Source: a virus
IMG/VR virus record: IMGVR_UViG_3300007516_000001
Length of the DNA: 64,000 bases
Reading direction: 5' to 3' (one strand)
Made by a program: the position numbers and the translations under genes. How positions within the stretch are numbered: the stretch's first letter is position 1; the number at the start of each line of letters is the position of its first letter. Below, one piece after another: positions 1 through 64,000 of the stretch. The notes under the pieces were generated by a model. The model was not told where the DNA came from. It searched no databases and was given only the letters and a program-made list of their open reading frames with translations.

Positions 1-1
1 G

Positions 2-268
2 GTACTATCTGAATTATCCGGTGATTGGGTCACTTGTGCTTGTGGGAATCTATGTGACGCTATACCTAGAAGAACCAAAAAAAATGCTGCTGACTGGGGA
101 AGGTCAGGTCTAAAAGGAGAACCCGTAGATTTTAGGTTAGCTCACATGGGTTTGCAATTTTCTTATCAGGTAAGAACTGAACAATATGCTCTTGCCATAA
201 GTACATTACGTGAAATTGAAGAAAGGGCAGTAGAGATATTAGAACAGATGGAAGGTACACTCGAATAA
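2..268 (+). CDS. Cys-motif family protein, copy 0 (5' end cut by window edge)
   Basis: Frame is open from the window edge to TAA at 266-268. Carries the WVTCACGNLCDAIPRR core and IEERAVEIL tail shared with five downstream paralogues. Confidence 0.8.
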   Translation, partial: VLSELSGDWVTCACGNLCDAIPRRTKKNAADWGRSGLKGEPVDFRLAHMGLQFSYQVRTEQYALAISTLREIEERAVEILEQMEGTLE

Positions 269-278
269 TTAATATATA

Positions 279-330
279 GGGTATGATAGAAATGTCATAC
301 CCTTTTCTTAGATTTGTTCTGTTAATCAAT
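279..330 (+). promoter_or_regulatory. Stem-loop plus promoter cassette, copy 1
   Basis: Hairpin gggtatga/tcataccc (279-302) followed by a T-run. TAgaTTTG -7-like box at 309-316. Conserved TTTGTTCTGTTAATCAAT at 313-330. ATG at 344. Confidence 0.7.
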
Positions 331-343
331 AAAGACTAAAAAT

Positions 344-742
344 ATGAATAAGCCCTTCAACATTCACAAAGAGAACCACTTTAATTGGTTCAGAGCTTTA
401 AAACTTCAAGAGGCTAGACAAAGATATCTTTACCAAAAAAAGCCTGATGCAGCAAGTGAACCTAGTACGTTTTATAAGGAAACTAAGGTAAGATACATAG
501 ATGCCTACTTTGAATTAAAAAAGATATCCTCATCATGGACTACTTGTGCTTGTGGAAATCTCTGCGATGCTATACCTAGAGCAGAGGGTAAACCCTTGGA
601 CGATATATTAGCTAATGAGGGCCAACAATTTTATACGTGCGTGGGTAACGAAGATTACCCCGAAGCTTTAAAAGCCCTATATAGAGTCGAAGAGAGGGCA
701 ATTCAGGTACTAACAGAAATGGGGGTAATCAATGTGGGGTAG
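344..742 (+). CDS. Cys-motif family protein, copy 1
   Basis: 132 aa ORF with IHKENHFNWFRAL, WTTCACGNLCDAIPR and VEERAIQVL motifs. Preceded by cassette 1. Confidence 0.85.
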   Translation: MNKPFNIHKENHFNWFRALKLQEARQRYLYQKKPDAASEPSTFYKETKVRYIDAYFELKKISSSWTTCACGNLCDAIPRAEGKPLDDILANEGQQFYTCVGNEDYPEALKALYRVEERAIQVLTEMGVINVG

Positions 743-1328
743 TAGACATTTAGAAATAGACCGGGTAATCTTTAGAAACCTGTGCATCCAACTTAAGGGG
801 TATACAGATTGTGAGGAATTGGGCCTTGCATCAAGAGAGGATGGTATATTAGGAGTTTCTTTACTTACTATACCTGCTAAATATGTATACCCCTTTCTAT
901 CCTATTGTGGGGATGAAATGTCAGAGGATGATAGACCCCGGGGTTATGGAGATTTTGAAACCTATAATTCTGATATAATTATAAAGTTCTTTCAATGGGC
1001 CCTTACACAGAGAAGAAGGATGGTATCTGTTGAAATGGAACTGAACCACTTTTACTGGCTATTCCATGATTTGTACCATGCCACTCATCATGTTTCGAGT
1101 TGCTTTCTTAATGTTGGGCCTAATAGTGAATTTGAAACCTATACTGCTACATTCGATTTAGCAAAAGAAGCCGGACCTGAATACTATGAACTCTGTTTAC
1201 TTACCGAAGATGAATCACGAGAATTAGTAGATGCCTTCAATACCCGATTTGCAAGTCGATGCGATAAAATGCCCTATTATATATTTGACCCCTACTTAAA
1301 AAAAGAAGAGCTCGAAATTGAAGATTAG
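732..1328 (+). CDS. hypothetical protein
   Basis: 198 aa ORF whose start overlaps the upstream stop. His-rich HDLYHATHH segment. No family recognised. Confidence 0.65.
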   Translation: MWGSRHLEIDRVIFRNLCIQLKGYTDCEELGLASREDGILGVSLLTIPAKYVYPFLSYCGDEMSEDDRPRGYGDFETYNSDIIIKFFQWALTQRRRMVSVEMELNHFYWLFHDLYHATHHVSSCFLNVGPNSEFETYTATFDLAKEAGPEYYELCLLTEDESRELVDAFNTRFASRCDKMPYYIFDPYLKKEELEIED

Positions 1329-1340
1329 GATATTAAGTAC

Positions 1341-1370
1341 CCTTTACGTATATTTGTTCTGTTAATCAAT
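1341..1370 (+). promoter_or_regulatory. Promoter cassette, copy 2 (hairpin half only)
   Basis: gtaccctttacgTATATTTGTTCTGTTAATCAAT, with the TAtaTTTG box at 1349-1356. ATG at 1384. Confidence 0.6.
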
Positions 1371-1383
1371 TAAACATAAAGAT

Positions 1384-1716
1384 ATGAAAAGTGCCGATGA
1401 AGTTAATGCAATGGTTGAAACCCTCTTAGAAAACATGGACTTTGAGAAGATTCATGCCTTAATGGTTGTGAACAAATGGACATGGAGTACTTATGATTAT
1501 CAAACTAAGGTTCATGAAAATCAAGTTCCAACACTTGAGGCTCTCAAAATTACTGCTCGAACCCTTATCGTTAGAATGTTAGGAGAACCAATAGGAAGCA
1601 GTATCGGTACAGGGGGCTTCAATGTTTCTGTCCTACGTATGCAAAATTCTGTACCTGACCATTTTTACCGACTTAGCTTTGATTGGGCTTCAGCCCAGGC
1701 TTCATACCATCAATAA
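1384..1716 (+). CDS. hypothetical protein
   Basis: 110 aa ORF directly downstream of cassette 2. Confidence 0.7.
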   Translation: MKSADEVNAMVETLLENMDFEKIHALMVVNKWTWSTYDYQTKVHENQVPTLEALKITARTLIVRMLGEPIGSSIGTGGFNVSVLRMQNSVPDHFYRLSFDWASAQASYHQ

Positions 1717-1717
1717 C

Positions 1718-2038
1718 ATGGGTTGCATACTTAAAACAGTTCTATTGATAGTGGGTATCTTTTTAGTGGGGGTTATGCTTTTAGAAGATAATCCCAAAAC
1801 ACCACCAGGCCCTACTCCCTATTCTTATGATTATGTCAATGCCAGAGAAATATGGCCCCAAGATACATTCCATCTGATGCAACACCCATACAGGTCAAAT
1901 CAATGGGTAACTAAGGAAGAGGGTAGAATAATTAAGGAAAGCAGAACATATCGAGCAAATACTAAAAAACCTGATACCTCAGGACAAGCATTAGAATCCC
2001 ATGTCGAAGATATCGTAGATGGGTTATTAGACCACTAA
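1718..2038 (+). CDS. hypothetical small membrane protein
   Basis: ATG at 1718, immediately after the upstream TAA (taacATG). N-terminal hydrophobic helix ILKTVLLIVGIFLVGVMLL. The track ORF start at 1622 overlaps the upstream gene and is unlikely. Confidence 0.6.
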   Translation: MGCILKTVLLIVGIFLVGVMLLEDNPKTPPGPTPYSYDYVNAREIWPQDTFHLMQHPYRSNQWVTKEEGRIIKESRTYRANTKKPDTSGQALESHVEDIVDGLLDH

Positions 2039-2048
2039 AACAAATACC

Positions 2049-2471
2049 ATGAATATTCACAAAGAGAACCCCTTTGATTGGTTCAAAGCCCTAGAAGAAC
2101 AACAAAAGTTATTGCTTGAATTAGATGCGTACCTAGAATCTCCAAGTCAAGACCCGATAATACAAATGGAGATGGATATAAACAACCTTATATACCAGAA
2201 AGAAAAACGCAAGTTAAAAGACTTAGCCAGTAATTGGGTCACTTGTGCTTGTGGGAATCTTTGCGATGTTATACCTAGAAGAGATGACAATTCGGTCAGA
2301 GAGCCTGCTGATGCTATTCTTTCTTCACAGGGGCTAATATTTTCAATAGCCATAGGAGATTCAAATTGGACGTTAGCAATAGAGTCTTTAAAACTAATTG
2401 AAGCCCGAGCAATACAGGTATTAGAAGAATTGTATCCCGATGCAAAGTTTCACCAATACCCAAAAGATTAA
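2049..2471 (+). CDS. Cys-motif family protein, copy 2
   Basis: 140 aa ORF with MNIHKENPFDWFKALEEQ, WVTCACGNLCDVIPRR and IEARAIQVLEE. Confidence 0.85.
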   Translation: MNIHKENPFDWFKALEEQQKLLLELDAYLESPSQDPIIQMEMDINNLIYQKEKRKLKDLASNWVTCACGNLCDVIPRRDDNSVREPADAILSSQGLIFSIAIGDSNWTLAIESLKLIEARAIQVLEELYPDAKFHQYPKD

Positions 2472-2477
2472 TATATA

Positions 2478-2529
2478 GGGTATGATTGATTAGTCATACC
2501 CTTTTCTTATATTTGTTCTGTTAATCAAT
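2478..2529 (+). promoter_or_regulatory. Stem-loop plus promoter cassette, copy 3
   Basis: Hairpin at 2478-2501, T-run, then TAtaTTTGTTCTGTTAATCAAT (2512-2529). ATG at 2543. Confidence 0.7.
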
Positions 2530-2542
2530 TAAACATAAACAA

Positions 2543-2935
2543 ATGAATATTCACAAAGAGAACCCCTTTGATTGGTTCAAAGCCCTAGAAGAACAAAGAA
2601 AGTTATCACTTGAATTAGAGGCCTTTTACGCATTACCCCCCAATCAAGACGTGGAAATAAACATGGATATGGGTATAAAAGACCAGATATACAAGAAAGA
2701 AAAACGTAACTTAAATATCCTAGCAGGGGGTTGGGTTACTTGTGCTTGTGGAAATCTATGTGACGCTATACCTAGATTAGATGACCAACTCCATGAGCCC
2801 GCAGACCAAATACTTTCTACGATAGGAGTCCTATTTTCAAAAGCCATAGGAAATTCAGATTGGAAGTTAGCAATAAAATACTTACATGAAATTGAAGCCC
2901 GAGCAGTAGAGTTATTAGAAGAGATTAACCGATAA
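2543..2935 (+). CDS. Cys-motif family protein, copy 3
   Basis: 130 aa ORF. The N-terminus is nearly identical to copy 2. Carries WVTCACGNLCDAIPR. Confidence 0.85.
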   Translation: MNIHKENPFDWFKALEEQRKLSLELEAFYALPPNQDVEINMDMGIKDQIYKKEKRNLNILAGGWVTCACGNLCDAIPRLDDQLHEPADQILSTIGVLFSKAIGNSDWKLAIKYLHEIEARAVELLEEINR

Positions 2936-2944
2936 CCTGAAAAA

Positions 2945-3694
2945 ATGAACCAAGATACTGAAGTACCTAAGAACATCATAGAAAAGCTGGAGAAGCTAAT
3001 GGCCCTAGAAGAAAGGGGTGGCACGATGGAAGAATCTATTAATGCCTCTACTCGAATACAGGAGATACTCCGAAAGTATAACCTCGACAGGTCTGATATT
3101 AATGCCAATAAGGAAGATGCCGGGGCCACTAAATTCAGTGGGGTATTCAATGACCTCTTTAAAAAGAATGAGGGTGATTTCTATGTAGTACTCCTTAATA
3201 ACATTGCAGAGATTAATGGGTTAGTATTGATAGCAGTCAGGAAAGAAGGACTGGCAATTAACCTGGGGGGTTATCGAATATATGGCAAAAAACATCAGAT
3301 AGAGATATGCCTGTTCTTCACAGACCAGCTTGCCACTAAAATTCGCATACTTGAAAATCGAGCATGGAATGAATACCGGGGAGATACTAAGAGGGGGCAA
3401 TATAGACGGAGTTTCTATAAAGGGGCTAGCAATGCTATTCTGTCTAAATTACGTCAGGCAGCTGAAATCTCAGAGAATAAAACTCCGGAGTATGGATTGA
3501 TGAGGGTGTCTGACTTAGACCAAGCAAGAGCCATTTGTAAACTGGACTTAGCAGGTGAAGATAGATTAAAAAGTGGCAAACAATCAAAAGCGGGTTCACA
3601 AGATGGATTCCACACAGGCATACAAGCAGGTTCACGAATGGACTTAAATAAGGGAGTTGGAAATAACCCGTCAAGTTCAAGACTACTAAATTAG
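2945..3694 (+). CDS. hypothetical protein with a DUF2786-like N-terminal helix motif
   Basis: 249 aa ORF. The N-terminal IEKLEKLMALEERGGTMEESINASTRIQEILRKYNL resembles the DUF2786 pattern common in phage and plasmid proteins. This is recognition by eye only. Confidence 0.45.
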   Translation: MNQDTEVPKNIIEKLEKLMALEERGGTMEESINASTRIQEILRKYNLDRSDINANKEDAGATKFSGVFNDLFKKNEGDFYVVLLNNIAEINGLVLIAVRKEGLAINLGGYRIYGKKHQIEICLFFTDQLATKIRILENRAWNEYRGDTKRGQYRRSFYKGASNAILSKLRQAAEISENKTPEYGLMRVSDLDQARAICKLDLAGEDRLKSGKQSKAGSQDGFHTGIQAGSRMDLNKGVGNNPSSSRLLN

Positions 3695-3695
3695 T

Positions 3696-3941
3696 ATGCG
3701 AAGTATTACCCAGGAGTTGTTGGAGTTAAATAAAGAAATGGATGCCCTTTACGTCCGATATGAAGCGCTGATTTACGTTATTGAACACCAACACTCCTTA
3801 GGTATATTCGACATCTCAAAGGAGTTTGCAGAAGCTGAGCAATTAGGCCATCTGATTAATGCCCTACACGAAATTCAAAGCTCTTGGATAAGAATACAAA
3901 TCATAAAGACTAAAACCATGAATACCTTTGGCTTAAATTAA
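3696..3941 (+). CDS. hypothetical protein
   Basis: 81 aa ORF tightly coupled to the upstream stop. Confidence 0.6.
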   Translation: MRSITQELLELNKEMDALYVRYEALIYVIEHQHSLGIFDISKEFAEAEQLGHLINALHEIQSSWIRIQIIKTKTMNTFGLN

Positions 3942-3946
3942 AGTCT

Positions 3947-4015
3947 TGCTCAGAGCAATTATCTTTTTATAAACATAGACTTACATATCTTTAGAAGAGA
4001 TAATTGCTCAGAGCA
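3947..4015. repeat. 18-bp inverted repeat with a TGCTCAGAGCA palindromic core
   Basis: tgctcagagcaattatct (3947-3964) and agataattgctcagagca (3998-4015), with one mismatch at the palindrome centre and a 33-nt spacer. Confidence 0.7.
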
Positions 4016-4097
4016 TCTTATTTGATGCCTATTTGAGAACTTCTATGATTCTTCTATATATAGATATGTAGAATAGGACCCGAAATAATAATATGTA

Positions 4098-4148
4098 GGG
4101 TATTTGCATATGTCATAACCTTGATATATATTTGTCTTGTTAATTCAT
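4098..4148 (+). promoter_or_regulatory. Degenerate stem-loop plus promoter cassette, copy 4
   Basis: gggtatttgcatatgtcataacc followed by TAtaTTTGTCTTGTTAATTCAT (4131-4148). A diverged version of the consensus cassette. Confidence 0.5.
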
Positions 4149-4169
4149 TATTCACTTAATACTTCTCGC

Positions 4170-4661
4170 ATGAAGAAATCAGAAAGGTTAGCTCTCGCCC
4201 AAATGGAAGCGTTGATAAAGACCCCTAAAAAGGTCAAGAATAATTCCAATGTTCAAGAGAAATTGGAAGAGGCCACTAAGGACTTAGTAAGAAAGAAAGT
4301 CAAAAAGAAAGTGGCAAAGAAAGTTGAACCGGAAGAAAAAAAGCCTAAATCCGATAAGAGGGTTAGAATTTTCCGTAATCTTGATTATGATAATGCCACT
4401 CGATTGGAGGCTAAAAAGCATCGTGACCAAGTTCGTCTTAAGGTCTTCAAGATTGTTGGACCCTATGCTGCAAAGCGTAGAGCAAATGCCCTTAAGAAGG
4501 ATGCAAGAAATGTAGCCTTTGAAAGTTTCAAAGAGTTATATACCCAAGAATACCTACTATCATTGGATAGAGTAGATGAGGTATTCAGAGGAGGCAATGA
4601 CAACATGAATGATATGGGTTTGTTCTTAGTTGACTTCAAAGCGTACCTGGGCCAGAAATAG
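4170..4661 (+). CDS. Lys-rich hypothetical protein (paralogue of 13302-13694)
   Basis: ATG at 4170 (MKKSERL). The track start at 4137 is non-ATG and lies inside the promoter cassette. The C-terminal FESFKELYTQEYLLSLDRVDEVFRGG...FKAYL matches the C-terminus of the 13302 ORF. Confidence 0.7.
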   Translation: MKKSERLALAQMEALIKTPKKVKNNSNVQEKLEEATKDLVRKKVKKKVAKKVEPEEKKPKSDKRVRIFRNLDYDNATRLEAKKHRDQVRLKVFKIVGPYAAKRRANALKKDARNVAFESFKELYTQEYLLSLDRVDEVFRGGNDNMNDMGLFLVDFKAYLGQK

Positions 4662-4685
4662 TCCAACCCATCAGATTAATGTTTA

Positions 4686-4737
4686 GGGTATGATAGAAAT
4701 GTCATGCCCTTTTCTTATGTTTGTTCTGTTAATCAAT
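4686..4737 (+). promoter_or_regulatory. Stem-loop plus promoter cassette, copy 5
   Basis: Hairpin at 4686-4709 with one G-U pair. TAtgTTTGTTCTGTTAATCAAT at 4720-4737. ATG at 4753. Confidence 0.7.
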
Positions 4738-4752
4738 TAGAACTAAAAGACA

Positions 4753-5037
4753 ATGAGCAAAACAAAACCCGAATCTGTCAAGGCCTTGATTCTTAGACTT
4801 GATAGCCAGAAAAGAAAAACCGAGGATTCAAAGGAAATTACGGAAATTCAAGGCCTCATCAATCAACTTGAAGCCCGACCCAGCAAGAGATGGGCCTACG
4901 GAGAAATATCTACCATAGCTAATGGCTATATATTGAACAAGGATTTAGTTGGCTTACGTAGGTTTCTTACCTCTTGCAAGAACCATCGCGTAGCATACCC
5001 TACCCTAATGGATAAACTCTTAAAAAACCAAAAATGA
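4753..5037 (+). CDS. hypothetical protein
   Basis: 94 aa ORF downstream of cassette 5. Confidence 0.7.
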   Translation: MSKTKPESVKALILRLDSQKRKTEDSKEITEIQGLINQLEARPSKRWAYGEISTIANGYILNKDLVGLRRFLTSCKNHRVAYPTLMDKLLKNQK

Positions 5038-5336
5038 ACTATCAATTCTCAATCAAGAATGCCCAACACTTATTAATACTTACTTGGATTGCCCTGCATT
5101 CTACTCAAGAATTGCAAGACTCTCATCATGGTATCGAGATAGATGATATCGTTGAAGTTCTTTTGGAACCCAACCCCGAAAAGGAAGATGAAATGAAAGT
5201 GACCCGAACCATCCATGCACAATTCAATGGAGCCTATGCAGAGCCCGGTAAGATGACTACCTTTGTAGAAGAGGCAATGCAATTCATTTCTGATTATGGG
5301 CTCAAATTAACCCTATCAACATCAGGGTTCTTTTGA
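5034..5336 (+). CDS. hypothetical protein
   Basis: 100 aa ORF with an ATGA start/stop overlap with the upstream gene. Confidence 0.65.
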   Translation: MNYQFSIKNAQHLLILTWIALHSTQELQDSHHGIEIDDIVEVLLEPNPEKEDEMKVTRTIHAQFNGAYAEPGKMTTFVEEAMQFISDYGLKLTLSTSGFF

Positions 5337-5355
5337 CTCAAAATATTAATATAGG

Positions 5356-5407
5356 GGGTATGATAGAAATGTCATACCCTTTTATTATATTTGTTCTGTT
5401 AATCAAT
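5356..5407 (+). promoter_or_regulatory. Stem-loop plus promoter cassette, copy 6
   Basis: Hairpin at 5356-5379. TAtaTTTGTTCTGTTAATCAAT at 5390-5407. ATG at 5421. Confidence 0.7.
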
Positions 5408-5420
5408 TAATCATAAACAA

Positions 5421-5819
5421 ATGAATATTCACAAAGAGAACCACTTCGACTGGTTCAAGGCTTTAAGAACTCAGAAAGTATTGGAGTTACTTAAAGAGAG
5501 ATATTATAATCAGAGCATTGACGGAATATATGAGGGCCCTTCTCAGATAGCCCGATGGATTCTTCTATATGATGCAAATGCCATAGATTTAGCATATCTT
5601 GCTAGTGACTGGCCCACCTGTGCTTGTGGGAATCTATGTGACGCTATACCTAGAAGAGACGGCCAACTCCATGAGCCCGCAGACCTCAGATTAAGAGGGC
5701 TGGGGTCCTCGTTTTATTACGCAGTAGAGTCAGAAGATTGGAATCAGGCTACGGACTTATTGCAGAAGATTGAGGCCCGGTCAGTAGAATTACTAAAAGA
5801 GATATACTCAAAAAAATAA
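5421..5819 (+). CDS. Cys-motif family protein, copy 4
   Basis: 132 aa ORF with MNIHKENHFDWFKAL, WPTCACGNLCDAIPRR and IEARSVELLKE. Confidence 0.85.
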   Translation: MNIHKENHFDWFKALRTQKVLELLKERYYNQSIDGIYEGPSQIARWILLYDANAIDLAYLASDWPTCACGNLCDAIPRRDGQLHEPADLRLRGLGSSFYYAVESEDWNQATDLLQKIEARSVELLKEIYSKK

Positions 5820-5823
5820 ACCC

Positions 5824-6273
5824 ATGTATACTCCGATAAAATTACACAGAGAAGCAGACTTTGACTGGTTCAAAATCTTAGAGAAGCAGGTACTGTTAAA
5901 GGCCGTTTTCCATAGATATTATGACAACGATAACATTCCAGAGCGCATGAAGGATAAAATACTTGAATATAGGAGCCTCTATATGAAACTCAGGAGTGAT
6001 TTGAAGATTAAATCAGGTAATTGGGTTACTTGTGCTTGTGGAAGTCTATGCAATGTTATACCTAACAGATATGGTGTAAAATCAGAAGGCCCCTTAGATG
6101 AAAGATTATACCAACTGGGCAGTCTTTTTCATAGGAATGTATCTGATGAGGAATGGAATGAGGCCATGTGGACTTTAGAAGCAATTGAAATCAGAGCAAT
6201 GGAGTTAATATCTGCAATCTATCCTGGCAGAACTATCCTAAATAACCACGAAAATAAATATGTAGGGGTATGA
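5824..6273 (+). CDS. Cys-motif family protein, copy 5 (most diverged)
   Basis: 149 aa ORF with HREADFDWFKIL, WVTCACGSLCNVIPNR and IEIRAMELI. Its stop codon lies inside the cassette 7 hairpin. Confidence 0.8.
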   Translation: MYTPIKLHREADFDWFKILEKQVLLKAVFHRYYDNDNIPERMKDKILEYRSLYMKLRSDLKIKSGNWVTCACGSLCNVIPNRYGVKSEGPLDERLYQLGSLFHRNVSDEEWNEAMWTLEAIEIRAMELISAIYPGRTILNNHENKYVGV

Positions 6274-6317
6274 TTGGAATGTCATACCCTTTTCTTATAT
6301 TTGTTCTGTTAATCAAT
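6266..6317 (+). promoter_or_regulatory. Stem-loop plus promoter cassette, copy 7
   Basis: Hairpin at 6266-6289. TAtaTTTGTTCTGTTAATCAAT at 6300-6317. ATG at 6326. Confidence 0.7.
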
Positions 6318-6325
6318 TAAACAAT

Positions 6326-6574
6326 ATGAAATATATACTGAGCATTTGCATACTATCAAACGTCGCATTCAGAACAATGAATCATCCGATGCCCCAAGAA
6401 AGAATCTACCATAAGGGAGAAATTCTTGCACCGGATTATGTTTCAACTGAATACAGAGTTATTAACAATGCAAAAGGCATGAATGAAGAAATGCCTTATG
6501 CCTTTACCGATAGTGAAATTAATGATGTGCTAAAGAAGTACACCACAGAACTAACTTCTAAACCCATAAACTAA
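6326..6574 (+). CDS. hypothetical protein
   Basis: 82 aa ORF downstream of cassette 7. Confidence 0.65.
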   Translation: MKYILSICILSNVAFRTMNHPMPQERIYHKGEILAPDYVSTEYRVINNAKGMNEEMPYAFTDSEINDVLKKYTTELTSKPIN

Positions 6575-7251
6575 TGAATCAACTAGCAAAAATCCTTAAC
6601 GAAGTTCTTACCCTAGAACAGGTTCTTGAGGTACTCCAAAAAGAGTTTAAAGACATACCTAAAATAGGTATCTATTCAGGTACAGAGGCCAATAGGCTCT
6701 ATAAACATCACGAAGATGAAGATGATTTCGTAGTAGATAAGGAGTATGAAGATACCACTCTCTATGCTTGCCAGAACTTTGCCTATATTGATGGAACCGA
6801 TGAAGAATATTTGGATGGAGCCTATTTCATTAACTTTAATGATGATTTAGTGCTAGAACTTACACCATCGACACCACCAACACTGGAATCAAGAATATTG
6901 GGCATTGAAGCAATAATAAAGAAACTACACGGGTTTGCAATTAGTCACCTACCTGTAAAAGAATCAGCAAGAAATAACTCTAAGTTCTGCAAGGAGGTTT
7001 TAAATGAATTGATTACTTACTCACCCCTTGAGCAACAGGTAATATTGGAACAATGGAAATTAGCCTCCATCCAAAACCGACATGAAAGAATTGAACTCAT
7101 GAAGCAAGATATTGCCCATAAGCAGAAGATGATAAAAACTATGGTAGAACAAATTGAGGGTATTCGATGGACCCTCAATAATGAGGTTAGATGGGCCGAT
7201 GACAATCCGAATTTCAAGGATGATGAGAATGATGAGGGCTCAAAAGATTAA
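6574..7251 (+). CDS. hypothetical acidic protein
   Basis: 225 aa ORF with its start adjacent to the upstream stop. Confidence 0.7.
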   Translation: MNQLAKILNEVLTLEQVLEVLQKEFKDIPKIGIYSGTEANRLYKHHEDEDDFVVDKEYEDTTLYACQNFAYIDGTDEEYLDGAYFINFNDDLVLELTPSTPPTLESRILGIEAIIKKLHGFAISHLPVKESARNNSKFCKEVLNELITYSPLEQQVILEQWKLASIQNRHERIELMKQDIAHKQKMIKTMVEQIEGIRWTLNNEVRWADDNPNFKDDENDEGSKD

Positions 7252-7501
7252 GACCGTGACTAAACTAGCCCTCAAAAATAAGGAACACGCGAAGAACATC
7301 GTAACCTTTGAGACCCTACCTCTTAGGCTCCATAACAATGCCACTCTTATTGCACCCTACCGAAAGAAAGCAGAAGAATCCTTGGCACATATAAATGCTT
7401 TGGAGCCTATTAGGAAAAAGAAGTGGTTGAAGCGTATTAGAAAAAGAATCAAGGCCCATTATTATCCATTAGCAATTCTAAAACCTAAGTCTTATCTTTG
7501 A
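7220..7501 (+). CDS. hypothetical basic protein
   Basis: In-frame ATGs at 7220, 7223, 7229 and 7232 near the upstream stop at 7251. Arg/Lys-rich (KKKWLKRIRKRIKAH). The track start at 7154 would overlap by about 100 nt. The true start is uncertain. Confidence 0.45.
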   Translation: MMRMMRAQKIKTVTKLALKNKEHAKNIVTFETLPLRLHNNATLIAPYRKKAEESLAHINALEPIRKKKWLKRIRKRIKAHYYPLAILKPKSYL

Positions 7502-7526
7502 TTAAACAAATAAAAACTATTCACAA

Positions 7527-8285
7527 ATGAGAAATGTAAGAGCAATACCCGAATACATTCCGGCAAAAGAACTAAAGAATTTCAAACTTGCCCAATATGA
7601 ACTTTATCCTGACCTTGAAGAAGGGGGTGAAGAAGGAGGTTATTATACCCGTAGAAGTGGTAATGAAAGTTATTGGGGTTTAGATTATCATGAGCCCTTA
7701 GATTGTTTCTGTCTTATGGTTTTGGATTATGATATGTTGAGTCCAGGCCAACAAAGGAACTTTGAACTATTCAGAATCAATGCCCAAAAACAATTGAAAT
7801 ACCCGATTATTGTGTCTATGATAGAGAGCCTAGAAGAAGATGCTAGATATCTCGGCATAGATACAGGTTTCATCAGAGGTTATGCAAGAACATTAATGTC
7901 AGACCCGAATTTTAGCACCCTAAAGTTTTCACCCAAAGAAAAGCCCTCTGATAGACTGTGTAAATTAATGTTATATGCTAGCCTCATAGAGGCAATTATA
8001 AGAATTGGGCACGTAGAAAATACCGATGATTGGAACCCATATTTAAGAATCAAAACCGATGATGGACATTCAATAGAAACTCCTATCGGGTTCACAAGCA
8101 TCGAATATGTTAGTGAAGGAAAATTGGCTCCCATAAGAGAATATGATGGCCCTGAGAGTATGATACCCAAAGACTTTAGTCTTAAGATGGTAATAGAAGA
8201 ACAATACCTTGATAAGAAACTACCTCGAGCGTATTTATCCATAGAACTAATAAAGATAGTCGAAATTAAACTTCATGCTTGCTAG
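7527..8285 (+). CDS. hypothetical protein (N-terminal domain paralogous to 11820-12098)
   Basis: 252 aa ORF. ESYWGLDYHEPLDCFCLM matches DSYWGFDYDEKDDVYCFM of the 11820 ORF. Preceded by the AACTATTCAC leader at 7515-7524. Confidence 0.75.
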   Translation: MRNVRAIPEYIPAKELKNFKLAQYELYPDLEEGGEEGGYYTRRSGNESYWGLDYHEPLDCFCLMVLDYDMLSPGQQRNFELFRINAQKQLKYPIIVSMIESLEEDARYLGIDTGFIRGYARTLMSDPNFSTLKFSPKEKPSDRLCKLMLYASLIEAIIRIGHVENTDDWNPYLRIKTDDGHSIETPIGFTSIEYVSEGKLAPIREYDGPESMIPKDFSLKMVIEEQYLDKKLPRAYLSIELIKIVEIKLHAC

Positions 8286-8312
8286 ATAACCCCAAATATT
8301 AATCATAAAGAT

Positions 8313-8786
8313 ATGAACAACTTATTCGAGCAAATCAAATCACACAAGCACTATGAGGGCCTTTTACACGTAGTGGAAGATGCCAAAACTATAGAGGCCA
8401 TCTGCTTAATACTTTCAGAAGATACCCAACTACTAGAGTTAGTTCGGGCCGATAACTATAATGTTGAAACCGATAAGATATACCCGTTAACTGTTAACTA
8501 CAATATTGAACCCTATTGTGCAGGGTTTATAATTGTATTCAACATACCCAGTAACCACAACCATTTATTAAGCCGAAGCGAGCAACTTGACCTAAGCCGA
8601 CATTATAAGAATCGCCACATGGACTTACTTAAAAGATTGGGTATGCTTAAACATTGTTTCGGAAGTTATACACCCGAAGAAACAGAAGATGAGGAGGCCT
8701 CTTTAGATATTCAGGTTGATAGTACCCAATACCCTATAGTAATGATAACCCTCTTTGAAAATAATGAGGTACACTCGAATAATTAA
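8313..8786 (+). CDS. hypothetical protein
   Basis: 157 aa ORF. Its 3' end runs into the extended cassette 8 sequence. Confidence 0.7.
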   Translation: MNNLFEQIKSHKHYEGLLHVVEDAKTIEAICLILSEDTQLLELVRADNYNVETDKIYPLTVNYNIEPYCAGFIIVFNIPSNHNHLLSRSEQLDLSRHYKNRHMDLLKRLGMLKHCFGSYTPEETEDEEASLDIQVDSTQYPIVMITLFENNEVHSNN

Positions 8787-8792
8787 TATATA

Positions 8793-8845
8793 GGGTATGA
8801 TAGAAATGTCATACCCTTTTCTTATATTTGTTCTGTTAGCAATTC
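8793..8845 (+). promoter_or_regulatory. Stem-loop plus promoter cassette, copy 8 (variant leader)
   Basis: Hairpin at 8793-8816. TAtaTTTGTTCTGTTAGCAATTCA at 8827-8845. AACTATTCAC at 8860-8869. ATG at 8870. Confidence 0.7.
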
Positions 8846-8869
8846 AGCTATCCAATAAAAACTATTCAC

Positions 8870-9283
8870 ATGACAAAATTAAAGAATGCCTCCAATAGCA
8901 CTAATCTTACCCCGGAAGATAGAGCAGAAATAAAAGCCTTTATGTTATCAACTTTAAAAGGATATAATGCCGATGGAGATATAGATACCATCTATGTAAA
9001 TCTAGACCGACATACAGGACCAGGAATAAACTTTGTAGGTTTCCCTGATAATCCGGTTGAATACGAATACACAGAGGAACTATTAGCCGAAGCAATAGAC
9101 AAAGTGCTAGATACTTATTTAGAAACCTCAGATGCCAAGAAAGGTTTTTTTATATATACCTGTGGAGATAATAGAGAAGTATCATTGGACCACGTAGATG
9201 ATAATGATACAGACCAAACTCTTGCCTGCTTTGAAAGTGAAACCTTAGAATCAGGTAGACATTATTATATAGGGTATGATTAA
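8870..9283 (+). CDS. hypothetical acidic protein
   Basis: 137 aa ORF. Its stop codon lies within the cassette 9 hairpin. Confidence 0.7.
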   Translation: MTKLKNASNSTNLTPEDRAEIKAFMLSTLKGYNADGDIDTIYVNLDRHTGPGINFVGFPDNPVEYEYTEELLAEAIDKVLDTYLETSDAKKGFFIYTCGDNREVSLDHVDDNDTDQTLACFESETLESGRHYYIGYD

Positions 9284-9323
9284 TATATCATACCTTTTAC
9301 GTATATTTGTTCTGTTAATCAAT
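9273..9323 (+). promoter_or_regulatory. Stem-loop plus promoter cassette, copy 9
   Basis: Hairpin ggtatgat/atcatacc at 9273-9294. TAtaTTTGTTCTGTTAATCAAT at 9306-9323. ATG at 9338. Confidence 0.7.
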
Positions 9324-9337
9324 TAAGACTATTTACT

Positions 9338-9619
9338 ATGGCACACAAATCACAATGGGTTGATGTAATTGAATCTTTGACTCGGAAAACAAAGAAAGTG
9401 AAATTTACCACTAAAGAAATTTCAGATGAGGCTAGACAACTATATAAGGAGGGCTCCTTAAAAAGCAAAGCCGACTATCCTTGGTTTATGTCAAACTATG
9501 TTTCATCGGCATTAAAGAACATGGCTAAAGCAAAGACCCCAAAGATAGGATTTGCATGGAAAAAAGCAGGTACTAAAGGAAAAACAAAAATCTGGTATTT
9601 AATCAATAACCCCAAATAA
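9338..9619 (+). CDS. hypothetical basic protein
   Basis: 93 aa Lys-rich ORF downstream of cassette 9. Confidence 0.7.
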   Translation: MAHKSQWVDVIESLTRKTKKVKFTTKEISDEARQLYKEGSLKSKADYPWFMSNYVSSALKNMAKAKTPKIGFAWKKAGTKGKTKIWYLINNPK

Positions 9620-9645
9620 CATGGACACCCCAATAATAATATAGA

Positions 9646-9697
9646 GGGTATGATTGAAATGTCATACCCTTTACGTATATTTGTTCTGTTAATCAAT
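9646..9697 (+). promoter_or_regulatory. Stem-loop plus promoter cassette, copy 10
   Basis: Hairpin at 9646-9669. TAtaTTTGTTCTGTTAATCAAT at 9680-9697. ATG at 9715. Confidence 0.7.
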
Positions 9698-9714
9698 CAA
9701 TCAATCATATAACT

Positions 9715-9969
9715 ATGACCGAAGAAACTTTACTCCATGCAGATGCGATAGTATCAATGGAAACCCTACCCCAACAAATAGACCACATATCGGCATCAAT
9801 GCATAAAAAGGTGAGAATAGCAGGTGAGTACATTGACAAATTACCCGAAGAGGAGAAGGAAGAGGCTAATCAATATATTCAGAATCGGGTTGAGGCTTAT
9901 TACGAACCATCTATCCTAGGCTCCGATAATCAAATGTATAGCGTAGCCTCTCTTGACAATATGTTTTAA
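9715..9969 (+). CDS. hypothetical protein
   Basis: 84 aa ORF downstream of cassette 10. Confidence 0.65.
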   Translation: MTEETLLHADAIVSMETLPQQIDHISASMHKKVRIAGEYIDKLPEEEKEEANQYIQNRVEAYYEPSILGSDNQMYSVASLDNMF

Positions 9970-9995
9970 CCCATAATCAAATAACCCCAAATAAC

Positions 9996-10556
9996 ATGGA
10001 CACCCAAGACCCAATTGAACACTTGCATCAAGATATAATGCAAGCACTACCCATAGGGGTAATTCAAAATATCAAGGCAATTAAATTTGTAAGCGATTTA
10101 ATTGCTGCCGAAGCCTTAGTTGAAAATGTAATAGAAGAGCTCAGAAATGTAGACCTGAATCTGACCGAAAAAGAAGAGGATGAATATACCCTAAGAATCC
10201 TTAGATGCTACTATGCCCATAAGGTAAAAGTCTTAAGAAGCAATAGCAAACCCGAACCCCAAAACAAAAGAGATTTGGGTAGAGATATGGACGACATCAG
10301 AAAGGACTTCAAAGAGATACTCAAGGATATCACCCTAGAAGAAGCCGATGAACTATATAGCTATTGCAAAAGACGTTATGGCATCAAGGTTCAAAGGGCA
10401 ATAGAAAAACTCGATAATGAGAACCAAAGAATGCTTGATGAGATGGCTACCTTGGCCGGAACCCAAGAAGATTTGAAAAGAGAATTACAAACACTGAACC
10501 AGCTGCAATATGGGTACGATTTAGACAACCATTATCATGAGTCTGAGGTTGATTGA
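9996..10556 (+). CDS. hypothetical protein
   Basis: 186 aa ORF rich in charged, coiled-coil-like sequence. Confidence 0.7.
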   Translation: MDTQDPIEHLHQDIMQALPIGVIQNIKAIKFVSDLIAAEALVENVIEELRNVDLNLTEKEEDEYTLRILRCYYAHKVKVLRSNSKPEPQNKRDLGRDMDDIRKDFKEILKDITLEEADELYSYCKRRYGIKVQRAIEKLDNENQRMLDEMATLAGTQEDLKRELQTLNQLQYGYDLDNHYHESEVD

Positions 10557-10581
10557 TTAACACTTAAATCAAACCCGAATG

Positions 10582-10611
10582 AGGGGGTACTTAAATGTAC
10601 TCCCTTTTTTT
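10582..10611 (+). terminator. Intrinsic terminator
   Basis: 9-bp stem agggggtac/gtactccct with one G-U pair and a 6-nt loop, followed by a T7 run. Confidence 0.75.
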
Positions 10612-10769
10612 ATGCCAATTCTCCAAGAGTCAATATGATGGATTAAATAACCAGATACCCATAAGGTAATCAAGGCCCTCAACCAAGAGTACCCATCATC
10701 CCAAAACCTACAAGCTATAGAGGTATAACCATCAACCCCTACCACCCCAAAACAAAAAAAATAACAACT

Positions 10770-11606
10770 ATGAAAAGTAACAAAGTAAGAAGAGTACCCA
10801 GACCCTTAGGAACTACCATAATGTTAATGGAGTACCACAAACAACCCAACGCAAATATACAAAAACAAATAAAGGAGCAACTCACAAAACATCTCATCAA
10901 TACCTATGCCTCAAACAATCAAACCTTAAACGGAAGGATATATAGTATAGAAGAACTAGCAACTTATCTTCAGGTACCACAGAATCGGGTAATGGGTCAA
11001 GTAGTAGAGCATTCAATGCAGATGGCTCGGGTATTAGGAGAGGATGGGTCGATGAAAGAGATGTATGAAGGCTTGCTTTTAACTGCCCTAGGTTGGGCCC
11101 TTGGCGATCGGGTCAAAGTTACCAAACAATTGGAGCTGTTGAACCGGAGCCAAAATGGCAAGTACAAACCATTTATTTCAGGTGAAGTTAATGGCCTTTT
11201 AGGTACCCTTTTGAAGAGCCAAGGAGCTTTATTAGAGGTAGCCAAGACAATGAAACCAGAAACACAAAGGCACCCACATCTACCGGGCCATAGCCAGGTC
11301 ATTAACGGGAACGTCCTATATAATAATGGAGTAAATGATGGCAGTGTTTCAAGTGTACCTGGCTCAAAGGCATTGACGGTCGATGAGGCCTCTAAATTAA
11401 TTAATGAAAGGGTTCAGGCGCCCATTGCCCTTAACCCTTTTAACGATTACCTGGAGGGTACCCCAAACATCTCAGCCCTTGGAGAAGTATCCAGCATATC
11501 TTTGGAGCCTGCTGTTCATTCCCACGACACCCAAGACGATCCGGGTACCCATGCTAGCCACCGGGCAAGAGCAAGAGGCTATGATGATGAGGTACCCATG
11601 ACTTAA
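10770..11606 (+). CDS. hypothetical protein
   Basis: 278 aa ORF, visibly more GC-rich than its neighbours. Preceded by a 158-nt C/A-rich untranslated stretch. Confidence 0.7.
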   Translation: MKSNKVRRVPRPLGTTIMLMEYHKQPNANIQKQIKEQLTKHLINTYASNNQTLNGRIYSIEELATYLQVPQNRVMGQVVEHSMQMARVLGEDGSMKEMYEGLLLTALGWALGDRVKVTKQLELLNRSQNGKYKPFISGEVNGLLGTLLKSQGALLEVAKTMKPETQRHPHLPGHSQVINGNVLYNNGVNDGSVSSVPGSKALTVDEASKLINERVQAPIALNPFNDYLEGTPNISALGEVSSISLEPAVHSHDTQDDPGTHASHRARARGYDDEVPMT

Positions 11607-11760
11607 TAATACCCCCCACTACCCTGGAGCCAGCAGAGTAGGGCGCCATACTGATGCCTTGCCTTATTATAGATTAAATAGGTTGGTTGGGTACCCTTAG
11701 ACCTACTCTGCTGGCTTGCTCTACCTGCCTACTCTACCGTGACCTCTACCCGAAATATTT
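11604..11760. repeat. GC-rich structured non-coding island A
   Basis: Perfect 14-bp inverted repeat gccagcagagtagg (11629-11642) / cctactctgctggc (11702-11715). CCTACTCT and CCACTACCCTGG motifs are shared with island B (12800-13078). Confidence 0.7.
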
Positions 11761-11790
11761 AATTAGGATTTGGGCAATAAAGGATGGATA

Positions 11791-11806
11791 TTTGCATTCA
11801 ATCAAT
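11791..11806 (+). promoter_or_regulatory. Degenerate promoter cassette (no hairpin)
   Basis: gaTAtTTGCATTCAATCAAT resembles the cassette core. AACTATTCAC at 11810-11819. ATG at 11820. Confidence 0.4.
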
Positions 11807-11819
11807 TAAAACTATTCAC

Positions 11820-12098
11820 ATGAAATACATTCCAGCATTAAAAATTAACTCACTTCCCTTAGAGCAATTTGGCTTAAAGGAGGAAGAGGGCAAGAAAGGG
11901 TTTTATTCTCCTATGAATGAGGATGATTCTTATTGGGGTTTCGATTATGATGAGAAGGATGATGTGTATTGCTTTATGTCTTGGGGCATTCATGCAGAAC
12001 ATAGTGAAGAAAGAAAAAAGCAGGTAGAATTTATCTTGGAGTTTTATCGGTTATCAACTTTCGTTCTCGGTTACGAAATGGAATTTGATTGCTTTTAA
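11820..12098 (+). CDS. hypothetical protein (paralogue of the N-terminus of 7527-8285)
   Basis: ATG at 11820 (MKYIPALK), right after the AACTATTCAC leader. The track start at 11784 lies inside the promoter-like sequence. Confidence 0.7.
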   Translation: MKYIPALKINSLPLEQFGLKEEEGKKGFYSPMNEDDSYWGFDYDEKDDVYCFMSWGIHAEHSEERKKQVEFILEFYRLSTFVLGYEMEFDCF

Positions 12099-12104
12099 TT
12101 AAAG

Positions 12105-12173
12105 AATAGGGCCCATTACTATTAATTAGGATATGGGTCCTATTCTATCTATATTTGTTCTGTTAGTAATTCA
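12105..12173 (+). promoter_or_regulatory. Stem-loop plus promoter cassette, copy 11 (different hairpin, same promoter core)
   Basis: 12-bp stem aatagggcccat/atgggtcctatt (12105-12144) with one G-U pair. TAtaTTTGTTCTGTTAGTAATTCA at 12154-12173. AACTATTCAC at 12186-12195. Confidence 0.65.
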
Positions 12174-12196
12174 ACTAACAATCTAAACTATTCACT

Positions 12197-12373
12197 ATGA
12201 AGGCATCACAAATTTTCAATCGTGGCATTATTCGTCACAATGCAGAATCTAAAGTATTAGTTCTGAAAGAAGGAGTTAAAGGAAGATATAAGGGTCCTAA
12301 AACTAAAAGTGATTCAATGGGTCCAATCTTCGCAGTTCGTTCTATTCAGCCTAAACAAAATTCATGGGACTGA
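12197..12373 (+). CDS. hypothetical small protein (58 aa, below the ORF-track cutoff)
   Basis: ATG at 12197, two nt after the AACTATTCAC leader. MKASQIFNRGIIRHNAESKVLVLKEG..., with TGA at 12371-12373. Confidence 0.55.
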   Translation: MKASQIFNRGIIRHNAESKVLVLKEGVKGRYKGPKTKSDSMGPIFAVRSIQPKQNSWD

Positions 12374-12465
12374 TATTATTCTTCGGCAAAATCATATTTG
12401 GAGTCCTATCAATTATTTTGATAGGTGCTTCAATGGGTGCTCTTCCAACTGATGAGGAGCAATGA
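12364..12465 (+). CDS. hypothetical 33-aa hydrophobic peptide
   Basis: ATG at 12364, overlapping the upstream stop. MGLILFFGKIIFGVLSIILIGASMGALPTDEEQ has a single predicted transmembrane helix. Confidence 0.4.
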   Translation: MGLILFFGKIIFGVLSIILIGASMGALPTDEEQ

Positions 12466-12481
12466 CAATATCAAGTAAGAT

Positions 12482-12513
12482 TTCTCCCATGGGTCCTAAT
12501 TCTCATGGGAGAA
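12482..12513 (+). terminator. Perfect 10-bp hairpin (possible terminator or processing site)
   Basis: ttctcccatg / catgggagaa with a 12-nt loop. No strong T-run follows. Confidence 0.4.
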
Positions 12514-12620
12514 TCCTATTAACAAAGGCTACATATTGCCTATAGGCCCCCACGAGGACAGGCCTGAACACGACATACAATCTCTTTACTCTGTGAATAG
12601 GAGTAGATTGAATAACCCCA

Positions 12621-12648
12621 AAGGGTCTTTAGAAATAGAGGCCCTTTT
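12621..12648 (+). terminator. Putative intrinsic terminator
   Basis: 7-bp stem aagggtc/ggccctt followed by TTTT. Confidence 0.5.
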
Positions 12649-12737
12649 CGGTGTGTAAAATTCAAGAACCTACTCTGCTTTGGCGTGATCTAAAATAGGA
12701 GTAGGTATTAAGGGCCTACCTGGCTTAAAGGCAATAT

Positions 12738-12797
12738 AGGCCTATAGGCATAGTATAGTAATTAGGCCTATAGGCATAGTATAGTAATTAGGCCTAA
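12738..12797. repeat. 26-bp tandem direct repeat, 2.3 copies
   Basis: aggcctataggcatagtatagtaatt occurs at 12738-12763 and 12764-12789, then a partial aggcctaa. Each unit holds the palindrome GCCTATAGGC and GGCATAGTATAG. Confidence 0.9.
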
Positions 12798-12799
12798 GG

Positions 12800-13078
12800 G
12801 GTCTGGTACCCTACCTACCTACTCTACCCATGCCCAGGGTACTAGAGGGGCCAATGGAGAGGGCAGGCACCCTCTGCCTAGGTTAGGTAGGTAGGTAGGT
12901 AGCAAGGGTACCCAATAAATTAATTAATAATCACCCACTGCCCTGGCACGTGTAGGGTACCGGAGACTCGAAGACCTTGCTTGCTTGCCCATACAATCGA
13001 ACCTGCTTGCCTGCCTGCCCAACCACCCCACTGCCCTGACCTTATTGCTCGAACCTTGCCTGCTCGGATAGTCAATCT
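12800..13078. repeat. GC-rich structured non-coding island B
   Basis: Inverted repeat ggtaccctacctacctac (12805-12822) / gtaggtaggtag-caa-gggtacc (12890-12912). (AGGT)n microsatellite at about 12884-12902. Pyrimidine-rich CTTG/CCTG repeats at 12975-13065. CCCACTGCCCTG occurs twice. No ORF of 60 aa or more. Confidence 0.75.
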
Positions 13079-13190
13079 GTGAATTTGTCTACATTGCATC
13101 CTTATTTAGAATCATTCCAAATAAAGAAAAAAAGTGAATTATTTTTTTATTTATGTTATTTGAATGAATTTATTTCTATCTTTGTAGAAG

Positions 13191-13219
13191 AAAGAACGGA
13201 AAAAAAATCGTTCTTTTTT
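13191..13219 (+). terminator. Putative intrinsic terminator
   Basis: 8-bp stem aaagaacg/cgttcttt with a 10-nt A-rich loop, followed by a T-run. Confidence 0.55.
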
Positions 13220-13301
13220 GTTCTTTGCTTTGTGGACTTTTGCAATTGTTTTGCAAATTTTAATAATAAACTTTTTTTAACCAATCTAATAACTATTCAC
13301 C

Positions 13302-13694
13302 ATGACAAAATTATCTGATAATACAAACAATGTGGAACGTACAAACGTTACTAAGAAATTCGTGAATCTATCCTACGAAACAATGGATAAGAACGCACAA
13401 AAGAAATTCAGAGAGAAGCGAAGAACTGAATTATTCGCCATTATTGCTAAGAGAGAGATGTCAATTCTTAAAAAAGATAGTACATTTGATTCCAATGCAA
13501 ATTTTGAATCCTTTAAAGAGTTTATAACTAACAATTATAACTTAGCATTATCTCAAGTTGATGCGATTTTTAAAGGTCAAGCAGATAACAATAGAAAACA
13601 ATCGTTTGCTGTCTATATTGCAGCGTTCAAAGTTTATCTTTCTAATCCTACTAAAGCAAAAGTAGCTAAAGCAAGCAAAGCTAAGAAAGCATAG
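13302..13694 (+). CDS. Lys-rich hypothetical protein (paralogue of 4170-4661)
   Basis: 130 aa ORF. FESFKEFITNNYNLALSQVDAIFKGQ...FKVYL matches the 4170 ORF. AACTATTCAC leader at 13291-13300. Lies in a markedly AT-rich island. Confidence 0.75.
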   Translation: MTKLSDNTNNVERTNVTKKFVNLSYETMDKNAQKKFREKRRTELFAIIAKREMSILKKDSTFDSNANFESFKEFITNNYNLALSQVDAIFKGQADNNRKQSFAVYIAAFKVYLSNPTKAKVAKASKAKKA

Positions 13695-13700
13695 TAAACT

Positions 13701-13747
13701 AAATGAATGTAAAAATAGAAAACTGTCCTCTATTTTTACATTCATTT
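13701..13747. terminator. Strong bidirectional hairpin terminator
   Basis: Perfect 19-bp stem aaatgaatgtaaaaataga / tctatttttacattcattt with a 9-nt loop. A- and T-runs flank it. Confidence 0.8.
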
Positions 13748-13927
13748 TTGGACAAATACGTCTACAGACCCCCCCTCGCTAAGCCAGGAGCCTAGGGCCC
13801 TCTTGAATGCGAAATACTTAATTGACCATCTGACAACCCGATAACCCCAAAATTTTACCAGACCCCCTACAGCCTATGAACCTAAGACAAATTGCCCGAA
13901 TTGCCATCATATCTTAAACCCGATACC

Positions 13928-14191
13928 ATGACAACTACCATCCTCAAATTCTCAATTACCTCCCTAGGTATTACTGAGCTATCTGTACCCGAAGACTTTA
14001 CCCCTACCACTGCCCAACTTTGTAGAGGCTACTTTACTCTATGGGGCCATGGAGACCTCGAAAAACCCACTAAGACTTTAACCGTCTTTGCCCAATATAC
14101 CGGAGAGAGCATTCCCCCCAGCTTCGTACACCTCGATACTATTCAAACCCATAATGGCTTTGTACTTACCCATATATATGTGAAAATATGA
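13928..14191 (+). CDS. hypothetical protein (paralogue of 14188-14481)
   Basis: First ATG is at 13928 (MTTTILKF); the track start at 13892 is TTG. Shares a spaced pattern with the next ORF: LTE...AQ...G..DL...H(I/Y)(F/V). Confidence 0.6.
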   Translation: MTTTILKFSITSLGITELSVPEDFTPTTAQLCRGYFTLWGHGDLEKPTKTLTVFAQYTGESIPPSFVHLDTIQTHNGFVLTHIYVKI

Positions 14192-14481
14192 AAACCATAA
14201 TTGATGTAGACCTGAAAGCCCATGGCCTAACAGAAGTTTACCTTTCCCCCAAATTTCGTCCCCTATGTGCCCAATACCGAGACCATAAGATAGTTCTATA
14301 TGGGTATGCTGACTTGAAAGTGAAAGCCGTAAAGACCCGATACATGGCTATACTATCAGGAGGAAGTATCTCTCACCCCAAGCCCAAATATATTACCTCA
14401 GTCCAAATCTCTGACTCCTTCCTAATGATACACATATTCAAATACCCAATTCCTAAAGACAGCCCCTATGACAATTCCTGA
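14188..14481 (+). CDS. hypothetical protein (paralogue of 13928-14191)
   Basis: 97 aa ORF with an ATGA overlap with the upstream gene. Confidence 0.65.
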   Translation: MKTIIDVDLKAHGLTEVYLSPKFRPLCAQYRDHKIVLYGYADLKVKAVKTRYMAILSGGSISHPKPKYITSVQISDSFLMIHIFKYPIPKDSPYDNS

Positions 14482-14908
14482 AATTATTGATGCCATGATG
14501 GCCCAAGATTTAAAGTACCCTTTAAACTTTGGAGATGCCACTGCCCTTGTTAACCGTTTGGATTCTGATAGAAGTCCCCACATGAAAACCCGCCTTGTGT
14601 TTACAGAGCATCAACATAACCACGTGTTGGCTACCATCTATCGAATGCCCCCGGATTTAGTTCCCCTCCTAATCGACAGCCCCGTACAATTCAATGCCTT
14701 CTGGTATGAACGGATGCAGAACCTGGGCAAACAGATAAGCCATGACTTCCCGGGTTTAATCTTTGCAGTGTATGTGACTATACCCAATCAAGGGGGTAGA
14801 ACCCAGTATATTTCCAATGGAGAACGTCAGGATATGATAAACCTTATGAAAGAAATGCTAGAGCGCTTTCAGAAGGATACCCCAGGACCCCCCTCAGACC
14901 TATTCTAA
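14468..14908 (+). CDS. hypothetical protein
   Basis: 146 aa ORF with an overlapping start. Confidence 0.7.
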   Translation: MTIPEIIDAMMAQDLKYPLNFGDATALVNRLDSDRSPHMKTRLVFTEHQHNHVLATIYRMPPDLVPLLIDSPVQFNAFWYERMQNLGKQISHDFPGLIFAVYVTIPNQGGRTQYISNGERQDMINLMKEMLERFQKDTPGPPSDLF

Positions 14909-14925
14909 TAACTAAAACATAACCC

Positions 14926-15228
14926 ATGAACCAAGGAAAACTGAATGCTATGATTTTAGCTATGCTGCCCGACCTTAATTCCGGCAATAAAGTTTATGTT
15001 ATAGGTTGTAAAGACCCCATAGATATAACCAACCGTTTAAAAGAAAAAGGTATTGAAGTTTCATGGAAACCCATATTTGCATCACGTCCCTTAAAACCCG
15101 TTTATAACTTGCATAGCCTTGAAGGAGAGATACTAACTTTTGAAGGGGGTAGTAAGATTCAAACAGGATTTATGTTCTACTGTTCTCCCAAGCCTGACCC
15201 CCTAAAAACTAATGATTCTAATAACTAA
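14926..15228 (+). CDS. hypothetical protein
   Basis: 100 aa ORF. Confidence 0.65.
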   Translation: MNQGKLNAMILAMLPDLNSGNKVYVIGCKDPIDITNRLKEKGIEVSWKPIFASRPLKPVYNLHSLEGEILTFEGGSKIQTGFMFYCSPKPDPLKTNDSNN

Positions 15229-15233
15229 AACCC

Positions 15234-15407
15234 ATGAACCAACCCAACACACTCTTAATAAGAAGGGCCTCCTATATCATAGAATGCCCCCTTTGTAAAT
15301 TTGCCGCATCCTATAAGACCGATGATGAATGGCGAAAAACTAAAGTCTGCCCCAAATGCCAAAACCCCAACCTTTCCAAATACACTACTTCAACTGAGAA
15401 ATTATGA
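15234..15407 (+). CDS. hypothetical zinc-ribbon protein (57 aa, below the ORF-track cutoff)
   Basis: MNQPNTLLIRRASYIIECPLCKF...KVCPKCQNP has CxxC-17-CxxC. The stop overlaps the next start (ATGA at 15404). Confidence 0.6.
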   Translation: MNQPNTLLIRRASYIIECPLCKFAASYKTDDEWRKTKVCPKCQNPNLSKYTTSTEKL

Positions 15408-15667
15408 AAGTATATTATCAAGAGGGCCTTCGACAAAGCCCTACCACGAGAGTGGTTAAGGATTGTTATGATATCCTAGTAACGAAGGGATTAATAAAGG
15501 TTAATATCTCAAAAGAAGATTCTAAAGATTTGCTACGGCAGCTCAGGAAGATGCAGGGAATGACCAAAGTACACAAACATAAGATATCTAAAGGATATGA
15601 ACTGTGTTTTGTTGCTCCTGACAGATGGAAGCAGATAATGGGTATTAAACTTAAATCCAATGACTAA
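15404..15667 (+). CDS. hypothetical protein
   Basis: 87 aa basic ORF, translationally coupled. Confidence 0.65.
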   Translation: MKVYYQEGLRQSPTTRVVKDCYDILVTKGLIKVNISKEDSKDLLRQLRKMQGMTKVHKHKISKGYELCFVAPDRWKQIMGIKLKSND

Positions 15668-16016
15668 GAAAAAAACATTAGACCCCGGGGATTGCATATA
15701 CATCTACCGGAAGGGGGTATTAGCCGATATAGATATCGTGACTATGGTTACCCCAACCTTCGCTACTACCCTTCATAATTATAAAATGAACCGCACCCTC
15801 CAAAAAGAAGGCAAACTAAGAAAAAGCGCAATACCCTCTCAGATGTATCTTACCATGGAATACGGAGAGCCTTTGACTGAGGAGAAAGCCCAACAAGAGA
15901 GGGCTAAATTAGCAACTTCCCATAGAAGGGTTATCAAGGAGAGGCTTAAGGAGCTAGATTCTTTAACCCTTCTTAAGATAGTAGATATCATCCAAGCTAC
16001 TGCCTGGAATACATAA
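15660..16016 (+). CDS. hypothetical protein
   Basis: 118 aa ORF with an overlapping start. Confidence 0.65.
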   Translation: MTKKKTLDPGDCIYIYRKGVLADIDIVTMVTPTFATTLHNYKMNRTLQKEGKLRKSAIPSQMYLTMEYGEPLTEEKAQQERAKLATSHRRVIKERLKELDSLTLLKIVDIIQATAWNT

Positions 16017-16036
16017 CACACCCTAAATACAAGATT

Positions 16037-16068
16037 GGGGGTCCAACTGATTAAATTGGACCCCCTTT
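16037..16068. terminator. Bidirectional terminator between convergent genes
   Basis: Perfect 10-bp stem gggggtccaa / ttggaccccc with a 9-nt loop, followed by TTT. Confidence 0.8.
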
Positions 16069-16182
16069 CTCGCATAAACAGACCTCTTTCACGTGTCAAT
16101 TCATATCTATATAGTATACTCCGTATAACACCGAGTACATATTTGATTATCTATTGATTGCAAACTACCACACTCAGGACAC

Positions 16183-16593
16183 CTAACTATTGACGGCTGC
16201 TTCGGTTGCCGGGTTATCTTCTCCCTTTGGTTTGGGCTTAGATTTTTCTTCAAGGAGCTTTGAATGAAGAGTGGTAATTTCTGTCCGGTACTTTTCTGCA
16301 CCCGGCCATCCGTATTGGGCATACCAGTTTCTAAGTTGCGCATAATGGTCATGATAAGTTTCGGTTTCACGGAGATAGATTTTATCGGGTTCAATTTTAG
16401 TTCCTTTACTTATCTGGCCAGCAGAATTTGGTAAATGGGTAATGCCTTTAGCAATTATCTCTTTGCCCATAATCGTTACCGATGTTGGAATCTTTTTAGC
16501 CATCATCGGTAATTCTTTCGATATTGCTAAAAGGGCCCGACTAATTTCGGGAGTTAATTTATTAAGAGGCTTTCTACCCTTGGGTGGTTTCAT
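16183..16593 (-). CDS. hypothetical protein
   Basis: Minus-strand ORF. The preferred start is the ATG at 16593 (MKPPKGRK), 14 nt downstream of the GGCATACTATA motif (16608-16618, minus strand). The track start at 16629 would place that motif inside the gene. Confidence 0.6.
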   Translation of the reverse strand: MKPPKGRKPLNKLTPEISRALLAISKELPMMAKKIPTSVTIMGKEIIAKGITHLPNSAGQISKGTKIEPDKIYLRETETYHDHYAQLRNWYAQYGWPGAEKYRTEITTLHSKLLEEKSKPKPKGEDNPATEAAVNS

Positions 16594-16651
16594 AGATGTT
16601 TCTGTATTATAGTATGCCCGAATATGCAAGACTACCCTAATATATTCCTAT

Positions 16652-17632
16652 ATGATTATATTAGGAGTTTGTGGTGGTAATGGAGTATTTCTGCATCCAT
16701 CAAGAAAATATTTGATAGGTAATATTGAACCCCGGAGTTTATTTCATACTAAGGGGGATATGCAATGGCGTTCCAACTTTAAAACTCCTATATCAAAGGA
16801 TGATAAGCCCTTTCGAGGTACACACGTAGATATTATAATCGGAGCTCCGGATTGTGGGCATTCTTCTGTGTTCTCTTACTCACGTGCCAAGAAATTATCT
16901 GAACCTAGTAAAAATGATAGTTTAAAAACATACGTGGATTGTGTTAATGCCTTCAAACCCCATCTGTTCTTCATGGAAAACCTTGAAAAAGGCTTTGAGA
17001 GGATGCTTCTGCATGAGTTTTTTCCCGGTTATTTCTATAAAACTATTATTGGCAGTGTTTCTATATATGGAAATTCCCAAGTTACTCGAAAAAGGGCCCT
17101 ATTAATAGGGTGCAAAGTTGAGGAGCACTTAGAATACTTTAAAAACCCTAAAGGAGTACCTCTTTTTACTTCGGGTGAACTTCTAAAAGGTTGTAAAGCT
17201 GAGGATATAACCCAGGGCCACATAAGAGAGGACATCAATAACACTATTACACTCTATGGAGGCTTCAAAGATACCCTAAAGAACATTAGAAAGGGTTGGT
17301 TAGATAATCCCGATATGCACAAATGGAAAGTAGAAGGTAGAAACTTTACTACAGCCCCGGGAGTCTACATTAATAGGGCTAACCAGTTTCCAAAGACTGC
17401 AAGAAAGGCAAATAGGCAGTTTAATCATTGGGGTCTTACAATGAGTCCTCGAGAATTAGCTAAAATACAAGGAGTACCCGACACATTCAAGATATACATA
17501 GGCCTTGACCCCCTACATTCAACCTATTGGATTAATAAGGGTAGAACTTCAGTAACTAAATGTCCCCCGTACGAAATGGGGGCCTGGATTAAACGTAAAT
17601 GTAAAAAATTATGGCGAACAGAATTTCAATAA
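16652..17632 (+). CDS. DNA (cytosine-5)-methyltransferase-like protein, divergent
   Basis: Motif order is typical of C5-MTases: I LGVCGGNGVF; IV GAPDCGHSS (canonical PPCQ replaced by PDCG); VI FFMENLEK; VIII QVTRKRALLIG; IX SPRELAKIQGVPDTF. Confidence 0.65.
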   Translation: MIILGVCGGNGVFLHPSRKYLIGNIEPRSLFHTKGDMQWRSNFKTPISKDDKPFRGTHVDIIIGAPDCGHSSVFSYSRAKKLSEPSKNDSLKTYVDCVNAFKPHLFFMENLEKGFERMLLHEFFPGYFYKTIIGSVSIYGNSQVTRKRALLIGCKVEEHLEYFKNPKGVPLFTSGELLKGCKAEDITQGHIREDINNTITLYGGFKDTLKNIRKGWLDNPDMHKWKVEGRNFTTAPGVYINRANQFPKTARKANRQFNHWGLTMSPRELAKIQGVPDTFKIYIGLDPLHSTYWINKGRTSVTKCPPYEMGAWIKRKCKKLWRTEFQ

Positions 17633-18303
17633 ATACCCTTACTATGATTATATTAGGGGTTTTAATAATCCTATTGCTGCTCGATAGGTGTAATGATAGG
17701 AAAGTCCTATCTAATTTATCAGACAAGATGGAATCAATATCCATCAATGTTCCTGAGGTAATATTTAAACGTAATTCAGTTGACTCCAGCATCGTTGCTA
17801 TCCAAAAACAAATAATCTTAAACAATCAAGAAGGAAACGCACTAGGGCTTACTAATTTAAAGACTGAATTGGGGGAGTTAAAGAAGATAACGAACAGAAT
17901 AGCCCTCAGAACAGAGTATTTGATAAGTAATGTAGAGAAACCCTATGAACCAGGAACCGTTATTACAGAGCTACCTGATGGCAAATACTTAAAATTACCC
18001 TATTCTACCTCCTTTGGGGACTCCTTATATTCGGTTGGATTTACTCAAACCCTGAATGGACCCCGGTTAGATAGCTTAAGAATATGGGATAAGACCCATA
18101 TAACCCTAGGAACTTTAAAAAAGGGCTTCTTTAAAAGAAGTGAACCAACCCTCTTATTCGAGAACCAGAATAAATATATAACCGGGATTGGATTAACAAA
18201 TTATACCATTAAGTATAAGCCTGCATGGTATGAAACAAGATTATTCAACATGGCTGCAGGAGCCTTTCTTTTATTCGGAGCACAACAAATAACTAAACCA
18301 TGA
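17611..18303 (+). CDS. membrane protein, possible lysis accessory protein
   Basis: 230 aa ORF with hydrophobic helices at the N-terminus (LTMIILGVLIILLLL) and C-terminus (LFNMAAGAFLLFGA). Sits immediately upstream of the endolysin. Confidence 0.35.
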   Translation: MANRISINTLTMIILGVLIILLLLDRCNDRKVLSNLSDKMESISINVPEVIFKRNSVDSSIVAIQKQIILNNQEGNALGLTNLKTELGELKKITNRIALRTEYLISNVEKPYEPGTVITELPDGKYLKLPYSTSFGDSLYSVGFTQTLNGPRLDSLRIWDKTHITLGTLKKGFFKRSEPTLLFENQNKYITGIGLTNYTIKYKPAWYETRLFNMAAGAFLLFGAQQITKP

Positions 18304-18947
18304 AATCAAAATTCAGCATCACTAAGAAATACCTTACTAATGGGCAATACCTAACGGAAAGGTTTGAAAAGACCATGATATTTCTTCATTTTACCGCAGG
18401 AGGTAGTAAAGAGAGTTCTTGGGAATGGTGGAACTCAACACCTGAGAGAATTGGAACAGCTTACCTAGTGGGTAGAGATGGTAATACACTTGAAGCATTT
18501 GACCCAAGAATGTGGGCATCTCATTTAGGAGTTAAGGGTAGAAATCAATTGGATAAAAATAGTATAGGTATAGAACTATCTAATTGGGGGCCCTTGAAAC
18601 AAGTCAATGGAAAGTATTTTGCATACCCGGGGAATTATAGTAGAACTGAAATACCTATCGAAAAGGTTCAGATTTATGATAAACCTTGGAGAGGCTTTAC
18701 TGCTTATGAAAAATTTACCGAAAATCAGATTCGGGGTTTGGTTGACTTAATTGTGCATTTGAAAACCGGAGCATTTCCTAATCTTTCAACCAAGGTTCAA
18801 GATGGTTTTGAAAACTATAATGGGCTCTTGGTATCAAAGAACATGAAGGGAATATGGAGCCATTCATCGGTAAGGAAAGATAAGATGGATATACACCCTC
18901 AACCTAATCTACTAGAAGCCCTTAATACTCTTTCTTTAATACTATAG
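18300..18947 (+). CDS. N-acetylmuramoyl-L-alanine amidase endolysin (amidase_2/PGRP type)
   Basis: MIFLHFTAGGS, YLVGRDG, SIGIELSNWG and WSHSSVRKDKMDIHP follow the T7-lysozyme/PGRP amidase motif order. Confidence 0.8.
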   Translation: MKSKFSITKKYLTNGQYLTERFEKTMIFLHFTAGGSKESSWEWWNSTPERIGTAYLVGRDGNTLEAFDPRMWASHLGVKGRNQLDKNSIGIELSNWGPLKQVNGKYFAYPGNYSRTEIPIEKVQIYDKPWRGFTAYEKFTENQIRGLVDLIVHLKTGAFPNLSTKVQDGFENYNGLLVSKNMKGIWSHSSVRKDKMDIHPQPNLLEALNTLSLIL

Positions 18948-18967
18948 TAAATATACCCCAATAATAG

Positions 18968-19005
18968 GATATGCTATTATATCTTTAGATATATAATAGC
19001 TATCC
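18968..19005. repeat. Imperfect 17-bp inverted repeat upstream of the terminase gene
   Basis: ggatatgctattatatc / gatatataatagctatcc with one bulge. Could be a terminator for the lysis genes or a packaging or regulatory site. Confidence 0.5.
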
Positions 19006-19038
19006 ATATTAGTTAATACCTAATACGCGTGCGAGAGG

Positions 19039-20568
19039 ATGGCTAAAAATAAGAAATCAGATTTATATAACCGGGTTCTAACGGCAGAGGAGTTTGCGAC
19101 TTTACAAAAAGTACAACAGAGCCCTCTTACGTTTTCCCAGTTTATAAAGGTAATACATCCAAAGAAGGGTAAAATACCCTTCAATTTGTTCCCTTACCAG
19201 AGGGCTGTCTTATATGCCTTCTTGATGTTCCGGTTTAATATCATCCTCAAATTTCGACAGGCAGGTATTACAGAACTAATATCCCTTTATTGCCTGTGGT
19301 TGGCTATGTACCACCCTTTTAAGAATATCGTAATCATATCCATCAAGGATAGGGTAGCCAAGAAGGTACTAAGGATGATTAAGTTCATGTATAATAACTT
19401 ACCTGATTACCTCAAAACACCGGTAATTAATGGCAAGGGCGATGACATAGGAACTTCTACCGAAATGGAATTTGCTAATGGTTCACTAATTACCTCTATT
19501 CCTACCACAGAAGAAGCAGGTCGTTCAGAGGCAGTATCATTACTTATTATTGATGAGGCTGCGGTAGTTAGATGGATATCCAAGATTTGGGCTGCTGCTT
19601 TTCCAACCCTATCTACCGGAGGGGCTGCAATCGTAAACTCTACTCCTTATGGTATGGGTAACTGGTATCATCAAACTTGGGTAGATGCCTGCACCGCAGC
19701 AAACAGCGTATTCAACCCAATACGCTTAAAATGGCAAATGCACCCGGAACGTGACCAACTCTGGTACGATGAAACCCGACAAGCACTTGGACCCCGAAAG
19801 ACGGCCCAGGAAATTGATGGTGACTTTCTCCAGTCAGGTAACACGGTATTTGATATGGATGATATCAAAGCAATTGAAGATTGCATACTAGGAGAAGAGG
19901 ATTACAAGCCTATATTGATGTATAAACCTCAGATGGGTTCTGGTTATATCAGAATATACCGATATGCGCTTGAAGATGAAAAATGCTTCATAGGTGCAGA
20001 TATTGCCACAGGAAGAGGTGATGACTACTCAGCCTTCTCTATAATGAATGCTGCAGGTGAAGAATTAGCCTCCTACAAAGGCAAAATAGGGTTATTCCAA
20101 TATGCGGCATTATTGGGAGAAATGGGTAAGACTTTTAATATGGCTACCATTGCACCCGAAGGAAATGATATTGGAGCAGCAGTAGTAGAGAAGCTCCAAG
20201 AACAAGGCTACCCCAATCTATACTATTCAACCCAAATCATTAAAAAGAAGGGTGAGAAAAAACCTAAGCAAAGTGAAGTTCCCGGCTGGTATACTACTAC
20301 TGCTACTAGGCCTGTGATGATTAATGAATTGGAAGATGATGTAAGGAATGATACCGTTGAAATCAAAGACCCCGAGTTTGTAAGAGAAGCCTATACGTTC
20401 ATATATGACTCTAATAATAAACCGACAGCATTAGGAAGAAACTCCGCTAGGGATGATGAGGACACGCTAGATTCTGTAATTTTCAACGACGATTCAATAA
20501 TAGCCAAAGCTATAACGAATAGAGTAAGAAAAACCAGGGTAAAGAACCCTTTAATTTTACCAAGATAA
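19039..20568 (+). CDS. terL: terminase large subunit
   Basis: 509 aa ORF. ATPase region KFRQAGITE with Walker B LLIIDEAA. C-terminal RNaseH-like nuclease signature GADIATGRGDDYSAFSIMN. Sits directly upstream of the portal gene. Confidence 0.85.
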   Translation: MAKNKKSDLYNRVLTAEEFATLQKVQQSPLTFSQFIKVIHPKKGKIPFNLFPYQRAVLYAFLMFRFNIILKFRQAGITELISLYCLWLAMYHPFKNIVIISIKDRVAKKVLRMIKFMYNNLPDYLKTPVINGKGDDIGTSTEMEFANGSLITSIPTTEEAGRSEAVSLLIIDEAAVVRWISKIWAAAFPTLSTGGAAIVNSTPYGMGNWYHQTWVDACTAANSVFNPIRLKWQMHPERDQLWYDETRQALGPRKTAQEIDGDFLQSGNTVFDMDDIKAIEDCILGEEDYKPILMYKPQMGSGYIRIYRYALEDEKCFIGADIATGRGDDYSAFSIMNAAGEELASYKGKIGLFQYAALLGEMGKTFNMATIAPEGNDIGAAVVEKLQEQGYPNLYYSTQIIKKKGEKKPKQSEVPGWYTTTATRPVMINELEDDVRNDTVEIKDPEFVREAYTFIYDSNNKPTALGRNSARDDEDTLDSVIFNDDSIIAKAITNRVRKTRVKNPLILPR

Positions 20569-22097
20569 TGATTGATAACCGAAGTTTATGGGACCGAATT
20601 TGGAATACCCCCTCCAAAGAAATCCCCCAAAAAGAAACCCTGAGAGAAGTACAGGAGCTAATTGAACCCAAGTCCACAAAACAAATCTTACCCCCGGGTA
20701 TGCCTATTCGGCAGGTATCAGAATCATCATCTTCGGGTAATGCTTATTACAACCTAACCACTTTAAAGGGTAGTGTTAACTATATAAACCCCACTTTTAA
20801 TAGGGAGTTAATACCTGTAATAAGGAAACTGGGCCAGCATCATCCCGATATATCTCAAGGAATCTCAACCTTAGTCCAACTGTGTAATACAGGCTATAAA
20901 ATCCGCTTTGACCCCCGTGTAAAAGCGCAGGATATAGATAAGATGAGAGCCCACTTAGATAGAAAGCTACTCGAATGGGGTGCAGACTTAGGAGGCGACA
21001 ATGGCTTAATTAATCGTGTATTCCGTCAGATATTTATTGCAGGTACGATAGCAGGAGAATGGGTGCCTAAGAAAGATTTAACAACCCTTACTAAATGCGC
21101 ACTCATTAAACCCGAGCAAATTTATTATGCCTATGACAAACTCCTAGAAGAATGGATGCCCTACCAACAATCTACAAGAATAGGGCTTAATAGCCAGACA
21201 ACAACTATTGAAGGTTTAATACCCTTGAATAAAAGAACCTTCCGTTACGTATCTTTAATGGGTGATGATGATTTACCTTATGGTATACCTCCAATGCTTG
21301 CAGCCCTCGATAGCTTAACGGTTCAAAAAGATATGATTGATAACCTCCGGCATATCGTTAAGCAATTGGGAATCATAGGATTTATGCAGGCCCTGCTAGA
21401 CAAACCTGACAAATTAGCAAGTGAATCAGAAGCAGTCTATAAATCCCGAATGGAGGCACTATTGACAGAAGCTGCTACTCGATTACAAGTAACCCTCAAA
21501 GATGGTATATCAGTAGGCTTTAAGGATGATGTAGAATTTGAATTTCACACCCCTACAAAATCGTCTGCTGGAGCCGATGACTTATATATTCAGAATGACT
21601 TGCGAGTATTTGCGGGTATGAAGATGGACTCATCAATGATGGGTAGAAGCTATGGAACCTCAGAGGGTCAGATAGTGGTAGTATTCAACAAGTTGCTATC
21701 GGAACTAAAAAATGCCCAAAATTGTGCTCGAATCTTTTTTGAATATGGGTTTAAATTAGAACTTGTAATGGCAGGCTTTAAATTTGAAACCCTCGAGTTA
21801 GTTTGGAACTCCTCTACGTTATCAGATGACCTCAAATTACAACAAGGCCAGGAGATAAAAATAAGGAACATTATAGCCAAGTTCAATCAGGGTATAATAG
21901 ATAATGACCAGGCGGCCGACGAGCTTGGTTATGAAGAACCTAACAAGAAGGAGCCTAGAATAATGACTGACCCTGCCGCAGGTGCCCAAAAGAAACAGAA
22001 GAGAGAGGGCGATAAAAACAAATCAGACCGTGCAGTTCGTAAAAAGAACCGACCGGGAGATAAATCACAAAAAAGTAAAGGCACAAAAAATAATTAA
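20568..22097 (+). CDS. portal protein
   Basis: 509 aa ORF immediately after terL. Size and position are typical. Lys-rich C-terminal tail. Confidence 0.7.
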   Translation: MIDNRSLWDRIWNTPSKEIPQKETLREVQELIEPKSTKQILPPGMPIRQVSESSSSGNAYYNLTTLKGSVNYINPTFNRELIPVIRKLGQHHPDISQGISTLVQLCNTGYKIRFDPRVKAQDIDKMRAHLDRKLLEWGADLGGDNGLINRVFRQIFIAGTIAGEWVPKKDLTTLTKCALIKPEQIYYAYDKLLEEWMPYQQSTRIGLNSQTTTIEGLIPLNKRTFRYVSLMGDDDLPYGIPPMLAALDSLTVQKDMIDNLRHIVKQLGIIGFMQALLDKPDKLASESEAVYKSRMEALLTEAATRLQVTLKDGISVGFKDDVEFEFHTPTKSSAGADDLYIQNDLRVFAGMKMDSSMMGRSYGTSEGQIVVVFNKLLSELKNAQNCARIFFEYGFKLELVMAGFKFETLELVWNSSTLSDDLKLQQGQEIKIRNIIAKFNQGIIDNDQAADELGYEEPNKKEPRIMTDPAAGAQKKQKREGDKNKSDRAVRKKNRPGDKSQKSKGTKNN

Positions 22098-22100
22098 CCC

Positions 22101-23546
22101 ATGAAAGAATATCTTGACACTATTACCCTGGGCTTAGAAAGAAATCTAATTCTATGCTCAGGCCTAGGAGAAGAGGGTAAGCTTTTCCCTCTTAAAGCCC
22201 TAAACGATTCAATGATAGAGGCTAAGAAATCAACTGCTTCTTTTGGCCTATTCGATAGTGCAACCCCCAATTTTTCGGGCTACTATCCTGAGGTAACTAA
22301 GCAGGACTTAGACCCCGACAAAGACAAAGAGGGTTTTGTATACCCCGTATTTAGAGCCCTATCCCAAGTAACTGTACGTAAGGATTACGACCCAGTTGAC
22401 TTTTCTGATATGGAGGTTCTGAAAAATTCCTTACCGATGATTCTTGGGTTAGCAATTTATCCTAACCATGAAATGGGTATAGGCAATGAATTAGGAGTTA
22501 TTGTCGGTGCAGAATACCAAGAAGAATATACAACAGAAGATGGTATTAAAGTACCTGGAGGTCTGAATGTAAGAATAAAACTGGATGGAAAGTCTAACCC
22601 CCATGTTGCAAGGGCTGTAATGATGAACCCACCCTCTATACATTCTTCATCCGTAACGGTTGAATTTGCATGGAGGCAATCACATTTAGATATGCCCTTT
22701 GAAGAGTTTAGAAATAAAGTAGGTACACGCGATGACAAAGGAGAGTTAATTCGTAGAGTTGCCACTAAAATCAGAAGGTACTATGAAATGTCTTTCGTAC
22801 CACATGGAGCAGACCCTTTTGCTCAACGCCTAGATAAAGATGGTAAGATAGTAAACCCTTTAATGGCCCAAAACCGGGATTCATTCTCGGAGCAATTTAA
22901 TAAAGGGGGGTACTATAATTACTCCTTTAAGGACCCAATCGTAGAATCATTAACAGAAACCCCAATAATAAATAAACCAATACTAAACACCATGAAAGAA
23001 AAATGGATGGCCCTTGCGGCCCTGATGGCAATTGCCTCTTTTGAAACTTTATCCGAAGTAGATTTAGAAGCCCAGGTAAGACAGAAGATGAGCGAAGCAA
23101 AAACAGGCTTGGCTGATTCGATTCTTTTTAAAGCTCAATTAGTAGAAAAAGATGCTGCATTAGCAACCCTAAAAGAGGTAGCTGATAAAGTGACTACTCT
23201 TGAAGCTCAAGCATTAGAATTGAAGGCATTTGAAGATGAGATACGCGGAGAAGCTATCCGTTGCTACAAGCTAGCCGAAGGAGATAAATTCAAGCCGGAA
23301 ACAGTTAAACTTCTTGAAGAGTCTAAATACACAACTCTGAAAGTTCTTGCAGAACCTTTCACGAAAGCTGCAATAGAGGCTTTCACAGGTAAGTGTAACA
23401 AATGTGGCTCAAAAGAAATCACTCTTCAAAATAGTGAATCCGGAGATGGTAATGATACACCTGTAACCAAGACCGATATAGAAATTCGCGATAGTTTCTC
23501 TGATACCCCCGGTAACAAAGACTTCTTATCTGAGAGCTGGGCATAA
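22101..23546 (+). CDS. putative prohead scaffolding/protease-like protein
   Basis: 481 aa ORF between the portal and capsid genes. The C-terminal half is Ala/Glu/Lys-rich and coiled-coil-like. No catalytic motif could be verified by eye. Confidence 0.35.
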   Translation: MKEYLDTITLGLERNLILCSGLGEEGKLFPLKALNDSMIEAKKSTASFGLFDSATPNFSGYYPEVTKQDLDPDKDKEGFVYPVFRALSQVTVRKDYDPVDFSDMEVLKNSLPMILGLAIYPNHEMGIGNELGVIVGAEYQEEYTTEDGIKVPGGLNVRIKLDGKSNPHVARAVMMNPPSIHSSSVTVEFAWRQSHLDMPFEEFRNKVGTRDDKGELIRRVATKIRRYYEMSFVPHGADPFAQRLDKDGKIVNPLMAQNRDSFSEQFNKGGYYNYSFKDPIVESLTETPIINKPILNTMKEKWMALAALMAIASFETLSEVDLEAQVRQKMSEAKTGLADSILFKAQLVEKDAALATLKEVADKVTTLEAQALELKAFEDEIRGEAIRCYKLAEGDKFKPETVKLLEESKYTTLKVLAEPFTKAAIEAFTGKCNKCGSKEITLQNSESGDGNDTPVTKTDIEIRDSFSDTPGNKDFLSESWA

Positions 23547-23613
23547 GTTGCCTGATTACAACACCCTATTTTGAATAAGTAACGAATTTTAAAACCTTAA
23601 TCTTGAAACTATT

Positions 23614-24024
23614 ATGCCAGAATCTTTAGGCTCGGAGACCAAAACACTTTTGATAAAAAGTGAGTCTCACAAAATGGCCCATGAATTTACTGCTCTTGCG
23701 GCTCTGAAAAAGACCCAATTAGTAAAGTTGAATACTGCAGGTCAAATCGTCGCTCTTGCGGCAGATAACTCAGAACATTTACATATCGGGTATGTTATCC
23801 ATGATGTAGCAGCCGGTAAAAAGGGAACCGTAGTAATGAGGGGTTATTCCATCATAAAAGGTATTTCTACTGGGAATAATGCAGGCCCAGTTATGTACAA
23901 GGGCTTCGACGCTGTCGAGAACTTAAACTCCTATGCAACTGCAACTTCACAAGATGTATGTGTAGGATGGGCTCTAGAAACAGCCATTGCGGATGAAGAA
24001 ATCTTTGTTGTTATCAAAGACTAA
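23614..24024 (+). CDS. putative head decoration/cement protein (DUF2190-like)
   Basis: 136 aa ORF just upstream of the major capsid gene. The Gly/Val-rich beta pattern resembles DUF2190 proteins. Confidence 0.35.
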   Translation: MPESLGSETKTLLIKSESHKMAHEFTALAALKKTQLVKLNTAGQIVALAADNSEHLHIGYVIHDVAAGKKGTVVMRGYSIIKGISTGNNAGPVMYKGFDAVENLNSYATATSQDVCVGWALETAIADEEIFVVIKD

Positions 24025-24075
24025 TCAGAACCCAAAAAACCTATAAATAATTGTTCAACCCCAAATAACCCTCAA

Positions 24076-25188
24076 ATGTTAAATCCAGAGAAAATCAATA
24101 AGGATATGCTACGCGAGTTACCCACAGTTGTTAAAAGCTGTGAAGCAATCCGTAGAAATTCCAAAAACCCAAGAGAAATTAGCCTCTCAAATTATGTAAA
24201 GGAAAAATACGCAATGGATATGCCAGCTTACCTGACAGCCCTTGGTATTGAGCCTCATATTGACACAGTTGAAAACCTCTATTCAGTTAGAGATATTGAT
24301 ACTGACTACCGATGGATTCTTCCTGAGGTAATTCGCCAAGCCCTATCTTTAGGCCTTCGTAAAGCTCCTATTTGGAATGACCTCATTGCAGGTGAAATTC
24401 CGGTATCACAAACCAGCATCACAATGCCACATTGGAATATGTCAGATGCTACACCCGAATACGTAGGTGAAGCTGAAACAATCCCATTGGGCAGTGTTTC
24501 TTTCGGGCAAAAGAAGCTCGAAATTAGAAAGATGGGTAAAGGTATTAAAATTCCTGATGAGGTACGTAACTATGTACCTATAAGCATCCTTCAAATCTTT
24601 TTACAAGATTTTGGAGTAAAGCTAAATCAAGGTATTGATAACTTGCTTATCACGGTTTTGATTAATGGAGAGCAAAATGATGGTAGTGAATCAGCCCCTA
24701 TCATCGGTGTAACTAACGTAGCAACAGGTATTACATACCCGGATATGTTACGTTTATGGATTCGCATGAGCCGCTTAGGACGTAGTGCGAACAAAATCAT
24801 CGGTGGTGAAATTGCTGCGAATAGCATCCTAAACCTAGATGAGTTCAAGAAGAGATACCAAGGTACACCTGATTCAAACCTTAATCTAAAGACTCCGGTT
24901 CCTCAGAGTTCGGACTTTTACATTCATGGAAGTATTCCAAGTGACCAGATTCTTGTGGTAGACCGCTCTTCTTCAGTATTGAAGTTTAATGCACGACCTC
25001 TATTGGTAGAAACTGAACGCATTGTTTCAAACCAAACAGAGGGTACGTACGCTACTCTTACAACAGGTTTTGGAGTAATCTACCGTGATGCAAGAGCCCT
25101 TCTTGATGGTGACGTTAACTTCGCTACTGATGGATTCCCAGCATGGATGGACGTTGATGCTGCCGAGGGAGTAGAAATCTTGGATTAA
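24076..25188 (+). CDS. major capsid protein
   Basis: 370 aa ORF in the canonical position, followed by a strong hairpin terminator. Confidence 0.65.
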   Translation: MLNPEKINKDMLRELPTVVKSCEAIRRNSKNPREISLSNYVKEKYAMDMPAYLTALGIEPHIDTVENLYSVRDIDTDYRWILPEVIRQALSLGLRKAPIWNDLIAGEIPVSQTSITMPHWNMSDATPEYVGEAETIPLGSVSFGQKKLEIRKMGKGIKIPDEVRNYVPISILQIFLQDFGVKLNQGIDNLLITVLINGEQNDGSESAPIIGVTNVATGITYPDMLRLWIRMSRLGRSANKIIGGEIAANSILNLDEFKKRYQGTPDSNLNLKTPVPQSSDFYIHGSIPSDQILVVDRSSSVLKFNARPLLVETERIVSNQTEGTYATLTTGFGVIYRDARALLDGDVNFATDGFPAWMDVDAAEGVEILD

Positions 25189-25208
25189 CAAGTGAACTGG
25201 TTGATAAC

Positions 25209-25232
25209 GATAGCCCCCTTACCGGGGCTATC
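25209..25232 (+). terminator. Hairpin terminator after the capsid gene
   Basis: Perfect 9-bp GC-rich stem gatagcccc / ggggctatc with a 6-nt loop. Confidence 0.6.
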
Positions 25233-25274
25233 CTTTGACTCTATAAGATTATAATAACCCCCAATACTACCCCC

Positions 25275-25736
25275 ATGAAAAAGAATTATTGTCTAGGCTC
25301 AAAAGCCACAATCTGTATTGTACCGAAGCATAACTTAAAAATGCTGAAGAACAAAGTTTACCTGCTTGAAAGCACAATCGAGAAGAACCTAGAGTTCAGA
25401 AGCCGATTATCAGGAGGTCAAATTCGTAGTTTAACAGAAACCGAAGCCAGAGAGCTGGTAGAAGATGGCTATGAATTAGTTGACAAGACTAAAAAGGCAG
25501 AGGCTAAAAAAGCCAAAGTCGAAAAGGGAGACCCCGAAATCGTAACCCTAAAAACAACATTAGCGGCTATGACTATTGCAGAACTTACTCTTTGGGCCGA
25601 AGAACAAGCCGAAGATATTGTTTCAGTAGAATTATATGAGGCCTTCGATGCAGCTAAAAAGAAGCAAGAAAAACTTGATGTTTTGTATGCAGCTATACCT
25701 GCTGAATTACTGAATGCTGAAATAACAGTTGTGTAA
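25275..25736 (+). CDS. hypothetical head-module protein
   Basis: 153 aa ORF. An alternative start is the ATG at 25338. Confidence 0.55.
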   Translation: MKKNYCLGSKATICIVPKHNLKMLKNKVYLLESTIEKNLEFRSRLSGGQIRSLTETEARELVEDGYELVDKTKKAEAKKAKVEKGDPEIVTLKTTLAAMTIAELTLWAEEQAEDIVSVELYEAFDAAKKKQEKLDVLYAAIPAELLNAEITVV

Positions 25737-26512
25737 TGGGCTTGAGTATAGAAATTACTCCCAATCCAAATAATCCCCTCGAAATAGCCTTTCGGGGGGT
25801 TTCGGGTGTTGGAGAAGTCGTAACTGCTTGGGCTTGGAACTTTGGAGATTCTACTAACTCAAACCTACAAAATCCAACCCATGCGTATGTAGCATCGGGT
25901 ATTTACTTGGTAGTACTGAATGCCTTAACAGATGCAGGGGTTATAAATTTACAAAGGTGGTTTACGTTTCAGATTACTCCGGAATTTAATGTACCCATAA
26001 TGACCCTTTTACAAAGCCAGATACCTGAGGAGTTATTAAGATTGTTCCAACCGAACCTGATAATTTCGATGCAGAAATGGCAAATGTATTTACAACCACA
26101 AGTCTACCCCATCCTTTTGGCTGAAAATACCTTCTACGAATCAGCCTGGCCAATACTTTGGAATCATCTTATATCGAATCTAATAAGATACGACCTACTG
26201 ATGGATGAATCTATTGCCCTAGCATTAAGAACGCTTCAAAGTTCATCAACAACAGTTACGGGAGCAACAATAGAAGCTACGGGTTCTATTAAAAGGGTTG
26301 AAACAGGACCCGCACAGGTAGAATTTTATGAGGATAAGAAATCAGACCCGGGTGCAGTAGGAGACTTTGCAAGGGCTGTCTATGAAACTGGAAGAGGCAT
26401 GATTGAACAATATAAGAATCAATGTTGTATAATGGCCCACAGATTAGATGCTACTTTACCTTTTTGCCCTCCTAAGAAAGTAAACTTCCTATTCAGAAAA
26501 ACCAGTTGCTAA
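25736..26512 (+). CDS. PKD (Ig-like) domain-containing structural protein
   Basis: N-terminal WAWNFGDSTNSNLQNPTHAYVASGIYLVVLNALTDAG fits the PKD signature WxFGDG...HxYxxxGxYxVxL. Confidence 0.55.
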   Translation: MGLSIEITPNPNNPLEIAFRGVSGVGEVVTAWAWNFGDSTNSNLQNPTHAYVASGIYLVVLNALTDAGVINLQRWFTFQITPEFNVPIMTLLQSQIPEELLRLFQPNLIISMQKWQMYLQPQVYPILLAENTFYESAWPILWNHLISNLIRYDLLMDESIALALRTLQSSSTTVTGATIEATGSIKRVETGPAQVEFYEDKKSDPGAVGDFARAVYETGRGMIEQYKNQCCIMAHRLDATLPFCPPKKVNFLFRKTSC

Positions 26513-27121
26513 ATGGCATCACTACTAACCCCCCAACATATTGAACGTGTAAGAGCCCTAATACAGGACTCTATGACCGACACTATCTACCAAGATGAGA
26601 TAATATGGAGAACACGCGAAGGGGTAGATAGATGGAAGGAAGACCACTTACCTCTTGCTAAAGTGGATAAAACCCTAAAAGGACTTTATTCATATAATTA
26701 CTTCAGGCAATGGCAAATCAACGTAGATACTATTTCAGGTACTCTTGATAAAGTAACTGAGGCCATCCTATTTAGTAGAAAGTACCTTGCAGAACAGGGC
26801 TTAATACGAGAAGATGGTTCGGTTATATTCGATGCTGGAGAGGATGAATTCTATGTAAGGGGTAGATGGTATAAGATTGTGGGGGATAGTGACATATCTC
26901 AATTACCCAATGTACCTTTACTTTACATGATTGTATTACAACGCCAGGAACAACAATCAGGAAAACCCTTTAAGTCTGTACCTGCAGGTTTAATTACCCG
27001 AAACATAGTTTCACAATTATGGCCCTTAGATACACTTCTTCCAAGTAGGAAAACACACCAAACCAATCTAACTACTAATCTAATTACCCAAAACTCTGTA
27101 TCAAATGAAGTCAGCGAATAA
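26513..27121 (+). CDS. hypothetical head-tail connector region protein
   Basis: 202 aa ORF. The call rests on position only. Confidence 0.5.
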   Translation: MASLLTPQHIERVRALIQDSMTDTIYQDEIIWRTREGVDRWKEDHLPLAKVDKTLKGLYSYNYFRQWQINVDTISGTLDKVTEAILFSRKYLAEQGLIREDGSVIFDAGEDEFYVRGRWYKIVGDSDISQLPNVPLLYMIVLQRQEQQSGKPFKSVPAGLITRNIVSQLWPLDTLLPSRKTHQTNLTTNLITQNSVSNEVSE

Positions 27122-27542
27122 TGTCATAGGTCGTGTATACATGAAGATAACCCATAAAGATGGGAGCTCTACAAGCAAGATTCTTAAGAATACTTGTACC
27201 AATCTTTTAAAGGTGGCTATGGCTACAGCACTTAGTCAAGGCACAATTTTACCCATTACTAAATTAGGAATCGGAAAAGGTCTTTCAGTTACAACCGTAG
27301 AAATGACGGCCATGGAAGATTTTTTAGGAGAGGTAACGATAGGCACCACAGAACTTATAGGTACAGGTATGAGCTTCAAATTTGCCGAGTTAGGTTATGA
27401 TGCTCTAGTAGGAGAAACACTTTCGGAACTGGGTCTTCTGAATGAATCCGATGAATTAATGGCTAGAGTAATTGATATGAACCCCATAATCAAAACAAAT
27501 ACCATCAGAATAGAATATAACTGGGTTGTAAACATAATCTGA
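27105..27542 (+). CDS. hypothetical structural protein
   Basis: 145 aa ORF with an overlapping start. Confidence 0.5.
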   Translation: MKSANNVIGRVYMKITHKDGSSTSKILKNTCTNLLKVAMATALSQGTILPITKLGIGKGLSVTTVEMTAMEDFLGEVTIGTTELIGTGMSFKFAELGYDALVGETLSELGLLNESDELMARVIDMNPIIKTNTIRIEYNWVVNII

Positions 27543-28057
27543 TGGTAGCCAACGTTGGTAGACTTAATAAACACTTAGCAGGCTCCGGGCAGGATAAAGT
27601 TCTTCAAATTAAACCCTACGGAGATTGGACTAAGGTATTAAGAAACATTGAGGATTTACCCAAAGACGTATTAACGGGGTATATAAGAGCCCAAGAAACA
27701 GCTCTGAATAGACTGGTTAAAATTGTTAAGGGCCACATATATTCCCAAGACTTACCCGGATTTTCCAAAAAGAAGAAAAGAGTAGGTAGGCATCTTATAG
27801 ATACCTCTTCCTATGTTACCTCCATCAAAACTTGGAGAGAGAACTTTACTTATTATGCCGGAGTAAAGAGTGGTGTAAATGAACCCAAGAGCAAAATTCA
27901 AATAACTAAGTTAGCCCACATGCTCGAGTTTGGAACAAAGAAGATGCAAGCTATGCCCGTATGGGGTCCTTCATGGAAAGAATTTGGGGGTATAAAAGAA
28001 CTAGAAAGAATTGTCACCGAGGCAATTTATAACCGTTTTAGAACAAGAGGATGGTAG
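27542..28057 (+). CDS. putative head-tail joining protein (HK97 gp10-like)
   Basis: AHMLEFGTKKMQAMPVWGPS resembles the gp10-family EFGT....A.PF motif. Confidence 0.45.
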   Translation: MVANVGRLNKHLAGSGQDKVLQIKPYGDWTKVLRNIEDLPKDVLTGYIRAQETALNRLVKIVKGHIYSQDLPGFSKKKKRVGRHLIDTSSYVTSIKTWRENFTYYAGVKSGVNEPKSKIQITKLAHMLEFGTKKMQAMPVWGPSWKEFGGIKELERIVTEAIYNRFRTRGW

Positions 28058-28746
28058 AGTTAATACAAGTAGAAGAGAGAATACAGCGAAGTATCTATGA
28101 AGCTATCCGAGTAGAATTAGTTGCTCGTGGGTATTTACCGGATATCTCAGATAACTTACTTTATCCGAATACAAAAGCAGGGCAAGAGGCATTCCAACAA
28201 GCAATGTCTGATATTACCGATGCAAGGGGATTTTGCGTAGAGCTTTTCAGTACAGGAGCTCTCAAAGCACGAGGCCTTAAGAAAGTACCAAGAATTGTGA
28301 TTCAAAAAGGAAGACTCCTACCCGGTGATATAGGTAGTTCGGTTGGTAACTCTTATCAACCTGATGGAGCAGGGGGTTTTATAAAAGTAGAACTACCACC
28401 TCATTCTACTAATATGTTTCTATCTATACACTTGGTATCAAATGAAGAGGGCCAGGATAGAGTAATGAATAACGTTATTGGTAACGCTATATCAGTAAGG
28501 AGATACTTGCCCCTACTAGATGCAGTAGAATTCACAGACCGATTCCTTATTCTGCAAGTGGGTTACAATGAGAATAATGACATGGATGAGGGTATCATGG
28601 AGAGAATATATGAGTTTTCTGTACCTGACCTATATATCACCGAGAAAAAAGAAGTGGGCATTATATCAGCTATTACAGAGATAACCCTAGAACAATCCAA
28701 CATACCCAACACAGATTCAATCCAAAGCACAACCCCAAACCCTTAA
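28051..28746 (+). CDS. hypothetical neck/tail completion protein
   Basis: 231 aa ORF upstream of the sheath gene. The call rests on position only. Confidence 0.4.
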   Translation: MVELIQVEERIQRSIYEAIRVELVARGYLPDISDNLLYPNTKAGQEAFQQAMSDITDARGFCVELFSTGALKARGLKKVPRIVIQKGRLLPGDIGSSVGNSYQPDGAGGFIKVELPPHSTNMFLSIHLVSNEEGQDRVMNNVIGNAISVRRYLPLLDAVEFTDRFLILQVGYNENNDMDEGIMERIYEFSVPDLYITEKKEVGIISAITEITLEQSNIPNTDSIQSTTPNP

Positions 28747-28782
28747 TTAATATCCATTTACTAAACTAAACCCCATAAAAGA

Positions 28783-31308
28783 ATGAACACTCCAAATTTC
28801 ACTTTTTCCGAGCAGAACAATACCCTAGGGGTATCTGCGATAGCTAAAGGAATCAGTGGTTATATCGGAAGATTCAAGAGAGGGCCCATCAATCAACCTG
28901 ACGTAGTAATCTACGGTTGGGAGCAATTTGAAAAGCTCTTTGGAGGATTTGTCCAAGACACCACTGACCCTTTATTAGTTTATCGAGCTCTTGATGCAGG
29001 AGCTAACCTACGAATCAGTAGAGTTGCCCATTACACAGATTTAACGGATGCCGATACCCTAACTGCTGACAAAGCCGCCTTAGGAACCTGCATCTTAATG
29101 ATGATAGATAGGGACACAGCCTCAGGTTCAGTCTTTAGTGCTACATTGACGGGTAATCCCGTAAGTGCTATGTACGTAGATTCCCACTTGAATTATATGA
29201 CTGCAATTGCAAATGCCTTTACTTTACCGGGTTTAACGGAAGGTAAATTATTTTATGTGGGTTCTGATTTGAGAGGTATTGCTATCTGCCAAATAAATTC
29301 TAACTTCCAATTAAACCTAGTTGCACCTATATTTGCGGGTACAGTAGATGGCCCAAATGTTGGAGCCTCAGCTTCAATTGAAGTTGTAGCACCTTTACTA
29401 GTGGGTAGTTCTTACGAGGTTAAAAACGCCACAGCCGGTTTACCCCTTATTGGACAATACACTAGCCTTTTGGGTGATGATGTGGATGACGTTATCGCGG
29501 GTTTAATTGCTAGTGACTCATCAGGAAATTATGCTCTATCTGCCGGAGTATCTCCGAACCTGATAATTACAGGCCTTGCTTCTTTGGGAGCTACAATCAA
29601 TAACAATTGGGGTTCTATATACCGATGGGCTCCTGAAGTATATGAGGTATTACCCCAAGTATTGTACACAATTGGAGTAGGAGGTTTATTTGGAGAGAAC
29701 GTATCAATGGTAGTAGATGGCTTACAAATTGGACAATTTACGATTAGTTCAACCCCTATTCAAACTTCAATTCTCCTAGGGCTAAATGCTGGAAATGAGG
29801 GCTTCTTCTCACAATATGCAGGCCAAGGGATAATTAAGATAATTGCACCAGAAGGTTCAGGCACACAATACAATAATCTAATCGTAGAGTTTGTAACTAC
29901 AGGTGTATTTGCGATGGCTAATCCCCTTGAGGAGTTTACGGGAGGTGTAGACTTTCAAATGGGTAATTCCAATACAGCTTCGGGTCCTTTTTTAGGGGGC
30001 GTTAATGGAGGTGTTGGAAATCCTGTTGTAACTCAATCTACCAGTATAGGTATAGCCGATGCTCTGGGAAGAACCCTATTTAACTTAGTACCTAAGTATG
30101 CGGGGGCTGATTACAACAACCTGAAAATAAGAATAACGGATGCAAATAACAACAACCCGAACTTTTTTAACCTATTTATTGACCACATTACGGACCCAAG
30201 CCTGAGTGAGCAATATCTTAATTTAACTATTTCGGGCTTTCCAAATATTAGCGATTCTAATTTTCTATCGGGTATTGTGAATTATTCTCAGATAGTTGAT
30301 GTGGAGTATTTGGACTTATCGGTATTAATTGACCAAATTACCTACCCGATATTACGGCCTTTACGCATTACAGCCTTTATGATGGGTGGTGATGATGGAG
30401 ACGCCCTAACTGTAAATGATTATATCGGAAACACTAACTCACAATCAGGCTTCCATACTTTCAATGCGTACTCTGATATGATGCAGTTCTGTGCTGGAGA
30501 GCAACAATCAATTGAACTACATGAAGCCGGAGCTGAGTATGCGCAACAAATGAAGTCAATAGTTTACCTGGGTCATATTGATTCCGGTTTAACCTTTATT
30601 CAAATGATTGCTCTTATGGAGGCTTCATCCATTGATACATCGTATGCGGCCTTCTATACAGGCTCTCTAAAAGTGAAACACCCATCAACGGGGGCTACAT
30701 TAGTAATATCTGAAATAGGGGATATTCTAGGAGCCTTTGCAAGGTCTGATGCAGAATTTGGAGAATGGGCAGCAGTATATAATGAAACGCGAGGATTGAT
30801 TAGCAAAACAATCGGAGTATTCCAAAACTTCGGAGGCCCCGGAAATTATGAGAAGTTAAATGCCTTAGCCAATAACCGAATCAATGCCGTTATTACGGAA
30901 AACGGAAAAACAATGATTTGGGGTAATGCCACTGCCGAGAGAACAACCTCTGTAACCAACTTCCTAAATATTCGCAGGCTGGGTTTATTGATTAAAAAAG
31001 AACTAAGCCCCGTAATGAAAAGCTACCTCTCAGAACCCAATGATGTTCCAACATGGATGGCTATCTACGTAAGAGTAAAACCTTACCTTGATGGACTAGT
31101 TCAAAAAAGAGCTCTTTATGAATACAACTGGCAAGGTGACCAATTTGCTGCCAGCCTGAACAATCTAACTGTTAATGACCCGATTCAAGTTCAATTGGGT
31201 AAGTACAAAGCCAAGTTATCTTGCTCACCAATTCCGGGCATGAATGACTTTAGTTTAATCCTAAGCTACGATTTTGTAGAAGGTACTTTTGATGTTGAAA
31301 CCTCTTAA
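28783..31308 (+). CDS. tail sheath protein
   Basis: 841 aa ORF directly upstream of the tube gene. The C-terminal NRINAVITENGKTMIWGNATAERT...FLNIRRLGLLIKKEL matches the conserved sheath C-terminal pattern. Confidence 0.75.
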   Translation: MNTPNFTFSEQNNTLGVSAIAKGISGYIGRFKRGPINQPDVVIYGWEQFEKLFGGFVQDTTDPLLVYRALDAGANLRISRVAHYTDLTDADTLTADKAALGTCILMMIDRDTASGSVFSATLTGNPVSAMYVDSHLNYMTAIANAFTLPGLTEGKLFYVGSDLRGIAICQINSNFQLNLVAPIFAGTVDGPNVGASASIEVVAPLLVGSSYEVKNATAGLPLIGQYTSLLGDDVDDVIAGLIASDSSGNYALSAGVSPNLIITGLASLGATINNNWGSIYRWAPEVYEVLPQVLYTIGVGGLFGENVSMVVDGLQIGQFTISSTPIQTSILLGLNAGNEGFFSQYAGQGIIKIIAPEGSGTQYNNLIVEFVTTGVFAMANPLEEFTGGVDFQMGNSNTASGPFLGGVNGGVGNPVVTQSTSIGIADALGRTLFNLVPKYAGADYNNLKIRITDANNNNPNFFNLFIDHITDPSLSEQYLNLTISGFPNISDSNFLSGIVNYSQIVDVEYLDLSVLIDQITYPILRPLRITAFMMGGDDGDALTVNDYIGNTNSQSGFHTFNAYSDMMQFCAGEQQSIELHEAGAEYAQQMKSIVYLGHIDSGLTFIQMIALMEASSIDTSYAAFYTGSLKVKHPSTGATLVISEIGDILGAFARSDAEFGEWAAVYNETRGLISKTIGVFQNFGGPGNYEKLNALANNRINAVITENGKTMIWGNATAERTTSVTNFLNIRRLGLLIKKELSPVMKSYLSEPNDVPTWMAIYVRVKPYLDGLVQKRALYEYNWQGDQFAASLNNLTVNDPIQVQLGKYKAKLSCSPIPGMNDFSLILSYDFVEGTFDVETS

Positions 31309-31319
31309 ATTATAAAACT

Positions 31320-31784
31320 ATGCCTGCATATATTGAAAACCCAAGGAAGAATTTTAATTTCTCGGCTATATTCTCTGGACTTCCCTTGAACCCCTTTTTG
31401 ATTCAAGAATTTGACTTACCCTCTTTTGACATAGACGTGGTAGCTCATGGAGACACTAACCATGATATTAAAACCGGAGGTCGAATAAAATTCGATGCCG
31501 TTAAAATGAAGAAGCTGATGGTTGCCACCGGCCCTGATACCTGGCTTTACACCTGGTTAATCCTAATACAGGACGTGCTTACAGGTGGAGGTCAGTTACC
31601 TATGATATACAAGAGAAGCCTGACAGTCTTTGAATACAGCAATGATAACTCTACTCCTATCAATACCTGGTTACTTGAAGGTTGCTGGCCCAATAAGCTC
31701 GATGCAATTCAACTTCGTCGTCTAGGTTCCGAGAATACCATGGAGTCACTTGAACTACAAGTTGACAAAATCTTCAAATTATAA
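31320..31784 (+). CDS. tail tube protein
   Basis: 154 aa ORF following the sheath gene. N-terminal NFNFSAIFSGL...FDLPSFDIDV is typical of contractile-tail tube proteins. Confidence 0.65.
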   Translation: MPAYIENPRKNFNFSAIFSGLPLNPFLIQEFDLPSFDIDVVAHGDTNHDIKTGGRIKFDAVKMKKLMVATGPDTWLYTWLILIQDVLTGGGQLPMIYKRSLTVFEYSNDNSTPINTWLLEGCWPNKLDAIQLRRLGSENTMESLELQVDKIFKL

Positions 31785-31803
31785 CCCGAGTAAACCCAAA
31801 AGT

Positions 31804-31829
31804 AAAACCCTCCCTAAAAAGGGGGTTTT
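31804..31829 (+). terminator. Putative terminator after the tube gene
   Basis: 9-bp stem aaaaccctc/gggggtttt with one G-U pair and an 8-nt loop. Confidence 0.55.
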
Positions 31830-31881
31830 CTTGTATTGTGACTTCTGTAAATCGTATTCTCTATCAATAAGACAGAGATAA

Positions 31882-32724
31882 ATGCTAGAAGCACGATTAA
31901 AAGAACCCTGCTATAAGAATCTAAACACTATTAATATGAATGCAAAGATGGAAGTAATAGACATGAATACAACCACCTTCACCACACCCTCTCTATTCAA
32001 AGTAACGATAAGAGAAACCAACGGAGAAGATGAGGCTAATTTATCAAGGGTAAGAGATTCCCGAGATATTACACGACTTGCAAGATTCCTGGCCAGTCTG
32101 ATAACTGAATATTATAACCCCCACACTGGAGAAACAACAAAAAATCCGGGTTATGAAGAAATTATGGCCTGGAGATTAGCCGACAAGTATTACACGATAT
32201 ATAAAAGTCGTATGTTCTCCTTGGGTGAAGACCTCCTTTTCACATATACATTTCCCAAGGCTAAGAAGTCAACTAATCTTACTCAGGACTTAAAGGAGTT
32301 TGATAGAGATTTATCAGAACCAGGATTAACACAGGTAGAGAACATGGCCAGTCCGGTATTATTCCCCGGGGATTTTAAAAGAAGCCTTACCCTAAAAAGC
32401 GGTAAAATTCTTAGGTACACTTTCTTGAATAGTTCTGGTGAGAAAAATACCTTCGAGAAAGATATTAATGAGGTATCGAGAGCAACAGAAGAATTAATGT
32501 GTCGGTTTTTAGAGTATTACCACGAACCAGAATCCAAGTGGTATACAGTGGAGAACTTTAGAATGTTCTCATCTAGGGATATGACCGAGATTAGGAGCGA
32601 TATCAAAACCAATGATATTAACTTTCAACCCGAGGTAATGATAATGAACTCTGATGGAACTTTAGCGGATTCAGTCAATATGCTATTAGTGCCCGATTTT
32701 TTCTACCCCGAGGAAACATTGTAA
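31882..32724 (+). CDS. tail assembly chaperone (G-like, unshifted product)
   Basis: Lies between the tube and tape-measure genes. The start is uncertain (ATGs at 31882, 31936, 31948 and 31963). Confidence 0.6.
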   Translation: MLEARLKEPCYKNLNTINMNAKMEVIDMNTTTFTTPSLFKVTIRETNGEDEANLSRVRDSRDITRLARFLASLITEYYNPHTGETTKNPGYEEIMAWRLADKYYTIYKSRMFSLGEDLLFTYTFPKAKKSTNLTQDLKEFDRDLSEPGLTQVENMASPVLFPGDFKRSLTLKSGKILRYTFLNSSGEKNTFEKDINEVSRATEELMCRFLEYYHEPESKWYTVENFRMFSSRDMTEIRSDIKTNDINFQPEVMIMNSDGTLADSVNMLLVPDFFYPEETL

Positions 32725-32882
32725 ACCAAATATGGTATCTACAAAAAGCAGGGGTAAGATTTTCAGAAAAAGAATTCTATTCAATGCCTACACGTAGATT
32801 AAGAGCTTACATAGCTCTTGAAATGGAGTACTCGGAAAAAACTAAGGACGGTAAAGAATTTTTAATCCAAGGTATTTTATGA
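31882..32882 (+). CDS. tail assembly chaperone, -1 frameshift-extended isoform (GT-like)
   Basis: Slippery heptamer T_TTT_TTC at 32697-32703 in the zero frame. The -1 frame stays open from there to TGA at 32880-32882 (about 59 codons), ending at the tape-measure ATG at 32879. Confidence 0.6.
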
Positions 32883-34954
32883 TAGGCATAGGGTCACTAA
32901 GCAGGCTTAATATTGGTATTGCTGTCTCGTTAAGGGATAACTTTACCAATAGAGCGCGTACAATAAGAAATGAGCTGGGCCTCCTTTATGGAGATGCAGA
33001 TAGGGTAATGCGAAATAACAAGGCAGCCTTATCAACCCTAGCTAATGGGGCAATGCTTATGGGTGTGGGTATGTCCTACTTCACGTTTTCAGCGGTTAAA
33101 AAATTAGCCAACTTCGAGAAGTCTGCCTCATCCATGAAGGCCGCTATTGGAACTGATATGGATTTAGCCTTCGATAAACTCGAAAAAAGGATAAAGGACG
33201 TAGCCGTTGCAGGTAGGTATTCTCTTGAAGAAATAGCAAATGCGGGTACTCAAATAGCCAAAGCAGGTTTCAAAGCTTCTGACGTATATAATATGATTGG
33301 AGCTGCATCCGACTTAGGTACAGCAGGTGATATACCCATTGTAACCGCAGCAGATGCTCTTGGAAGAGTTTTGAACACCTATGACATGGCTGCAGGCTCT
33401 GCGGACAGGGTAGCAGATAAGATATCAATTGCAGCCAACAAATCCTCTGCTAGTGTAGAATCTCTACTTGAATCCTTAAAATATTCGGGTGATGTATTGA
33501 AGATGACTAATGTACCTTTTGAGGATGCCTTAGCCATCTTTGCTCGTTTGGGTTCAGCAGGTTTAAGGGGCTCTATTGCAGGTACTTCGGTTGCTAATAT
33601 GCTAAGGTATCTTAATAAGGCTACCACAGATATGGCAACTGGTAAACAGGATAAAGCCTTAGACAAGTTAGGCCTGGGTCGAAGTGACTTACTGGATGAC
33701 AATGGAAACCTGAAACAATTGATAGGTAAAGGAGGTCAAAAGGGCCTCTTAGATATCTTGGGTGAGAAACTAGCTAAAGTATCCCCTAACGAAGCTGCAG
33801 GTATTTCAGAGGCCTTAATGGGAGTAAGGGGTAATAGAGGATTTATACCTCTAATGGAAATTACGCAGAATGTAAGAAGCCTTAAAGACCTACATCAGAT
33901 AATATCCGAGGGCCCCCCGGGTAGTGCTAAGATGTTCTCAGAACAATTAATGGATAACCTTTGGGGTGATTTAGAGAAACTTCGAGAAAGTTGGACACTC
34001 CTAATGGTGGACTTTGCCAGCAATAAAGGAGTTAGAGGCTTAGTACAAGTAATAACTCAATTAGTTCAAGGACTAACATCAATATTGAATAGCCCCGTAG
34101 GGCGAGTATTTGGAACAATAGTTTTCTATGGAGGGCCCATATTATTATTGATGGGGGGTATGGTTAGGGGTATGATAGCCTTTTCTAATTTTACTATGAA
34201 ATCCCAACAGGGTATGTTGGGCTTACTCCAAACCACGAGAGCAATGAATGCTCAATCAAGAGCCTCATGGGCTATGATGGGTATGTCCAGTAATCCTGCT
34301 GCTGCTTTACATGCTCAAAACCTTAGGGTAAATTCTAGGAATAGATTATACATGGGTGCTGGAGGTGGTATGTTTAATGGTACACAACATGCTGGAGGTA
34401 GACTTGTACCTTCCGCAGGAATAAATCCAGCACACATACTGGGCCTACAGGCCATGCAAAATCAGACTGCTGCAACAACCAGTACAACCAGAGGTTTAAC
34501 GGGTATGATTGGAAGAATGGGGGGCGGCTTAGGGATGTTAACCGGAGCCTTCTCTTTAGTCCTTGCTGCAATGGGCCCTGTGAATGATATGATGAGCGGA
34601 AATATGGGAGGAGGTATTGGAGGTATCTTAGGAGGTTTACTCGGGTTTGCAATGGGTGGTCCAATGGGTGCAGTAATGGGAAGTATGATGGGCCAAGGTG
34701 TTGGGGGTATGTTTGATAGAAGGGGAGATGATGAATCTGCCACTTATAATATGCCAACACCTGCGCAGAAGGCTTTTTCAGTTGACCCCCAGGGTAGAAT
34801 GTATGCAAGCAGGTCAGGAGGCAATATCCAGCAACAAGGGAGTGGTTCTAGCGTCCAAAACAACATCAATGTTAACATAGATGGGGTTAATGCGTATCAA
34901 AATAACTACGAAAATGCCAACAACGAAAGTGTATACACCACATTAGGATATTAA
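32879..34954 (+). CDS. tail tape measure protein
   Basis: 691 aa ORF. N-terminal helical region typical of the TMP family. Gly/Met-rich hydrophobic C-terminal segment. Canonical position. Confidence 0.85.
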   Translation: MIGIGSLSRLNIGIAVSLRDNFTNRARTIRNELGLLYGDADRVMRNNKAALSTLANGAMLMGVGMSYFTFSAVKKLANFEKSASSMKAAIGTDMDLAFDKLEKRIKDVAVAGRYSLEEIANAGTQIAKAGFKASDVYNMIGAASDLGTAGDIPIVTAADALGRVLNTYDMAAGSADRVADKISIAANKSSASVESLLESLKYSGDVLKMTNVPFEDALAIFARLGSAGLRGSIAGTSVANMLRYLNKATTDMATGKQDKALDKLGLGRSDLLDDNGNLKQLIGKGGQKGLLDILGEKLAKVSPNEAAGISEALMGVRGNRGFIPLMEITQNVRSLKDLHQIISEGPPGSAKMFSEQLMDNLWGDLEKLRESWTLLMVDFASNKGVRGLVQVITQLVQGLTSILNSPVGRVFGTIVFYGGPILLLMGGMVRGMIAFSNFTMKSQQGMLGLLQTTRAMNAQSRASWAMMGMSSNPAAALHAQNLRVNSRNRLYMGAGGGMFNGTQHAGGRLVPSAGINPAHILGLQAMQNQTAATTSTTRGLTGMIGRMGGGLGMLTGAFSLVLAAMGPVNDMMSGNMGGGIGGILGGLLGFAMGGPMGAVMGSMMGQGVGGMFDRRGDDESATYNMPTPAQKAFSVDPQGRMYASRSGGNIQQQGSGSSVQNNINVNIDGVNAYQNNYENANNESVYTTLGY

Positions 34955-34956
34955 TC

Positions 34957-35418
34957 ATGGAGATAATTTTTACAGACCTCGAAACCCAAGAAACTTTAGT
35001 AGTTCAGTACGTACCCGAAAAGTTGAATTACGACCCGGACTCATCTATTATGGCTATTGCAACGTATGGAAGAAACAACCCAAGATACCACTTTACGGGT
35101 TCAGAAGATACCTTAACCTTTAGGTTAGACTGGCACGCAGAAGAGGAAGCCCGAAATGATGTAATCCGAAAATGTAGGTGGTTAGAATCAAAAACCAAGA
35201 ATGATGGATACGTTAAGGGCCTACCTAGAATCCAATTTGGGTTCGGAGATTTATTTGGGTTTGAAGAGGTTTGGTTAATTACGAATGCTAAGTATGAACT
35301 AAGCCTATTTGATAGGCCCGTGGGTATGTTACCCAAGCAGGCTTATCAAGACATTACTATGAAGAGAATTACTACCTCTAATCGTACAACCGAAGAAATT
35401 AAAAAATATACCCGATGA
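34957..35418 (+). CDS. hypothetical tail/baseplate protein
   Basis: 153 aa ORF between the tape-measure gene and the LysM-like gene. Confidence 0.4.
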   Translation: MEIIFTDLETQETLVVQYVPEKLNYDPDSSIMAIATYGRNNPRYHFTGSEDTLTFRLDWHAEEEARNDVIRKCRWLESKTKNDGYVKGLPRIQFGFGDLFGFEEVWLITNAKYELSLFDRPVGMLPKQAYQDITMKRITTSNRTTEEIKKYTR

Positions 35419-35714
35419 TAAACTTACCTATAAATAACCCATACTCAAGAGGTGTAGTTTATGCTCTTAATGAGAAAGAGGTATCTTTAGAATCTCTACC
35501 TACAAGATACAAACCCCTTCCGGATGATAAAGTACATGAAGTAATAAGTGGGGAACGCCTATGGGATTTGGCCTTCAAATTTTATGGAACAGCCAGATGG
35601 TGGTGGTTAATCTACAAAATCAATGAGGATAAAATTGATGACCCCTTTGAACTAACTGAGGGTATCTATTTACTTATACCGAACATAAACGCATTTGAAG
35701 TTCAGAACCAATGA
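35415..35714 (+). CDS. LysM-like tail protein (P2 gpX-like)
   Basis: 99 aa ORF. HEVISGERLWDLAFKFYGTARWWWLIYKIN fits a LysM-like motif. Position is as in P2. Confidence 0.55.
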   Translation: MINLPINNPYSRGVVYALNEKEVSLESLPTRYKPLPDDKVHEVISGERLWDLAFKFYGTARWWWLIYKINEDKIDDPFELTEGIYLLIPNINAFEVQNQ

Positions 35715-37474
35715 GTTATACGGAGAAGAATGGCTATGGCTCACCCTACGTAACCCTCTATTATGGAGGTGTAGAAATAACGCAACAGGTAAGTTTCTTT
35801 GTGATTAAGTACTCGGAGAAGAATGGAAACTCAATAGAGTTTGTAGTAGAATCAGAGAACCCCGATATAGTAGACGAGAAACCTTACCAGGAGCATGATA
35901 AAATAGAGATTATACATGGGTACTTGAATGGCCCGGCCTCTGCACCTCTCATCTATTATGTACGAGAAGTCCAACCCACTTTCTCCCCCACAGGTATTAA
36001 CCTAAGAATCACAGCCCTAGATAGGGCTTCATATTTAAAGGAAACATCATCTCTATTAAGAAACCCCAGCCAAGTAGATTCAGAAACTAGAAGATTGGCA
36101 ACACGGGCTGATATCCTTGCTCGATTAGAATATGAATATGGCATGAAGGTAAGAGTTCAAGGCCATACTCTGACGAATATATCGAATATGTTTGATGACA
36201 ACAATGAGGTACTACCTGCTTACCGTCAGTATCTATTCGATAAAACCTTTAATGAGAATAAAAAGACCTTGAAATATGATACTCCACTTATAGGCATAGC
36301 AATAAACGATGCTAACCAAAGTGTAGACCGACAATTAAATGACCTAGAAAAGCTATTACCCTTTCTTAGAGAAGAGGTAACTCCGGTACAGATATCAACT
36401 CAGAAGGATAACGTGGCTTTAAAACAAGTAATGAGAGGAGCTCCTGCCACTATCCAAATAACTTCAGAGGGTGATGACATTGATATTGCCTCTCGTAATT
36501 TTAATCAAAGCCCTAAGAGAACTTATAGGTACAAGGATGATAGTTCTTTTCTTGACTTTACCCCCGAATCTGAGAATCGAACACAGGGTTCAAAAGCCAC
36601 TAACATCAACATAACTATACCAGACCGAGAGGGTAAGAGTTATAAAAGAAATAACTTTACAGAAGCCGATGACAACTCTACCAGATTAGGCAGTATACTA
36701 CCGGCAGAAGTTAAAAGAAACTTCCGTTTAAACCGAGATGGCATCATGCAGAATACTGGAAATGTAACAGGAGGTTCTATACATCGTCCAAACGCAGGGG
36801 GTCCTTATGGTATTAGTGGTAATCAGTACCGAGAAGAACAGGGCTTAAACTTAAATGCTGGAACCTTTATGCAGGTTATTTCGGGAGAAGCAACAATGTC
36901 ATATTGGTACCAAGACCCATATTACGCACGGGAAATTATAGAGGATTTAGTAGTTCTTGAGGGAGCCCAAAAATTAACTACCCAATCAACCTCATACATA
37001 AAAGGAGGGGGTATACAGACTGCCGCAGTGGATGCTTTACAAGTTCAATTACCACCACCCAAAGCTCTGATGAGTGCAATGGATTTTATAGAAGCTACCG
37101 CAGACGCGTCAGAGAATGTTGCCGAGAATGATGCTTTGAATGATAGGAATAATGCGGCTATCGAAATGAACCCGGGTACGTTGAAAGTAATATATGACCC
37201 CGAACTAAAAAATAAGATTGTTATAAGGATTGAAAACGTGGGTAAAAAATACTCTCATAATTACTACGTAATAGATTGCGAACACTTTTTTCAAAAGGGC
37301 TCCTATGTATTTACCCAAATGAATGTAGGTACAAATGGAAAGGGTAAGACAGGTAATGAAAACGATGCTGTTACTACTGCCGAGTTCTTGCAAATGGACG
37401 TTAACAATATTACCCGAGAGAGGCGAGATAACGAAAGGAACGTAAAAATCGTAGACCCGAAAACAAATAAGTAA
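35711..37474 (+). CDS. baseplate hub/late control D-like protein (P2 gpD / Mu gp44-like)
   Basis: 587 aa ORF upstream of the spike gene. The N-terminal pattern resembles the gpD family. Confidence 0.5.
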   Translation: MSYTEKNGYGSPYVTLYYGGVEITQQVSFFVIKYSEKNGNSIEFVVESENPDIVDEKPYQEHDKIEIIHGYLNGPASAPLIYYVREVQPTFSPTGINLRITALDRASYLKETSSLLRNPSQVDSETRRLATRADILARLEYEYGMKVRVQGHTLTNISNMFDDNNEVLPAYRQYLFDKTFNENKKTLKYDTPLIGIAINDANQSVDRQLNDLEKLLPFLREEVTPVQISTQKDNVALKQVMRGAPATIQITSEGDDIDIASRNFNQSPKRTYRYKDDSSFLDFTPESENRTQGSKATNINITIPDREGKSYKRNNFTEADDNSTRLGSILPAEVKRNFRLNRDGIMQNTGNVTGGSIHRPNAGGPYGISGNQYREEQGLNLNAGTFMQVISGEATMSYWYQDPYYAREIIEDLVVLEGAQKLTTQSTSYIKGGGIQTAAVDALQVQLPPPKALMSAMDFIEATADASENVAENDALNDRNNAAIEMNPGTLKVIYDPELKNKIVIRIENVGKKYSHNYYVIDCEHFFQKGSYVFTQMNVGTNGKGKTGNENDAVTTAEFLQMDVNNITRERRDNERNVKIVDPKTNK

Positions 37475-38214
37475 TGAAAGCCATCATCAAGAAGTTAGAG
37501 AGCATAATTAGCCATGGTATTGAAAAAGCCTTCGGTAGGTATTATTCAAGCTATATGGGCTTTGTTGCATCTACTGAGGACCCTAAAAAATATGGAAGGA
37601 TTCAAATAATATTACCCTTTATCTCAGATGAACCCCTACAAAAATGGGCCTGGCAAAAAGGGAGGTATTCCGGTAAGAACTATGGTTCTTGGAATATACC
37701 CGAAAAGGGTTCTATGGTTTGGGTTGAATTTGAAAGGGGAGATTTGAATTACCCGATATGGGATTTTGGTTATCATGGCAAGGATGAACTCGAAGAAGAG
37801 TGGTCCAATGTAAATAACAAGTGGTTTAGAACTCCTGATGGGTTTCACATTATATGGAGAAAGGAAGAGAAGGAGTTAGAGATTAAGCTACCGGATGGCA
37901 ATTCTCTAGTAATTAACGAGGATATATCCTTAGTATCTAATAAAAAAATTAGTCTTGGCAAACTAGGGCAATCAGATGAACCCGCATTGCTAGGCAATAA
38001 AACCGAAAAAGTTTTAAAGGACATGAAAGATGCCCTGAGCGACATCAAGAGTCTATTAGCAGAGGTTGCAATACAAGATGCAGCAGCAGCCACAACTTAC
38101 GGATTTCAATTTCCAGCTAAGTATGCTTCTACTGCAATAGAATTGGGCCTTAAAATAACTTCGATAACCGCAGGTATAGAAGAGATTAAATCAAATAAAG
38201 TAACTCTCGACTAA
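37474..38214 (+). CDS. baseplate spike protein (gpV / gp5 OB-fold family)
   Basis: GFVASTEDPKKYGRIQIILPF...WAWQKG...GSWNIPEKGSMVWVEFERGDLNYPIW matches the Phage_base_V motif. Confidence 0.8.
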   Translation: MKAIIKKLESIISHGIEKAFGRYYSSYMGFVASTEDPKKYGRIQIILPFISDEPLQKWAWQKGRYSGKNYGSWNIPEKGSMVWVEFERGDLNYPIWDFGYHGKDELEEEWSNVNNKWFRTPDGFHIIWRKEEKELEIKLPDGNSLVINEDISLVSNKKISLGKLGQSDEPALLGNKTEKVLKDMKDALSDIKSLLAEVAIQDAAAATTYGFQFPAKYASTAIELGLKITSITAGIEEIKSNKVTLD

Positions 38215-38612
38215 TGGCAGAGCAAAACACAATCTTTGGAAAGGGCTTCATATTCCCTATCGAACTACTAAATGGAAGACCCATAATTGTAACCGATGAA
38301 GAATTAATCAAATCGAATATTAAAGGAGTATTAGCTTTTGAATATGGTACCCGATTCTTTCAACCTGAAATAGGCTCAAGATTAAAGAAGTTGCTAGCGG
38401 AACCCGCAGATGCGGTCTTAAAAAGAACCATGCTATTCTTTATAAAGGAAACAATAGACCGATGGGAGCCTAGAGTTTTAATCAATAGCACTAAGTCTTA
38501 CGTAAGCATTGACCGAGCCAAGGGTAAAGTTGATGTATTTCTATCCCTAGAAAATCGGAAAACGGGCCAAGACATATCTTTCATAATACCCTTCTACAAA
38601 AACACTATATAA
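38214..38612 (+). CDS. baseplate wedge protein (gpW / gp25 family)
   Basis: GKGFIFPIEL...IKSNIKGVLAFEYGTRFFQPEIGSRLKKLL...RWEPRV matches the GPW_gp25 signature. Confidence 0.85.
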   Translation: MAEQNTIFGKGFIFPIELLNGRPIIVTDEELIKSNIKGVLAFEYGTRFFQPEIGSRLKKLLAEPADAVLKRTMLFFIKETIDRWEPRVLINSTKSYVSIDRAKGKVDVFLSLENRKTGQDISFIIPFYKNTI

Positions 38613-38613
38613 G

Positions 38614-40332
38614 ATGCTTTTAGAAAACCCTTGGGTAGGTTACTTTGATAGAACCTACGCACAAATCAAACAGAAATTAGTAGATAGGCTAATATTTCAT
38701 GCGCCAGAGATAACCGACTTAAGTGAGGGTAACCCACTAATAGCCGGGCTATCTCATGTAGGGGGTATTTCGGAAGTTCTACATAGTTACCTTGACAATC
38801 TTGGTAGGGAATCATTTTTGGGAGTAGCCCGAAAATGGTCATCTATTGTAAGGCTATTAAAACCCCTTGACTACCCCATACAATTAGCTAGACCTGCCAG
38901 CGTAGAGGTATTTGTAGAGTTTCAAGATAGTAGTTCAAACCCTATTGCATCAAATGCCGATTACATATTACCCGCAGGAACCCAAATAAAGACCTCAAGT
39001 AATATTATATTCGTAACTGTTGCGGCTAAGTTAATACCCTCCGGCAATACCAGCATTCTATTAGACCTACAAAACCATACTTTACTCACAGACTTATCAA
39101 TGGGCTTCACTTCGGGCTTATCAGCTCAGTCAATACCCCTGGGTAATAACATAGTGAGAAACTCAATATCCTTATCACTTGGGTTGGAGCTTTGGGAAGA
39201 AGTAGATACCTTTGCATATTCAGGAACTACCTCACAACATTTTCTGGTAGATATAGATGAGGACAGAATTGCCAGGCTTTATTTTGGAGATGGTATTAAT
39301 GGACAAATACCTGCAGCAGGTCAGGAAGTTATTATTGACTTACTAACTACAATTGGAGCTGCTGGCAATGGATTATTACCCAATACAATTAACGCCTTTG
39401 TAACTTTACCCCCTATTCCGGGGGTATCCAAGTTTCTTATTACTCATGCTTTAAATAGCAATGGAGGTTCTAATTATGAAAGTTTCGATGAGGCAAGGAG
39501 AAGAGGTCCCCTATCAATCAGAACCCTTAGAAGATTTGTAACCTATCCCGATGGTTCTGATTTAGCAGTAATGTACCCTGGGGTATACTTCTCTAAATTA
39601 GAATTTTGTTGCGGTATAGATTCAGACATTCAAGTATATGTAGGCCCAACAGGAGGAGGCATAGCTTCTCAACAATTATTGGATGAAGTAAAAGATTACT
39701 TAGAATCCAAGCAGGTAATTGGAATGCCAAATGTTAAAACTAGACCCGCAGGAATATCTACCTGGGGTATATCAATAGATGCAACTGCTCGGTTTAGACA
39801 AAGACCCGAAGTATGTATGGGTAATATTCTAACTGCGATTAGAGAATATGGCTCCTATGAAAATTCGGGTGTAAACAAAGCTATTCGGGTATCCGACATT
39901 TTGGGCTTAGTGGATAACCTGAGAAGAATTGACTATGCAAATGTTACTGCTCTATACACTATACCTTATCCAAGACCCGTCAATCATGTTACACCTCTTA
40001 ACTTTCTACTTAACTCTATAACCCAAACCCACCCTATTCCTTTAGACTGGAGGGTAGAAACAAGTATTGGAGGTATGAGAATATTTAGGGGCAATGTATT
40101 TATAGGAACTTTCAACATCGGAGCAAACATAACCGATAACATACATGGAGTTGTTTTTACTATATTACCCGGGCCTTACTCAGTAGGAATGACTTGGACA
40201 TTCAAAACTATACCTGTAAATGTAGACCAAGTGCTTGTGGATTACAGCATACCGGTAATAGGAGAACCCCAAATATATATTAATGTTAACCCTGCTAAGG
40301 GGGATAACTGTAAACCTTGCTGTACTTGTTAA
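38614..40332 (+). CDS. baseplate J-like protein
   Basis: 572 aa ORF immediately after the gpW-like gene, in gpV-W-J-I order. Confidence 0.65.
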   Translation: MLLENPWVGYFDRTYAQIKQKLVDRLIFHAPEITDLSEGNPLIAGLSHVGGISEVLHSYLDNLGRESFLGVARKWSSIVRLLKPLDYPIQLARPASVEVFVEFQDSSSNPIASNADYILPAGTQIKTSSNIIFVTVAAKLIPSGNTSILLDLQNHTLLTDLSMGFTSGLSAQSIPLGNNIVRNSISLSLGLELWEEVDTFAYSGTTSQHFLVDIDEDRIARLYFGDGINGQIPAAGQEVIIDLLTTIGAAGNGLLPNTINAFVTLPPIPGVSKFLITHALNSNGGSNYESFDEARRRGPLSIRTLRRFVTYPDGSDLAVMYPGVYFSKLEFCCGIDSDIQVYVGPTGGGIASQQLLDEVKDYLESKQVIGMPNVKTRPAGISTWGISIDATARFRQRPEVCMGNILTAIREYGSYENSGVNKAIRVSDILGLVDNLRRIDYANVTALYTIPYPRPVNHVTPLNFLLNSITQTHPIPLDWRVETSIGGMRIFRGNVFIGTFNIGANITDNIHGVVFTILPGPYSVGMTWTFKTIPVNVDQVLVDYSIPVIGEPQIYINVNPAKGDNCKPCCTC

Positions 40333-40333
40333 G

Positions 40334-41425
40334 ATGGTAAATTTAACTAATTGGATATTCGAGCAGTTCCCTCTCTACTTTAGGCAAGAAGATACCTATA
40401 AGGATGAAACAGGGGCAGGGCTCCTGGAAAGATATCTTCGAGTGTTTGGGTCTTACTTACAAGAGGAGATAAAAGAACCTGCAGAGCAGTTTAATCTTAA
40501 CCTGAATCCCCTTACAGCCCATGAAGATTATATAAACCACCTAGCCTATACGATGGGCCAACCTCCTGACTTCTTTCAAACACCCGAAGAATACCGGAAG
40601 TTCCTAAGTATTATCGTGAGTATATATAAAATCAAGGGCACTTTACAATCCTACCAGATTCTATTTGGGTATCTTGGATTTGGAGTACAAATAGTTTACA
40701 CGCAACAATTGGGTGTACGTTATGATGGAGAACATAGTTATGATGAGTTTGGAGTAAACTATGATTCACTATGCCCCCCTTGCATTGGTTATTATTTAGG
40801 TCTAACCCAAGAAAATTCGTTATGCCTTCCTTTAGCAGATGGAGCAGTGTTCTCTTGGGACCTGAACAACTTTGAAACTACCAATCCTAATTGGGAAAAG
40901 ATTCTGTGCTTCATAGAACCCATCAATGTAAAAGCCGAGGGTATTATACCCCTAATAAACGTCTGCGAGCTATTCCAAGTATCTTTTTTAAGTTCTGTAC
41001 TGATAGAATATGTAGATTACACAAAATATGATACTACAGATACACCCTACGATGCCAGTATTGAATATGATACCGAGATACTAACAACTGCTTACAGTGT
41101 TAACACTCCAATCATAGATAACAATGCCTATTACCTGATGACGGGGGCAATCGGTTCTGCAACTACACCCATAGATTTTATCGGGGCTTTTAACAATGGT
41201 ATAATCATAGGAGCCTACGAAGCAGAATCTAATACACCTACCGGAAATAGTGTAGAGTATATTTTTGAAATACCCTTTGACCCTGACTACCCAACCATAG
41301 ATGAGTTAGTTTTAACCTCATCTCTTGCTGGAGAGTTTACAAGGATATCGGGCCTTACTATAATAAACCAAAACCAGTTATTAAGAATAACCTGGGTACT
41401 AAGTATAAACGACTGTGAAGAATAA
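40334..41425 (+). CDS. baseplate wedge/tail protein (P2 gpI / Mu gp48-like)
   Basis: ATG at 40334 (MVNLTNWIFEQFPLYFRQED), right after the J-like stop. The track start at 40283 overlaps by 50 nt. Confidence 0.5.
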   Translation: MVNLTNWIFEQFPLYFRQEDTYKDETGAGLLERYLRVFGSYLQEEIKEPAEQFNLNLNPLTAHEDYINHLAYTMGQPPDFFQTPEEYRKFLSIIVSIYKIKGTLQSYQILFGYLGFGVQIVYTQQLGVRYDGEHSYDEFGVNYDSLCPPCIGYYLGLTQENSLCLPLADGAVFSWDLNNFETTNPNWEKILCFIEPINVKAEGIIPLINVCELFQVSFLSSVLIEYVDYTKYDTTDTPYDASIEYDTEILTTAYSVNTPIIDNNAYYLMTGAIGSATTPIDFIGAFNNGIIIGAYEAESNTPTGNSVEYIFEIPFDPDYPTIDELVLTSSLAGEFTRISGLTIINQNQLLRITWVLSINDCEE

Positions 41426-41933
41426 CACAACCATGAAGAATACTAAAACCTTACAAGGGGAGGTAACTTGGGTGTTCATTGACAGAAAAACCAAAACCTT
41501 CAAATATCGTATACAACATAATGCCATCTTAGCCAACGCTAAGACAATATTATTATACGCGTTAACAGGCAATGGAGATAAGGTAGATGCTATTAAAGTG
41601 AACTACTCTGGCAATGATGTTACTGCTAATGTTATCCAAGTAAGCTACCCCTCATACAATCAAGTAACCTACAAAGCCTTAGTCGGAGAAGATGAGGCAG
41701 TAGGATTAATAACCGCATTGACTCTCAAAAGTAATACCATGGGAGATTTCTCTTGGATAAATGCCTTATCTGTAACGAAGCCTGCAGGTATAGAACTTTT
41801 AATCCACTGGAAAATAACCTTTATGCCCTGTGCAGGTATACTACCTCCAGTTCTTCAAGGTGCAGGTTTGTTATATCAATCTGGTGCAGGTGTACTGTAC
41901 CAAGCCGAAAATGGAATTTACCTCAATATATAA
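41415..41933 (+). CDS. hypothetical tail protein
   Basis: 172 aa ORF between the baseplate and fibre genes. Confidence 0.5.
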   Translation: MKNNTTMKNTKTLQGEVTWVFIDRKTKTFKYRIQHNAILANAKTILLYALTGNGDKVDAIKVNYSGNDVTANVIQVSYPSYNQVTYKALVGEDEAVGLITALTLKSNTMGDFSWINALSVTKPAGIELLIHWKITFMPCAGILPPVLQGAGLLYQSGAGVLYQAENGIYLNI

Positions 41934-41936
41934 GCT

Positions 41937-44237
41937 ATGTCAATAATACCTGAATTTTTCTATAAACTTACCGATGCAGAAATAGGGGATTTCACTATTG
42001 TAAATGATGGCGATATCTTAATGGGTGTAGACATATCAGATGCTACACAGAGCCCGGATGGAACTAGTAAGAGATTACCTGTAAATATCCTAAAAACCTA
42101 TATCTTATCCGATATAGGAGGCTACGTACCGATAGATGGAACCACAGAATTAGAACCCATTACGGGGCCTTTAATTTTAGCGGATAACCTATATATAGGA
42201 AACTATGACCCCATAGACAGCTCAGAGGGTTCAACAGTAAAATTTGAAGGCCCTAAATTAACACTCTTAAGTACCAGTATTACGGGGGGTCTAATAAGAA
42301 TTGAATTAAACCCCGACGCTCTACCAGGAGACCCTTGGGCTGCAATAAAAAGTGATATTGGGGGCTTTAGTGGATTAGAATATGGAGGGGATTACGCACC
42401 AGATTTCAGGCCTAATTCCTTAGTAACTAAAGCCTGGGTACAAAGTCAATTAGGGGGTACAATTCCCAACCTAATTTATGGAGGTCCAGGAATACCTGAT
42501 AATAGTTTAGGCCTTGATGATGACTACTATATTAGTACTACTTACCCAAGCCCAATGTATATAAGGGTAGACGGTATTTGGGAAATACACATAAGTAGAT
42601 TAGTCGGTACTAATGGTATTGACGGTATTGATGGTAATCATGGAATAGATGGTGCAAACGCAAGAAGATGGACAAATTTCAGCCTCCAAGAATTTCCAAA
42701 TTCTTCGGGTACAATATCAGCCGTAACTGGAGTTGGCCCAAACTTCCCTGTAACATTTACACCTTCTGAAATTGCAAGGATCAAGGCAAATGAGTTTGAC
42801 GATACAGGGGCTGATATGAATGCCTGGTTTGTAGCCCTCAGAACTTATCTAATAACAAATCCCGGAAAAGCCTATATACAACTAACACAAACTGCGAATA
42901 ACTCTATATTCGGCATATATCAAATTACAGGAAGTATAAATAAAGTTACTACCTTCTATGAAATCTTTGTCACATACATAGCGGGTTCAGTTGGAACTTT
43001 TAACGGTTTTCCAGTAACACTATCTTGGGTTTTGTTTGGCGCTAATAGCGTAGGGGGTAATAGTCTAACTTCCTTAGATGGAGATACTACACCAGACCAA
43101 ACATTTTCTATTGGTACATCAGGTACAGTTCCTTCTTGGACTTCTTTAGGGGCTGGTGATAGAAGATTAAGAATACCCCTTGCTTCAAATGTAGGTGTTA
43201 CGGCTGGACTTGTTTCTAATGTAGATTTAGTCAAAGCCTTTGCAGCTTACAGCGCAGCTTTTCCATATATTGAGAGTTCCTATTTAAGTACGGGAGGGTG
43301 CTTCTTTACTTTTATTGATGTTGCAAATGACAGACTCTACTTACCAGGATCGTTTTCGGGTTTCCTTACAATTATTCAAGCGTCAACGGGCGATTTAATT
43401 GCATTAGTTAATGTAGGTGTAAACATTCCACAAACTGTTTACAGGGTAGAGTCAATTAATGAAATTTGGTTAATGGGTAATAGCACTTTAACATATCGTT
43501 ATTCCTTACTAGGCGTTCCTTTAGTTCCTGCAACTTTTACATTTGGCGCGGTCAGTAAAGACTTTATTGAATTTTCACCAACAAAAGTAATTTGTACAAC
43601 GGGTTCTTCAGGTAATGCTATCCAATTTATCAACCCCGTTACAAGGGTAATATCATCATCTATAACAACGATACAATTGGGTATTAACAACGCTTGTTTT
43701 GCGATGGTGGAGAACAAAAGAGTTGGTTCTTTACATTTTGGATTAGTTGCAGTTACAGCAAGAAACTTATCTACGATTTCGTTAATTAATCCAACAACTG
43801 AAACAGTGGTTGCAACGGCTGTAAATCCAAGTTCTTTGCTTAATCAACCTGCATACCTTGTCCATAGTAATTTATCGGACAAATATTATGTGGCCAACAC
43901 AACACCAAATAGTATTGTTGTTTTAGAGCCAGCAACAGCGACAACCTTTGCAGTAGTTACCGAAATTAGAGGCATTATTAATCCTTACGGAATTGCAATC
44001 GACCAAGCAACGGGATTAGTTTACGTAGCAGGGGGTACACCATCAACAGTTATCCTTACGATAATTAATAGTGTGACAAATAAAATAGTAAGAGTGTCGG
44101 CAGGATTACGACAAGCAACAACAGCCCCAATTGTTTATAGCATAACTTTAGATTTAGCGAACGGGTATGCGTATGTGACAGACCATGGAGCTTCGGGGGC
44201 AAACTTTGCAACAACAACCAAATTCAAAATATTTTAA
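41937..44237 (+). CDS. tail fibre protein with a short collagen-like tract and a YVTN-type beta-propeller-like C-terminus
   Basis: 766 aa ORF. GTNGIDGIDGNHGIDGANA gives Gly-X-Y repeats. C-terminal repeats YYVANTTPNSIVVLEP, GLVYVAGGTPSTVILTIINSVTNKIV and YAYVTDHGASG resemble YVTN propeller blades. Confidence 0.6.
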   Translation: MSIIPEFFYKLTDAEIGDFTIVNDGDILMGVDISDATQSPDGTSKRLPVNILKTYILSDIGGYVPIDGTTELEPITGPLILADNLYIGNYDPIDSSEGSTVKFEGPKLTLLSTSITGGLIRIELNPDALPGDPWAAIKSDIGGFSGLEYGGDYAPDFRPNSLVTKAWVQSQLGGTIPNLIYGGPGIPDNSLGLDDDYYISTTYPSPMYIRVDGIWEIHISRLVGTNGIDGIDGNHGIDGANARRWTNFSLQEFPNSSGTISAVTGVGPNFPVTFTPSEIARIKANEFDDTGADMNAWFVALRTYLITNPGKAYIQLTQTANNSIFGIYQITGSINKVTTFYEIFVTYIAGSVGTFNGFPVTLSWVLFGANSVGGNSLTSLDGDTTPDQTFSIGTSGTVPSWTSLGAGDRRLRIPLASNVGVTAGLVSNVDLVKAFAAYSAAFPYIESSYLSTGGCFFTFIDVANDRLYLPGSFSGFLTIIQASTGDLIALVNVGVNIPQTVYRVESINEIWLMGNSTLTYRYSLLGVPLVPATFTFGAVSKDFIEFSPTKVICTTGSSGNAIQFINPVTRVISSSITTIQLGINNACFAMVENKRVGSLHFGLVAVTARNLSTISLINPTTETVVATAVNPSSLLNQPAYLVHSNLSDKYYVANTTPNSIVVLEPATATTFAVVTEIRGIINPYGIAIDQATGLVYVAGGTPSTVILTIINSVTNKIVRVSAGLRQATTAPIVYSITLDLANGYAYVTDHGASGANFATTTKFKIF

Positions 44238-44239
44238 TT

Positions 44240-44446
44240 ATGGGAACGGTTTTAATTGATTTAGATGGTAGTCTGTCAGGTGAACCCAATAAAATAATGT
44301 CATGGCATAGAAATATAGAACCCGATAATGTTCAGTTCTTTCAATGCCCCCCTGACTTTAGTTTTGACAAATACTATTATGTACCACAAACACAAGGCGT
44401 GTTTGACTTAAATGGGTTTGTTTTAAAACCTATAATTGAAGATTAA
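44240..44446 (+). CDS. hypothetical protein
   Basis: 68 aa ORF between the fibre genes. Confidence 0.5.
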   Translation: MGTVLIDLDGSLSGEPNKIMSWHRNIEPDNVQFFQCPPDFSFDKYYYVPQTQGVFDLNGFVLKPIIED

Positions 44447-44468
44447 TTAACCTGTTAAAACCCCTATT

Positions 44469-44780
44469 ATGGAAAATTCAACACCAGAAATACAACTCCG
44501 AAACCTTGAAAGATTTAAAGCCCTTAAAGAATGTACGCCTCAAGGCTACCCTACAAAAATAACTCAGTTCGGATTTAGTTCGTATGAGGTATCTCCCAAT
44601 ACTAATCGTTTCCTCTGTGCAAAAGGGTACATGGACATAGTTGAGGGGGGTAAAACTACTCGAATGGAGGCTAGATGGAACGTAGAAGGAAAATGTATAT
44701 CCCCTATATTTACAACGACCGAGGGTAGAAAAGTGGCTTTCATAGAAGGAGATTTAATAAACGAAATAATACCTGAATAA
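44469..44780 (+). CDS. hypothetical protein
   Basis: 103 aa ORF between the fibre genes. Confidence 0.55.
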   Translation: MENSTPEIQLRNLERFKALKECTPQGYPTKITQFGFSSYEVSPNTNRFLCAKGYMDIVEGGKTTRMEARWNVEGKCISPIFTTTEGRKVAFIEGDLINEIIPE

Positions 44781-44782
44781 AC

Positions 44783-46147
44783 ATGACACAAATTAGAACC
44801 CACAATTACAACAGACCCCTAGTATCATTCGATGAGAACAGAAGGCTTCTAGGTATGCTGGAGCCAGGAAGATACCGAGGATTCGATACTCCAAAATGGG
44901 GTACAAATACTATTACCATAGCCCATGCTATTACCGGTGTAGTAGAAACTCGGTTAAATCAAAGCCTTACCTTTCCGCAGGGAGTAACCCTTAGCCGACA
45001 GGGAGTAACAATAAAAGAGGATGATGTCATTGGACCCCTACCAATTTTATCCAATGTTGCCAACGCCTTTAGAAGAGTTGATACCTTTGTAGTAGAACAT
45101 GAAATTACTAACTCGCCCGGTGGACAAGAAGCCATCTATTCAATTATACAAGGCCCCGATGGAGATGAGAACCCTGCTCCACTTACAGCCCCTCAGAAAC
45201 AAATCGTTCTTGGATATATCACTATGCAGCCCAGTACGGCTACTACAGCAGGTGCAATCTATACCTATGCGAAAGTATTTCACACGGGAGGATTATTAGC
45301 TGCAATACTAAATGAGGTAAACCAGTTCCAAAACCTAAACCAGTTCAAAACTGTTGCAGGGCTTCGGGTAGTATTGAATGATGGGGCCCAAGATTGGACC
45401 GGGTTTACAGAAGCACAGGGTAACACGATTCGTAATCTTCCACAACCCGGAATTGCTAATGAGGTATCATTTCTACCAAGAGTACAGGGTAGTACTTTTT
45501 TGATGATACAGAATTTTACTACTTTTAATATGCCTATTAGACATAGTGTAAATGATGGGTTAGGAGGTGAACCCTTACACCCCTCAATATGGGGTAAGTA
45601 CGCAGCCATTGATACCCAAGAAACTACAGTATCAATACCTCCTCAGGGTTGGGCATTATTCTGGTGCAATATAGGAACTGATATAACTACAACAAACCCT
45701 TATTGGTCTTTAGTAATAACCTCGGGTCAAAACGCAGCAATAGGCTCACTAAACGGAAGCATAGCAGCCCTGAATGCTTCTATTAATACCAAAGCCAATA
45801 AAGTACAGGAGGCTTGGAGAGTAGTAGGTGAAGCAGGCAATCCAGCTTTTCAAAACAACTTTATATCATCTGTACCAATGCCCTTAAGATTTAAGAGAGA
45901 TGATATGGGAAATTGTTATCTTCAAGGTGCAGTGTTATGGGATGCACTTAATGCTGATGGAAGAATATTTACTCTACCAGCTGGATACCGACCTACTCAA
46001 TTCGTAATCCTACCCGGTAGAGGGGATGCTCAAACTTACAGGATAGCTATTGAAGATTCAACGGGCCATGTAATTCTAAATGTTGCCTCTTTAGCTCAAA
46101 TAGAATTACACCCTTTTTACTTAAACTTCTCATTCAGGTTAGATTAA
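44783..46147 (+). CDS. putative second tail fibre/receptor-binding protein
   Basis: 454 aa ORF, the last gene of the late + strand block. Gly/Thr/Asn-rich. Confidence 0.45.
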   Translation: MTQIRTHNYNRPLVSFDENRRLLGMLEPGRYRGFDTPKWGTNTITIAHAITGVVETRLNQSLTFPQGVTLSRQGVTIKEDDVIGPLPILSNVANAFRRVDTFVVEHEITNSPGGQEAIYSIIQGPDGDENPAPLTAPQKQIVLGYITMQPSTATTAGAIYTYAKVFHTGGLLAAILNEVNQFQNLNQFKTVAGLRVVLNDGAQDWTGFTEAQGNTIRNLPQPGIANEVSFLPRVQGSTFLMIQNFTTFNMPIRHSVNDGLGGEPLHPSIWGKYAAIDTQETTVSIPPQGWALFWCNIGTDITTTNPYWSLVITSGQNAAIGSLNGSIAALNASINTKANKVQEAWRVVGEAGNPAFQNNFISSVPMPLRFKRDDMGNCYLQGAVLWDALNADGRIFTLPAGYRPTQFVILPGRGDAQTYRIAIEDSTGHVILNVASLAQIELHPFYLNFSFRLD

Positions 46148-46776
46148 TCTCTCTTGAAGTGGGTTCTTGCTAATTGAACCGTATATCGAATCTCTTTACG
46201 TAGGTCTGATATACGGTTCAATTGCGCTTGGGTATTCTCCCAACCTAGATACTCGCACACAAGAGAGGCAGGAATATGGTTTATAACCTTCCTACCTCCG
46301 ATTTGTAATTTATTGATAATGTATGCGGGTGGATTTAACTCTGTAACAAATACTTTTCTACCGTCAGGGGATAGGTTTTTATTAATCCAATCAATTGCAG
46401 TTTCTAACTGGTAGGCTTTACTATCTTCTATCGAGGTATCAATCAACCCATGTTCATATTCAGTCTGGTCATTGATTTCTACTTTAGTACTCGAGTTCTT
46501 TTCTTTATAGATTTCTCTGAGTATTCGGCACTTATAAAATTGAAGGGCTCTTATTAGATGGGCTTGAAGTTTATTCTCATCGAAACTTTGATACTTATGA
46601 TAGGCAAACAGAAACTTGATATCGAACTCTGCCAGTATGTCTTTATATTCCAACCCTAATCTTTGATATGAAATATTGGAGGCTAACTTTCGCTTCAAGG
46701 GAGTCATTGATTTATATAACCTATTGAACCTTGACTCATCATAAGTGCCCATTTCTTTTAGTCTATGCTCTTCCAT
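46144..46776 (-). CDS. putative ECF-type sigma factor-like transcription regulator
   Basis: 210 aa ORF on the minus strand. YKDILAEFDIKFLFAYHKY...HLIRALQFYKCRILREIYK resembles sigma-70 region 2. C-terminal LSPDGRKVFV...VCEYLGWENTQAQLNRISDLRKEIR resembles the region 4 helix-turn-helix. Confidence 0.4.
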   Translation of the reverse strand: MEEHRLKEMGTYDESRFNRLYKSMTPLKRKLASNISYQRLGLEYKDILAEFDIKFLFAYHKYQSFDENKLQAHLIRALQFYKCRILREIYKEKNSSTKVEINDQTEYEHGLIDTSIEDSKAYQLETAIDWINKNLSPDGRKVFVTELNPPAYIINKLQIGGRKVINHIPASLVCEYLGWENTQAQLNRISDLRKEIRYTVQLARTHFKRD

Positions 46777-46790
46777 TTTTAGAATTTAGT

Positions 46791-46823
46791 TTTGCAAAGA
46801 AAGCAAATTATTTGATATATTTG
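46791..46823 (+). promoter_or_regulatory. Bacteroidota-type promoter for the replication module
   Basis: TTTG (46791-46794), a 21-nt spacer, then TAtaTTTG (46816-46823). The region also holds two copies of the palindrome TTTGCAAA (46791-46798 and 46820-46827). Confidence 0.55.
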
Positions 46824-46888
46824 CAAATGAGATATAAACAAAGATGGGTACTAATTCCAAACTATAAGTAGATTGTAACATATAAAGG

Positions 46889-48301
46889 ATGAAAAAATTT
46901 GAGTTTGAATTGGAATTCCAAGAAAATATATTGAGGTATACTGTTACAGACCGGGATGGGTATAAAGCCCTAAATCTTTATGATGCCCACTATTTTACAT
47001 TAGCAGAGCATGCAATAATTGCCCAAAATCTAAAGAACTACCTTAAACTTAAAAAGAAAGTACCCTCGAAGATAATTCTTAAAGAGCGGTTAAAGAAGTT
47101 TCTAAGGAAACCCGATATCAGAAAAAATCTATCGGCAGAGGATGTTGAGAACGTATATAAAATAGCAGACCAGCTTTATAAGGGTCACGTTAAAGATGGC
47201 CAAGAACTCCTTGAAGAGATAAGGCTCTTTGCCTCGTATGTTCAAATGAGAGAAGCCACAGAAACACTTGAACTAAAAGACTTCTCTTCATACCCACAAT
47301 TTCTTAAGCGTATTCAAGATGCTATGCTAGTAGGAACCTCACTTAAAGAATCCGCAGGTACGTTCCTACTAAGAGATATGAATATCCGATTATTGGAGAG
47401 AAGGTATAGAGATAACATACACCCTATACCTATTACCCAACTCAATAATCTAACCAATGCAAGGGGTTATAATACGGGTGCAATCTTCACAGTCATAGAT
47501 AAGCCCAAGGCTTTCAAGACGGGGTTTCTTGTGAACGTAGCTAAAATGTATATGAGGTATAAAAAACCCATAATTATATTTGACCTGGAAAACGGAGAGG
47601 ATTCATTGTCCATGAGGCTCGAACAATCCCTTGCCGGTATAGATAAGTTGGAGTTGCTTTCCGGAGAACATGAACAGAAACTTAAGAAGATCGCCCGAAA
47701 GTATGCTAGAATCGGTTGCGAGGTAGTTATAAAGAGATTGTACGCAGGCGCAACCACAGATGATTTACAATATTGGATGGATTATTATACCCGAGAGTTT
47801 GGTTTGAAATTTGGATATGCGGTTATAGATTACGTGGGTCTAATGGGTTCAATACATGAGAACATAAAGGGCAATGATGAATCAAGAATTAACAATGCCT
47901 ATGTAGAGGTAAAGAACTGGGCATCTAAGAATGAGATTATCCATACATGGACAGGCCATCACGTACAAAGAGCTGCTTACTCAAGACGACTAACTAAATA
48001 TGAACCCGAAGATACTGCTTTATGTATTGGTATACACCGACACGTAGATATGCTCCTATCTATTCAGCAAAGTGAAGAAGAAGAAAAGGGAGGGGTATTA
48101 AGGTTAGAAGTTTTAGACCAAAGGGATGGACCGAGAGGGGCATCTTATTTCTTTGTGAACCACAAACATCAAAGACTAACTGAATTTAACAAAGCCCAAT
48201 TGGAAGAGTACACAAAACAAAAAGAAGAAGCAGAAGCACAGGGCAGGGAAGCACCTTTACCTACGAAGCCACGTAAAAAGCCTGTGTCCAATGATTTATA
48301 A
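46889..48301 (+). CDS. DnaB-like replicative helicase
   Basis: 470 aa ORF. GAIFTVIDKPKAFKTGFLVNVA aligns with the DnaB Walker A segment G.LIIIAARPSMGKTAFALNIA. AVIDYVGLM aligns with the IDYLQLM Walker B segment. Confidence 0.65.
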   Translation: MKKFEFELEFQENILRYTVTDRDGYKALNLYDAHYFTLAEHAIIAQNLKNYLKLKKKVPSKIILKERLKKFLRKPDIRKNLSAEDVENVYKIADQLYKGHVKDGQELLEEIRLFASYVQMREATETLELKDFSSYPQFLKRIQDAMLVGTSLKESAGTFLLRDMNIRLLERRYRDNIHPIPITQLNNLTNARGYNTGAIFTVIDKPKAFKTGFLVNVAKMYMRYKKPIIIFDLENGEDSLSMRLEQSLAGIDKLELLSGEHEQKLKKIARKYARIGCEVVIKRLYAGATTDDLQYWMDYYTREFGLKFGYAVIDYVGLMGSIHENIKGNDESRINNAYVEVKNWASKNEIIHTWTGHHVQRAAYSRRLTKYEPEDTALCIGIHRHVDMLLSIQQSEEEEKGGVLRLEVLDQRDGPRGASYFFVNHKHQRLTEFNKAQLEEYTKQKEEAEAQGREAPLPTKPRKKPVSNDL

Positions 48302-49253
48302 TATAGAGGTAAAAAAGAAACTCCATAACTATTTTGTAGTGAGTAGAGGCTTTGAAAACTATCATAGAAATTGGCTCAGGGGCGATTGCCCAAGTTGTGG
48401 TAAGTCTAAGAAATTTGGAATACAATTAAGTCAGAATAGGAGTAACTGTTTTGTATGCGGTTATAAGAAACAACCCATGGGAGTACTAATGGACATGGAG
48501 CATTTTCATACCTGGCCTGAAGTAAATATGTTTCTAAAAACCTATACCCAAGAAAGTTTTGAAAGATATATCGAAGAGATAGAGGTAGAAGATAATGGAG
48601 AAAAACCTCTAGTAGAATTTCCATTAGGCTACCGACTTATATCTTTAGGAGATAGTGAGTTAGCTAAGTTAGCCAGGAACTACTTAAAATCCAGGGGCTT
48701 CAACATACGAAAGTTATCCTACTCAGGTGTTGGGTATGTAGAAGATGGAGAAGAACTATTCGGGTATATCATTTTTCCATACTTCAAGAACAATAAGCTG
48801 GTATACTATCAAACCCGAAACTTCGTAGGGTTCGGGCCTAAGTTTAGGAATCCTGATGAAGAAGAACTCGGCATAGGAAAAACACAAGTCATATATAATG
48901 AAGATGCCCTCGGTATGTACAATCGTATATGGTTAGTAGAATCTATAACAAATGCCCTGACCATAGGAAATCCATCCATAGCCATAGGAGGTAAAAACAT
49001 ATCACCCTACCAAAAGAATCAGATTGTAAAATCCCCCTGCAAAGAATTGATTATAGGTTTAGACCCTGATGCAATTGAGCAGGCTATAAAATTAGCCCTC
49101 GAATTTGTGGGTCAAAAGAAAGTAAAGATTCTACAATTTCCCGAGGACACAGACGTTAACAAACTCGGATGGAAGAAAACAAAAGCCATAGAGAGGGCTT
49201 CACCATTCTTATCATTCGGGCAACTCTTACAATTAAAGGACGATTTATTATGA
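48291..49253 (+). CDS. DNA primase (zinc finger plus Toprim)
   Basis: CPSCGKSKKF...CFVCGYK zinc ribbon. Toprim Glu in WLVESITNALTIG and DxD in IGLDPDAIE. Confidence 0.8.
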   Translation: MIYNIEVKKKLHNYFVVSRGFENYHRNWLRGDCPSCGKSKKFGIQLSQNRSNCFVCGYKKQPMGVLMDMEHFHTWPEVNMFLKTYTQESFERYIEEIEVEDNGEKPLVEFPLGYRLISLGDSELAKLARNYLKSRGFNIRKLSYSGVGYVEDGEELFGYIIFPYFKNNKLVYYQTRNFVGFGPKFRNPDEEELGIGKTQVIYNEDALGMYNRIWLVESITNALTIGNPSIAIGGKNISPYQKNQIVKSPCKELIIGLDPDAIEQAIKLALEFVGQKKVKILQFPEDTDVNKLGWKKTKAIERASPFLSFGQLLQLKDDLL

Positions 49254-49564
49254 GCAGAAAACACACGCAAATAACCGAACACATAGTTCTCACTACTGGT
49301 GACGACCATATCATGGGTAAGTTTATCCATCTTTCTGATAATAGAATAACCGATGACCCGACTGGAGAAGGCTCTGTATTTGACTATGATGAATTTGGAG
49401 GAGTCAATTATTCAAGAGTGTATTGGGATTTGAAAACAAAAGCAGGTTGGAATCAGAATGATAGAATACCTACTTATGAAGAAGCCTTTACATTTATGAC
49501 TGAAAATTTCCTAACTAAATCTACCGAAGAAGATGAAGAGAATACCGAGCCTGCATGTAACTAA
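49250..49564 (+). CDS. hypothetical acidic protein
   Basis: ATG at 49250 overlaps the primase stop (ATGA). The track start at 49169 lies inside the primase gene. Confidence 0.6.
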   Translation: MSRKHTQITEHIVLTTGDDHIMGKFIHLSDNRITDDPTGEGSVFDYDEFGGVNYSRVYWDLKTKAGWNQNDRIPTYEEAFTFMTENFLTKSTEEDEENTEPACN

Positions 49565-50384
49565 GCCGGTTCTTATAGAGGCCCTCAGGTCATTATTAGG
49601 AGAGGAGCAATTAGCAGAATCCTTTGCTGAGGCCCTGCTTATAGCCTGCAAAGGTAAGTCCTGTAATAACCGAGCTCTGTTATTATCTAACAAAGCAGAG
49701 ATAAAGAAAGCCAGTCTATACGCAGAAAACCCCAGCCAATACGCGTACATATTTTGCAAGGTGTTATTGAATATTCGTCGTAATAATCATCATAAGGGAG
49801 TAAGTCTTATTGAAGAGGGGTCGACTAACTGGACTACAGTGAAGAAGATAGTGCCACTAATAGCTGAATTTGCCCAAGAAACCACATTAACTTTTACAAA
49901 TGCCTGTAAACAGTATATAAGTTGGGGTAATTATTTAATGGGTAACCGTTTTGCACTATCAAAATTTCAATCCCTATCAACTCAAATCCTAGAGGTATAC
50001 TTTGCAGATAAAGCCTTAGATGAGAACCCTTGGCAAACTGAAACGTACCGGGGCATAAGGCATTACTCTGATAAAGTATATAGTAGGGCCGGTATGATAA
50101 TAGAAGGGTTAGATGAGAACCCCCTAAAAATGGTCGAGTTCATGAAAGCTGCGGAGTATTGTGCAAAGAATCGAATAACCATTACCGACTATATTGATGC
50201 GCAGTTTGAAGGATTAGATTGGACCGGAGGTATTCCTGAACCAACCCAATTAAATTCTGAGAATGCTATTCAAAGATATGTTAAATTTGCATATAAGAAC
50301 AAGAAACATAAACCGGGTAAAGCTCCAGCCCCATCAAACATTGAGTGGGATAAAATAAAAACCTTAGAAAATGAAAGTAGGTAG
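49533..50384 (+). CDS. hypothetical protein
   Basis: 283 aa ORF. No family recognised. Confidence 0.65.
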   Translation: MKRIPSLHVTKPVLIEALRSLLGEEQLAESFAEALLIACKGKSCNNRALLLSNKAEIKKASLYAENPSQYAYIFCKVLLNIRRNNHHKGVSLIEEGSTNWTTVKKIVPLIAEFAQETTLTFTNACKQYISWGNYLMGNRFALSKFQSLSTQILEVYFADKALDENPWQTETYRGIRHYSDKVYSRAGMIIEGLDENPLKMVEFMKAAEYCAKNRITITDYIDAQFEGLDWTGGIPEPTQLNSENAIQRYVKFAYKNKKHKPGKAPAPSNIEWDKIKTLENESR

Positions 50385-50691
50385 TAAAGTAGTATGTATT
50401 GAGGACACTATACAACAGAATAAGATTGTTGAGATAAGTTTACACTACCCTAATTGGGTAGTCAAAGGAAAGCATTACACAATTAGACACGTTCTTAAGG
50501 TTATAACCACAGAGGGGTATTTAAAGTTAAGTGTATTATTAGAGGAGATACACAACCCTCAAATAGAAAAAGTTATTCCTGGCCTGTTTGTAGAGCCTAG
50601 GTTTGATGCAGAGAGATTCAGAGAACTCCAAGACCCTCTCGAAGAATCTATACCCGAAGAAATGTCAACCCAAATATCGGAACTCCTATGA
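50371..50691 (+). CDS. hypothetical protein
   Basis: 106 aa ORF with an overlapping start. Confidence 0.6.
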   Translation: MKVGSKVVCIEDTIQQNKIVEISLHYPNWVVKGKHYTIRHVLKVITTEGYLKLSVLLEEIHNPQIEKVIPGLFVEPRFDAERFRELQDPLEESIPEEMSTQISELL

Positions 50692-52124
50692 GAAAAGAAG
50701 TACACTTGACCATCAATAACAATCGGATAAAGATGGAAGGCAACTACGATATACAGAAAGCTGCCTATGAACATTTCAAATTAAAGGACCCAAATGCCTT
50801 CTTCGTAAGGAGGTATATGCAACCAGGTTGGGATGGATTCAGAAGATACATAACCGAAAACGGTTCTTTCAAGTCTGGTTTATTGGAGAAGATATACCCC
50901 TTTTTAATAGAGAGGGGTGATGTGGTAGTTGAGGATTATAGAGATACCAAGACCTGGAAGAAGGATTTAGAAGAGGTAATTAAAAACCTTAACTTAAGAG
51001 AATACCAGATGGAGGCTGTAGCTGCTATCTATAATAACCAAGTAGGAGATATACAACACCCCGTAGGAGTTGTGAAAGCTGCAACGAATGCAGGTAAAAC
51101 ACATATTGCTTGTGGTATATACAAAGCCTTTAGAAAAAAGCCTACCCTATTCTTAGTTAACCGAGCTGACTTATATAATCAGATTAAGAAAGAGATACCT
51201 GAGGTAATGGGTATAGATGAAGTAGGTTTTTGTCAGGGTAAGAACATAAACTTAAACCATACCATAGTAATTGCCATGGTTCAGTCTTTAAAAAGCCGGG
51301 CAGAAGATTCAGTAATTAAAAAATTCCTAGCCAGCATAGAGGTATTGATTGTAGATGAGTGCGACCTTGCAGAAAGTAAAACCTACAAATCAGTTATTCA
51401 GAAGTGTATAAATGCTTGGGTAAGAGTTGGTATGTCCGGTACAATGTATGAGGGTAAACTTGCCAAGCATAAGTTTGTCCATGAGAACCTTAGACAAATA
51501 TTTGGAGAAGTCAGATATGAGATAACGAACCGAGAACTTATTGATAGGGGTCATTCTTCTGAGGTTATAATTAGAATACGCAATGGCAATACCCTTATTA
51601 AAATACCCAATGACTATGAAGGAGAATACCATAGGGGTATTACTATATCGAAGGAGAGAAACAAACAAACCTGGCTTGAAGTCAAGCACGCACTAAAAAG
51701 AGGCCGCAAACCAATCCTTATAGTATGCAGATACCACTTGCATATAAAGAAACTACATAGATATCTTGCAAAAAAACTAGGAGAAGAGAATACGATAGAC
51801 TGGCTACACCCTGGTAAAGGGAAACTAAGGAAGGAAACCCTAGAGAACTTCAAGCAAGGTAAGATTGATGTTTTAGTATCATCCTTAATCCTTAAAAGGG
51901 GTATGAATCTACCTCTAACAGAAACCGTAATAAATGCCGCAGGAGGTGATGACCCTAAAGACCCACTACAAATCTTGGGTAGAGCAATGAGAAAGAAGGA
52001 GGGTAAGAAAGTGAAATACTTTGTTGACTTCATGGATGAGGGCAAGTATTTAAAGAGGCATTCTAAGCATAGACTGGGCTATTACAAAGCCCAAAACTTA
52101 AAAATTAAAATTCTTGGTAAATAA
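50688..52124 (+). CDS. superfamily 2 DEAD/DEAH-box helicase
   Basis: Motif I AATNAGKTHIA; II LIVDECD; III MSGTM; VI QILGRAMR. Confidence 0.85.
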   Translation: MRKEVHLTINNNRIKMEGNYDIQKAAYEHFKLKDPNAFFVRRYMQPGWDGFRRYITENGSFKSGLLEKIYPFLIERGDVVVEDYRDTKTWKKDLEEVIKNLNLREYQMEAVAAIYNNQVGDIQHPVGVVKAATNAGKTHIACGIYKAFRKKPTLFLVNRADLYNQIKKEIPEVMGIDEVGFCQGKNINLNHTIVIAMVQSLKSRAEDSVIKKFLASIEVLIVDECDLAESKTYKSVIQKCINAWVRVGMSGTMYEGKLAKHKFVHENLRQIFGEVRYEITNRELIDRGHSSEVIIRIRNGNTLIKIPNDYEGEYHRGITISKERNKQTWLEVKHALKRGRKPILIVCRYHLHIKKLHRYLAKKLGEENTIDWLHPGKGKLRKETLENFKQGKIDVLVSSLILKRGMNLPLTETVINAAGGDDPKDPLQILGRAMRKKEGKKVKYFVDFMDEGKYLKRHSKHRLGYYKAQNLKIKILGK

Positions 52125-52135
52125 GGCATACTATA
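52125..52135 (+). promoter_or_regulatory. GGCATACTATA motif, copy 2
   Basis: Exact 11-mer ending 10 nt upstream of the ATG at 52146. Confidence 0.45.
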
Positions 52136-52145
52136 TATATACGTT

Positions 52146-52553
52146 ATGAAGAAAAGAACACCCCGTAAAAAACTCAGTAAGAACAAAGAGTTTAAGGATA
52201 TAACAAAACCCCTAGACTTCTCAAAAATAGGAACCCTTGAAGACCCCTGCTTCGGTAAGCACCATGATGTGAAAGCACCTGAATGCGTATCTTGCGGGGA
52301 TTCGGAGTTATGCCTTATTGCGCTCAGTCAGAAAGCCAAATTGAAAAGGGAGAAACTCGAAGAAACTATAACGTTCAAGGACGTAGAGAAAGATATACCA
52401 GATGAGGAGAACCCAACTATACAAGTACCTAAGTTGATTCGTAAGTACAAAAAGAAAGAATACTCCTTAAAGAAAACCCTTAGACTGGTACTAAAGAAAT
52501 TTCCAGACTCGGATAAAGCCTTTGTTACACGCTTATACAAAAATAAAAACTAA
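52146..52553 (+). CDS. hypothetical Lys-rich protein with a Cys cluster
   Basis: 135 aa ORF with CFGKHHDVKAPECVSCGDSELC. Confidence 0.65.
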   Translation: MKKRTPRKKLSKNKEFKDITKPLDFSKIGTLEDPCFGKHHDVKAPECVSCGDSELCLIALSQKAKLKREKLEETITFKDVEKDIPDEENPTIQVPKLIRKYKKKEYSLKKTLRLVLKKFPDSDKAFVTRLYKNKN

Positions 52554-53389
52554 TGGAAGAACAACTAGAAATATTCGATGGCAATGGGTTTGAACTTATG
52601 TATCGAAAGCAGCATGAGTTTATAGAACTCCTAATATCAAAAAGCCAATTACCTGTAATTGAAACCGTAGCTTTACACCTCGAAACAAAAGAATCCCAAT
52701 CCTTTTTCAGAGAGCTCTCAGGTTTTTATGTAGAGGAATTAGTCGAGGCTCGAATAGCCCTAGCAGAATTAGTAGAGCTTAGACATGAAAGAGGCTTTAC
52801 AACAACTCCCGAATTTTTAACTAAACTCGATGGATTCAATGAAGAAATAGCCGACACTTTTTGTTTTGCCCTAGAGCTATTGATATATGCAGGGGTAAGA
52901 GTAAGTGAATTGGAGAGGTATATAGAACATCAGTTTGTGGATGAACTAGGAGATGAATACAAAGCCTCGGGTTATTGGATAGAGGACAATCTACTGGCTT
53001 CAATGTTGCAACTAGCAAGGGTACAGAATATTAGATGGGGTGCGTATCAATTGAATATTACCCGAACAAATGTAACTTTAACCCATGAAGATGATAGTTA
53101 TTTGAATGTTGCTGGAAGAAGATTAAGCCAGGAAGCCTCACCGGTTTTGGATGGCTTAAACTTTCAGGTAATACAAAACCTATACACGTCACTAAACATG
53201 ATGAAGTCTAAATATTGGAGGGCAGAAGAAGTACCCATCAATGAGATTGACTTAAGAAGAAGCCTCTGCACTTGGTTTATGTCATACCTGCAATTGCTGG
53301 ATATGTACGGAGTAAATGAAATGTCAACCCTTAAAAATTATATAAACAAACATGAGAAGAATCTCAACCGGCAAAAAGAGGGCTATTAA
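52553..53389 (+). CDS. hypothetical protein, possible all-alpha NTP pyrophosphohydrolase
   Basis: 278 aa ORF. EELVEA ... EEIAD spacing is reminiscent of the MazG/dimeric-dUTPase ExxE...ExxD metal-binding motif. This is a weak call. Confidence 0.3.
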   Translation: MEEQLEIFDGNGFELMYRKQHEFIELLISKSQLPVIETVALHLETKESQSFFRELSGFYVEELVEARIALAELVELRHERGFTTTPEFLTKLDGFNEEIADTFCFALELLIYAGVRVSELERYIEHQFVDELGDEYKASGYWIEDNLLASMLQLARVQNIRWGAYQLNITRTNVTLTHEDDSYLNVAGRRLSQEASPVLDGLNFQVIQNLYTSLNMMKSKYWRAEEVPINEIDLRRSLCTWFMSYLQLLDMYGVNEMSTLKNYINKHEKNLNRQKEGY

Positions 53390-54344
53390 GCCCGAAGTCA
53401 CAGACAGAGACTCCACAAAAACCCTTATCTTCGATAACCTTCATGAAGCCTGGGCAGGAGTAAATGAATATCTACTTTGTGAAGAGAAAGAGATATGGGC
53501 TAGAGGAGGAGGTATCTATGGGCCAGAATTTTTATCCTATAATAACATGGTTATTGTAAGAGATTGTAGAATGGACCCCGAGTTTGATTTCGGTTATATC
53601 CTAGGCTACTCTGATAAGAAATGGTCAGGTCTTAAGAACAATTACCTTGATGTTGATTACCTAGATTTAGTGAAGTCAGAGATTAATATGCGTCAGGGTA
53701 AGAAAGCGAAAAGCTATAACTATTCATACCACTTTAAAAACTACCACGGTTCAGGTAAGGATTGTTTAATCTCTTTAATATTTACCAAGAGAATTGACAA
53801 CCCAAAACCTATTGTGGTATTCACAGTTAGGGTATCGGAGGTAACTAAGAGATTAGCCTTCGATTTCTTGATGGTTGAGAGAATGGTTGAATATGTATAT
53901 GGCCCCGACCATCAAGTAGAACTTCATTTTATTGCACCCTCATTCTACATTGCAGCAGAAGCGGTTATTATGTATGATAACTACCGAAAACTTAAGAGAG
54001 TATTGAGGCCCTATAAAGGAAAGCTGGGTAGATTTCAAAAGAAGGTATTAAAGACTTTCAAAGTATTCAAGAAACCTGAGGCATTGAAGATGACCTTCAA
54101 GACTTTCTTAAGGTCGGCAATGCAATTACAGAAAGATGAAAATGGATGGCCTGTGTCAGGGGTTAAGTCCTTGAAGGCTAAACAACTTATTCTATTTCCC
54201 GAATCTATATACCCTGATGGCATGGTATCACCTAAAGAAAGGGCCAAGTATAGAAAAGAGAACTCAATAAACACTCGAACTAAAAAAGTAGAGGTAGTAA
54301 ATGAGTTGCCTAAAAAGAAGAAGAAAAAGAAAGTCAAGAAATGA
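53352..54344 (+). CDS. possible thymidylate-synthase-fold protein 1 (highly divergent) with a poly-Lys tail
   Basis: KDCLISLIFTKR...VVFTVRVSEVTKRLAFDFLMV can be threaded onto the ThyA PCH...QRSCDVFLGLPFNIA segment with a 2-residue insertion. The C-terminus is KKKKKKKVKK. Confidence 0.3.
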   Translation: MRRISTGKKRAIKPEVTDRDSTKTLIFDNLHEAWAGVNEYLLCEEKEIWARGGGIYGPEFLSYNNMVIVRDCRMDPEFDFGYILGYSDKKWSGLKNNYLDVDYLDLVKSEINMRQGKKAKSYNYSYHFKNYHGSGKDCLISLIFTKRIDNPKPIVVFTVRVSEVTKRLAFDFLMVERMVEYVYGPDHQVELHFIAPSFYIAAEAVIMYDNYRKLKRVLRPYKGKLGRFQKKVLKTFKVFKKPEALKMTFKTFLRSAMQLQKDENGWPVSGVKSLKAKQLILFPESIYPDGMVSPKERAKYRKENSINTRTKKVEVVNELPKKKKKKKVKK

Positions 54345-55117
54345 TTGCCATAAGAGAGAACACCCTACGTGATGCGATAGCCGAAGTAGAAGAACAACTA
54401 AGAATAAAGGGTTCAATAGTTGCAACAGAATCATGGCAGGGTATTAAACCTCCAAGAGATTTCTATGAGATAAACAACATAGTTATATCTGCACCCATGC
54501 CTACTGATAATAGTTTAGTTAATCTGGTAGGACAAATACAACCTAATTGCCCCTGGGCTAATATACACTTCGATGAAAGAATTTCAGGAAAACCCCTCAA
54601 CCCAGGAGAGTCATATAAACACTGGCCTTTCTATGGAAGAGATAATCAAATTCGCACACAAGCTGAAAAGTTTAGTCACACGTACATGGAAAGATTCTGG
54701 CCCAAGCATGCCGGACAAACCTCAGAAGTATTCCCCAACCGAGGTATTCGATACGACTACGGGGATTTAAACTCGGTGGTCGAGTTAATTAAGAGAGAAC
54801 CACATACAAGACAGGCCTACCTCCCAGTATTCTTTCCCGAGGATACAGGTGCTTCTCACAAAGGGAGGATTCCCTGCACTATAGGCTACCATTTCATCAT
54901 CAGAAATGGACGTTTGAACCTCAATTATCATATTCGTTCATGTGACTACCTCAGACACTTTAGGGATGATATATATTTAGCGGTAAGACTCGCAGAATGG
55001 GTTAGAACCCAAGTGAGTATACCCGAATTATTGTTGGGAGAATTTTGTATGTTTATATCTAATTTGCATATCTTTGACATAGAAATAGGAAAACTAAAAA
55101 ACCATGGCCCAAAGTAA
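54341..55117 (+). CDS. thymidylate synthase-fold pyrimidine (hydroxy)methylase, substrate uncertain
   Basis: REPHTRQAYLPVFFPED, IPCTIGYHFIIRNGRLNLNYHIRSCDYLRHFRDDIY and SNLHIFD align without gaps to ThyA sRRxxxSxWNP, PCH-20 residues-RSCD and the Asn177 region. Confidence 0.6.
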   Translation: MIAIRENTLRDAIAEVEEQLRIKGSIVATESWQGIKPPRDFYEINNIVISAPMPTDNSLVNLVGQIQPNCPWANIHFDERISGKPLNPGESYKHWPFYGRDNQIRTQAEKFSHTYMERFWPKHAGQTSEVFPNRGIRYDYGDLNSVVELIKREPHTRQAYLPVFFPEDTGASHKGRIPCTIGYHFIIRNGRLNLNYHIRSCDYLRHFRDDIYLAVRLAEWVRTQVSIPELLLGEFCMFISNLHIFDIEIGKLKNHGPK

Positions 55118-55538
55118 TAAGAGAGATATAACCTCAATGGAAATTGCCAAATTGATGGGCCAACGTTCAACTTGCAAAAGGTTGAACGTTGGTTGTATTA
55201 TAACCTATGAGGGTAGAATTGTATCATCGGGTTATAATGGACAACCTGCACCCAATGAAAAGCCCTGCACCGAAATATGTGACGTGGATAAACCCTGCAC
55301 AATAGCCACACACGCAGAATCAAATGCAATCCAGTTCCTACGTAAATACCTAGGAGTAGATGAATTTAATTTACCCCTAACCCTATATGTGACTCATGCC
55401 CCTTGTCTTGATTGTGCCCACATAATCCATGAGGCTCGAATTAAGGAGGTAGTATATGAACACCCATATAGATTAAAGGATGGGGTAGACTTTTTAATAG
55501 GTAGAGATATTAAGGTAAGGAGGTACTATGCGGTCTAA
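55104..55538 (+). CDS. dCMP deaminase
   Basis: Zinc-binding motifs THAESNAI and HAPCLDCA, with size and spacing typical of the dCMP/CMP deaminase family. Confidence 0.9.
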   Translation: MAQSNKRDITSMEIAKLMGQRSTCKRLNVGCIITYEGRIVSSGYNGQPAPNEKPCTEICDVDKPCTIATHAESNAIQFLRKYLGVDEFNLPLTLYVTHAPCLDCAHIIHEARIKEVVYEHPYRLKDGVDFLIGRDIKVRRYYAV

Positions 55539-57696
55539 ATCAACCCATCAATTTATCATAGCCAAACACTGGTCAGAAATTAAGGAGGCTGTAAAACATA
55601 CTAAAAAGACAGGTTACTTTAGCCATGACTTTGAAACTAATGCCGAACCTTTTCACTCTGATGAATCTTGGCCCACTATCATAGGTATGTCTTTCCAACC
55701 AGGGTATTCAATTGTTATACCCCTTAAGCATAGTGAGTCGCCCTTCAACAAAGACTACATAAATATACTTGATTACTTAGCCGAGAATCTCATCATCAAT
55801 GAGAAGATAACCAAGATAGGTTGGAACCTGGCATTCGAGGGTAAATGGTGGAAGAAGTATGGATGGGAGATGGTCGGAAGAAATTTCGATGCCATGCTAG
55901 CTAAACACTTATTGGATGAAGAAAGACCCCATGGCCTAGGCAATACAGTTAATGTAATGTTTGATGAATTTGCAGGCTTCAAGGATGATACAGAACTATT
56001 AGCCCGTCAACATGGATGGGGCAACATTCCTTTACAACCTCTAGCAGAACGTAATGCTCTTGACACAGACTTAACTCTGAGATTGATGCTAAGGTTCGAG
56101 AAGAATCTACAAAGCTTGGGCCTATACAGATTATTCAGAAGTTTAGCCGGACCCCTCAGAACAAAAGTATTGAATGACTTAGAATTTAGAGGCATCAATG
56201 TAGATGGCCCATACTTAGAAGCATTGTCTGAATCTTATGTGGGTCGAATAGCTGATGTAGAGGTTCAACTAAGAAAATTTCCAAGAGTCCTGAGATATGA
56301 GAAATCCCGAAAAAGAAAAGTTCTTGTAACCCTACTTAAAGAAATTGAGGAGAAGATAGAGGTAGCAAAAGAATCAGGTAATGACCGAGTAGCTTTGAAT
56401 GCTGAGAAGAAACTAAACCAATACATAGCAGGTAATATAACTACCAAGAAAGACAGAGAGAGATTAGAACCGATAAACTTCGGCAGCACGGTCCAATTAG
56501 CTGACTTCTTATTCTTCAGTCGCAAGGGCCTTAATCTTGATGTTATTAAGTACACAAAGAACAAACAGACTAAGGTAACTTCCGATAGAGCCTCAGTAGA
56601 TGAAGAGGTACTATTACAATTACAGATTACAGATAAATCAGGCTTCATGGAATTACTCATGAAGAGCAGGAGTCTTAAGCAATTGAACTCTACCTATGTC
56701 CAGGGTATGTTAAACAGAAGAACCCAGGACAATATAATCTATGGTAATTTTTTAGTACATGGAACAGTAACAGGCCGTCTATCTTCAAAGGACCCCAACC
56801 TGCAGAACATACCTAGAGGAACTACTGCTGCCGACATCAAGAAAATGTTTATACCTCCTCCGGGTTACTTACTAATTGAGTTCGATTATTCACAGGCAGA
56901 GCTTCGATTAGTAGCAGAGATGGCGCAGGATATTGCAATGATTGAGATATTCCAAAGAGATTACAACATTCACGTGGCTACGGCCTGTAAAATCAATGGT
57001 GGAATAGACCTCTATAACAAAGTCAAATCTATTCTAAAGGATGAGAATCACCCCGACAACTATTTTTGGGAAACTCAAAAGAAATTTGCCAAGACTATTA
57101 ACTTCGGTATTCTTTACGGAGAAACAGAATACAAACTTGCCCAACAATTAGGAGTATCAATCGAAGAGGCAAAAGAATTTATGAATACCTGGTTTGAGTC
57201 ATACCCTCAGGTAACTAAATGGATTAAAGCCCAACATGCTTTTGCCCGAAAGAATGGATATGTTTCAAATGTATTTGGTAGGAGGAGAAGATTACCGGAT
57301 GCAATGTACACCTTCATGGAGGCTAAGAAAGAAGGTATATTGGGCTTCCATTTAGAGGCTATGCGCCAATCAGTTAACGCACCTATACAAGGCGGGTCAT
57401 CCGACTTAACACAGTTCTCTTCGGTAGTTGCACACTCGGAGAGAATAAAAGGAAATCTACCCAAAGACTTCTTGCAGGTATACACAGTACATGATTCCCT
57501 CGGGTATATTATAAAACCCAAGGACGTACACAAAGTAGTACCCATCATGCTCAACATTTGTAATAACCCTGACACAGAAAAGTATTTCGGGTTTCAAATG
57601 AAGAGCGTAAGGATGAAGGTATCTACGGAAGTAGGTAAAAACTGGGGAGAACTAAAAGATTATGATGCTTGGGAGAGATACGAAAAATGGGTATAA
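55528..57696 (+). CDS. family A DNA polymerase with a 3'-5' exonuclease domain
   Basis: Exo I FSHDFETN. Pol motif A FDYSQAELRL, motif B KFAKTINFGILYG, motif C YTVHDSL. Confidence 0.95.
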   Translation: MRSKSTHQFIIAKHWSEIKEAVKHTKKTGYFSHDFETNAEPFHSDESWPTIIGMSFQPGYSIVIPLKHSESPFNKDYINILDYLAENLIINEKITKIGWNLAFEGKWWKKYGWEMVGRNFDAMLAKHLLDEERPHGLGNTVNVMFDEFAGFKDDTELLARQHGWGNIPLQPLAERNALDTDLTLRLMLRFEKNLQSLGLYRLFRSLAGPLRTKVLNDLEFRGINVDGPYLEALSESYVGRIADVEVQLRKFPRVLRYEKSRKRKVLVTLLKEIEEKIEVAKESGNDRVALNAEKKLNQYIAGNITTKKDRERLEPINFGSTVQLADFLFFSRKGLNLDVIKYTKNKQTKVTSDRASVDEEVLLQLQITDKSGFMELLMKSRSLKQLNSTYVQGMLNRRTQDNIIYGNFLVHGTVTGRLSSKDPNLQNIPRGTTAADIKKMFIPPPGYLLIEFDYSQAELRLVAEMAQDIAMIEIFQRDYNIHVATACKINGGIDLYNKVKSILKDENHPDNYFWETQKKFAKTINFGILYGETEYKLAQQLGVSIEEAKEFMNTWFESYPQVTKWIKAQHAFARKNGYVSNVFGRRRRLPDAMYTFMEAKKEGILGFHLEAMRQSVNAPIQGGSSDLTQFSSVVAHSERIKGNLPKDFLQVYTVHDSLGYIIKPKDVHKVVPIMLNICNNPDTEKYFGFQMKSVRMKVSTEVGKNWGELKDYDAWERYEKWV

Positions 57697-57738
57697 CCGG
57701 CAAACTATATACAGAAACAAAACTAAATAAACATAAAT

Positions 57739-58170
57739 ATGGATATCTCAGAACTCGAAAAAGCAACTATTGATAGGAGCAATGTTGTCATGCCCGGCCT
57801 ACTAAATAACATGGCTTTATCTTATTTTACAACAGCCCTTGCAGAAGAAACTGGAGAAGTTTGTGGGGCAGTAAAGAAAATATTAAGGTCCTATGAACCT
57901 GGAGGTATTAAGCCTGAAAAGATAAAGGCTCTAATGGATGAATTTCCGGATATGGCCCATAGTAATATTATGGAATTATATAGAGGTAGATTAGTAGAGA
58001 ACCTGGAAGGAGAAATAGGGGATGTAGTTTCCTACCTAATTTACATCTGCCATAAATCGGGTTTGAATTTTGAACACGTCCTAATTGAGGGCTTTGTTAA
58101 AAGCTCAGAGAAATGGAACTACCCTATAATGTTCGATGTATTAAATGAGAAATTTTGTAAACCTGAATAA
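57739..58170 (+). CDS. MazG-like nucleotide pyrophosphohydrolase
   Basis: 143 aa ORF with LAEETGEVCGAVKK and LEGEIGDVVSYLIYI (EExxE ... ExxD). Confidence 0.65.
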   Translation: MDISELEKATIDRSNVVMPGLLNNMALSYFTTALAEETGEVCGAVKKILRSYEPGGIKPEKIKALMDEFPDMAHSNIMELYRGRLVENLEGEIGDVVSYLIYICHKSGLNFEHVLIEGFVKSSEKWNYPIMFDVLNEKFCKPE

Positions 58171-58173
58171 AAG

Positions 58174-58767
58174 ATGAGTGAACCAACCGAATTTCGGCCT
58201 CTCGTAGGGCCGGATAACAAATTCAAACCCATGAAACAAATATTTGCAGGCTTTGAGATTGAGAAGAGATTTTTAATCCTATCAGTTGAAGAGGACTTTA
58301 CCAAGAACCAGAGTGGGTCCAAGTTATATAACGAAGTTCTTGAAAAGGGAACTCCTATCGAGCAGGGCTACATAACTGATATGGTTCGAGCAAGAGAAGT
58401 CTTAGAAGAGCTTGGAATAGAACTTGACTTTAGACCGAACACGATACGTTTCAGAAGGTATGGTAGCCAATGTATTCTAACCGTTAAGGATAGAAAGGAA
58501 ACCAAGAAGAGAGAAGTAGAATGGGAGCTAGACCCTAAGGTATTCAAGAAGTATTTCAAGGAAACCAAAGGGGCAAGAGTCTATAAGAAAAGACTGGTAA
58601 AGAATATCAAAGGCTTTGATGTCGAGTATGATGGGTTTGTAGATAGATACCTATTACTCGGAGAGATTGAGGTAGATGATGAGAAGCAACTAGCCAAAGT
58701 GCCTAAGCTCTCTACCGCAGATATCACAGGCCAAAAACAATGGACAAATAAATCCCTATCCAAATGA
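58174..58767 (+). CDS. CYTH-domain (triphosphate tunnel metalloenzyme)-like protein
   Basis: N-terminal FEIEKRFLI carries the ExExK signature, followed by alternating charged beta-strand-like segments (RFRRYG, TVKDRKETKKREVEWEL). Confidence 0.5.
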   Translation: MSEPTEFRPLVGPDNKFKPMKQIFAGFEIEKRFLILSVEEDFTKNQSGSKLYNEVLEKGTPIEQGYITDMVRAREVLEELGIELDFRPNTIRFRRYGSQCILTVKDRKETKKREVEWELDPKVFKKYFKETKGARVYKKRLVKNIKGFDVEYDGFVDRYLLLGEIEVDDEKQLAKVPKLSTADITGQKQWTNKSLSK

Positions 58768-58988
58768 GCAAATTTGATGAGGCCCTTAAGTCTGCGACTA
58801 GAGATATTCTTAGGGGGTATAAAAGAATAATAAAGGGTACAATGGAAGTAGCAGTCTTGATAGATAAATTACCACCCGAAAAACACGCTAAGTACCTTCG
58901 TAGAATACAGAAAAAGCTATTACCTCTTATGAATAAAATGGAAGAACTTGGAGCCATAAAAAAATCTGAGGATGACTTACCCTTTTAA
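58764..58988 (+). CDS. hypothetical protein
   Basis: 74 aa ORF with an ATGA overlap. Confidence 0.55.
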   Translation: MSKFDEALKSATRDILRGYKRIIKGTMEVAVLIDKLPPEKHAKYLRRIQKKLLPLMNKMEELGAIKKSEDDLPF

Positions 58989-59008
58989 CCCTAAATAAAT
59001 AAACCAAT

Positions 59009-59668
59009 ATGAAAATAGCATTTTCCGGCTCAAGCGGTTCCGGTAAAACAACGCTCGTTGAATTTGTATCCGAGGTAACAGACTTAAAACATATATCAGG
59101 CTCTGCTGGCGACGTTAAGCAAGAGGGTGATAAAATGTTACTCGATGAAATGTTCAGATACCCAGGGGGTGGCCACGTAGGAGTAATAAGATACTCGGCT
59201 TTGAATCCCGAATATGGAGTAATGAATCAGAAAATCCTGCAAATGAGGAGGGCTCAGATTATAAGAGAGAATGATAATTTTGTAACCGACCGTTCTCCGG
59301 CTGATAATCTTACCTACTTTATTAATCAAGTAGGTTATCATCCTCACGTAACAGATGCCATGACCCAAGAGTTTATGGAAGATTGTTTAAAAGCCTGGGA
59401 GAACTTGGATTTAGTAGTATATGTGAAAGCAGTTCAACCCCAAGCAGTAGAGGTAAACGGTAGTAGAGTTTCAAATAGGTTCTATCAGAAATCTATTGAT
59501 GCCCAATTTGAATACTGGATTAAAAACTACTTTATACCCAATGCTACGGACGGTCCTGCAGTTTTGATTCTTGATTTTTGGGATTTGAACCGAAGAAAAG
59601 CTGCGGTAACTAATATGATTGGAGATATAGAAGCAGGTATTATAAGAAATACACCCTCCCTCTTATAA
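59009..59668 (+). CDS. P-loop NTPase, putative (deoxy)nucleotide kinase
   Basis: N-terminal Walker A MKIAFSGSSGSGKTTLVEF. 219 aa, a size typical of dNMP or nucleoside kinases. Confidence 0.5.
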   Translation: MKIAFSGSSGSGKTTLVEFVSEVTDLKHISGSAGDVKQEGDKMLLDEMFRYPGGGHVGVIRYSALNPEYGVMNQKILQMRRAQIIRENDNFVTDRSPADNLTYFINQVGYHPHVTDAMTQEFMEDCLKAWENLDLVVYVKAVQPQAVEVNGSRVSNRFYQKSIDAQFEYWIKNYFIPNATDGPAVLILDFWDLNRRKAAVTNMIGDIEAGIIRNTPSLL

Positions 59669-59685
59669 GGCATCATCTTCTAAGA

Positions 59686-59696
59686 GGCATACTATA
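59686..59696 (+). promoter_or_regulatory. GGCATACTATA motif, copy 3
   Basis: Exact 11-mer ending 8 nt upstream of the ATG at 59705. Confidence 0.45.
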
Positions 59697-59704
59697 GGAT
59701 AGCA

Positions 59705-60178
59705 ATGAATAAGATATTTGAATACTCGCAAAGTTCGTCCATAATGGAAGTAGAGATTACCCTTGATGGGGAGGTCTTTAAATTTCATCTTGGCAATGAA
59801 TTAAAAATAGTGGAGAATAAAATTAACAACATGGTTAAAACCCAGCCCGCAGGTTATGGTTTTATATCAATGCTACATAAAAGAATGTTAGCGAAGTTAA
59901 GGGAGCTAGAAAGACGTAAGAAAAGCACCCATTCTAAATTGTTTCTACACCACTCATCGAGTAGAACCACAAAATTCTACAAAGCTAATAATAAATACCC
60001 TAATAAGGATTTAGCCGCAGCCTCTGCTGAACAGGATAAGAAGTACCAAAGAATCATAAGAGAGATTACCCGAATAGAATCGAATATATCAATATTGGAG
60101 GTATGTGTAAGGTCAATGGAATTGAAATCAAATCTACTCCAAACCCTATCTTCAAATGTACGTAAAGAAAGAAACTAA
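59705..60178 (+). CDS. hypothetical protein
   Basis: 157 aa basic ORF with a coiled-coil-like C-terminus. Confidence 0.65.
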   Translation: MNKIFEYSQSSSIMEVEITLDGEVFKFHLGNELKIVENKINNMVKTQPAGYGFISMLHKRMLAKLRELERRKKSTHSKLFLHHSSSRTTKFYKANNKYPNKDLAAASAEQDKKYQRIIREITRIESNISILEVCVRSMELKSNLLQTLSSNVRKERN

Positions 60179-60193
60179 ATACCACAAATACCT

Positions 60194-60925
60194 ATGTCAA
60201 ACGATAAATTGAAAGCCAAACTAAGGAAGAGGCAAGAGGAGTTAAAGAAAGGAGGAGGTAACTATGATTACTTCATCTTTAAGGAAGGAACTACTCGAAT
60301 GAGACCCCTACCTACTCCACCCAATAAAGATTGGGCTTTAGAGATAACCCATTTCTATATTGGAGGCGAAGTCAAAGGGGTAATATCTGCCGCAACCTTT
60401 GGAGAACGATGTGCCCTATATGAATACTGGCAAAAACTAAAGAAGTCCAAGAAAGCATCCGACCAAAAATTTGCAGACCGAATGAGGCCTAAGCAGAAGT
60501 TCATGGTTGCTCACATCAAGTATGAAGATGATAAGGGTAAAACAATTGATGAGAAAGCAGGAGCAAAACCAGCACTACTTCACAAAGGTATGTATCAATC
60601 CCTACTGGACTTTTACCTTGATGATGATAAGGGAGATTTTACAGACCCTAAGACAGGTTATGATATCAAGTATAAGAGAACAGGTTCAGGTCAGATGGAC
60701 ACAGAATATACTCTTCTTGATGCCCGACCAACTAAGTTAGCATCACCCTACTCGAAGAAAACTTATGATATAGAGGCCATGATAAGAGAATTAGTACCCT
60801 CTTATGAAACCTCTGTTTCTTACTTAGAAGATTTCTTAAAGACCTCCAAGAAAGAAGCCGAAGAAAAGGATGAAGATGAGGCTCCAAGAAAGAAGAAGAA
60901 GAAAAAGAAGAGGTCAGACGTTTAA
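60194..60925 (+). CDS. putative ssDNA-binding protein (T4 gp32-like) with a poly-Lys C-terminal tail
   Basis: N-terminal KLKAKLRKRQEELKKGGGNYDYFIFKEGTTRMRPLP...ITHFY parallels gp32 (...GQAVIRFLP...VNHGF). Adjacent to the recombinase gene. Confidence 0.45.
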   Translation: MSNDKLKAKLRKRQEELKKGGGNYDYFIFKEGTTRMRPLPTPPNKDWALEITHFYIGGEVKGVISAATFGERCALYEYWQKLKKSKKASDQKFADRMRPKQKFMVAHIKYEDDKGKTIDEKAGAKPALLHKGMYQSLLDFYLDDDKGDFTDPKTGYDIKYKRTGSGQMDTEYTLLDARPTKLASPYSKKTYDIEAMIRELVPSYETSVSYLEDFLKTSKKEAEEKDEDEAPRKKKKKKKRSDV

Positions 60926-60945
60926 GACCAGAGAACTAATTATCA

Positions 60946-60971
60946 AGGGAGCTTACATGCTCCCTTTTTTT
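60946..60971 (+). terminator. Intrinsic terminator
   Basis: 7-bp stem agggagc/gctccct with a 6-nt loop, followed by a T7 run. Confidence 0.8.
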
Positions 60972-60988
60972 AACCCTAAAAATTAAAT

Positions 60989-62137
60989 ATGGCAGCAATT
61001 AAGTTAATGTCAGATAAAGACCTACAAAAGAAATATGGTTCGGCCTCTGTGGTTGCGAAGGATATTACTATTGAAAATAAAAGAGCCCTTAGAATACCCT
61101 CTAGGGTTATATGGTTGAATGCACAAACCGGAGGGGGTTTAGTTTATGGGAAAGTCCATGAGATATTCGGTTATGAATCCACCGGTAAAAGTCTAATAGC
61201 AAAAGACTTTGGGTATGTAACCCAATCCTTAGGTGGGGTAGTATTATGGGATGATGCAGAACAAGCATTTGATTACGCATGGGCTGTAAAGAATGGACTT
61301 GACCTTGATAAACTCTACGTGTATGATGGTAATGATATCGAAGGAGTTTCAGATTGGGCTAGAGATATGTCACTATATCATAGGTCTAAACTGGTAAACA
61401 ATGAGCCCATCCTATTAGTCATTGATTCACTAGCTGCCCTTGAAACCCTTGAAGAGATTGACGGAGACCAGAAGAATGTGAAAGGAAGCTATGGTATGGG
61501 TAAGGCAAAGAAGATAAATGAGTTTTACCGGAAGCGAATAGGGTTCTTTAAGAAGTATGGTATTACAGTTATCATAGTGAACCAGATAAGGAAGAAGATA
61601 AATGCCACTATGTATGAGAACGCGGAGATAACCCCTGGAGGTGATGCAACTAAGTTCTTTGCTTCAATGCGAATCGCTTTAGCTGCCAGTACCATGTTAA
61701 AGGGTAGCATAGTTAAGGGGGTATTTAAAGAGGATAAAATGAAGGGCATGAAAGTCGGTAGAAGAATCTTTCTTGATGTCATAAAGAATAAAACTTACCC
61801 TCTAATGCCTCGAGTTAAAACCACTGTTTACTTTCGGGACATGGTAGTTGATTACGTAGGGTATGATAGGTATAATGGATTACCCGAAATATTTGTGAGG
61901 CTTAAGATAGTTAAGAAGAAGGGTTCAAGATATTACAGGAAGGGTACATTGATATGTAACGGAGAAGATAAATTTATCAGGCTTTTGCATGACGATGATA
62001 AATTGCGCAAGCTTTTAGTATCTAAGGCCAACATAAATACTATATCAAAGACAAGAAAATTGCTAGAAACAATGGATGAGAACCTCTATCCTATGCCAAA
62101 AGCCTCTAAAAAATCAAAGGATGAAGAAGAAGAATAG
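60989..62137 (+). CDS. RecA/UvsX-like recombinase
   Basis: Walker A GKVHEIFGYESTGKSLIA (compare RecA GRIVEIYGPESSGKT). Walker B LLVIDSLAAL. Confidence 0.85.
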   Translation: MAAIKLMSDKDLQKKYGSASVVAKDITIENKRALRIPSRVIWLNAQTGGGLVYGKVHEIFGYESTGKSLIAKDFGYVTQSLGGVVLWDDAEQAFDYAWAVKNGLDLDKLYVYDGNDIEGVSDWARDMSLYHRSKLVNNEPILLVIDSLAALETLEEIDGDQKNVKGSYGMGKAKKINEFYRKRIGFFKKYGITVIIVNQIRKKINATMYENAEITPGGDATKFFASMRIALAASTMLKGSIVKGVFKEDKMKGMKVGRRIFLDVIKNKTYPLMPRVKTTVYFRDMVVDYVGYDRYNGLPEIFVRLKIVKKKGSRYYRKGTLICNGEDKFIRLLHDDDKLRKLLVSKANINTISKTRKLLETMDENLYPMPKASKKSKDEEEE

Positions 62138-63014
62138 AACCCACATATTAGTTGATGGAAACAACTTAATGTACAGAGCTCATAATACCCATGAGAAGTT
62201 TAGATACAAAGGAAAACCTACTTCAATCCTATATGGTGTACCCAGTATCATATCGGGTATGGCAAGAGAATATCCGGGTGCAGAAATCGTAGTGTTCTTC
62301 GATGGGTACAAGCATTATAAGAGGCAGCAATTGATGAACAACCTTTACAAAGCCCAAAGGAAGGAGAAGAAACTAAACTCTACCTATGACCAGATGATGA
62401 GCCAGCAACACCACTTAAAAGTCTTGCTCCAACATCTAGGTATGGACGTGGTACATAACATCAAGTACGAAGCAGATGATTTGATATACCTATACCAGAA
62501 GAAGTTGAGAGATGAGGGCTATGAACATATCTTGATAGTGAGCTCAGATAAAGACTTCCATCAATTGATAAGCAAGTATGTGAAGGTATATCATAGTGTA
62601 AGAGGCTTACTAAATGCAAAGAAGGTAAAAGAAATCTATGGGTATTCACCTAGAGAAACTGTTGCATACCTAAGTCTTACGGGAGATACCTCAGATAACA
62701 TCAAGGGAGTAGGAGGTATTGGGCCATCGAAGGCAAGAAGCATACTCGATGAAATCATAAGAGCCGAAGAGAAGCCTAACTCACTATTCAAGAATCCCCC
62801 CGAAGTTATTACCCCTGAGAAGCATAGGATTCTGAAACTAAACCGGGTATTGATTGACCTTAAGTTATTCCATAAGAAGTACGGGTATACTCCAGTTTGG
62901 GATGAGATTGTGATGAAGGGTAAGTTTGCTTTAGGTAAGTATCTTGCCATGTGTGAAACGTATGGACTAAAAAGATTTTCTGCACCCCAATTCTATAAAG
63001 CCTTTGAAAAATGA
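62121..63014 (+). CDS. 5'-3' exonuclease / flap endonuclease
   Basis: ATG at 62121 (MKKKNRTHILVDGNNLMYRAHN), a PIN-like N-terminus. H3TH motif LTGDTSDNIKGVGGIGPSKA. Confidence 0.9.
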   Translation: MKKKNRTHILVDGNNLMYRAHNTHEKFRYKGKPTSILYGVPSIISGMAREYPGAEIVVFFDGYKHYKRQQLMNNLYKAQRKEKKLNSTYDQMMSQQHHLKVLLQHLGMDVVHNIKYEADDLIYLYQKKLRDEGYEHILIVSSDKDFHQLISKYVKVYHSVRGLLNAKKVKEIYGYSPRETVAYLSLTGDTSDNIKGVGGIGPSKARSILDEIIRAEEKPNSLFKNPPEVITPEKHRILKLNRVLIDLKLFHKKYGYTPVWDEIVMKGKFALGKYLAMCETYGLKRFSAPQFYKAFEK

Positions 63015-64000
63015 TTAAGAAACCCATAGCCATAGCCTTCTCTGATATACACTTTAATAAATGGAAGCAGTTTAATGATGAGGGTAAAAGAATATATGAT
63101 AGTGTCCGGGCTATGAAAGAAATCTCAGATGAGTGCATCCATCTAGGTTCTAAAGATAAACCCTTACCCCTATTATTTGCAGGAGACCTCCTACATAATC
63201 CTAAGAAGCTCGATAACGATATATTCAATCAGGTAAGTGCAGCCCTTAGAAGTGTATTATATAATAGGGGTATAACAATGTATAGCATAAGCGGTAATCA
63301 TGACCAATTTGAAAGGAACACTATAACCCATAACTCGGCCACTTGGTTAAACGGACTTGCAGAACTAACCCCTAAGTATTTTAAGCTGGTTGACTTTAGT
63401 TATCAAGATGTAGGCCCCATAAGGATTCATGGAATACCCTACCTAAAGAATAATAATGGCTTCATGGAATCCCTAGAACAATTAGACCAGTACACAAGGG
63501 GTAGTAATTTCAATATTCTAATGATTCATACCGACATACCTGGAGCAGAGGATTGTTCTAACAGAGTAATAGAGAAGGTAGATGGACTACCAGCTAAACT
63601 CAAGAGGGCTTTTAAAAAGTATAGACTGGTACTTAATGGCCACATACATAAACCCCAAGTGAACATCAAAGGAAAGCTAATAACTCTAGGCTCACCCATA
63701 CACCAAGTGAAAAGTGATGCGGGGGAGAAGATGGGGTATTGGGTTATCTACAATGATGCCTCCTATATGTTCAATAGACTGAAAGGATATCCTCGGTTTA
63801 TTAATTTGAAGGCCGGCAAAGAGCCTAAGGAAGATAGAAACTTCTACATAACAAAGCCTAAGTTGAGGGTTGAATCAGAAGATGCAGTTGACTTCACTAA
63901 TACCGAGGATAGAATAGGTATCGGTAATAAATATTGCAAAGTAAACAAAGCTACTAAAGAACAACAGAAAGCCCTGGTTACAATCTTAAACCAAACCTAT
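63011..64000 (+). CDS. Mre11/SbcD-like nuclease (3' end beyond the window)
   Basis: ATG at 63011 overlaps the FEN stop (ATGA). The frame is open to the window end. Phosphoesterase motifs FSDIH, AGDLLH, GNHD and NGHIH. Confidence 0.8.
   Translation, partial: MIKKPIAIAFSDIHFNKWKQFNDEGKRIYDSVRAMKEISDECIHLGSKDKPLPLLFAGDLLHNPKKLDNDIFNQVSAALRSVLYNRGITMYSISGNHDQFERNTITHNSATWLNGLAELTPKYFKLVDFSYQDVGPIRIHGIPYLKNNNGFMESLEQLDQYTRGSNFNILMIHTDIPGAEDCSNRVIEKVDGLPAKLKRAFKKYRLVLNGHIHKPQVNIKGKLITLGSPIHQVKSDAGEKMGYWVIYNDASYMFNRLKGYPRFINLKAGKEPKEDRNFYITKPKLRVESEDAVDFTNTEDRIGIGNKYCKVNKATKEQQKALVTILNQTY

Follow-up and report, generated by a model that had tools for sequence, protein, structure and literature searches.

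A small protein family with a near-invariant cysteine loop, present in six diverged copies in the predicted early region of a phage that probably infects Bacteroidota

The window analysed here, a stretch of 64,000 nucleotides, belongs to a phage genome of about 78 kb that carries six diverged copies of a family of small, predicted helical proteins, in which a W-x-TCACG-N-x-C-x-x-IPR loop is almost invariant (Table 1). A preliminary description had reported six paralogous open reading frames (ORFs) in this region, and the ORF list, protein alignment, BLASTP and a family HMM all bear this out. In the protein alignment, copy 2 has 32-47% identity to the other five, BLASTP E-values between pairs of copies range from 5e-19 to 1e-55, and each of the six matches the family HMM with an E-value of 1e-30 to 1e-39; resemblance at this level is far beyond chance. 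The residues W, TCACG, LC, IP, P.D, L, G, F, A, L, E and R are invariant in all six. Copies 3 and 4 share 65% of their residues, and copy 6 is the most divergent (N71S, D74N and R78N). The full-length protein of copy 1 (142 aa, P0006), whose gene directly abuts the preceding one, was seen on sister contigs, and the ORF that follows copy 2 (732-1328) starts within the end of copy 2 and overlaps its stop codon. Further copies had been suspected upstream. An HMM scan of the window, of 10 kb upstream (L001) and of the remaining gap (L054) found exactly six copies in the whole genome, and therefore none is hidden there.

Table 1. Family copies, intergenic cassettes and shared tracts, in window coordinates
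Feature	Position	Strand	Remarks
Copy 1, 3' part (89 codons)	2..268	+	Cut by window edge; ORF list, family HMM
Copy 2 (132 aa)	344..742	+	ORF list, protein alignment, family HMM
Copy 3 (140 aa)	2049..2471	+	10 nt after preceding ORF, without a cassette upstream
Copy 4 (130 aa)	2543..2935	+	Sequence used for AlphaFold model
Copy 5 (132 aa)	5421..5819	+	ORF list, protein alignment, family HMM
Copy 6 (149 aa)	5824..6273	+	Begins 4 nt after copy 5
Cassette between copies 1 and 2	268..338	+	Terminator-like hairpin AGGGTATGA..TCATACCCT and T-run, then TAGATTTG within conserved TTTGTTCTGTTAATCAAT
Terminator/promoter cassette between copies 3 and 4	2467..2537	+	Sequence features
Terminator/promoter cassette upstream of copy 5	5345..5415	+	Sequence features
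Terminator/promoter cassette	6255..6325	+	Overlaps end of copy 6, precedes ORF 6326-6574
70-nt tract in copy 4 (core and downstream LHEPAD)	2738..2807	+	91% identical to 5616-5685 in copy 5; holds 23-mer at 2785
Partner tract in copy 5	5616..5685	+	Matches 2738-2807; 23-mer at 5663

The early-region setting first proposed for these genes agrees with their surroundings, which consist of small ORFs on the same strand broken up by predicted host-type promoter/terminator cassettes. The element TTTGTTCTGTTAATCAAT occurs in eight exact copies, all on the + strand, from 313 to 9697 (0.24 expected), and TATATTTG, TAGATTTG or TATGTTTG stands directly after each cassette hairpin. A TAnnTTTG box is present in 8/8 full cassettes and also in sites without a hairpin. 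This is the consensus of the -7 box of Bacteroidota sigma-A promoters (PMC9723704, PMC6847099), and in this respect the cassettes are candidate promoters, as judged from sequence; they differ from such promoters in the 18-nt extension TTTGTTCTGTTAATCAAT and in a conserved leader, both phage-specific, and no clear -33 TTTG element was seen in them. It had been thought that most copies possess a promoter cassette of their own. A cassette lies directly upstream of only three of the six (copies 2, 4 and 5), and cassettes also precede unrelated ORFs, being general to the early region. The copies are thus placed in a predicted early region, where three of them open predicted transcription units led by a terminator and a Bacteroidota-type sigma-A promoter cassette.

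The unnamed W-x-TCACG family is defined by the alignment made in this study and by its HMM. Its canonical form, of about 105 aa, comprises an N-terminal TYAE..G..PF(D/N)W..L, the loop W-(V/T)-T-C-A-C-G-N-x-C-x-x-I-P-R, P-x-D..L..LG..F and a C-terminal IE-x-R-(S/A) helix, and all six copies give a full-length HMM match with W..TCACG..C..IPR, P.D..L..LG..F and IE.R. An exhaustive profile search recovered 2,235 family clusters at 50% identity, and a word-indexed search gave 392 family matches. The columns invariant in the six copies are found again in 58 metagenomic relatives; W, C67, G70, P86, D88 and F98 are conserved at ~100%, C69 at 98% and C73 at 97%. The three cysteines had been described as invariant, which holds for the six copies and for ~97% of 293 relatives, but a divergent subfamily replaces the third (by Asp in 5/8 cases and by Thr, Lys or Ser in the rest) and some prophage paralogues (L052) have lost Cys residues. 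No invariant fourth ligand is evident. Some 15 near-invariant residues over ~2,200 clusters suggest conserved chemistry or a very conserved target, not arms-race surfaces, and core conservation this strict is unusual for purely arms-race proteins.

The AlphaFold model of copy 4 (pLDDT 90.9, pTM 0.83) is an all-helical bundle in which the cysteine loop, with a lower pLDDT of 81-88, sits between helices 2 and 3; a single-sequence prediction for the canonical member P0008 was poor (pLDDT 60). Compared with the canonical form, the first two helices are lengthened in this phage into a hairpin, which is the most variable part between the copies. The family had not been recognised at the outset, and the same outcome was obtained across Pfam, PHROGs, NCBIfam, PADLOC, PDB, BFVD and the GenBank phages. 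No match to the six copies, 64 family members or divergent members was found in the curated libraries Pfam, PHROGs, NCBIfam and PADLOC (the last of which covers defence systems, not counter-defence); stray matches all had E-values of at least 0.004, none recurred among the 64 members, and Pfam gave nothing at E <= 1 on the copies beyond two stray matches. The best result of a sequence-profile search of the PDB was a de novo coiled coil (E = 0.13), and Foldseek against PDB and BFVD returned insignificant helical-bundle noise (best E ~1, TM <= 0.42). Neither tblastn of copy 4 and P0008 against 50,697 GenBank phage records, even at E = 1 and E = 0.1, nor megablast of window positions 1-8000 against GenBank phages produced a match. 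The divergent subfamily (L040) had six matches in a set of 5.8 billion proteins, none of them annotated. A literature search for the TCACGN and CxCx3C motifs found no phage family, only the motifs of metallothioneins and CopY. In those proteins CxCxxxC(xC) is known to coordinate metal through thiolates, binding Zn or Cu(I), and the CxCxxxC spacing is the same in the window family; however, their motif has a fourth Cys and is located in a C-terminal tail or within a Cys-rich peptide, whereas here it forms a loop within a predicted helical bundle and offers three ligands at most.

At the DNA level, a 46-nt core starts at 26, 536, 2235, 2732, 5610 and 6022 in copies 1-6, respectively; any pair has 34-43 of the 46 bases in common, and 32 columns are invariant over all six. 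Within this genome the same codon is used at 128 of 165 pair-sites in the core against 62 expected, that is, 78% compared with 38% expected and 50% outside the core. The opening 80 nt of copies 3 and 4 (2049-2128 and 2543-2622) are 94% identical. An identical 23-mer had been assigned to copies 3 and 4; the 23-mer, CCAACTCCATGAGCCCGCAGACC, does exist, but its only two occurrences are in copies 4 and 5 (starting at 2543 and 5421), not in the copy at 2049. Two pair-specific tracts are alike also at synonymous sites (permutation p = 0.0025 and 0.01, by a test that cannot tell conversion from uneven purifying selection), and strain SNPs switch between states present in paralogues, although consensus artefacts could account for core SNPs between metagenome assemblies. 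The core codon excess, the pair-specific tracts and the toggling SNPs support the earlier suggestion of gene conversion or recombination between copies, and a homogenised core with two such tracts among old duplicates fits gene conversion. Genes for a RecA_N-domain protein, a 5'-3' exonuclease and an SbcC-like protein are present in the phage; conversion would both shuffle and homogenise the copies, possibly via the RecA_N-domain and SbcC-like proteins.

Among 292 sequences, the nearest relatives of the window copies are one another, and the six appear as a lineage-specific expansion of a large phage-borne family. Most of the duplications are old, with dS saturated; for copies 3 and 4, dN/dS is ~0.5 overall and ~0.86 in the hairpin. 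In a strain comparison spanning 10 kb, of which the family genes make up ~22%, these genes contain 4/4 of the difference events relative to L001, 4/6 relative to L003 and 6/9 relative to L002, and the post-IPR loop of copy 1 (73-94) carries a complex in-frame indel between strains. The relatives come mostly from metagenomic phages, where they occupy early or DNA-metabolism regions, and from Bacteroidota prophages. Four of the five family matches in GTDB species genomes are in Bacteroidota, and a gene with a CHU_C domain match lies just upstream; the host of this phage is probably a member of the Bacteroidota. Most relatives have one copy, and arrays of 2-5 recur. Across at least 40 loci there is no universally conserved neighbour, synteny being lineage-restricted only, and genomic position varies from mostly DNA-metabolism neighbours to a head module in one lineage. 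The lack of a conserved neighbour, the shifting position and the recurrent arrays together mark the family, by its genomic context, as accessory in nature. Most phages have a single copy beside replication or recombination genes, an arrangement also compatible with a core phage function.

The reading that we tentatively prefer, and which we hold to be slightly likelier wrong than right, is that of a metal-stabilised binding module with a common centre and a variable hairpin and loop, deployed as diversified early effectors that are shuffled by gene conversion. The Cys-x-Cys-x3-Cys/Asp loop would hold a putative metal ion (Zn, or Cu/Fe) and thereby rigidify the small module; the conserved centre would supply a common function, while the variable hairpin and post-IPR loop would give each paralogue another partner. 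Indirect hints of such an ion are the CxCx3C spacing, the substitution of Asp for the third Cys and the dip in pLDDT at the loop. Because the centre is conserved while these two segments vary per paralogue, we infer that the array is a diversified effector set, which may act on host proteins in takeover or counter-defence. Such a role would suit the genomic context, with its predicted early region and host-type promoters, and the accessory distribution and fast evolution of the family. From general knowledge, the family resembles T4 internal proteins, other hyperplastic-region families and anti-CRISPR or anti-defence clusters in its small size, lack of a conserved partner gene, variable position, recurrent tandem duplication, rapid divergence, strain polymorphism and early-region location; however, it has no sequence or fold relationship to any of these, and its core motif shows far stronger conservation than such families usually do. 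Packaging in the capsid and injection, as for internal proteins, is itself very unlikely. In one lineage the order is portal, copy, MuF-like, copy, prohead protease and major capsid protein (L011, L014, L016, L020, L029 and L031), but this context comes from that lineage alone, the family genes, in the window and at most loci, occupy early or DNA-metabolism regions and follow predicted host-type promoters, and no protease-site or scaffold features were seen. We give almost no credence to the idea that the core is conserved as a DNA element, serving recombination or regulation, with ORFs that are incidental. Its synonymous sites are unusually alike within this genome, yet every one of them varies freely across at least 40 other phages with the encoded amino acids unchanged, the HMM aligns over the full protein length, and Rfam has no match in 1-12500; reading frames are intact in all relatives, with no disrupted-frame DNA element, as expected of the protein-coding family originally described. 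The synonymous variation leads us to reject this idea, as far as sequence analysis can.

The strict conservation of the loop may instead mark a small thiol-based enzyme or redox/cofactor protein, in which T-C-A-C-G-N-x-C together with R78, D88, E118 and R120 would make up an active site or bind a cofactor (an Fe-S centre or a redox CxC, for instance) and the paralogues would act on different substrates. A contiguous motif and distant charged residues that are extremely conserved over 2,235 clusters are commoner for catalytic or cofactor sites than for binding surfaces, and the neighbours are mostly nucleotide and DNA-metabolism genes. We nevertheless consider an enzyme unlikely, as no enzyme family or fold was matched (Pfam, NCBIfam or PHROG profiles, PDB, BFVD), the domain has only ~105 aa and is predicted to be all-helical, the third Cys can be substituted and Cys residues are lacking in some paralogues. 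Another reading is that of a core phage factor whose target is a highly conserved machine of the host or the phage, for example RNA polymerase, a sigma factor, the replisome or the recombination proteins, to which it would dock much as zinc-binding anti-sigma (ZAS) domains or WhiB-like proteins do; the six copies would then be sub-functionalised regulators and not counter-defence tools. ZAS domains and WhiB-like Fe-S proteins are small and helical, have a Cys cluster and bind sigma factors, and WhiB-like genes are found in phages too; the family shares with both a length of ~100 aa, a helical structure (here predicted) and a conserved Cys cluster. The ZAS motif is H-x3-C-x2-C, whereas WhiB-like (Wbl) proteins have four Cys (C-xn-C-x2-C-x5-C), a [4Fe-4S] cluster and actinobacterial hosts. 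A ZAS anti-sigma domain is ruled out by the absence of H-x3-C-x2-C, the motif here being C-x-C-x3-C/D, and Foldseek listed just one anti-sigma structure (7lq4), at E = 2.6 and TM = 0.29; a Wbl protein is ruled out by at most three Cys, a different spacing, no Pfam match and mainly Bacteroidota hosts. The single copy in most phages and prophages, beside RecT, ERF, DnaB, PolA and nucleases, speaks for a core factor, as do the small helical Cys-cluster protein and a conservation that fits a conserved target. Against it, neither Pfam nor Foldseek found similarity to ZAS, WhiB or any regulator, the position varies, even to inside a head module, and none of the 50,697 deposited phage genomes contains the family, which is therefore not generally required; on balance, a core factor seems improbable to us.

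Bacteroidota phages abound in aquatic, soil and gut environments, and to our knowledge their early genes are almost entirely uncharacterised. The present family is large, with a confident predicted structure and a conserved cysteine loop, and has no relative in the searched curated or structural libraries or in deposited phage genomes. In a bolder form of the preferred reading, which we think rather doubtful, the W-x-TCACG domain would be an unseen, phage-restricted fold with a metal or redox centre, found mainly in Bacteroidota phages as widespread early effectors; the invariant loop would provide a common activity that the variable helical arms retarget, and arrays such as this one would amount to a programmable arsenal directed at host defence or at core machinery. 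At ~105 aa and soluble, the protein is a well-defined and tractable target, and six natural variants in one genome reveal the surfaces that tolerate change. If it is a metal-dependent takeover or counter-defence effector, it would represent a new fold and mechanism; if it is a replication or transcription accessory factor, thousands of hypothetical proteins would be annotated.

The six paralogous ORFs reported at the start of the window in the preliminary description, which belong to an unnamed family with a W-x-TCACG cysteine loop, are real and statistically solid. Five are complete in the ORF list, and the sixth (copy 1) is partial, being stop-free in frame 2 and translating as an 89-codon C-terminal fragment. 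In protein alignment, copy 2 is 32-47% identical to the other five copies and copies 3 and 4 share 65% identity, with E values of 5e-19 to 1e-55 in BLASTP between copies; the blocks W-x-TCACG-x-LC-x-x-IP, P-x-D..L...G..F and A...L...E-x-R are invariant. The 46-nt core that encodes the W-x-TCACG..IP motif begins in all six copies exactly where it had been placed, with 34-43 of the 46 bases common to any pair and 32 invariant columns. An identical 23-mer ascribed to copies 3 and 4 exists but is located at 2785 and 5663, that is, in copies 4 and 5 (ORFs starting at 2543 and 5421). Further copies had been expected upstream; however, the family HMM detected exactly six over the whole genome, in which the part outside the window was covered by L001 and L054, two contigs of the same phage.

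Positions of the family copies and of associated features in the early region and the nucleotide and recombination toolkit
Feature	Position	Strand	Composition or location
Copy 1 (cut by window edge)	2-268	+	
Copy 2	344-742	+	
Copy 3	2049-2471	+	
Copy 4	2543-2935	+	
Copy 5	5421-5819	+	
Copy 6	5824-6273	+	
Full cassettes (n=8)	268, 2467, 4675, 5345, 6255, 8782, 9261, 9635	+	hairpin, T-run, TA..TTTG, TTCTGTTAATCAAT
Hairpin-less cassettes	1338, 4116 (degenerate), 12150	+	TAnnTTTG-type sites
Paralogue pair A	13892-14188 / 14188-14478		early region
Paralogue pair B	4137-4658 / 13302-13691		early region
Paralogue pair C	7527-8282 / 11784-12095		early region
Nucleotide and recombination toolkit	window 52553-63014 and L054 11133-15402		dUTPase-like protein, thymidylate synthase, dCMP deaminase, PolA
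Nucleotide and recombination toolkit (continued)	window 52553-63014 and L054 11133-15402		RecA_N-domain protein, 5'-3' exonuclease, proteins carrying Metallophos and SbcC-like (AAA_23/SMC_N) domains, PD-(D/E)XK nuclease

A profile of the six copies retrieved 392 proteins from a set of 5.8 billion, and when 1.84 billion cluster representatives were searched exhaustively with an HMM, 2,235 matched at E <= 1e-3 and 1,635 at E <= 1e-10. Typical family members are 100-125 aa long, no Pfam domain is recorded for any of them, and the consensus is M-x-TY-x-E...PF(D/N)W...L ...(A/S)..W(V/T)TCACGN.C..IPR...G.P.D..L..LG..F...I.......A...L..IE.RS..LI. Over 293 distinct sequences, W, C67, G70, P86, D88 and F98 are conserved at about 100%, C69, R78 and R120 at 98% and C73 at 97%. 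A divergent subfamily with the N-terminal motif ILTEAGL..WG..I..AE.RG.FT keeps W-x-TCACG and mostly has Asp for C73. In a Spirosoma terrae prophage (L052 7260-8582), two of three tandem copies have lost Cys residues; their degenerate motifs, WVTDACGYQS and WFYCAVGSMDYRIPR, indicate that paralogues can lose cysteines yet persist.

The family had not been recognised from the sequence, and our searches agree: it has no match in Pfam, PHROGs, NCBIfam or PADLOC, among PDB sequences or in 50,697 deposited phage genomes. An AlphaFold2 model of copy 4, built with a 64-sequence alignment, is confident (pLDDT 90.9, pTM 0.83) and comprises helices 11-30, 37-61, 72-75, 89-103 and 107-129, with the cysteine loop (62-78) between helices 2 and 3, where confidence is somewhat lower. 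Foldseek searches of PDB and BFVD with this model returned nothing significant (best E about 1, TM <= 0.42). Between the FDW motif and the core, the window copies are ~25 residues longer than canonical members, and this extra stretch forms the long hairpin of helices 1 and 2, the most variable segment among the copies. A 246-aa metagenomic protein (P0121) consists of two complete family domains fused in tandem, a possible hint that the domain acts as a dimer.

The possibility that the core is a DNA-level element, with frames disrupted in relatives, was rejected. In more than 40 other phages the frames are open and the amino acids fixed, and every synonymous position is variable (for example TGT/TGC, GCT/GCA/GCC/GCG and ACT/ACC/ACG/ACA). 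No Rfam match was found in window 1-12500. Within this genome, identical core amino acids share a codon at 128 of 165 pair-sites, where genome codon usage predicts 62; outside the core (copies 3/4 pair excluded) the count is 218 of 440 with 176 predicted, and the invariant G, R, A and L residues there use three or four different codons. The core copies of this genome have therefore been homogenised.

A permutation test on runs of concordant variable sites between copies identified two tracts, one N-terminal in copies 3 and 4 (p = 0.0025) and one shared by copies 4 and 5 that spans the core and the LHEPAD after it (p = 0.01); the latter is 70 nt long, 91% identical and includes the 23-mer. dS is saturated for most copy pairs; copies 3 and 4 gave dN = 0.24 and dS = 0.46, with dS only 0.06 in the first 19 codons and dN/dS about 0.86 in the hairpin. 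When the window was compared with three sister contigs (L001-L003) over 10,268 nt, most differences fell within family genes and, for L001, all of them. In the copy 1 loop that directly follows IPR (window 73-94), the comparison with L001-L003 revealed a complex, frame-restoring indel (RRTKKNAADWG against RRDDNAGWG) between strains otherwise 99.9% identical; the length of this loop also varies among paralogues. Other differences lie in copy 2 and the tail of copy 6, and three are synonymous core SNPs, of which those at 46 (copy 1) and 5630 (copy 5) affect the same Gly codon (GGG/GGA) and that at 2737 (copy 4) a Val codon (GTT/GTC), each toggling between states already found in other paralogues. 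The codon homogenisation, the two tracts and the paralogue-state SNPs fit the initial suggestion of ongoing gene conversion or recombination between copies, accompanied by rapid change. Concordant runs may, however, also arise from uneven purifying selection, and the core SNPs could reflect consensus effects of metagenome assembly. The phage has a substantial nucleotide and recombination toolkit, which bears on its ability to carry out gene conversion.

The six copies are mutual nearest relatives among 292 family sequences and are therefore an in-situ expansion, in contrast to the metagenomic locus L005, where each of five tandem copies is closer to proteins of other phages. Three more weak paralogue pairs (27-38% identity, E = 1e-7 to 7e-15) indicate that duplication in the early region extends beyond the cysteine-loop family. 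Intergenic cassettes, confined to the + strand and the first 12 kb (window 268-12186), consist of a G+C-rich hairpin, a T-run, TAnnTTTG, the invariant 18-mer TTCTGTTAATCAAT beyond this box and a conserved A-rich leader. TAnnTTTG is the sigma-A -7 box of Bacteroidota (PMC9723704, PMC6847099), and the cassette looks like a terminator followed by such a promoter, so that early transcription would be divided into short units. Most copies were thought to have their own promoter cassette, but only copies 2, 4 and 5 are directly preceded by one, and others stand before unrelated ORFs. Each copy has a cassette adjoining it on one side, so these repeats may have mediated the duplications.

The window belongs to a tailed phage with genes for terminase (closest deposited relative 56% identical), portal, protease, major head protein, sheath, tape measure, baseplate and a family A DNA polymerase. 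It has no nucleotide match among GenBank phages, and metagenome contigs of ~78 kb carry the same phage with about 99.8-99.9% identity. These independently assembled contigs are circularly permuted relative to each other and break within or beside the array: L003 begins 655 nt before copy 1, L004 stops shortly beyond copy 2, and the start of the window falls inside copy 1. Several clues point to a Bacteroidota host, namely a CHU_C domain match in a gene upstream, the TAnnTTTG boxes, A-rich leaders without Shine-Dalgarno sequences (PMC6847099), and family matches in GTDB species genomes, four of five of which are Bacteroidota (Algoriphagus, Pleomorphovibrio, Leeuwenhoekiella and Spirosoma). The G+C content of related loci is mostly 31-49%, but a few are higher, including a 68% contig binned as Mycobacterium; thus, the host range of the family may be wider.

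In IMG/VR loci the family gene is usually single, with arrays of five (L005), four (L010), three (L020 and the L052 prophage) or, in several loci, two copies. No neighbour gene was found to be conserved beyond closely related phages, and the larger neighbours mostly function in DNA metabolism (DnaB, PolA, PD-(D/E)XK nucleases, RNR, ERF, RecT, NinG, UvrD, SNF2 and primase). In one lineage (L011 8-4946; L014, L016, L020, L029 and L031), copies lie inside the head module, a context very unlike that of the window, in the order portal, copy, MuF-like, copy, prohead protease, major capsid protein. In all this the family gene behaves as a mobile accessory gene. Beside the window copies, ORF 732-1328 (198 aa), which has a His-rich stretch (HDLYHATHH) and no Pfam match, may be translationally coupled to copy 2, because its start overlaps the copy 2 stop by 11 nt. 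Directly after copy 4, ORF 2945-3694 has weak similarity to DUF7168 (E = 2e-5) and DUF2786 (E = 5e-3), just below Pfam cut-offs.

The genes of the array are early, accessory and fast-evolving, with a centre that is conserved and a periphery that varies. The CxCxxxC spacing is known from thiolate metal-binding motifs, and Cys-to-Asp is a ligand-preserving swap; judged from sequence, the Cys/Asp loop would be metal-stabilised, and the bundle would form a binding module whose variable arms select different host targets. Alternatively, the proteins could be thiol or cofactor enzymes, packaged proteins, or regulators of a conserved machine, for which the likeness to ZAS or WhiB would lie in regulatory logic only, as the family is a member of neither. 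The family is attractive for its size, strict motif, unmatched fold and tractability, and is new to curated knowledge yet of a familiar kind, that of expanded small accessory phage proteins.

Follow-up and report, generated by a model that had tools for sequence, protein, structure and literature searches.

Some ten small gene units in the genome of an uncultivated, tailed, ~78-kb myovirus each open with the same module of about 70-75 nt, in which a terminator-like hairpin, a host-type promoter box and a fixed mRNA leader follow one another. We consider it probable that this cassette is a composite of a terminator, a sigma-A early promoter and a leader, and that it represents the Bacteroidota counterpart of the promoter-early stem-loop (PeSL) cassettes of T4-type phages (Arbiol et al. 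2010, PMC2839356; Comeau et al. 2014, PMC4122927). Its design would be a variant on the known PeSL plan, not a new kind of element.

The repeated cassette and its distribution

The window analysed here is a 64-kb stretch of the phage genome, and every copy of the cassette is intergenic, on the + strand and confined to positions 279-12173 (Table 1). The repeated cassette, proposed earlier in a sequence-only reading of this DNA, is real, as its core motifs occur far above chance. TTCTGTTAATCAAT has eight exact matches on the + strand (317, 1357, 2516, 4724, 5394, 6304, 9310 and 9684); with up to two mismatches, 10 matches were found against 1.47 expected, a count reached in none of 100 shuffles. 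TAnnTTTGTTCTGTTA has ten exact matches, adding 8823 and 12150 to the TTCTGTTAATCAAT sites, and a degenerate copy lies at 4127. TAnnTTTG occurs at 42 sites on the + strand of the 64 kb; TTCTGT follows in 10 of these, all located below 12.2 kb. No copy was found in the rest of the window, nor in the 7 kb upstream of its start on L059, a longer contig from this phage. TTTG and ATG are 27 nt apart in 4 of the 11 copies and 22-39 nt apart overall.

All eight copies previously regarded as full fold into a hairpin, but the leader of the one at 8793 differs after TTCTGTTA. As for those regarded as partial, the copy at 1341 has lost the stem except for a portion of its 3' arm, that at 4098 is decayed, and that at 11791-11806, with a -7 box one mismatch off, is a homologue of the copy at 12105. 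The latter combines a different hairpin with the same promoter core, as had been described; this hairpin is longer. To these we add a promoter-only unit at 7493.

Table 1. Cassettes and related elements in the window
Element	Position	Strand	Parts	Hairpin or basis
Cassette 1, full	266..343	+	upstream stop 266-268; hairpin 278-303; -7 box TAGATTTG 309-316; leader box 317-330; predicted +1 G at 321; gene start 344	-15.8 kcal/mol, z -4.1
Cassette 2, truncated	1338..1383	+	preceding gene ends 1328; 3' arm remnant TACCCTTT; -7 box 1349-1356; box 1357-1370; start codon 1384	family D3; no hairpin, z +1.3
Cassette 3, full	2467..2542	+	upstream gene's stop 2469-2471; hairpin 2477-2502; -7 box 2508-2515; box 2516-2529; start codon 2543	-14.5 kcal/mol
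Cassette 4, decayed	4095..4169	+	-7 box TATATTTG 4127-4134; mutated box TCTTGTTAATTCAT; start codon 4170	disrupted, z -0.2
Cassette 5, full	4675..4752	+	hairpin 4685-4710 with U.G pair; -7 box TATGTTTG 4716-4723; box 4724-4737; start codon 4753	-15.8 kcal/mol, z -5.2
Cassette 6, full	5345..5420	+	hairpin 5353-5382; -7 box 5386-5393; box 5394-5407; start codon 5421	-18.7 kcal/mol
Cassette 7, full	6255..6325	+	hairpin 6264-6291, upstream gene's TGA 6271-6273 in 5' arm; -7 box 6296-6303; box 6304-6317; start codon 6326	repeat match, hairpin folding
Promoter-only unit	7493..7526	+	TATCTTTG 7493-7500; leader ATTAAACAAATAAAAACTATTCACAA; start codon 7527; overlaps upstream gene end	family D14; no hairpin
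Cassette 8, chimeric	8766..8869	+	hairpin 8792-8817; -7 box 8823-8830; TTCTGTTA 8831-8838, then variant leader type common to cassette 11; start codon 8870	repeat match, hairpin folding, copy alignment
Cassette 9, full	9261..9337	+	hairpin 9271-9296, upstream stop 9281-9283 in loop; -7 box 9302-9309; box 9310-9323; start codon 9338	-12.5 kcal/mol
Cassette 10, full	9635..9714	+	hairpin 9642-9673; -7 box 9676-9683; box 9684-9697, then (CAAT)n; start codon 9715	-18.0 kcal/mol, z -5.6
Stand-alone intrinsic-terminator-like hairpin + T7	10581..10612	+	closes last cassette-driven unit, after gene 9996-10556	-16.7 kcal/mol
Degenerate unit, homologue of cassette 11	11759..11819	+	near -7 box GATATTTG 11787-11794; leader CATTCAATCAATTAAAACTATTCAC; start codon 11820	family D18
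Cassette 11	12103..12196	+	different, longer hairpin 12103-12146; -7 box 12150-12157; TTCTGTTA 12158-12165; variant leader; start codon 12197	-24.6 kcal/mol, z -5.7

Gene setting and host

Each unit comprises one to three tightly packed genes, with a cassette at its start and the next hairpin at its end. A search of 10 genes from the cassette region, the majority of them flanked by cassettes, gave no Pfam match above the curated cut-off for any of them, and none of the eight also searched in PHROGs received a functional annotation. From its position and gene content, this region of small ORFans is presumed to be early. The host is most consistent with a member of the Bacteroidota, on the grounds that Shine-Dalgarno (SD) sites are lacking (an SD-like core in only 6 of 80 phage genes), that A reaches 71% at -12 and 51% at -3 upstream of phage genes, the A-rich pattern seen in Bacteroidota genes, and that the phage encodes a CHU_C-domain gene.

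Promoter box, start site and leader

The box TA(t/g)(a/g)TTTG matches the Bacteroidota consensus TAnnTTTG, in agreement with the earlier proposal, and would serve as the -7 element for the host primary sigma factor (Bacteroides-type sigma-A). In F. johnsoniae this element has been refined to TAHHTTTG and lies 4 or 5 nt from the start (PMC6847099). In the cassettes a conserved G follows the -7 box at 4 nt, within this spacing, and transcription would begin at this G of GTTAATCAAT, placed by the conserved T-nn-T-G. Like Bacteroidota primary-sigma promoters (-33 TTTG / -7 TAnnTTTG; PMC6847099), the cassettes have a perfect -7 element, a purine 4 nt downstream, an AT/T-rich spacer and a predicted leadered, SD-less transcript. 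They differ in adding invariant T(-4), T(-1), G(+1) and TTA(+2 to +4), and in a weak, hairpin-embedded -33 element, as only three of the eight loops contain TTG, 19 nt upstream of the -7 box. Moreover, two copies (TAGATTTG and TATGTTTG) carry a G at -10 or -9, a base that F. johnsoniae promoters almost never have there (PMC6847099) and that counts against the promoter reading; the first of these boxes, in cassette 1, is TATATTTG in strains L060 and L061. The same core also precedes genes on the chromosomes of Mucilaginibacter, Pedobacter and Flavobacteriaceae, roughly as often as chance predicts for host promoters.

All unit mRNAs would thus share an A/U-rich, SD-less and AUG-free leader of ~18-35 nt (canonical copies, 23 nt), which would suit translation initiation in Bacteroidota. 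An invariant stretch of about 20 nt had been claimed for it; we found 14 nt invariant in eight copies, but just 8 nt (TTCTGTTA) in ten. A second function of the leader had also been suggested, and it is possible, albeit doubtful, that GTTAATCAAT(TAA), +1 to +14, is primarily a binding site, on DNA or on the mRNA 5' end, for a phage-encoded regulator, which would shut off or process the early transcripts together. T4 RegA and RegB are known examples of such joint control. The box is exact in eight copies and contains a TTAAT-N2-ATTAA symmetry, and one common 5' end is expected for all early mRNAs. Against such a regulator, the functional-looking copies at 8793 and 12105 replace the box past +4. 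In a relative of the phage (L097; TerL 73% identical), which has five such units, the box is ATCACTTAAT or ATCTTTAAAT, and across the 16 copies of the two phages the invariant columns, TA..TTTG-T..TGTTA, span only -12 to +4. Another relative (L179) carries TTAATCAAT at a variable distance from the promoter. Finally, the same box lies downstream of a -7 element in unrelated lineages (L105/L113/L143) and in a jumbo phage (L108/L116), all of which would have to share the regulator. Since the leader GTTAATCAATTAAA is common to the unrelated jumbo phage and a second unrelated group of Bacteroidota phages, its recurrence points away from a private regulator and towards the machinery by which the host transcribes or translates.

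Mosaic copies and recombination

In line with the proposal that the cassettes act as recombination substrates, copies are mosaic, which is what such substrates should show. The 5' half of cassette 8 is identical to that of cassette 1 and is joined to the leader of the 12105 copy; the identical part includes 17 nt of the 3' end of a foreign paralog gene, read in another frame. The copy at 1341 is broken inside the stem, and all four combinations of spacer type and leader type are present. Both the mosaic and the stem-truncated copies fit recombination between copies. The phage has genes for a RecA/UvsX-like recombinase and a FEN; given the recombinase and about ten direct repeats of ~70 nt, the cassettes may well also undergo homologous recombination or gene conversion. 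Such events would keep the cassettes alike, and the flanking ORFans would be exchangeable, as proposed for PeSLs.

It is unlikely that the repeats are passive relics of the tandem duplication of a ~130-aa paralog family, with the intergenic region copied along. Cassettes at 279, 2478 and 5356 directly precede paralogs and three directly follow them, and the homology between 2458-2583 and 5336-5461 extends 40 nt into coding sequence, which speaks for this reading. However, the cassettes are 86-89% identical as opposed to 53-57% for the paralogous genes behind them, suggesting that cassettes outlast their genes, and the mosaic copies also argue against relics. The explanation is largely refuted by cassettes standing before non-paralogous genes (at least seven units precede unrelated ORFans) and by the core being kept in L097, which shares few cassette-flanked genes and whose units precede genes mostly without homologues in the window.

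The hairpin

In eight copies, a hairpin of 11-13 bp (not 8 bp, as claimed) with a T-run ends 5 nt upstream of the -7 box and folds at about -12.5 to -18.7 kcal/mol (z -3.1 to -5.6). It is terminator-like on the + strand only, which lends in silico support to the terminator proposed earlier; the short or broken U-tract (UUUUCUU or UUUACG) counts against this reading. On incoming RNA, the hairpin and U-run would terminate the preceding unit, while in the same DNA, acting as promoter, the -33 position falls in the hairpin loop and the T-run would double as spacer. The cassette would then be a compact, one-directional transcription punctuation for the small-ORFan region. Near-identical stems within one genome could also be caused by recent duplication.

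In L097, compensatory substitutions and the insertion of a base pair have turned the stem AGGGTATGA/TCATACCCT into AGGGTATTGA/TCAATACCCT or GGGGCATTGA/TCAATGCCCC, and these stems fold at -19.4 and -20.2 kcal/mol; only TAnnTTTG-T-nn-TGTTA is invariant between the two phages. Early promoters of phage N4 depend on short hairpins read by a virion RNA polymerase, and in both systems the start site of early genes has a conserved hairpin immediately before it. That the cassette is likewise a promoter for an N4-like hairpin-reading polymerase, or for another phage RNA polymerase or sigma factor instead of host sigma-A, would explain why conservation runs past the host -7 box to +4 and why the hairpin sequence is nearly identical in eight copies. 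We regard this as quite improbable, because a perfect host -7 element lies in the invariant block at the correct distance from the conserved G, the L097 hairpins vary by compensatory change, and the core also precedes the chromosomal genes mentioned above. Unlike the N4 hairpins, that of the cassette has a T-run, is paired with a host -7 box and appears dispensable in several copies, the core being kept in the hairpin-free 1341, 7493 and three L097 units. No RNA polymerase or sigma gene was found among the annotated, albeit incompletely annotated, phage proteins.

Mobility

The cassettes had been called mobile, yet six contigs of the same phage (99.8-99.9% identity; five span several cassettes and one reaches only the first) exhibited no cassette-bounded gain, loss or replacement. 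In the more distant L097, cassettes precede mostly unrelated ORFans. As no relative at an intermediate distance turned up, cassette-bounded exchange was not observed directly. A selfish miniature element of the REP or MITE kind, landing between genes by accident, would account for a short multi-copy repeat with a hairpin and for the foreign flank of one copy, but is hardly credible given the single orientation, the regular start-codon spacing, the absence of terminal inverted repeats and target duplications, the restriction of all copies to the ORFan region and the lack of copies in any genome but that of this phage.

Comparison with known systems

The analogy to PeSLs drawn earlier holds feature by feature, including the stem-loop overlapping the promoter (PMC2839356). 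In both, a host-sigma early promoter is fused with an overlapping terminator stem-loop (putative in the present cassettes, as is the promoter), ~70-100 bp are conserved, copies cluster among the ORFans of a variable region and finish with a translation-initiation signal, and signs of recombination between copies accompany a phage-own recombinase. PeSLs have sigma-70 -35/-10 elements and a Shine-Dalgarno site and reside in T4-type phages, whereas the cassettes of this ~78-kb myovirus have putative Bacteroidota -33/-7 elements (TAnnTTTG), with the stem-loop upstream of the -7 box and the -33 position in its loop, and an A-rich, SD-less leader. For PeSLs, promoter and terminator activity is known, as are mini-circles and indels bounded by cassettes in close relatives; the present cassettes are known from sequence.

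Other lytic phages likewise repeat near-consensus early promoters, placing a stereotyped promoter and leader before many small early genes. Repeats of this kind are sigma-70-type with SD in L087 and of other types in L096 and L089, while the distant relative MT121964 has TTATTTGCAT-N-TATATTTGCAT; no promoter-fused terminator hairpin was seen in any of these four. The unrelated jumbo Bacteroidota phage (IMGVR_UViG_3300001336_000001; L108, L116) has dozens of promoter units with the same layout, in which a hairpin with a -33 TTTG(G) in its loop precedes a T-run, TATATTTG, T-nn-T-G and a TTAATCAATTAAAAC or TCTAATTAAAAC leader followed by ATG. This phage differs in lineage, genome size, its strong -33 element and its A/T-rich stems varying from copy to copy; 11 of its 37 promoter units have a strong hairpin, with the -33 TTG in or at the loop in nine of the 11.

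Phage and host context

The window covers most of the genome of a ~78-kb myovirus with nearly all genes on the + strand. Several JGI and ENA metagenomes contain contigs of the same phage, of up to 78.4 kb, and megablast of positions 1–12500 against annotated phage records gave no match. The large terminase subunit (TerL) is 56% identical to that of an unannotated gut phage, MT121964. The gene starts make a Bacteroidota host very probable. Only 6 of 80 genes carry a Shine-Dalgarno (SD)-like core, and A is found in 71% at -12 and in 51% at -3, a pattern which matches the translation determinants of F. johnsoniae (PMC6847099). In addition, a gene just upstream of the window contains a CHU_C domain.

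None of ten cassette-region genes exceeded the curated cut-offs in Pfam, and none of the eight of these also searched in PHROGs matched a family with functional annotation. Seven paralogs of ~130–149 aa, 35–65% mutually identical and sharing an invariant W-x-T-C-A-C-G-x-L-C-x-x-I-P, were noticed as well; they had no match in Pfam or PHROG searches. Single-gene relatives are found in 32 IMG/VR contigs, which belong to diverse phages and range in GC content from 33% to 57%. The cassette was found in none of these 32 loci, and a screen for repeated 12-mers detected other stereotyped promoter-like repeats only in three of them (L087, L089 and L096). Outside the cassette region, genes for a RecA/UvsX-like recombinase and a 5'-3' exonuclease (FEN) stand side by side, indicating that the phage has recombination machinery of its own.

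A repeated cassette within 12 kb of small genes

We identified 11–13 intergenic units of one cassette within 12 kb of small genes. The repetition, already recognised in a sequence-only reading, was confirmed by exact counts and shuffled sequences to lie far above chance. The motif TTCTGTTAATCAAT has eight exact matches, on the + strand only; with up to two mismatches it has ten against 1.47 expected, a number reached in 0 of 100 shuffles. A longer pattern, TAnnTTTGTTCTGTTA, matches exactly ten times, besides a decayed copy at 4127. TAnnTTTG occurs 42 times on the + strand of the 64-kb window, and the ten of these that continue with TTCTGT are confined to 309–12150. The families returned by a repeat search agree with the cassettes (71 nt, 73–89% identity to the reference copy). 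No cassette unit was found in the structural and replication modules of the window, nor any further copy over the 7 kb that a longer contig of the same phage (L059) adds ahead of the window, and an Rfam search of the window gave no match.

The inventory of copies was largely sustained. The stem is 11–13 bp long, not 8 bp as first described, and a promoter-only unit at 7493 had been overlooked. Copy 8793, taken for a full copy, keeps the hairpin and core, but its leader differs after TTCTGTTA. Copies 1341 and 4098 are indeed incomplete, the former missing the 5' arm of the stem along with some of its 3' arm and the latter being decayed. The copy reported at 11791, a homologue of copy 12105, deviates from the -7 consensus by one mismatch.

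Cassette anatomy and positions of associated features (window coordinates unless stated otherwise)
Feature	Position	Sequence or remark
Cassette copies, by start	279, 1341, 2478, 4098, 4686, 5356, 6266, 8793, 9273, 9646, 11791, 12105	
Canonical copy used for the anatomy	2467-2542	
Upstream stop codon		inside the cassette in 5/8 full copies, twice within stem or loop
Hairpin		AGGGTATGAT(A/T)-loop-(T/A)GTCATACCCT; -12.5 to -18.7 kcal/mol, z -3.1 to -5.6
Spacer		TTTTCT or TTTACG
-7 box		TATATTTG
Initiation region		TTCT, then GTTAATCAAT
Leader and start		~13 A-rich nt, then ATG
Terminator-like hairpin closing the last unit	10581-10612	stand-alone
Second leader end	7510-7526, 8855-8869, 11808-11819, 12185-12196, 13290-13301	AAACTATTCAC(A)
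Paralogs	1-268 (partial), 344-742, 2049-2471, 2543-2935, 5421-5819, 5824-6273; L059 6896-7324	
Inverted repeat	3945-4020	TTGCTCAGAGCAATTATCT ... AGATAATTGCTCAGAGCA
G+C-rich non-coding regions	11607-11786, 12450-13100	many short repeats
Tandem repeat	12740-12791	26-nt GGCCTATAGGCATAGTATAGTAATTA x2
(TAGG)n run	near 12884	
CTTGC/CCTGC runs	12980-13020	
Promoter-like box, hairpin and leader	13177-13301	box TATCTTTG
Terminator-like hairpin with T6	13188-13219	
Large terminase	19039	
Portal, sheath, tape measure, baseplate		annotated genes
DnaB-like helicase, DNA polymerase, RecA/UvsX-like protein, FEN		annotated genes
RecA/UvsX-like recombinase and FEN	60989-63014	adjacent

Predicted terminator, promoter and leader

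In eight copies the hairpin ends 5 nt before the TAnnTTTG box. A terminator scan called seven of the eight hairpins on the + strand, and the eighth, in copy 9273, folds at -12.5 kcal/mol. On the - strand a terminator score was obtained for a single copy only (9670-9645), in which the tail is weak. The U-run following the stem is short (UUUU or UUU), and copy 4686 carries a U.G change in its stem. The combination of a G+C-containing stem-loop and a U-run on the transcribed strand marks the hairpins as predicted intrinsic terminators.

The -7 element TAnnTTTG is exact in ten copies and is followed 4 nt later by an invariant G. As transcription in F. johnsoniae starts 4 or 5 nt downstream of that element (PMC6847099), this G is the predicted +1, and the ten copies resemble Bacteroidota sigma-A promoters in both the box and the start spacing. 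With the start placed there, the hairpin would extend from about -43 to -18, and its loop would thus occupy the place of the -33 element. TTG is found 19 nt upstream of the -7 box in three of the eight loops, the remaining loops having TAG or TAA; the -33 element is weak in F. johnsoniae too (PMC6847099). The predicted leaders are 18–35 nt long (23 nt in four copies). Units of one to three overlapping or abutting genes run from a cassette to the next hairpin, and a stand-alone hairpin closes the last unit. The cassettes probably serve as composite units of terminator, sigma-A early promoter and leader.

The -7 box of copy 279 is polymorphic among strains at window position 311, being TAGATTTG in the window and two other contigs of the phage (L059 and L063) and the consensus TATATTTG in a further two (L060 and L061); F. 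johnsoniae promoters almost never have G here (PMC6847099). Closure of all three frames by stop codons at the cassette 5' ends, seen in six of eight copies, was not significant, as it was also obtained in 37% of shuffles. A second conserved leader end directly precedes the ATG of five genes, and the related phage L097 has a counterpart, ACTTTTCACA, before its ATGs.

Cassettes in related phages

The TerL homologues come from a large group of phages of 75–84 kb. In one of these, L097 (73% identity in TerL), the terminase gene is preceded by five units built alike, with the core TATATTTGT(T/C)(C/T)TGTTAATCACTTAAT...TTCACAATG. Two of the five have strong hairpins, which differ from the window stems by one inserted base pair and two double substitutions, with all pairs kept; pairing was compared manually on the predicted folds, as MAFFT does not place the base pair inserted in L097. 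Hairpin structure rather than sequence therefore appears to be conserved, albeit over few independent events. When the 16 copies of both phages were aligned, only TA..TTTG-T..TGTTA (-12 to +4) was invariant.

Gene content in the cassette region differs largely among relatives. Most genes behind the L097 cassettes lack a homologue in the window, only two of the five cassette-driven ones matching, at 41–45% identity. The more distant L098 and L179 (65% and 64% identity in TerL, respectively) have TAnnTTTG promoters, separate terminators and leaders with CAATTAA or TTAATCAAT; the distance from leader to promoter varies, and the tight fusion of hairpin and promoter is absent. The stereotyped promoter of MT121964 is another one, TTATTTGCAT-N-TATATTTGCAT, and its repeat shows no evident hairpin. 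Searches with an 18-mer, a DUF7168-like protein or TerL found no genome at intermediate distance. The exact 18-mer, TTTGTTCTGTTAATCAAT, gave only single-copy matches and a 1.2-kb fragment of the same phage (L051) in IMG/VR and JGI metagenomes, with no multi-copy relative, and the search for homologues of the DUF7168-like protein returned that protein alone.

A leader shared with unrelated phages

The conservation of the leader had been taken as a hint of a second function, for example as a regulator or RNA-binding site or a recombination substrate. A scan with TATATTTGTNNTGTTAATCA gave multi-copy matches in unrelated Bacteroidota phage contigs. In one such group (L105/L115, L113, L139/L143 and L102), TATATTTGTA(A/T)TGTTAATCAAT(T/C)AAACAA...ATG is common to all and the part upstream is different. 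The second case is a jumbo phage contig, IMGVR_UViG_3300001336_000001 (L108/L116; 288 kb, GC 30%), in which 37 stereotyped units within 25 kb place a near-identical promoter unit before almost every small gene. Its units are composed of an A-run, a hairpin with TTTGG in the loop, a T-run, TATATTTG, TATTG, TCTAATTAAAAC or TTAATCAATTAAAAC, and ATG, with TTAATCAATTAAAAC in about one third of the leaders and TCTAATTAAAAC in most others. A strong hairpin was found in 11 of the 37, and in 9 of these 11 a -33 TTG lies in or at the loop. A terminator-like hairpin fused to the promoter, its loop at or near the predicted -33 position, is seen both in the window lineage and in an unrelated jumbo phage, and the 5' leader GUUAAUCAAUUAAA(A/C) is common to three unrelated phage lineages. 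The fused layout of the jumbo phage, together with the leader in both unrelated groups, argues against a regulator private to the phage.

These comparisons instead favour a constraint set by the host, namely by RNA polymerase at the start-site region and by SD-less translation, for which the leader would be A/U-rich, unstructured and AUG-free. GUUAAUCAAUUAAA(A/C) could be a sigma-A initiation-region or promoter-escape signal, or an SD-independent translation enhancer such as a bS1 site. Alternatively, its recurrence could reflect horizontal spread of the module. Single matches to the core were also obtained before ordinary genes on the chromosomes of Mucilaginibacter, Pedobacter, Flavobacteriaceae and others. 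They carry no weight as a special host motif, since ~15 promoter-like matches among an estimated tens of millions of Bacteroidota promoters are about what chance would give by a rough estimate.

Two short contigs of the first group, L139 (JBEIFG010000127.1) and L143 (JBEIFG010000110.1), are binned in a 'Chlamydiales bacterium' MAG. They carry two and three Bacteroidota-type phage promoter units, respectively, along with small phage-like genes, and are probably mis-binned phage DNA.

Possible recombination between copies

The cassettes are 86–89% identical to each other, compared with 53–57% at the DNA level for the paralogous genes behind them. Copy 8793 equals copy 279 through the hairpin and core and has the leader of copy 12105. 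Copies 8793 and 279 further share 17 nt upstream, which encode a paralog C-terminus (…GTLE*) at 279 and are read in another frame (…VHSNN*) at 8793. All four combinations of spacer type (TTTTCT or TTTACG) and leader type are present, and the break in copy 1341 falls within the 3' arm of its stem. Such mosaic and truncated copies, together with the strain change of TAGATTTG to the consensus TATATTTG and the RecA-like recombinase of the phage, are consistent with PeSL-type recombination or gene conversion, as indirect evidence.

As to the proposal that cassettes bound swapped genes, L097 has conserved cassettes around mostly unrelated genes but is too diverged for breakpoints to be mapped. Six contigs of the same phage, at 99.8–99.9% identity, are free of indels over whatever stretch of the cassette region each of them covers, and the differences in gene calls among them (all with an identical DUF7168-like protein) are point changes. 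We put the chance that the cassettes are also recombination-prone at about even.

Comparison with PeSL cassettes

The nearest known counterparts are the promoter-early stem-loop (PeSL) cassettes of T4-type phages. These combine a strong early promoter for host sigma with an overlapping terminator stem-loop over a conserved ~100 bp; they lie between a stop codon and the next ATG, are enriched among ORFans and mediate modular shuffling (PMC2839356, PMC4122927). The suggested analogy, built on a Bacteroidota promoter, holds for the architecture. Eight copies unite a host-sigma promoter with an adjacent or overlapping stem-loop, the promoter being of the Bacteroidota sigma-A and not the sigma-70 type, and many intergenic copies precede ORFans in a hyperplastic region. 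Nevertheless, the phage is not T4-type (~78 kb, its TerL being only 26–28% identical to T4-like cyanophage TerL), and the sigma-70-like promoter, AT-rich upstream element and SD site of the PeSL give way to an SD-less -33/-7 grammar. Demonstrated promoter and terminator activity and circular excision products also belong to the PeSL (methods in PMC2839356); for the present cassettes both activities are predicted. Insertions, deletions or replacements between close relatives end within PeSL cassettes; our strains (99.8–99.9%) are free of indels, and L097 is too diverged for mapping. Given the shared architecture and the differences in family-specific features, we treat the cassettes as PeSL-like in working and place them outside the PeSL family. 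A module of this kind was not described in any text returned by full-text literature searches, which covered the box sequences and the early-promoter and terminator motifs of Bacteroidetes phages; this is weak evidence of novelty, as coverage was incomplete.

The cassettes appear to be a well-supported analogue of the PeSL in another phylum, and the chance that they lead to a general rule for Bacteroidota phages is modest. It seems rather unlikely that fused hairpin/sigma-A promoters are general in Bacteroidota phage early regions, that their leader is read by the host and that the cassettes are the main points of ORFan exchange, all at once. Confirmation would carry the PeSL principle, in which regulatory punctuation also gives recombination a handle for shuffling ORFans, beyond T4-type coliphages to an unrelated phage group, whose host phylum follows other promoter and translation rules. 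For engineering, the cassette is a candidate compact, self-insulating unit (terminator, strong promoter and SD-less leader in ~75 nt) for Bacteroidota, for which such expression parts are scarce. The cross-lineage leader, in turn, offers a concrete candidate sequence for how Bacteroidota ribosomes choose start codons without SD pairing.

Other non-coding features

Two non-coding regions are unusually G+C-rich with many short repeats. A similar region lies at the same place in L097 (2212-2897) and L098 (3276-4124), before a Lys/Ala-rich 130-aa gene. It could serve as an origin of replication or a packaging site, or represent the genome ends. A long near-perfect inverted repeat is located in the 228-nt gap before the decayed fourth cassette. 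Finally, no more than 4 nt separate a promoter-like box from a terminator-like hairpin with T6 downstream of it, and ~80 nt of AT-rich leader come next, an arrangement that looks like an attenuator; the gene behind it (13302-13694) has a Lys/Ala-rich C-terminus and is a paralog of 4170-4661.

Follow-up and report, generated by a model that had tools for sequence, protein, structure and literature searches.

Iteron origins can be organized in two related repeat islands, as in the ori/crr of P4. Pac sites often extend into the gene of a neighboring DNA-binding protein. Among transcriptional control elements, the recruitment sites of Bacteroides UpxY are operon-specific DNA elements of ~40 bp found in leader regions (PMC11685472). 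Here we analyzed a locus in a 64,000-nt stretch of DNA (the window, to which all coordinates refer unless a relative is named) from the IMG/VR record IMGVR_UViG_3300007516_000001; the full phage genome comprises ~77.9 kb. The initial annotation had described two related, GC-rich and highly structured islands, island A (11604-11760) and island B (12800-13078), around a group of small genes. We found that both islands are indeed GC-rich and non-random, belong to the phage and, according to the list of open reading frames, contain no ORF of at least 60 aa; the motifs and hairpins reported for them are present to within 1-2 nt and far above chance expectation. The proposed sharp contrast in base composition is evident as well, since the highest-GC 200-nt interval of the whole genome (55%, at 12841) lies next to the lowest (21.5%, at 13101). 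The non-coding DNA, put at about 900 nt, amounts to slightly more, ~1,050 nt (11607-11819 plus 12466-13301). The features of the locus are collected in Table 1.

Table 1. Features of the locus in window coordinates
Feature	Position	Strand	Description
278-aa gene	10770-11606	+	Immediately upstream of island A
Module A	11603-11643	+	TTAATAATA-CCCCCCACTACCCTGG...GTAGGG; overlaps stop codon of 278-aa gene
Island A inverted repeat	11628-11642 with 11702-11716		Perfect, 15 bp, AGCCAGCAGAGTAGG / CCTACTCTGCTGGCT, 59-nt loop
CCTAC-type boxes	11721-11752	+	CTACCTGCCTACTCTACC, CCTCTACCC; upstream of cassette promoter
Cassette 1	11759-12098	+	Degenerate host-type promoter GATATTTG, AACTATTCAC leader, 92-aa gene 11820-12098
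Cassette 2	12103-12465	+	Hairpin 12103-12146, TATATTTG box 12150, AACTATTCAC leader 12186
Cassette 2 genes	12197-12373; 12364-12465	+	58 aa; 33-aa ORF (uncertain)
Two terminator-type hairpins	12481-12512; 12620-12648	+	Stretch 12481-12648; second hairpin followed by TTTT
CCTACTCTGC...GGAGTAGG hairpin	12668-12706		Missing from aligned L020 sequence
Exact 26-nt tandem	12737-12796		2.3 copies; each unit palindrome GCCTATAGGC + GGCATAGTATA
Imperfect palindrome	12805-12913		109 nt; GGTACC at both ends, (CCTA)n/(TAGG)n arms, inner AGAGGG/CCCTCT stem
Module B	12923-12975	+	TTAATAATC-ACCCACTGCCCTGGCACGTGTAGGGTACCGGAGACTCG; conserved core 12934-12953
C-rich, G-poor tract	12962-13070		CTCGAA-CCTTGC(C/T)TGC-type repeats including CCCACTGCCCTG at 13027
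AT-rich segment	13079-13301	+	Lowest GC of the genome (21.5%)
Parts of AT-rich segment	13177; 13188-13219; 13291	+	TATCTTTG box; intrinsic terminator + T run; AACTATTCAC leader
130-aa Lys-rich protein gene	13302-13694	+	First gene downstream of the hub
Terminator	13701-13747	+	19-bp perfect stem, after 130-aa gene

The two islands are pieces of one non-coding control region, referred to as the hub in the following, which is split by small inserted genes. The islands do bracket a gene cassette as first described, and the preferable interpretation of this arrangement is a single ancestral control region that small early-gene cassettes have invaded. We observed that the motifs of the hub are confined to it and are found nowhere else in the ~77.9-kb genome: CCTACTCTRC, CCCACTRCCC and GCCTATAGGC have zero copies in the 13.9 kb of genome outside the window, all five window copies of CCTACTCTRC lie within 11633-12827 (0.16 expected by chance) and GCCTATAGGC occurs three times in the hub. 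For CCCACTRCCCTG we counted three copies in the window (11615, 12934 and 13027) with 0.31 expected by chance. Nine of the 14 GGTACC sites of the genome fall in 10973-12961, and the GC-rich C-terminal half of the 278-aa gene contains five. Counting perfect inverted repeats with stems of 12 bp or more and loops no longer than 120 nt, we obtained 10 in the genome compared to ~0.8 in shuffled sequences; 4 of the 10 are located inside the islands, and hairpin arms in the hub are composed of repeated palindromic or inverted short motifs. Some positions had to be adjusted: the motif shared by 11702 and 12670 is present with its second copy starting at 12669, and the perfect stem of island A, described as 14 bp (11629-11642 with 11702-11715), comprises 15 bp. 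The CCT(G/A) motif was recovered as CCTGCCTACTCTACC at 11724 and CCTACCTACTCTACC at 12814, the (AGGT)4-5 microsatellite as (TAGG)5.8 at 12879-12902, and the G-poor tract has 43 C and 22 G among the 117 bases of 12962-13078. The GGCATAGTATA part of the tandem unit is one mismatch away from GGCATACTATA, a motif just upstream of three start codons.

That the islands are related to each other follows from an oriented module of ~40 nt which marks both of them, a TA-rich box followed by CCCACTRC...CGTGT (CCCACTRCCCTGG..CGTGT). The originally reported form, TAATAAT..CCCACTRCCCTGG...GTAGGG, is found at 11604-11643 and 12926-12957, and the third CCCACTGCCCTG, reported at about 13026, lies at 13027. A degenerate module-like stretch (CCCCCACGAGG...ACATACA, ~12547-12579) lies between the two terminator-type hairpins. 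Similarity between the modules of one genome is limited to ~60-70%.

With their hairpin, promoter and leader units, the small genes of the hub resemble the mobile promoter-stem-loop (PeSL) cassettes of T4-type phages; ~10 further such units occur elsewhere in the early region. All three elements of the PeSL criterion (terminator hairpin, promoter and conserved leader abutting the start codon) were found in 12103-12196 and, in degenerate form, in 11759-11819, whereas the GC-rich islands themselves do not qualify as PeSL cassettes: islands and modules occur at one locus only, differ from such units in sequence and keep a fixed syntenic position. The 58-aa protein of cassette 2 is 45% identical to a 54-aa protein of L020. 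A further likeness to PeSL comes from the near-identical strains L113 and L114, where an island of 590 nt and similar style is present in one and absent in the other; this indel is bounded by repeated units of the hairpin/promoter/leader type, which fits PeSL-type shuffling (PMC2839356, PMC4122927). The modules could alternatively be the ends of a mobile cassette carrying genes 11820-12465, i.e. att-like or recombination sites, and they do form direct repeats around a variable gene set (two in the window, four in L020 and two in L026). We consider this highly improbable, because the modules are so dissimilar within one genome and the recombining parts are the cassettes' own promoter-leader units, which, rather than the modules, form the edges of the L113/L114 indel. 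Furthermore, no integrase or transposase match was obtained in the region, and the position of module B with respect to the AT-rich segment is constant in genomes whose cassettes differ.

Judged from sequence comparison, the control region is conserved within a large, uncultured family of Bacteroidota-type phages, so that the conservation anticipated for the element is present and includes its layout. The shared order is the 278-aa gene, island A, two to four promoter-bearing cassettes, island B, an extremely AT-rich promoter segment and a gene for a small basic protein, and it is the same in the closest relative, L020 (TerL 73% identical). Strain variants are identical in the islands. Between the conserved pieces the relatives differ through sequence turnover; most island sequence is not alignable, and only L020 can be aligned in part. 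Homologues of the 278-aa gene occupy the same position in L020, L026, L112 and L113/L114, and the protein family has 366 representatives and no Pfam or PDB match. Conservation is found in its N-terminal ~160 aa, which include a helix-turn-helix-like segment (about residues 58-80); a fold search with the AF2 model, which is of low confidence (pLDDT 51; 71-87 over residues 10-90), gave no significant match. In island A, analogous long stems with GTAGG/CCTAC-type arms occur in L020 and L026, and the CCTAC-type boxes have counterparts in the same place in L020 (GCCTACCC and AAAAATAAAT, at 403 and 1840). The whole stretch 12481-12648 aligns with L020:1630-1825; the CCTACTCTGC...GGAGTAGG hairpin is absent from the aligned L020 sequence, which marks it as an insertion specific to the window, and L020 carries four copies of GCTTATAGGCCTAAA-type repeats where the window has the 26-nt tandem as its repeat.

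The core of module B was found as a single copy per genome, always on the + strand, in 10 loci of 10 genomes down to ~58% TerL identity, where it lies 65-226 nt upstream of the AT minimum; the pattern had 0 matches in five shuffles of 2.46 Mb. The lowest-GC interval in our phage starts 167 nt after the core, and a syntenic AT minimum (12-19% GC), 6-8 kb upstream of TerL, is present in about 22 relatives. From module B to the next gene start we measured 368 nt in both the window and L020, despite the differing tract in between. Using the window modules as queries against 43 kb of L020, the two best matches were the two syntenic sites, with top scores exceeding those of all 60 shuffles. In L026, two direct copies of its own 22-nt module, TATATATAATTRCCATAGCAGG, occupy the same two positions, and L112 has a related version of module B. 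The strict core pattern gave no match in the loci of the complete relatives L023, L033 and L036. Copies that are alike within a genome and diverged between genomes fit the sites of a lineage-specific factor.

We considered that each island might encode a stable structured ncRNA, acting either as an sRNA regulator or in cis as a put-like antitermination RNA. For several segments the predicted fold is more stable than that of shuffled sequences (z -2.4 to -5), long stems recur in island A of relatives, the TA-rich box preceding each module could serve as a promoter and a terminator follows module B after ~285 nt; by our reading of the alignment, the pairing of hairpin 12481-12512 may also be kept in L020 through a paired insertion. 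We nevertheless regard this as very unlikely. Rfam covariance models gave 0 matches at gathering score in the whole window, and within 11300-13400 at E up to 10 we observed noise only. The long fold of island B with its inner agaggg/ccctct hairpin, as proposed, exists (12805-12913; -60.6 kcal/mol, z -3.1 on the + strand), but the opposite strand folds at least as well (-64.6 kcal/mol, z -5.0), and its arms, like others in the hub, consist of repeated motifs. The module B region is unstructured (z +1.7), and a putative stem in the module of the L040 clade is broken without compensation in L027 and L039. The tract following module B appears, by sequence comparison, to be inverted in L020: its counterpart is G-rich and matches only in reverse orientation (p about 0.03), a 13-mer and a 14-mer being shared colinearly on the minus strand, and the GC skew is -0.24 in the window compared to +0.31 in L020. 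An RNA-only reading is disfavored by the missing Rfam match, by folding on either strand, by this apparent inversion and by the fact that most of the island sequence cannot be aligned. Taken together, the hub most likely acts on DNA and transcription at the late-gene switch rather than as a source of stable RNA; island type and position as well as the oriented module are conserved, the motifs are palindromic or inverted and an AT-rich partner follows island B, all of which point to such a cis element.

Of the four candidates which the initial annotation had offered unranked (ncRNA, origin, packaging region and mobile ends), the evidence thus disfavors the first and the last, while origin and packaging remain live. 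In a replication origin, the repeat and palindrome arrays would bind an initiator and a promoter-like module would fire into the A+T-rich unwinding segment, where replication would begin. We consider this possible but doubtful. The adjacent GC maximum and minimum, with the juxtaposition or the AT minimum conserved in relatives, would suit such a function, as would the exact tandem repeat, the repeated palindromes and the 109-nt palindrome, and the adjoining gene for a helix-turn-helix-like protein, into whose 3' half the GGTACC motifs extend. The phage also encodes replication and recombination proteins in the style of T4 (UvsX, a UvsY-like protein, SbcCD, a DnaB-like helicase and a primase); no replication initiator was recognized among the phage proteins scanned. 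The + strand of L020 is G-rich in the tract following module B, which we would expect to favor R-loops, but the corresponding tract is C-rich in the window. Iteron-like features exist (the 26-nt tandem in 2.3 copies, GCCTATAGGC three times and CCTACTCTRC five times), yet their spacing and orientation are irregular, and the modules lie 0.9-2.3 kb apart; the two related repeat islands, about 1.3 kb apart, recall P4 ori/crr, although the modules do not form the tight array of an iteron origin. Searching for the DnaA box TTATCCACA with one mismatch allowed gave no match between 8244 and 24117, so the hub differs from the injection-stop (iss) region of T5, which lies in a true terminal repeat with eight ordered DnaA boxes. 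Cumulative GC skew has no global turn at the hub, ordinary host-type promoters could explain the composition of the AT-rich segment (tandem TAnnTTTG promoters are found in the AT minimum of L040, L041 and MT121964), and an island of similar style is dispensable between L113 and L114. Compared with T4 oriF and oriG, where a promoter and a downstream unwinding element are combined with an R-loop primer (PMC3016281), the hub has a promoter-like element immediately before the stretch of highest A+T content in the genome, and the phage has T4-like recombination and replication genes; it differs in that we found no MotA-type box, no skew signal and no recognizable initiator.

The distribution of contig ends raises the possibility of a packaging start or genome ends. 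The repeats would then be the binding sites of a small terminase, for which the 278-aa protein with its helix-turn-helix plus long-helix make-up is a possible candidate, and the hub would contain either the first cut or a fixed end. Eleven contigs start <10 kb ahead of TerL, seven of them between -7.6 and -8.9 kb; hub-type non-coding sequence forms the start of L033, L038 and L041, the contigs of L036 and L042 begin next to it, MT121964 begins in island-type sequence, and two Logan contigs end at window position 12767, within the 26-nt tandem. These breaks are, however, also explained by the tandem repeat, hairpins, local polymorphism (L038) and extreme base composition. The motif cluster reaches into the neighboring DNA-binding-like gene, and both the long palindrome and the (CCNN)n arrays are reminiscent of T7- and T5-type terminal regions. 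We judge this explanation unlikely, since the TerL is T4-type, suggesting headful packaging without fixed ends, and 5.7 kb separate the end of the hub from TerL (19039), which lies downstream of it. No TerS was identified. The 'direct terminal repeats' of IMG/VR relatives have lengths (77, 98 and 127 nt) that k-mer overlaps of an assembler would produce, and no longer terminal repeat was found in them.

The explanation we rank first, though with less than even confidence, is that the hub is a transcription switch at the start of the late block, in which the modules would act directionally, as recruitment sites or promoters. A role in antitermination or as a promoter was not among the candidates first proposed. 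All genes called between 13.3 and 46 kb are on the + strand except one (16186-16596), and this block comprises lysis, terminase and all structural genes; the 130-aa protein encoded directly after the hub has homologues at L020:2898-3293 and at 4170-4661 in the window. The hub would sit where a run of small genes with their own host-type promoters ends and the late block begins, and two cassettes with own promoters (11759-12465) would have been inserted, splitting it in two. The ~40-nt module would be read in one direction by the transcription machinery, either as a phage-specific promoter or, more specifically, as a leader recruitment site for a phage NusG-family antiterminator, in the manner of ops, opsX, nut or qut. 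Once modified at this site, RNA polymerase would read through the hub terminators (12481-12512, 12620-12648, 13188-13219 and 13701-13747) into the late genes. The GGTACC, GCCTATAGGC and CCTAC/GTAGG arrays would create hairpins and probably also bind phage proteins, the adjacent helix-turn-helix-like 278-aa protein being a candidate. We infer here that the modules are transcribed and serve as recruitment or promoter sites, and that the hairpins terminate transcription. Terminator-type hairpins do lie downstream of the modules. Against this reading, the TA-rich box of the modules differs from the Bacteroidota TAnnTTTG -7 consensus, and a loose TA-box plus C-run pattern shows no genome-wide enrichment (11 versus ~9 in shuffles).

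A candidate factor is encoded in this genome. A 236-aa protein (L009:5374-6084) matches UpxY nearly over its full length (E 7e-9; residues 12-182 on profile positions 1-155 of 164) and also matches the LoaP, Spt5 KOW and NusG models, all matches being below the curated cut-offs. The homologue of the distant relative L002 matches NusG, RfaH and LoaP models, and a NusG-like homologue is present in all five complete relatives tested, including the three (L023, L033 and L036) whose loci gave no match to the strict module core, which counts against the switch. The matches below the cut-offs speak against it as well, and the target of the NusG-like protein could also lie elsewhere in the genome. A switch alone would not account for the GGTACC cluster within the upstream coding sequence, nor for the 26-nt tandem, the 109-nt palindrome and the flipped tract, and we counted the presence or absence of the 590-nt island between L113 and L114 against it. 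It is conceivable, if uncertain, that the Bacteroidota-type myoviruses of this family (~75-87 kb) switch on their late genes through a UpxY/LoaP-like NusG paralogue acting at oriented, lineage-specific, two-copy hub modules of ~40 nt. If true, this would be a phage version of ops/opsX, functionally parallel to lambda Q/qut or N/nut, and a switch used by a very large, uncultured phage family.

Among known recruitment sites, the modules resemble those of NusG paralogues (RfaH at ops, UpxY at opsX and LoaP at a leader hairpin) as well as nut and qut. Such sites are short and oriented, occur once or twice in leaders that precede terminators where a long operon begins, and vary in sequence together with the factor; the modules match them in conserved orientation and position, ahead of terminator-type hairpins and a long block of + strand genes. 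Inspection by eye revealed neither an ops-like YGCGNAGCR nor a GCGGTAGC hairpin motif in the modules. They differ from ops and opsX in being embedded in a much larger, repeat-rich hub, and the phage NusG-like protein scores below the family cut-offs. The opsX of Bacteroides are likewise DNA elements of ~40 bp (PMC11685472), and the phage family analyzed here encodes a protein of the NusG family.

All motifs and stems that the initial annotation had described in two GC-rich islands were found in the sequence at positions within 1–2 nt. The perfect long-range stem of island A is present as well, although it was measured as a perfect 15-bp inverted repeat and not as the 14 bp given there. With an AT-rich segment behind island B, the islands are read as parts of one putative non-coding control region, here termed the hub, that is split by small gene cassettes. 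We observed that every copy of CCCACTRCCCTG (3 copies, 0.31 expected), CCTACTCTRC (5 copies, 0.16 expected), GGGTACCC (4 copies, 0.86 expected) and GCCTATAGGC (3 copies) is located inside 11456–13038, and that CCCACTRCCCTG, CCTACTCTRC and GCCTATAGGC do not occur in the rest of the genome. For GGTACC, 9 of the 14 genomic sites fall within 10973–12961. The genome contains 10 perfect inverted repeats of 12 bp or more, compared to about 0.8 in shuffles, and 4 of the 10 are in the islands; a general palindrome enrichment was not supported, as only specific motifs are enriched. Island B further contains a 109-nt imperfect palindrome (folding z −3.1 on the + strand and −5.0 on the − strand), a (TAGG)5.8 array and an exact 26-nt tandem, and the 200-nt GC extremes of the whole genome adjoin each other here (Table). 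As a separate observation, both units of the 26-nt tandem contain a one-mismatch copy of GGCATACTATA, a sequence that is found 8–14 nt upstream of start codons in three exact copies plus near copies; two of its sites have ATACAGAAAC next in common.

The phage genome comprises about 77.9 kb and is circular in the assembly; the window represents 64 kb of it and the remaining 13.9 kb were recovered as L009:2998–16910. Almost all genes are carried by the + strand. From the TAnnTTTG promoter box and the leaders without Shine–Dalgarno sequence we infer a Bacteroidota host. TerL is of the T4 type and matches more than 6000 metagenomic proteins at E below 1e-50, and none of the cultured phages is above 57% identity. 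Applying blastn to the INPHARED phages gave no match, a scan of viral contigs with the single TerL and 278-aa proteins gave one short relative and nothing else, and neither a TerL scan of metagenome contigs nor a search of viral contigs for exact matches to the module (see below) and the CCTACTCTGC hairpin found anything. The gene for the 278-aa protein is always immediately upstream of the hub. The family of this protein comprises 366 representative sequences without Pfam or PDB match. The protein is conserved in its N-terminal ~160 aa and variable in its C-terminal half, and two long helices come after a helix-turn-helix-like segment, IEELATYLQVPQNRVMGQV; its structure model was of low confidence and the fold search gave no significant match.

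Table. Positions of features in and around the hub (window coordinates unless a contig is named)
Position	Feature	Remarks
0–11.6 kb	Small genes	Repeated unit of hairpin, TATATTTG box and leader in many cases
10770–11606 (+)	278-aa gene	
11603–11643	Module A	In island A
12466–12735	Part alignable with L020	66% identity; includes two terminator-type hairpins
12668–12706	CCTACTCTGC hairpin	Window-specific insertion compared to L020
12747, 12773	One-mismatch copies of GGCATACTATA in the units of the 26-nt tandem	In island B
12841	GC maximum (200 nt)	55%
12923–12975	Module B	In island B
13079–13301	AT-rich segment	
13101	GC minimum (200 nt)	21.5%
13279	T run in the AT-rich promoter segment	Length varies among strain assemblies (extra T in L004 and L015)
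13302–13694	130-aa Lys-rich gene	First gene after the hub
13701–13747	Perfect 19-bp stem plus T run	Directly after the Lys-rich gene; longest perfect inverted repeat of the genome; probably a strong terminator
13892–15400; L020:3300–5300	+ strand genes with C-rich coding strand	GC skew −0.3 to −0.47, opposite to the remaining genome
16652–17632	C-5 cytosine methyltransferase	Near TerL, family-wide; syntenic genes in ~35 relatives; no close solved structure
52125, 59686, 16618 (−), 57699	Exact and near copies of GGCATACTATA	
18992, 24042, 25250, 35430; L020:15052	TATAAATA, TATAATA or TTAATAATA boxes	A short distance before the major capsid gene and certain other late genes; that at 25250 (TATAATAACCCCCAATACTACCCCC, before gene 25275) is similar to module A
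19–46 kb	TerL (at 19039), portal, major capsid protein, sheath, tape measure, baseplate	
46172–46223	Perfect 16-bp inverted repeat	Between tail genes and replication module
46.9–66 kb	DnaB-like helicase, primase, helicase, PolA, SSB, UvsX, UvsY-like protein, exonuclease, SbcCD	
L009:5374–6084	236-aa NusG-family protein	Outside the window, at ~66.4–67.1 kb of the genome

Each island carries one module of ~40 nt, an oriented TA-rich box with a CCCACTRC-type core. Variants of this phage at strain level are ~99.95% identical with no difference within the islands, and are therefore uninformative about covariation and repeat-length polymorphism. The only relative close enough for a partial alignment is L020, a 78.5-kb contig with a TerL of 73% identity. 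Its parts follow the same order as in the window: the end of the 278-aa homologue, a GC-rich island, four cassettes with their own promoters, a second GC-rich island (59% GC), an 18%-GC segment and a homologue of the Lys-rich protein, for which no homologues beyond L020 were found. Island sequence is mostly unalignable between the two genomes. In the alignable part one of the two hairpins retains its pairing in L020 via a paired change, according to our own reading of the alignment. A search with the window modules against 43 kb of L020 on both strands gave precisely the syntenic pair of sites as the two best local matches, and none of 60 shuffles reached the top scores. In L026 (TerL 56%, with a 278-aa homologue) both positions are occupied by direct copies of a 22-nt module specific to that genome, TATATATAATTRCCATAGCAGG, and L112 (65%) shows a recognizable version, TTAATACCGCACCGCAGCACC, immediately upstream of its own AT-rich segment. 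A core pattern of module B, CCC[AG]CT[AG]C.{0,8}CGTG[TC], which was defined post hoc from three examples, has exactly one occurrence per locus in the window, in L020 and in eight relatives from IMG/VR (~58% TerL identity). It is always on the + strand, 65–226 nt before the AT minimum of the locus, and is never found in shuffles of 2.46 Mb. In ~22 relatives an AT minimum of 12–19% GC is located 6–8 kb upstream of TerL; where these segments were read, they hold tandem host-type promoters ahead of a small basic-protein gene. Other elements recur as feature types and not as alignable sequence, namely a GGTACC cluster in the corresponding position of 8 more relatives (p ≤ 0.03), ATAGGCC-type repeats and (CCNN)n or (NNGG)n arrays. 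The hub is the most distinctive cis-acting landmark of this phage family, and it is easily located as a GC maximum adjoining an AT minimum 6–8 kb upstream of TerL.

Between the islands lie ordinary small gene cassettes, each having a promoter and a AACTATTCAC leader of its own, and we give hardly any credence to the idea that the modules are the ends of a mobile element. The number of cassettes varies (2 in the window, 4 in L020 and 2 in L026), and a 58-aa gene with 45% identity is the only cassette gene common to the window and L020. In two near-identical strains (L113:4497–5400 and L114:3785–5360) a 730-nt piece holding a 63-aa cassette together with 590 nt of non-coding island-type DNA is present in one and absent from the other, with breakpoints in repeated promoter-leader units; a 60-aa gene also differs. 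This indel resembles the PeSL kind of shuffling (PMC2839356, PMC4122927). The simplest reading of the two islands would be one ancestral hub invaded by cassettes.

Several signs indicate that the hub acts as DNA or transcribed DNA and not as folded RNA genes. Rfam searches with gathering as well as E-value thresholds found nothing, and neither did a tRNA scan; the hairpin arms are repeated motifs in inverted orientation, several of them palindromic (GGTACC, GCCTATAGGC); the main palindrome folds more strongly on the minus strand; and the region directly after module B is unstructured (z +1.7). That the islands encode stable non-coding RNAs, as had been proposed, is accordingly considered very improbable. 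The tract after module B, C-rich in the window, is G-rich in L020, where a 14-mer and a 13-mer of the window tract recur in reverse orientation only and in colinear order. As the best reverse alignment alone has p ~0.03, an inversion of this tract between the two genomes is likely, short of proof. No conserved frame for a small protein was found on its G-rich strand.

An origin of replication is a possible but rather unlikely function of the hub: its GC-rich repeats adjoin the most AT-rich DNA of the genome, a helix-turn-helix-like protein is encoded next to it, and the replication set is T4-like, with no initiator recognized among the proteins scanned (PMC3016281), whereas GC skew shows no signal and the hub contains no DnaA box. 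For a packaging site or physical genome end, which we regard as improbable, one can point to the contig ends of independent family assemblies that cluster in or beside the hub (starts of L033, L036, L038, L041 and L042, position 1 of MT121964 and Logan contigs ending at 12767). However, such breaks are equally explained by repeats, polymorphism and extreme composition, the terminal repeats in relatives are only overlaps of 77–127 nt, and TerL is of the T4 type and encoded 6 kb away. Should one of these two readings be true, the hub would be the missing ori or pac of the family. The hub explains the tendency of these phages' assemblies to break there, and the clustered ends matter for judging ‘complete’ genomes and terminal-repeat calls in this family.

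The reading we rank first, tentatively and with less than even confidence, is that the hub would be a transcription switch in which the modules serve as oriented recruitment or promoter elements. It is drawn from anatomy and co-occurrence, and its rank results from the module properties, an encoded NusG-family protein and a precedent in Bacteroides. The modules have a fixed orientation, are present in one to three copies, are alike within a genome and diverged between genomes, and are positioned at the head of a long + strand block, upstream of several predicted terminators (12620–12648, 13188–13219 and 13701–13747). Such properties characterize promoter or antitermination sites (nut, qut, ops) and agree less with an iteron array. 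The 236-aa protein matches UpxY over nearly the whole profile (E 7e-9), as well as LoaP, Spt5 KOW and NusG, with every score under the curated cut-off; homologues were found in five of five complete relatives tested and in the distant relative L002. It is a candidate phage-encoded processive antiterminator. In Bacteroides, the leader regions contain operon-specific DNA elements of ~40 bp to which UpxY proteins are recruited (PMC11685472). Against this, no known ops motif is visible in the module, and three of the five complete relatives carrying the NusG-like gene have loci in which the strict core pattern is not matched. The switch model also gives no account of the tandem repeat, the big palindrome or the GGTACC cluster, unless these act as terminators or protein sites.

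Two further candidates were not supported. A general T4-type late promoter (TATAAATA or a TA-box plus C-run) showed no genome-wide enrichment and was inconsistent among relatives, and a phage sigma factor at 46144–46776 had no Pfam or NCBIfam support. The boxes upstream of late genes (Table) may be late promoters, with a pattern that is not enriched genome-wide.

If the link between the module and the NusG paralogue is true, the phage would carry its own processive antiterminator of the UpxY type known from Bacteroides, plus the recognition sites. The T5 injection-stop untranslated region, which differs from the phage hub in its defining DnaA-box array, is by literature description the closest look-alike (10.1101/866236).
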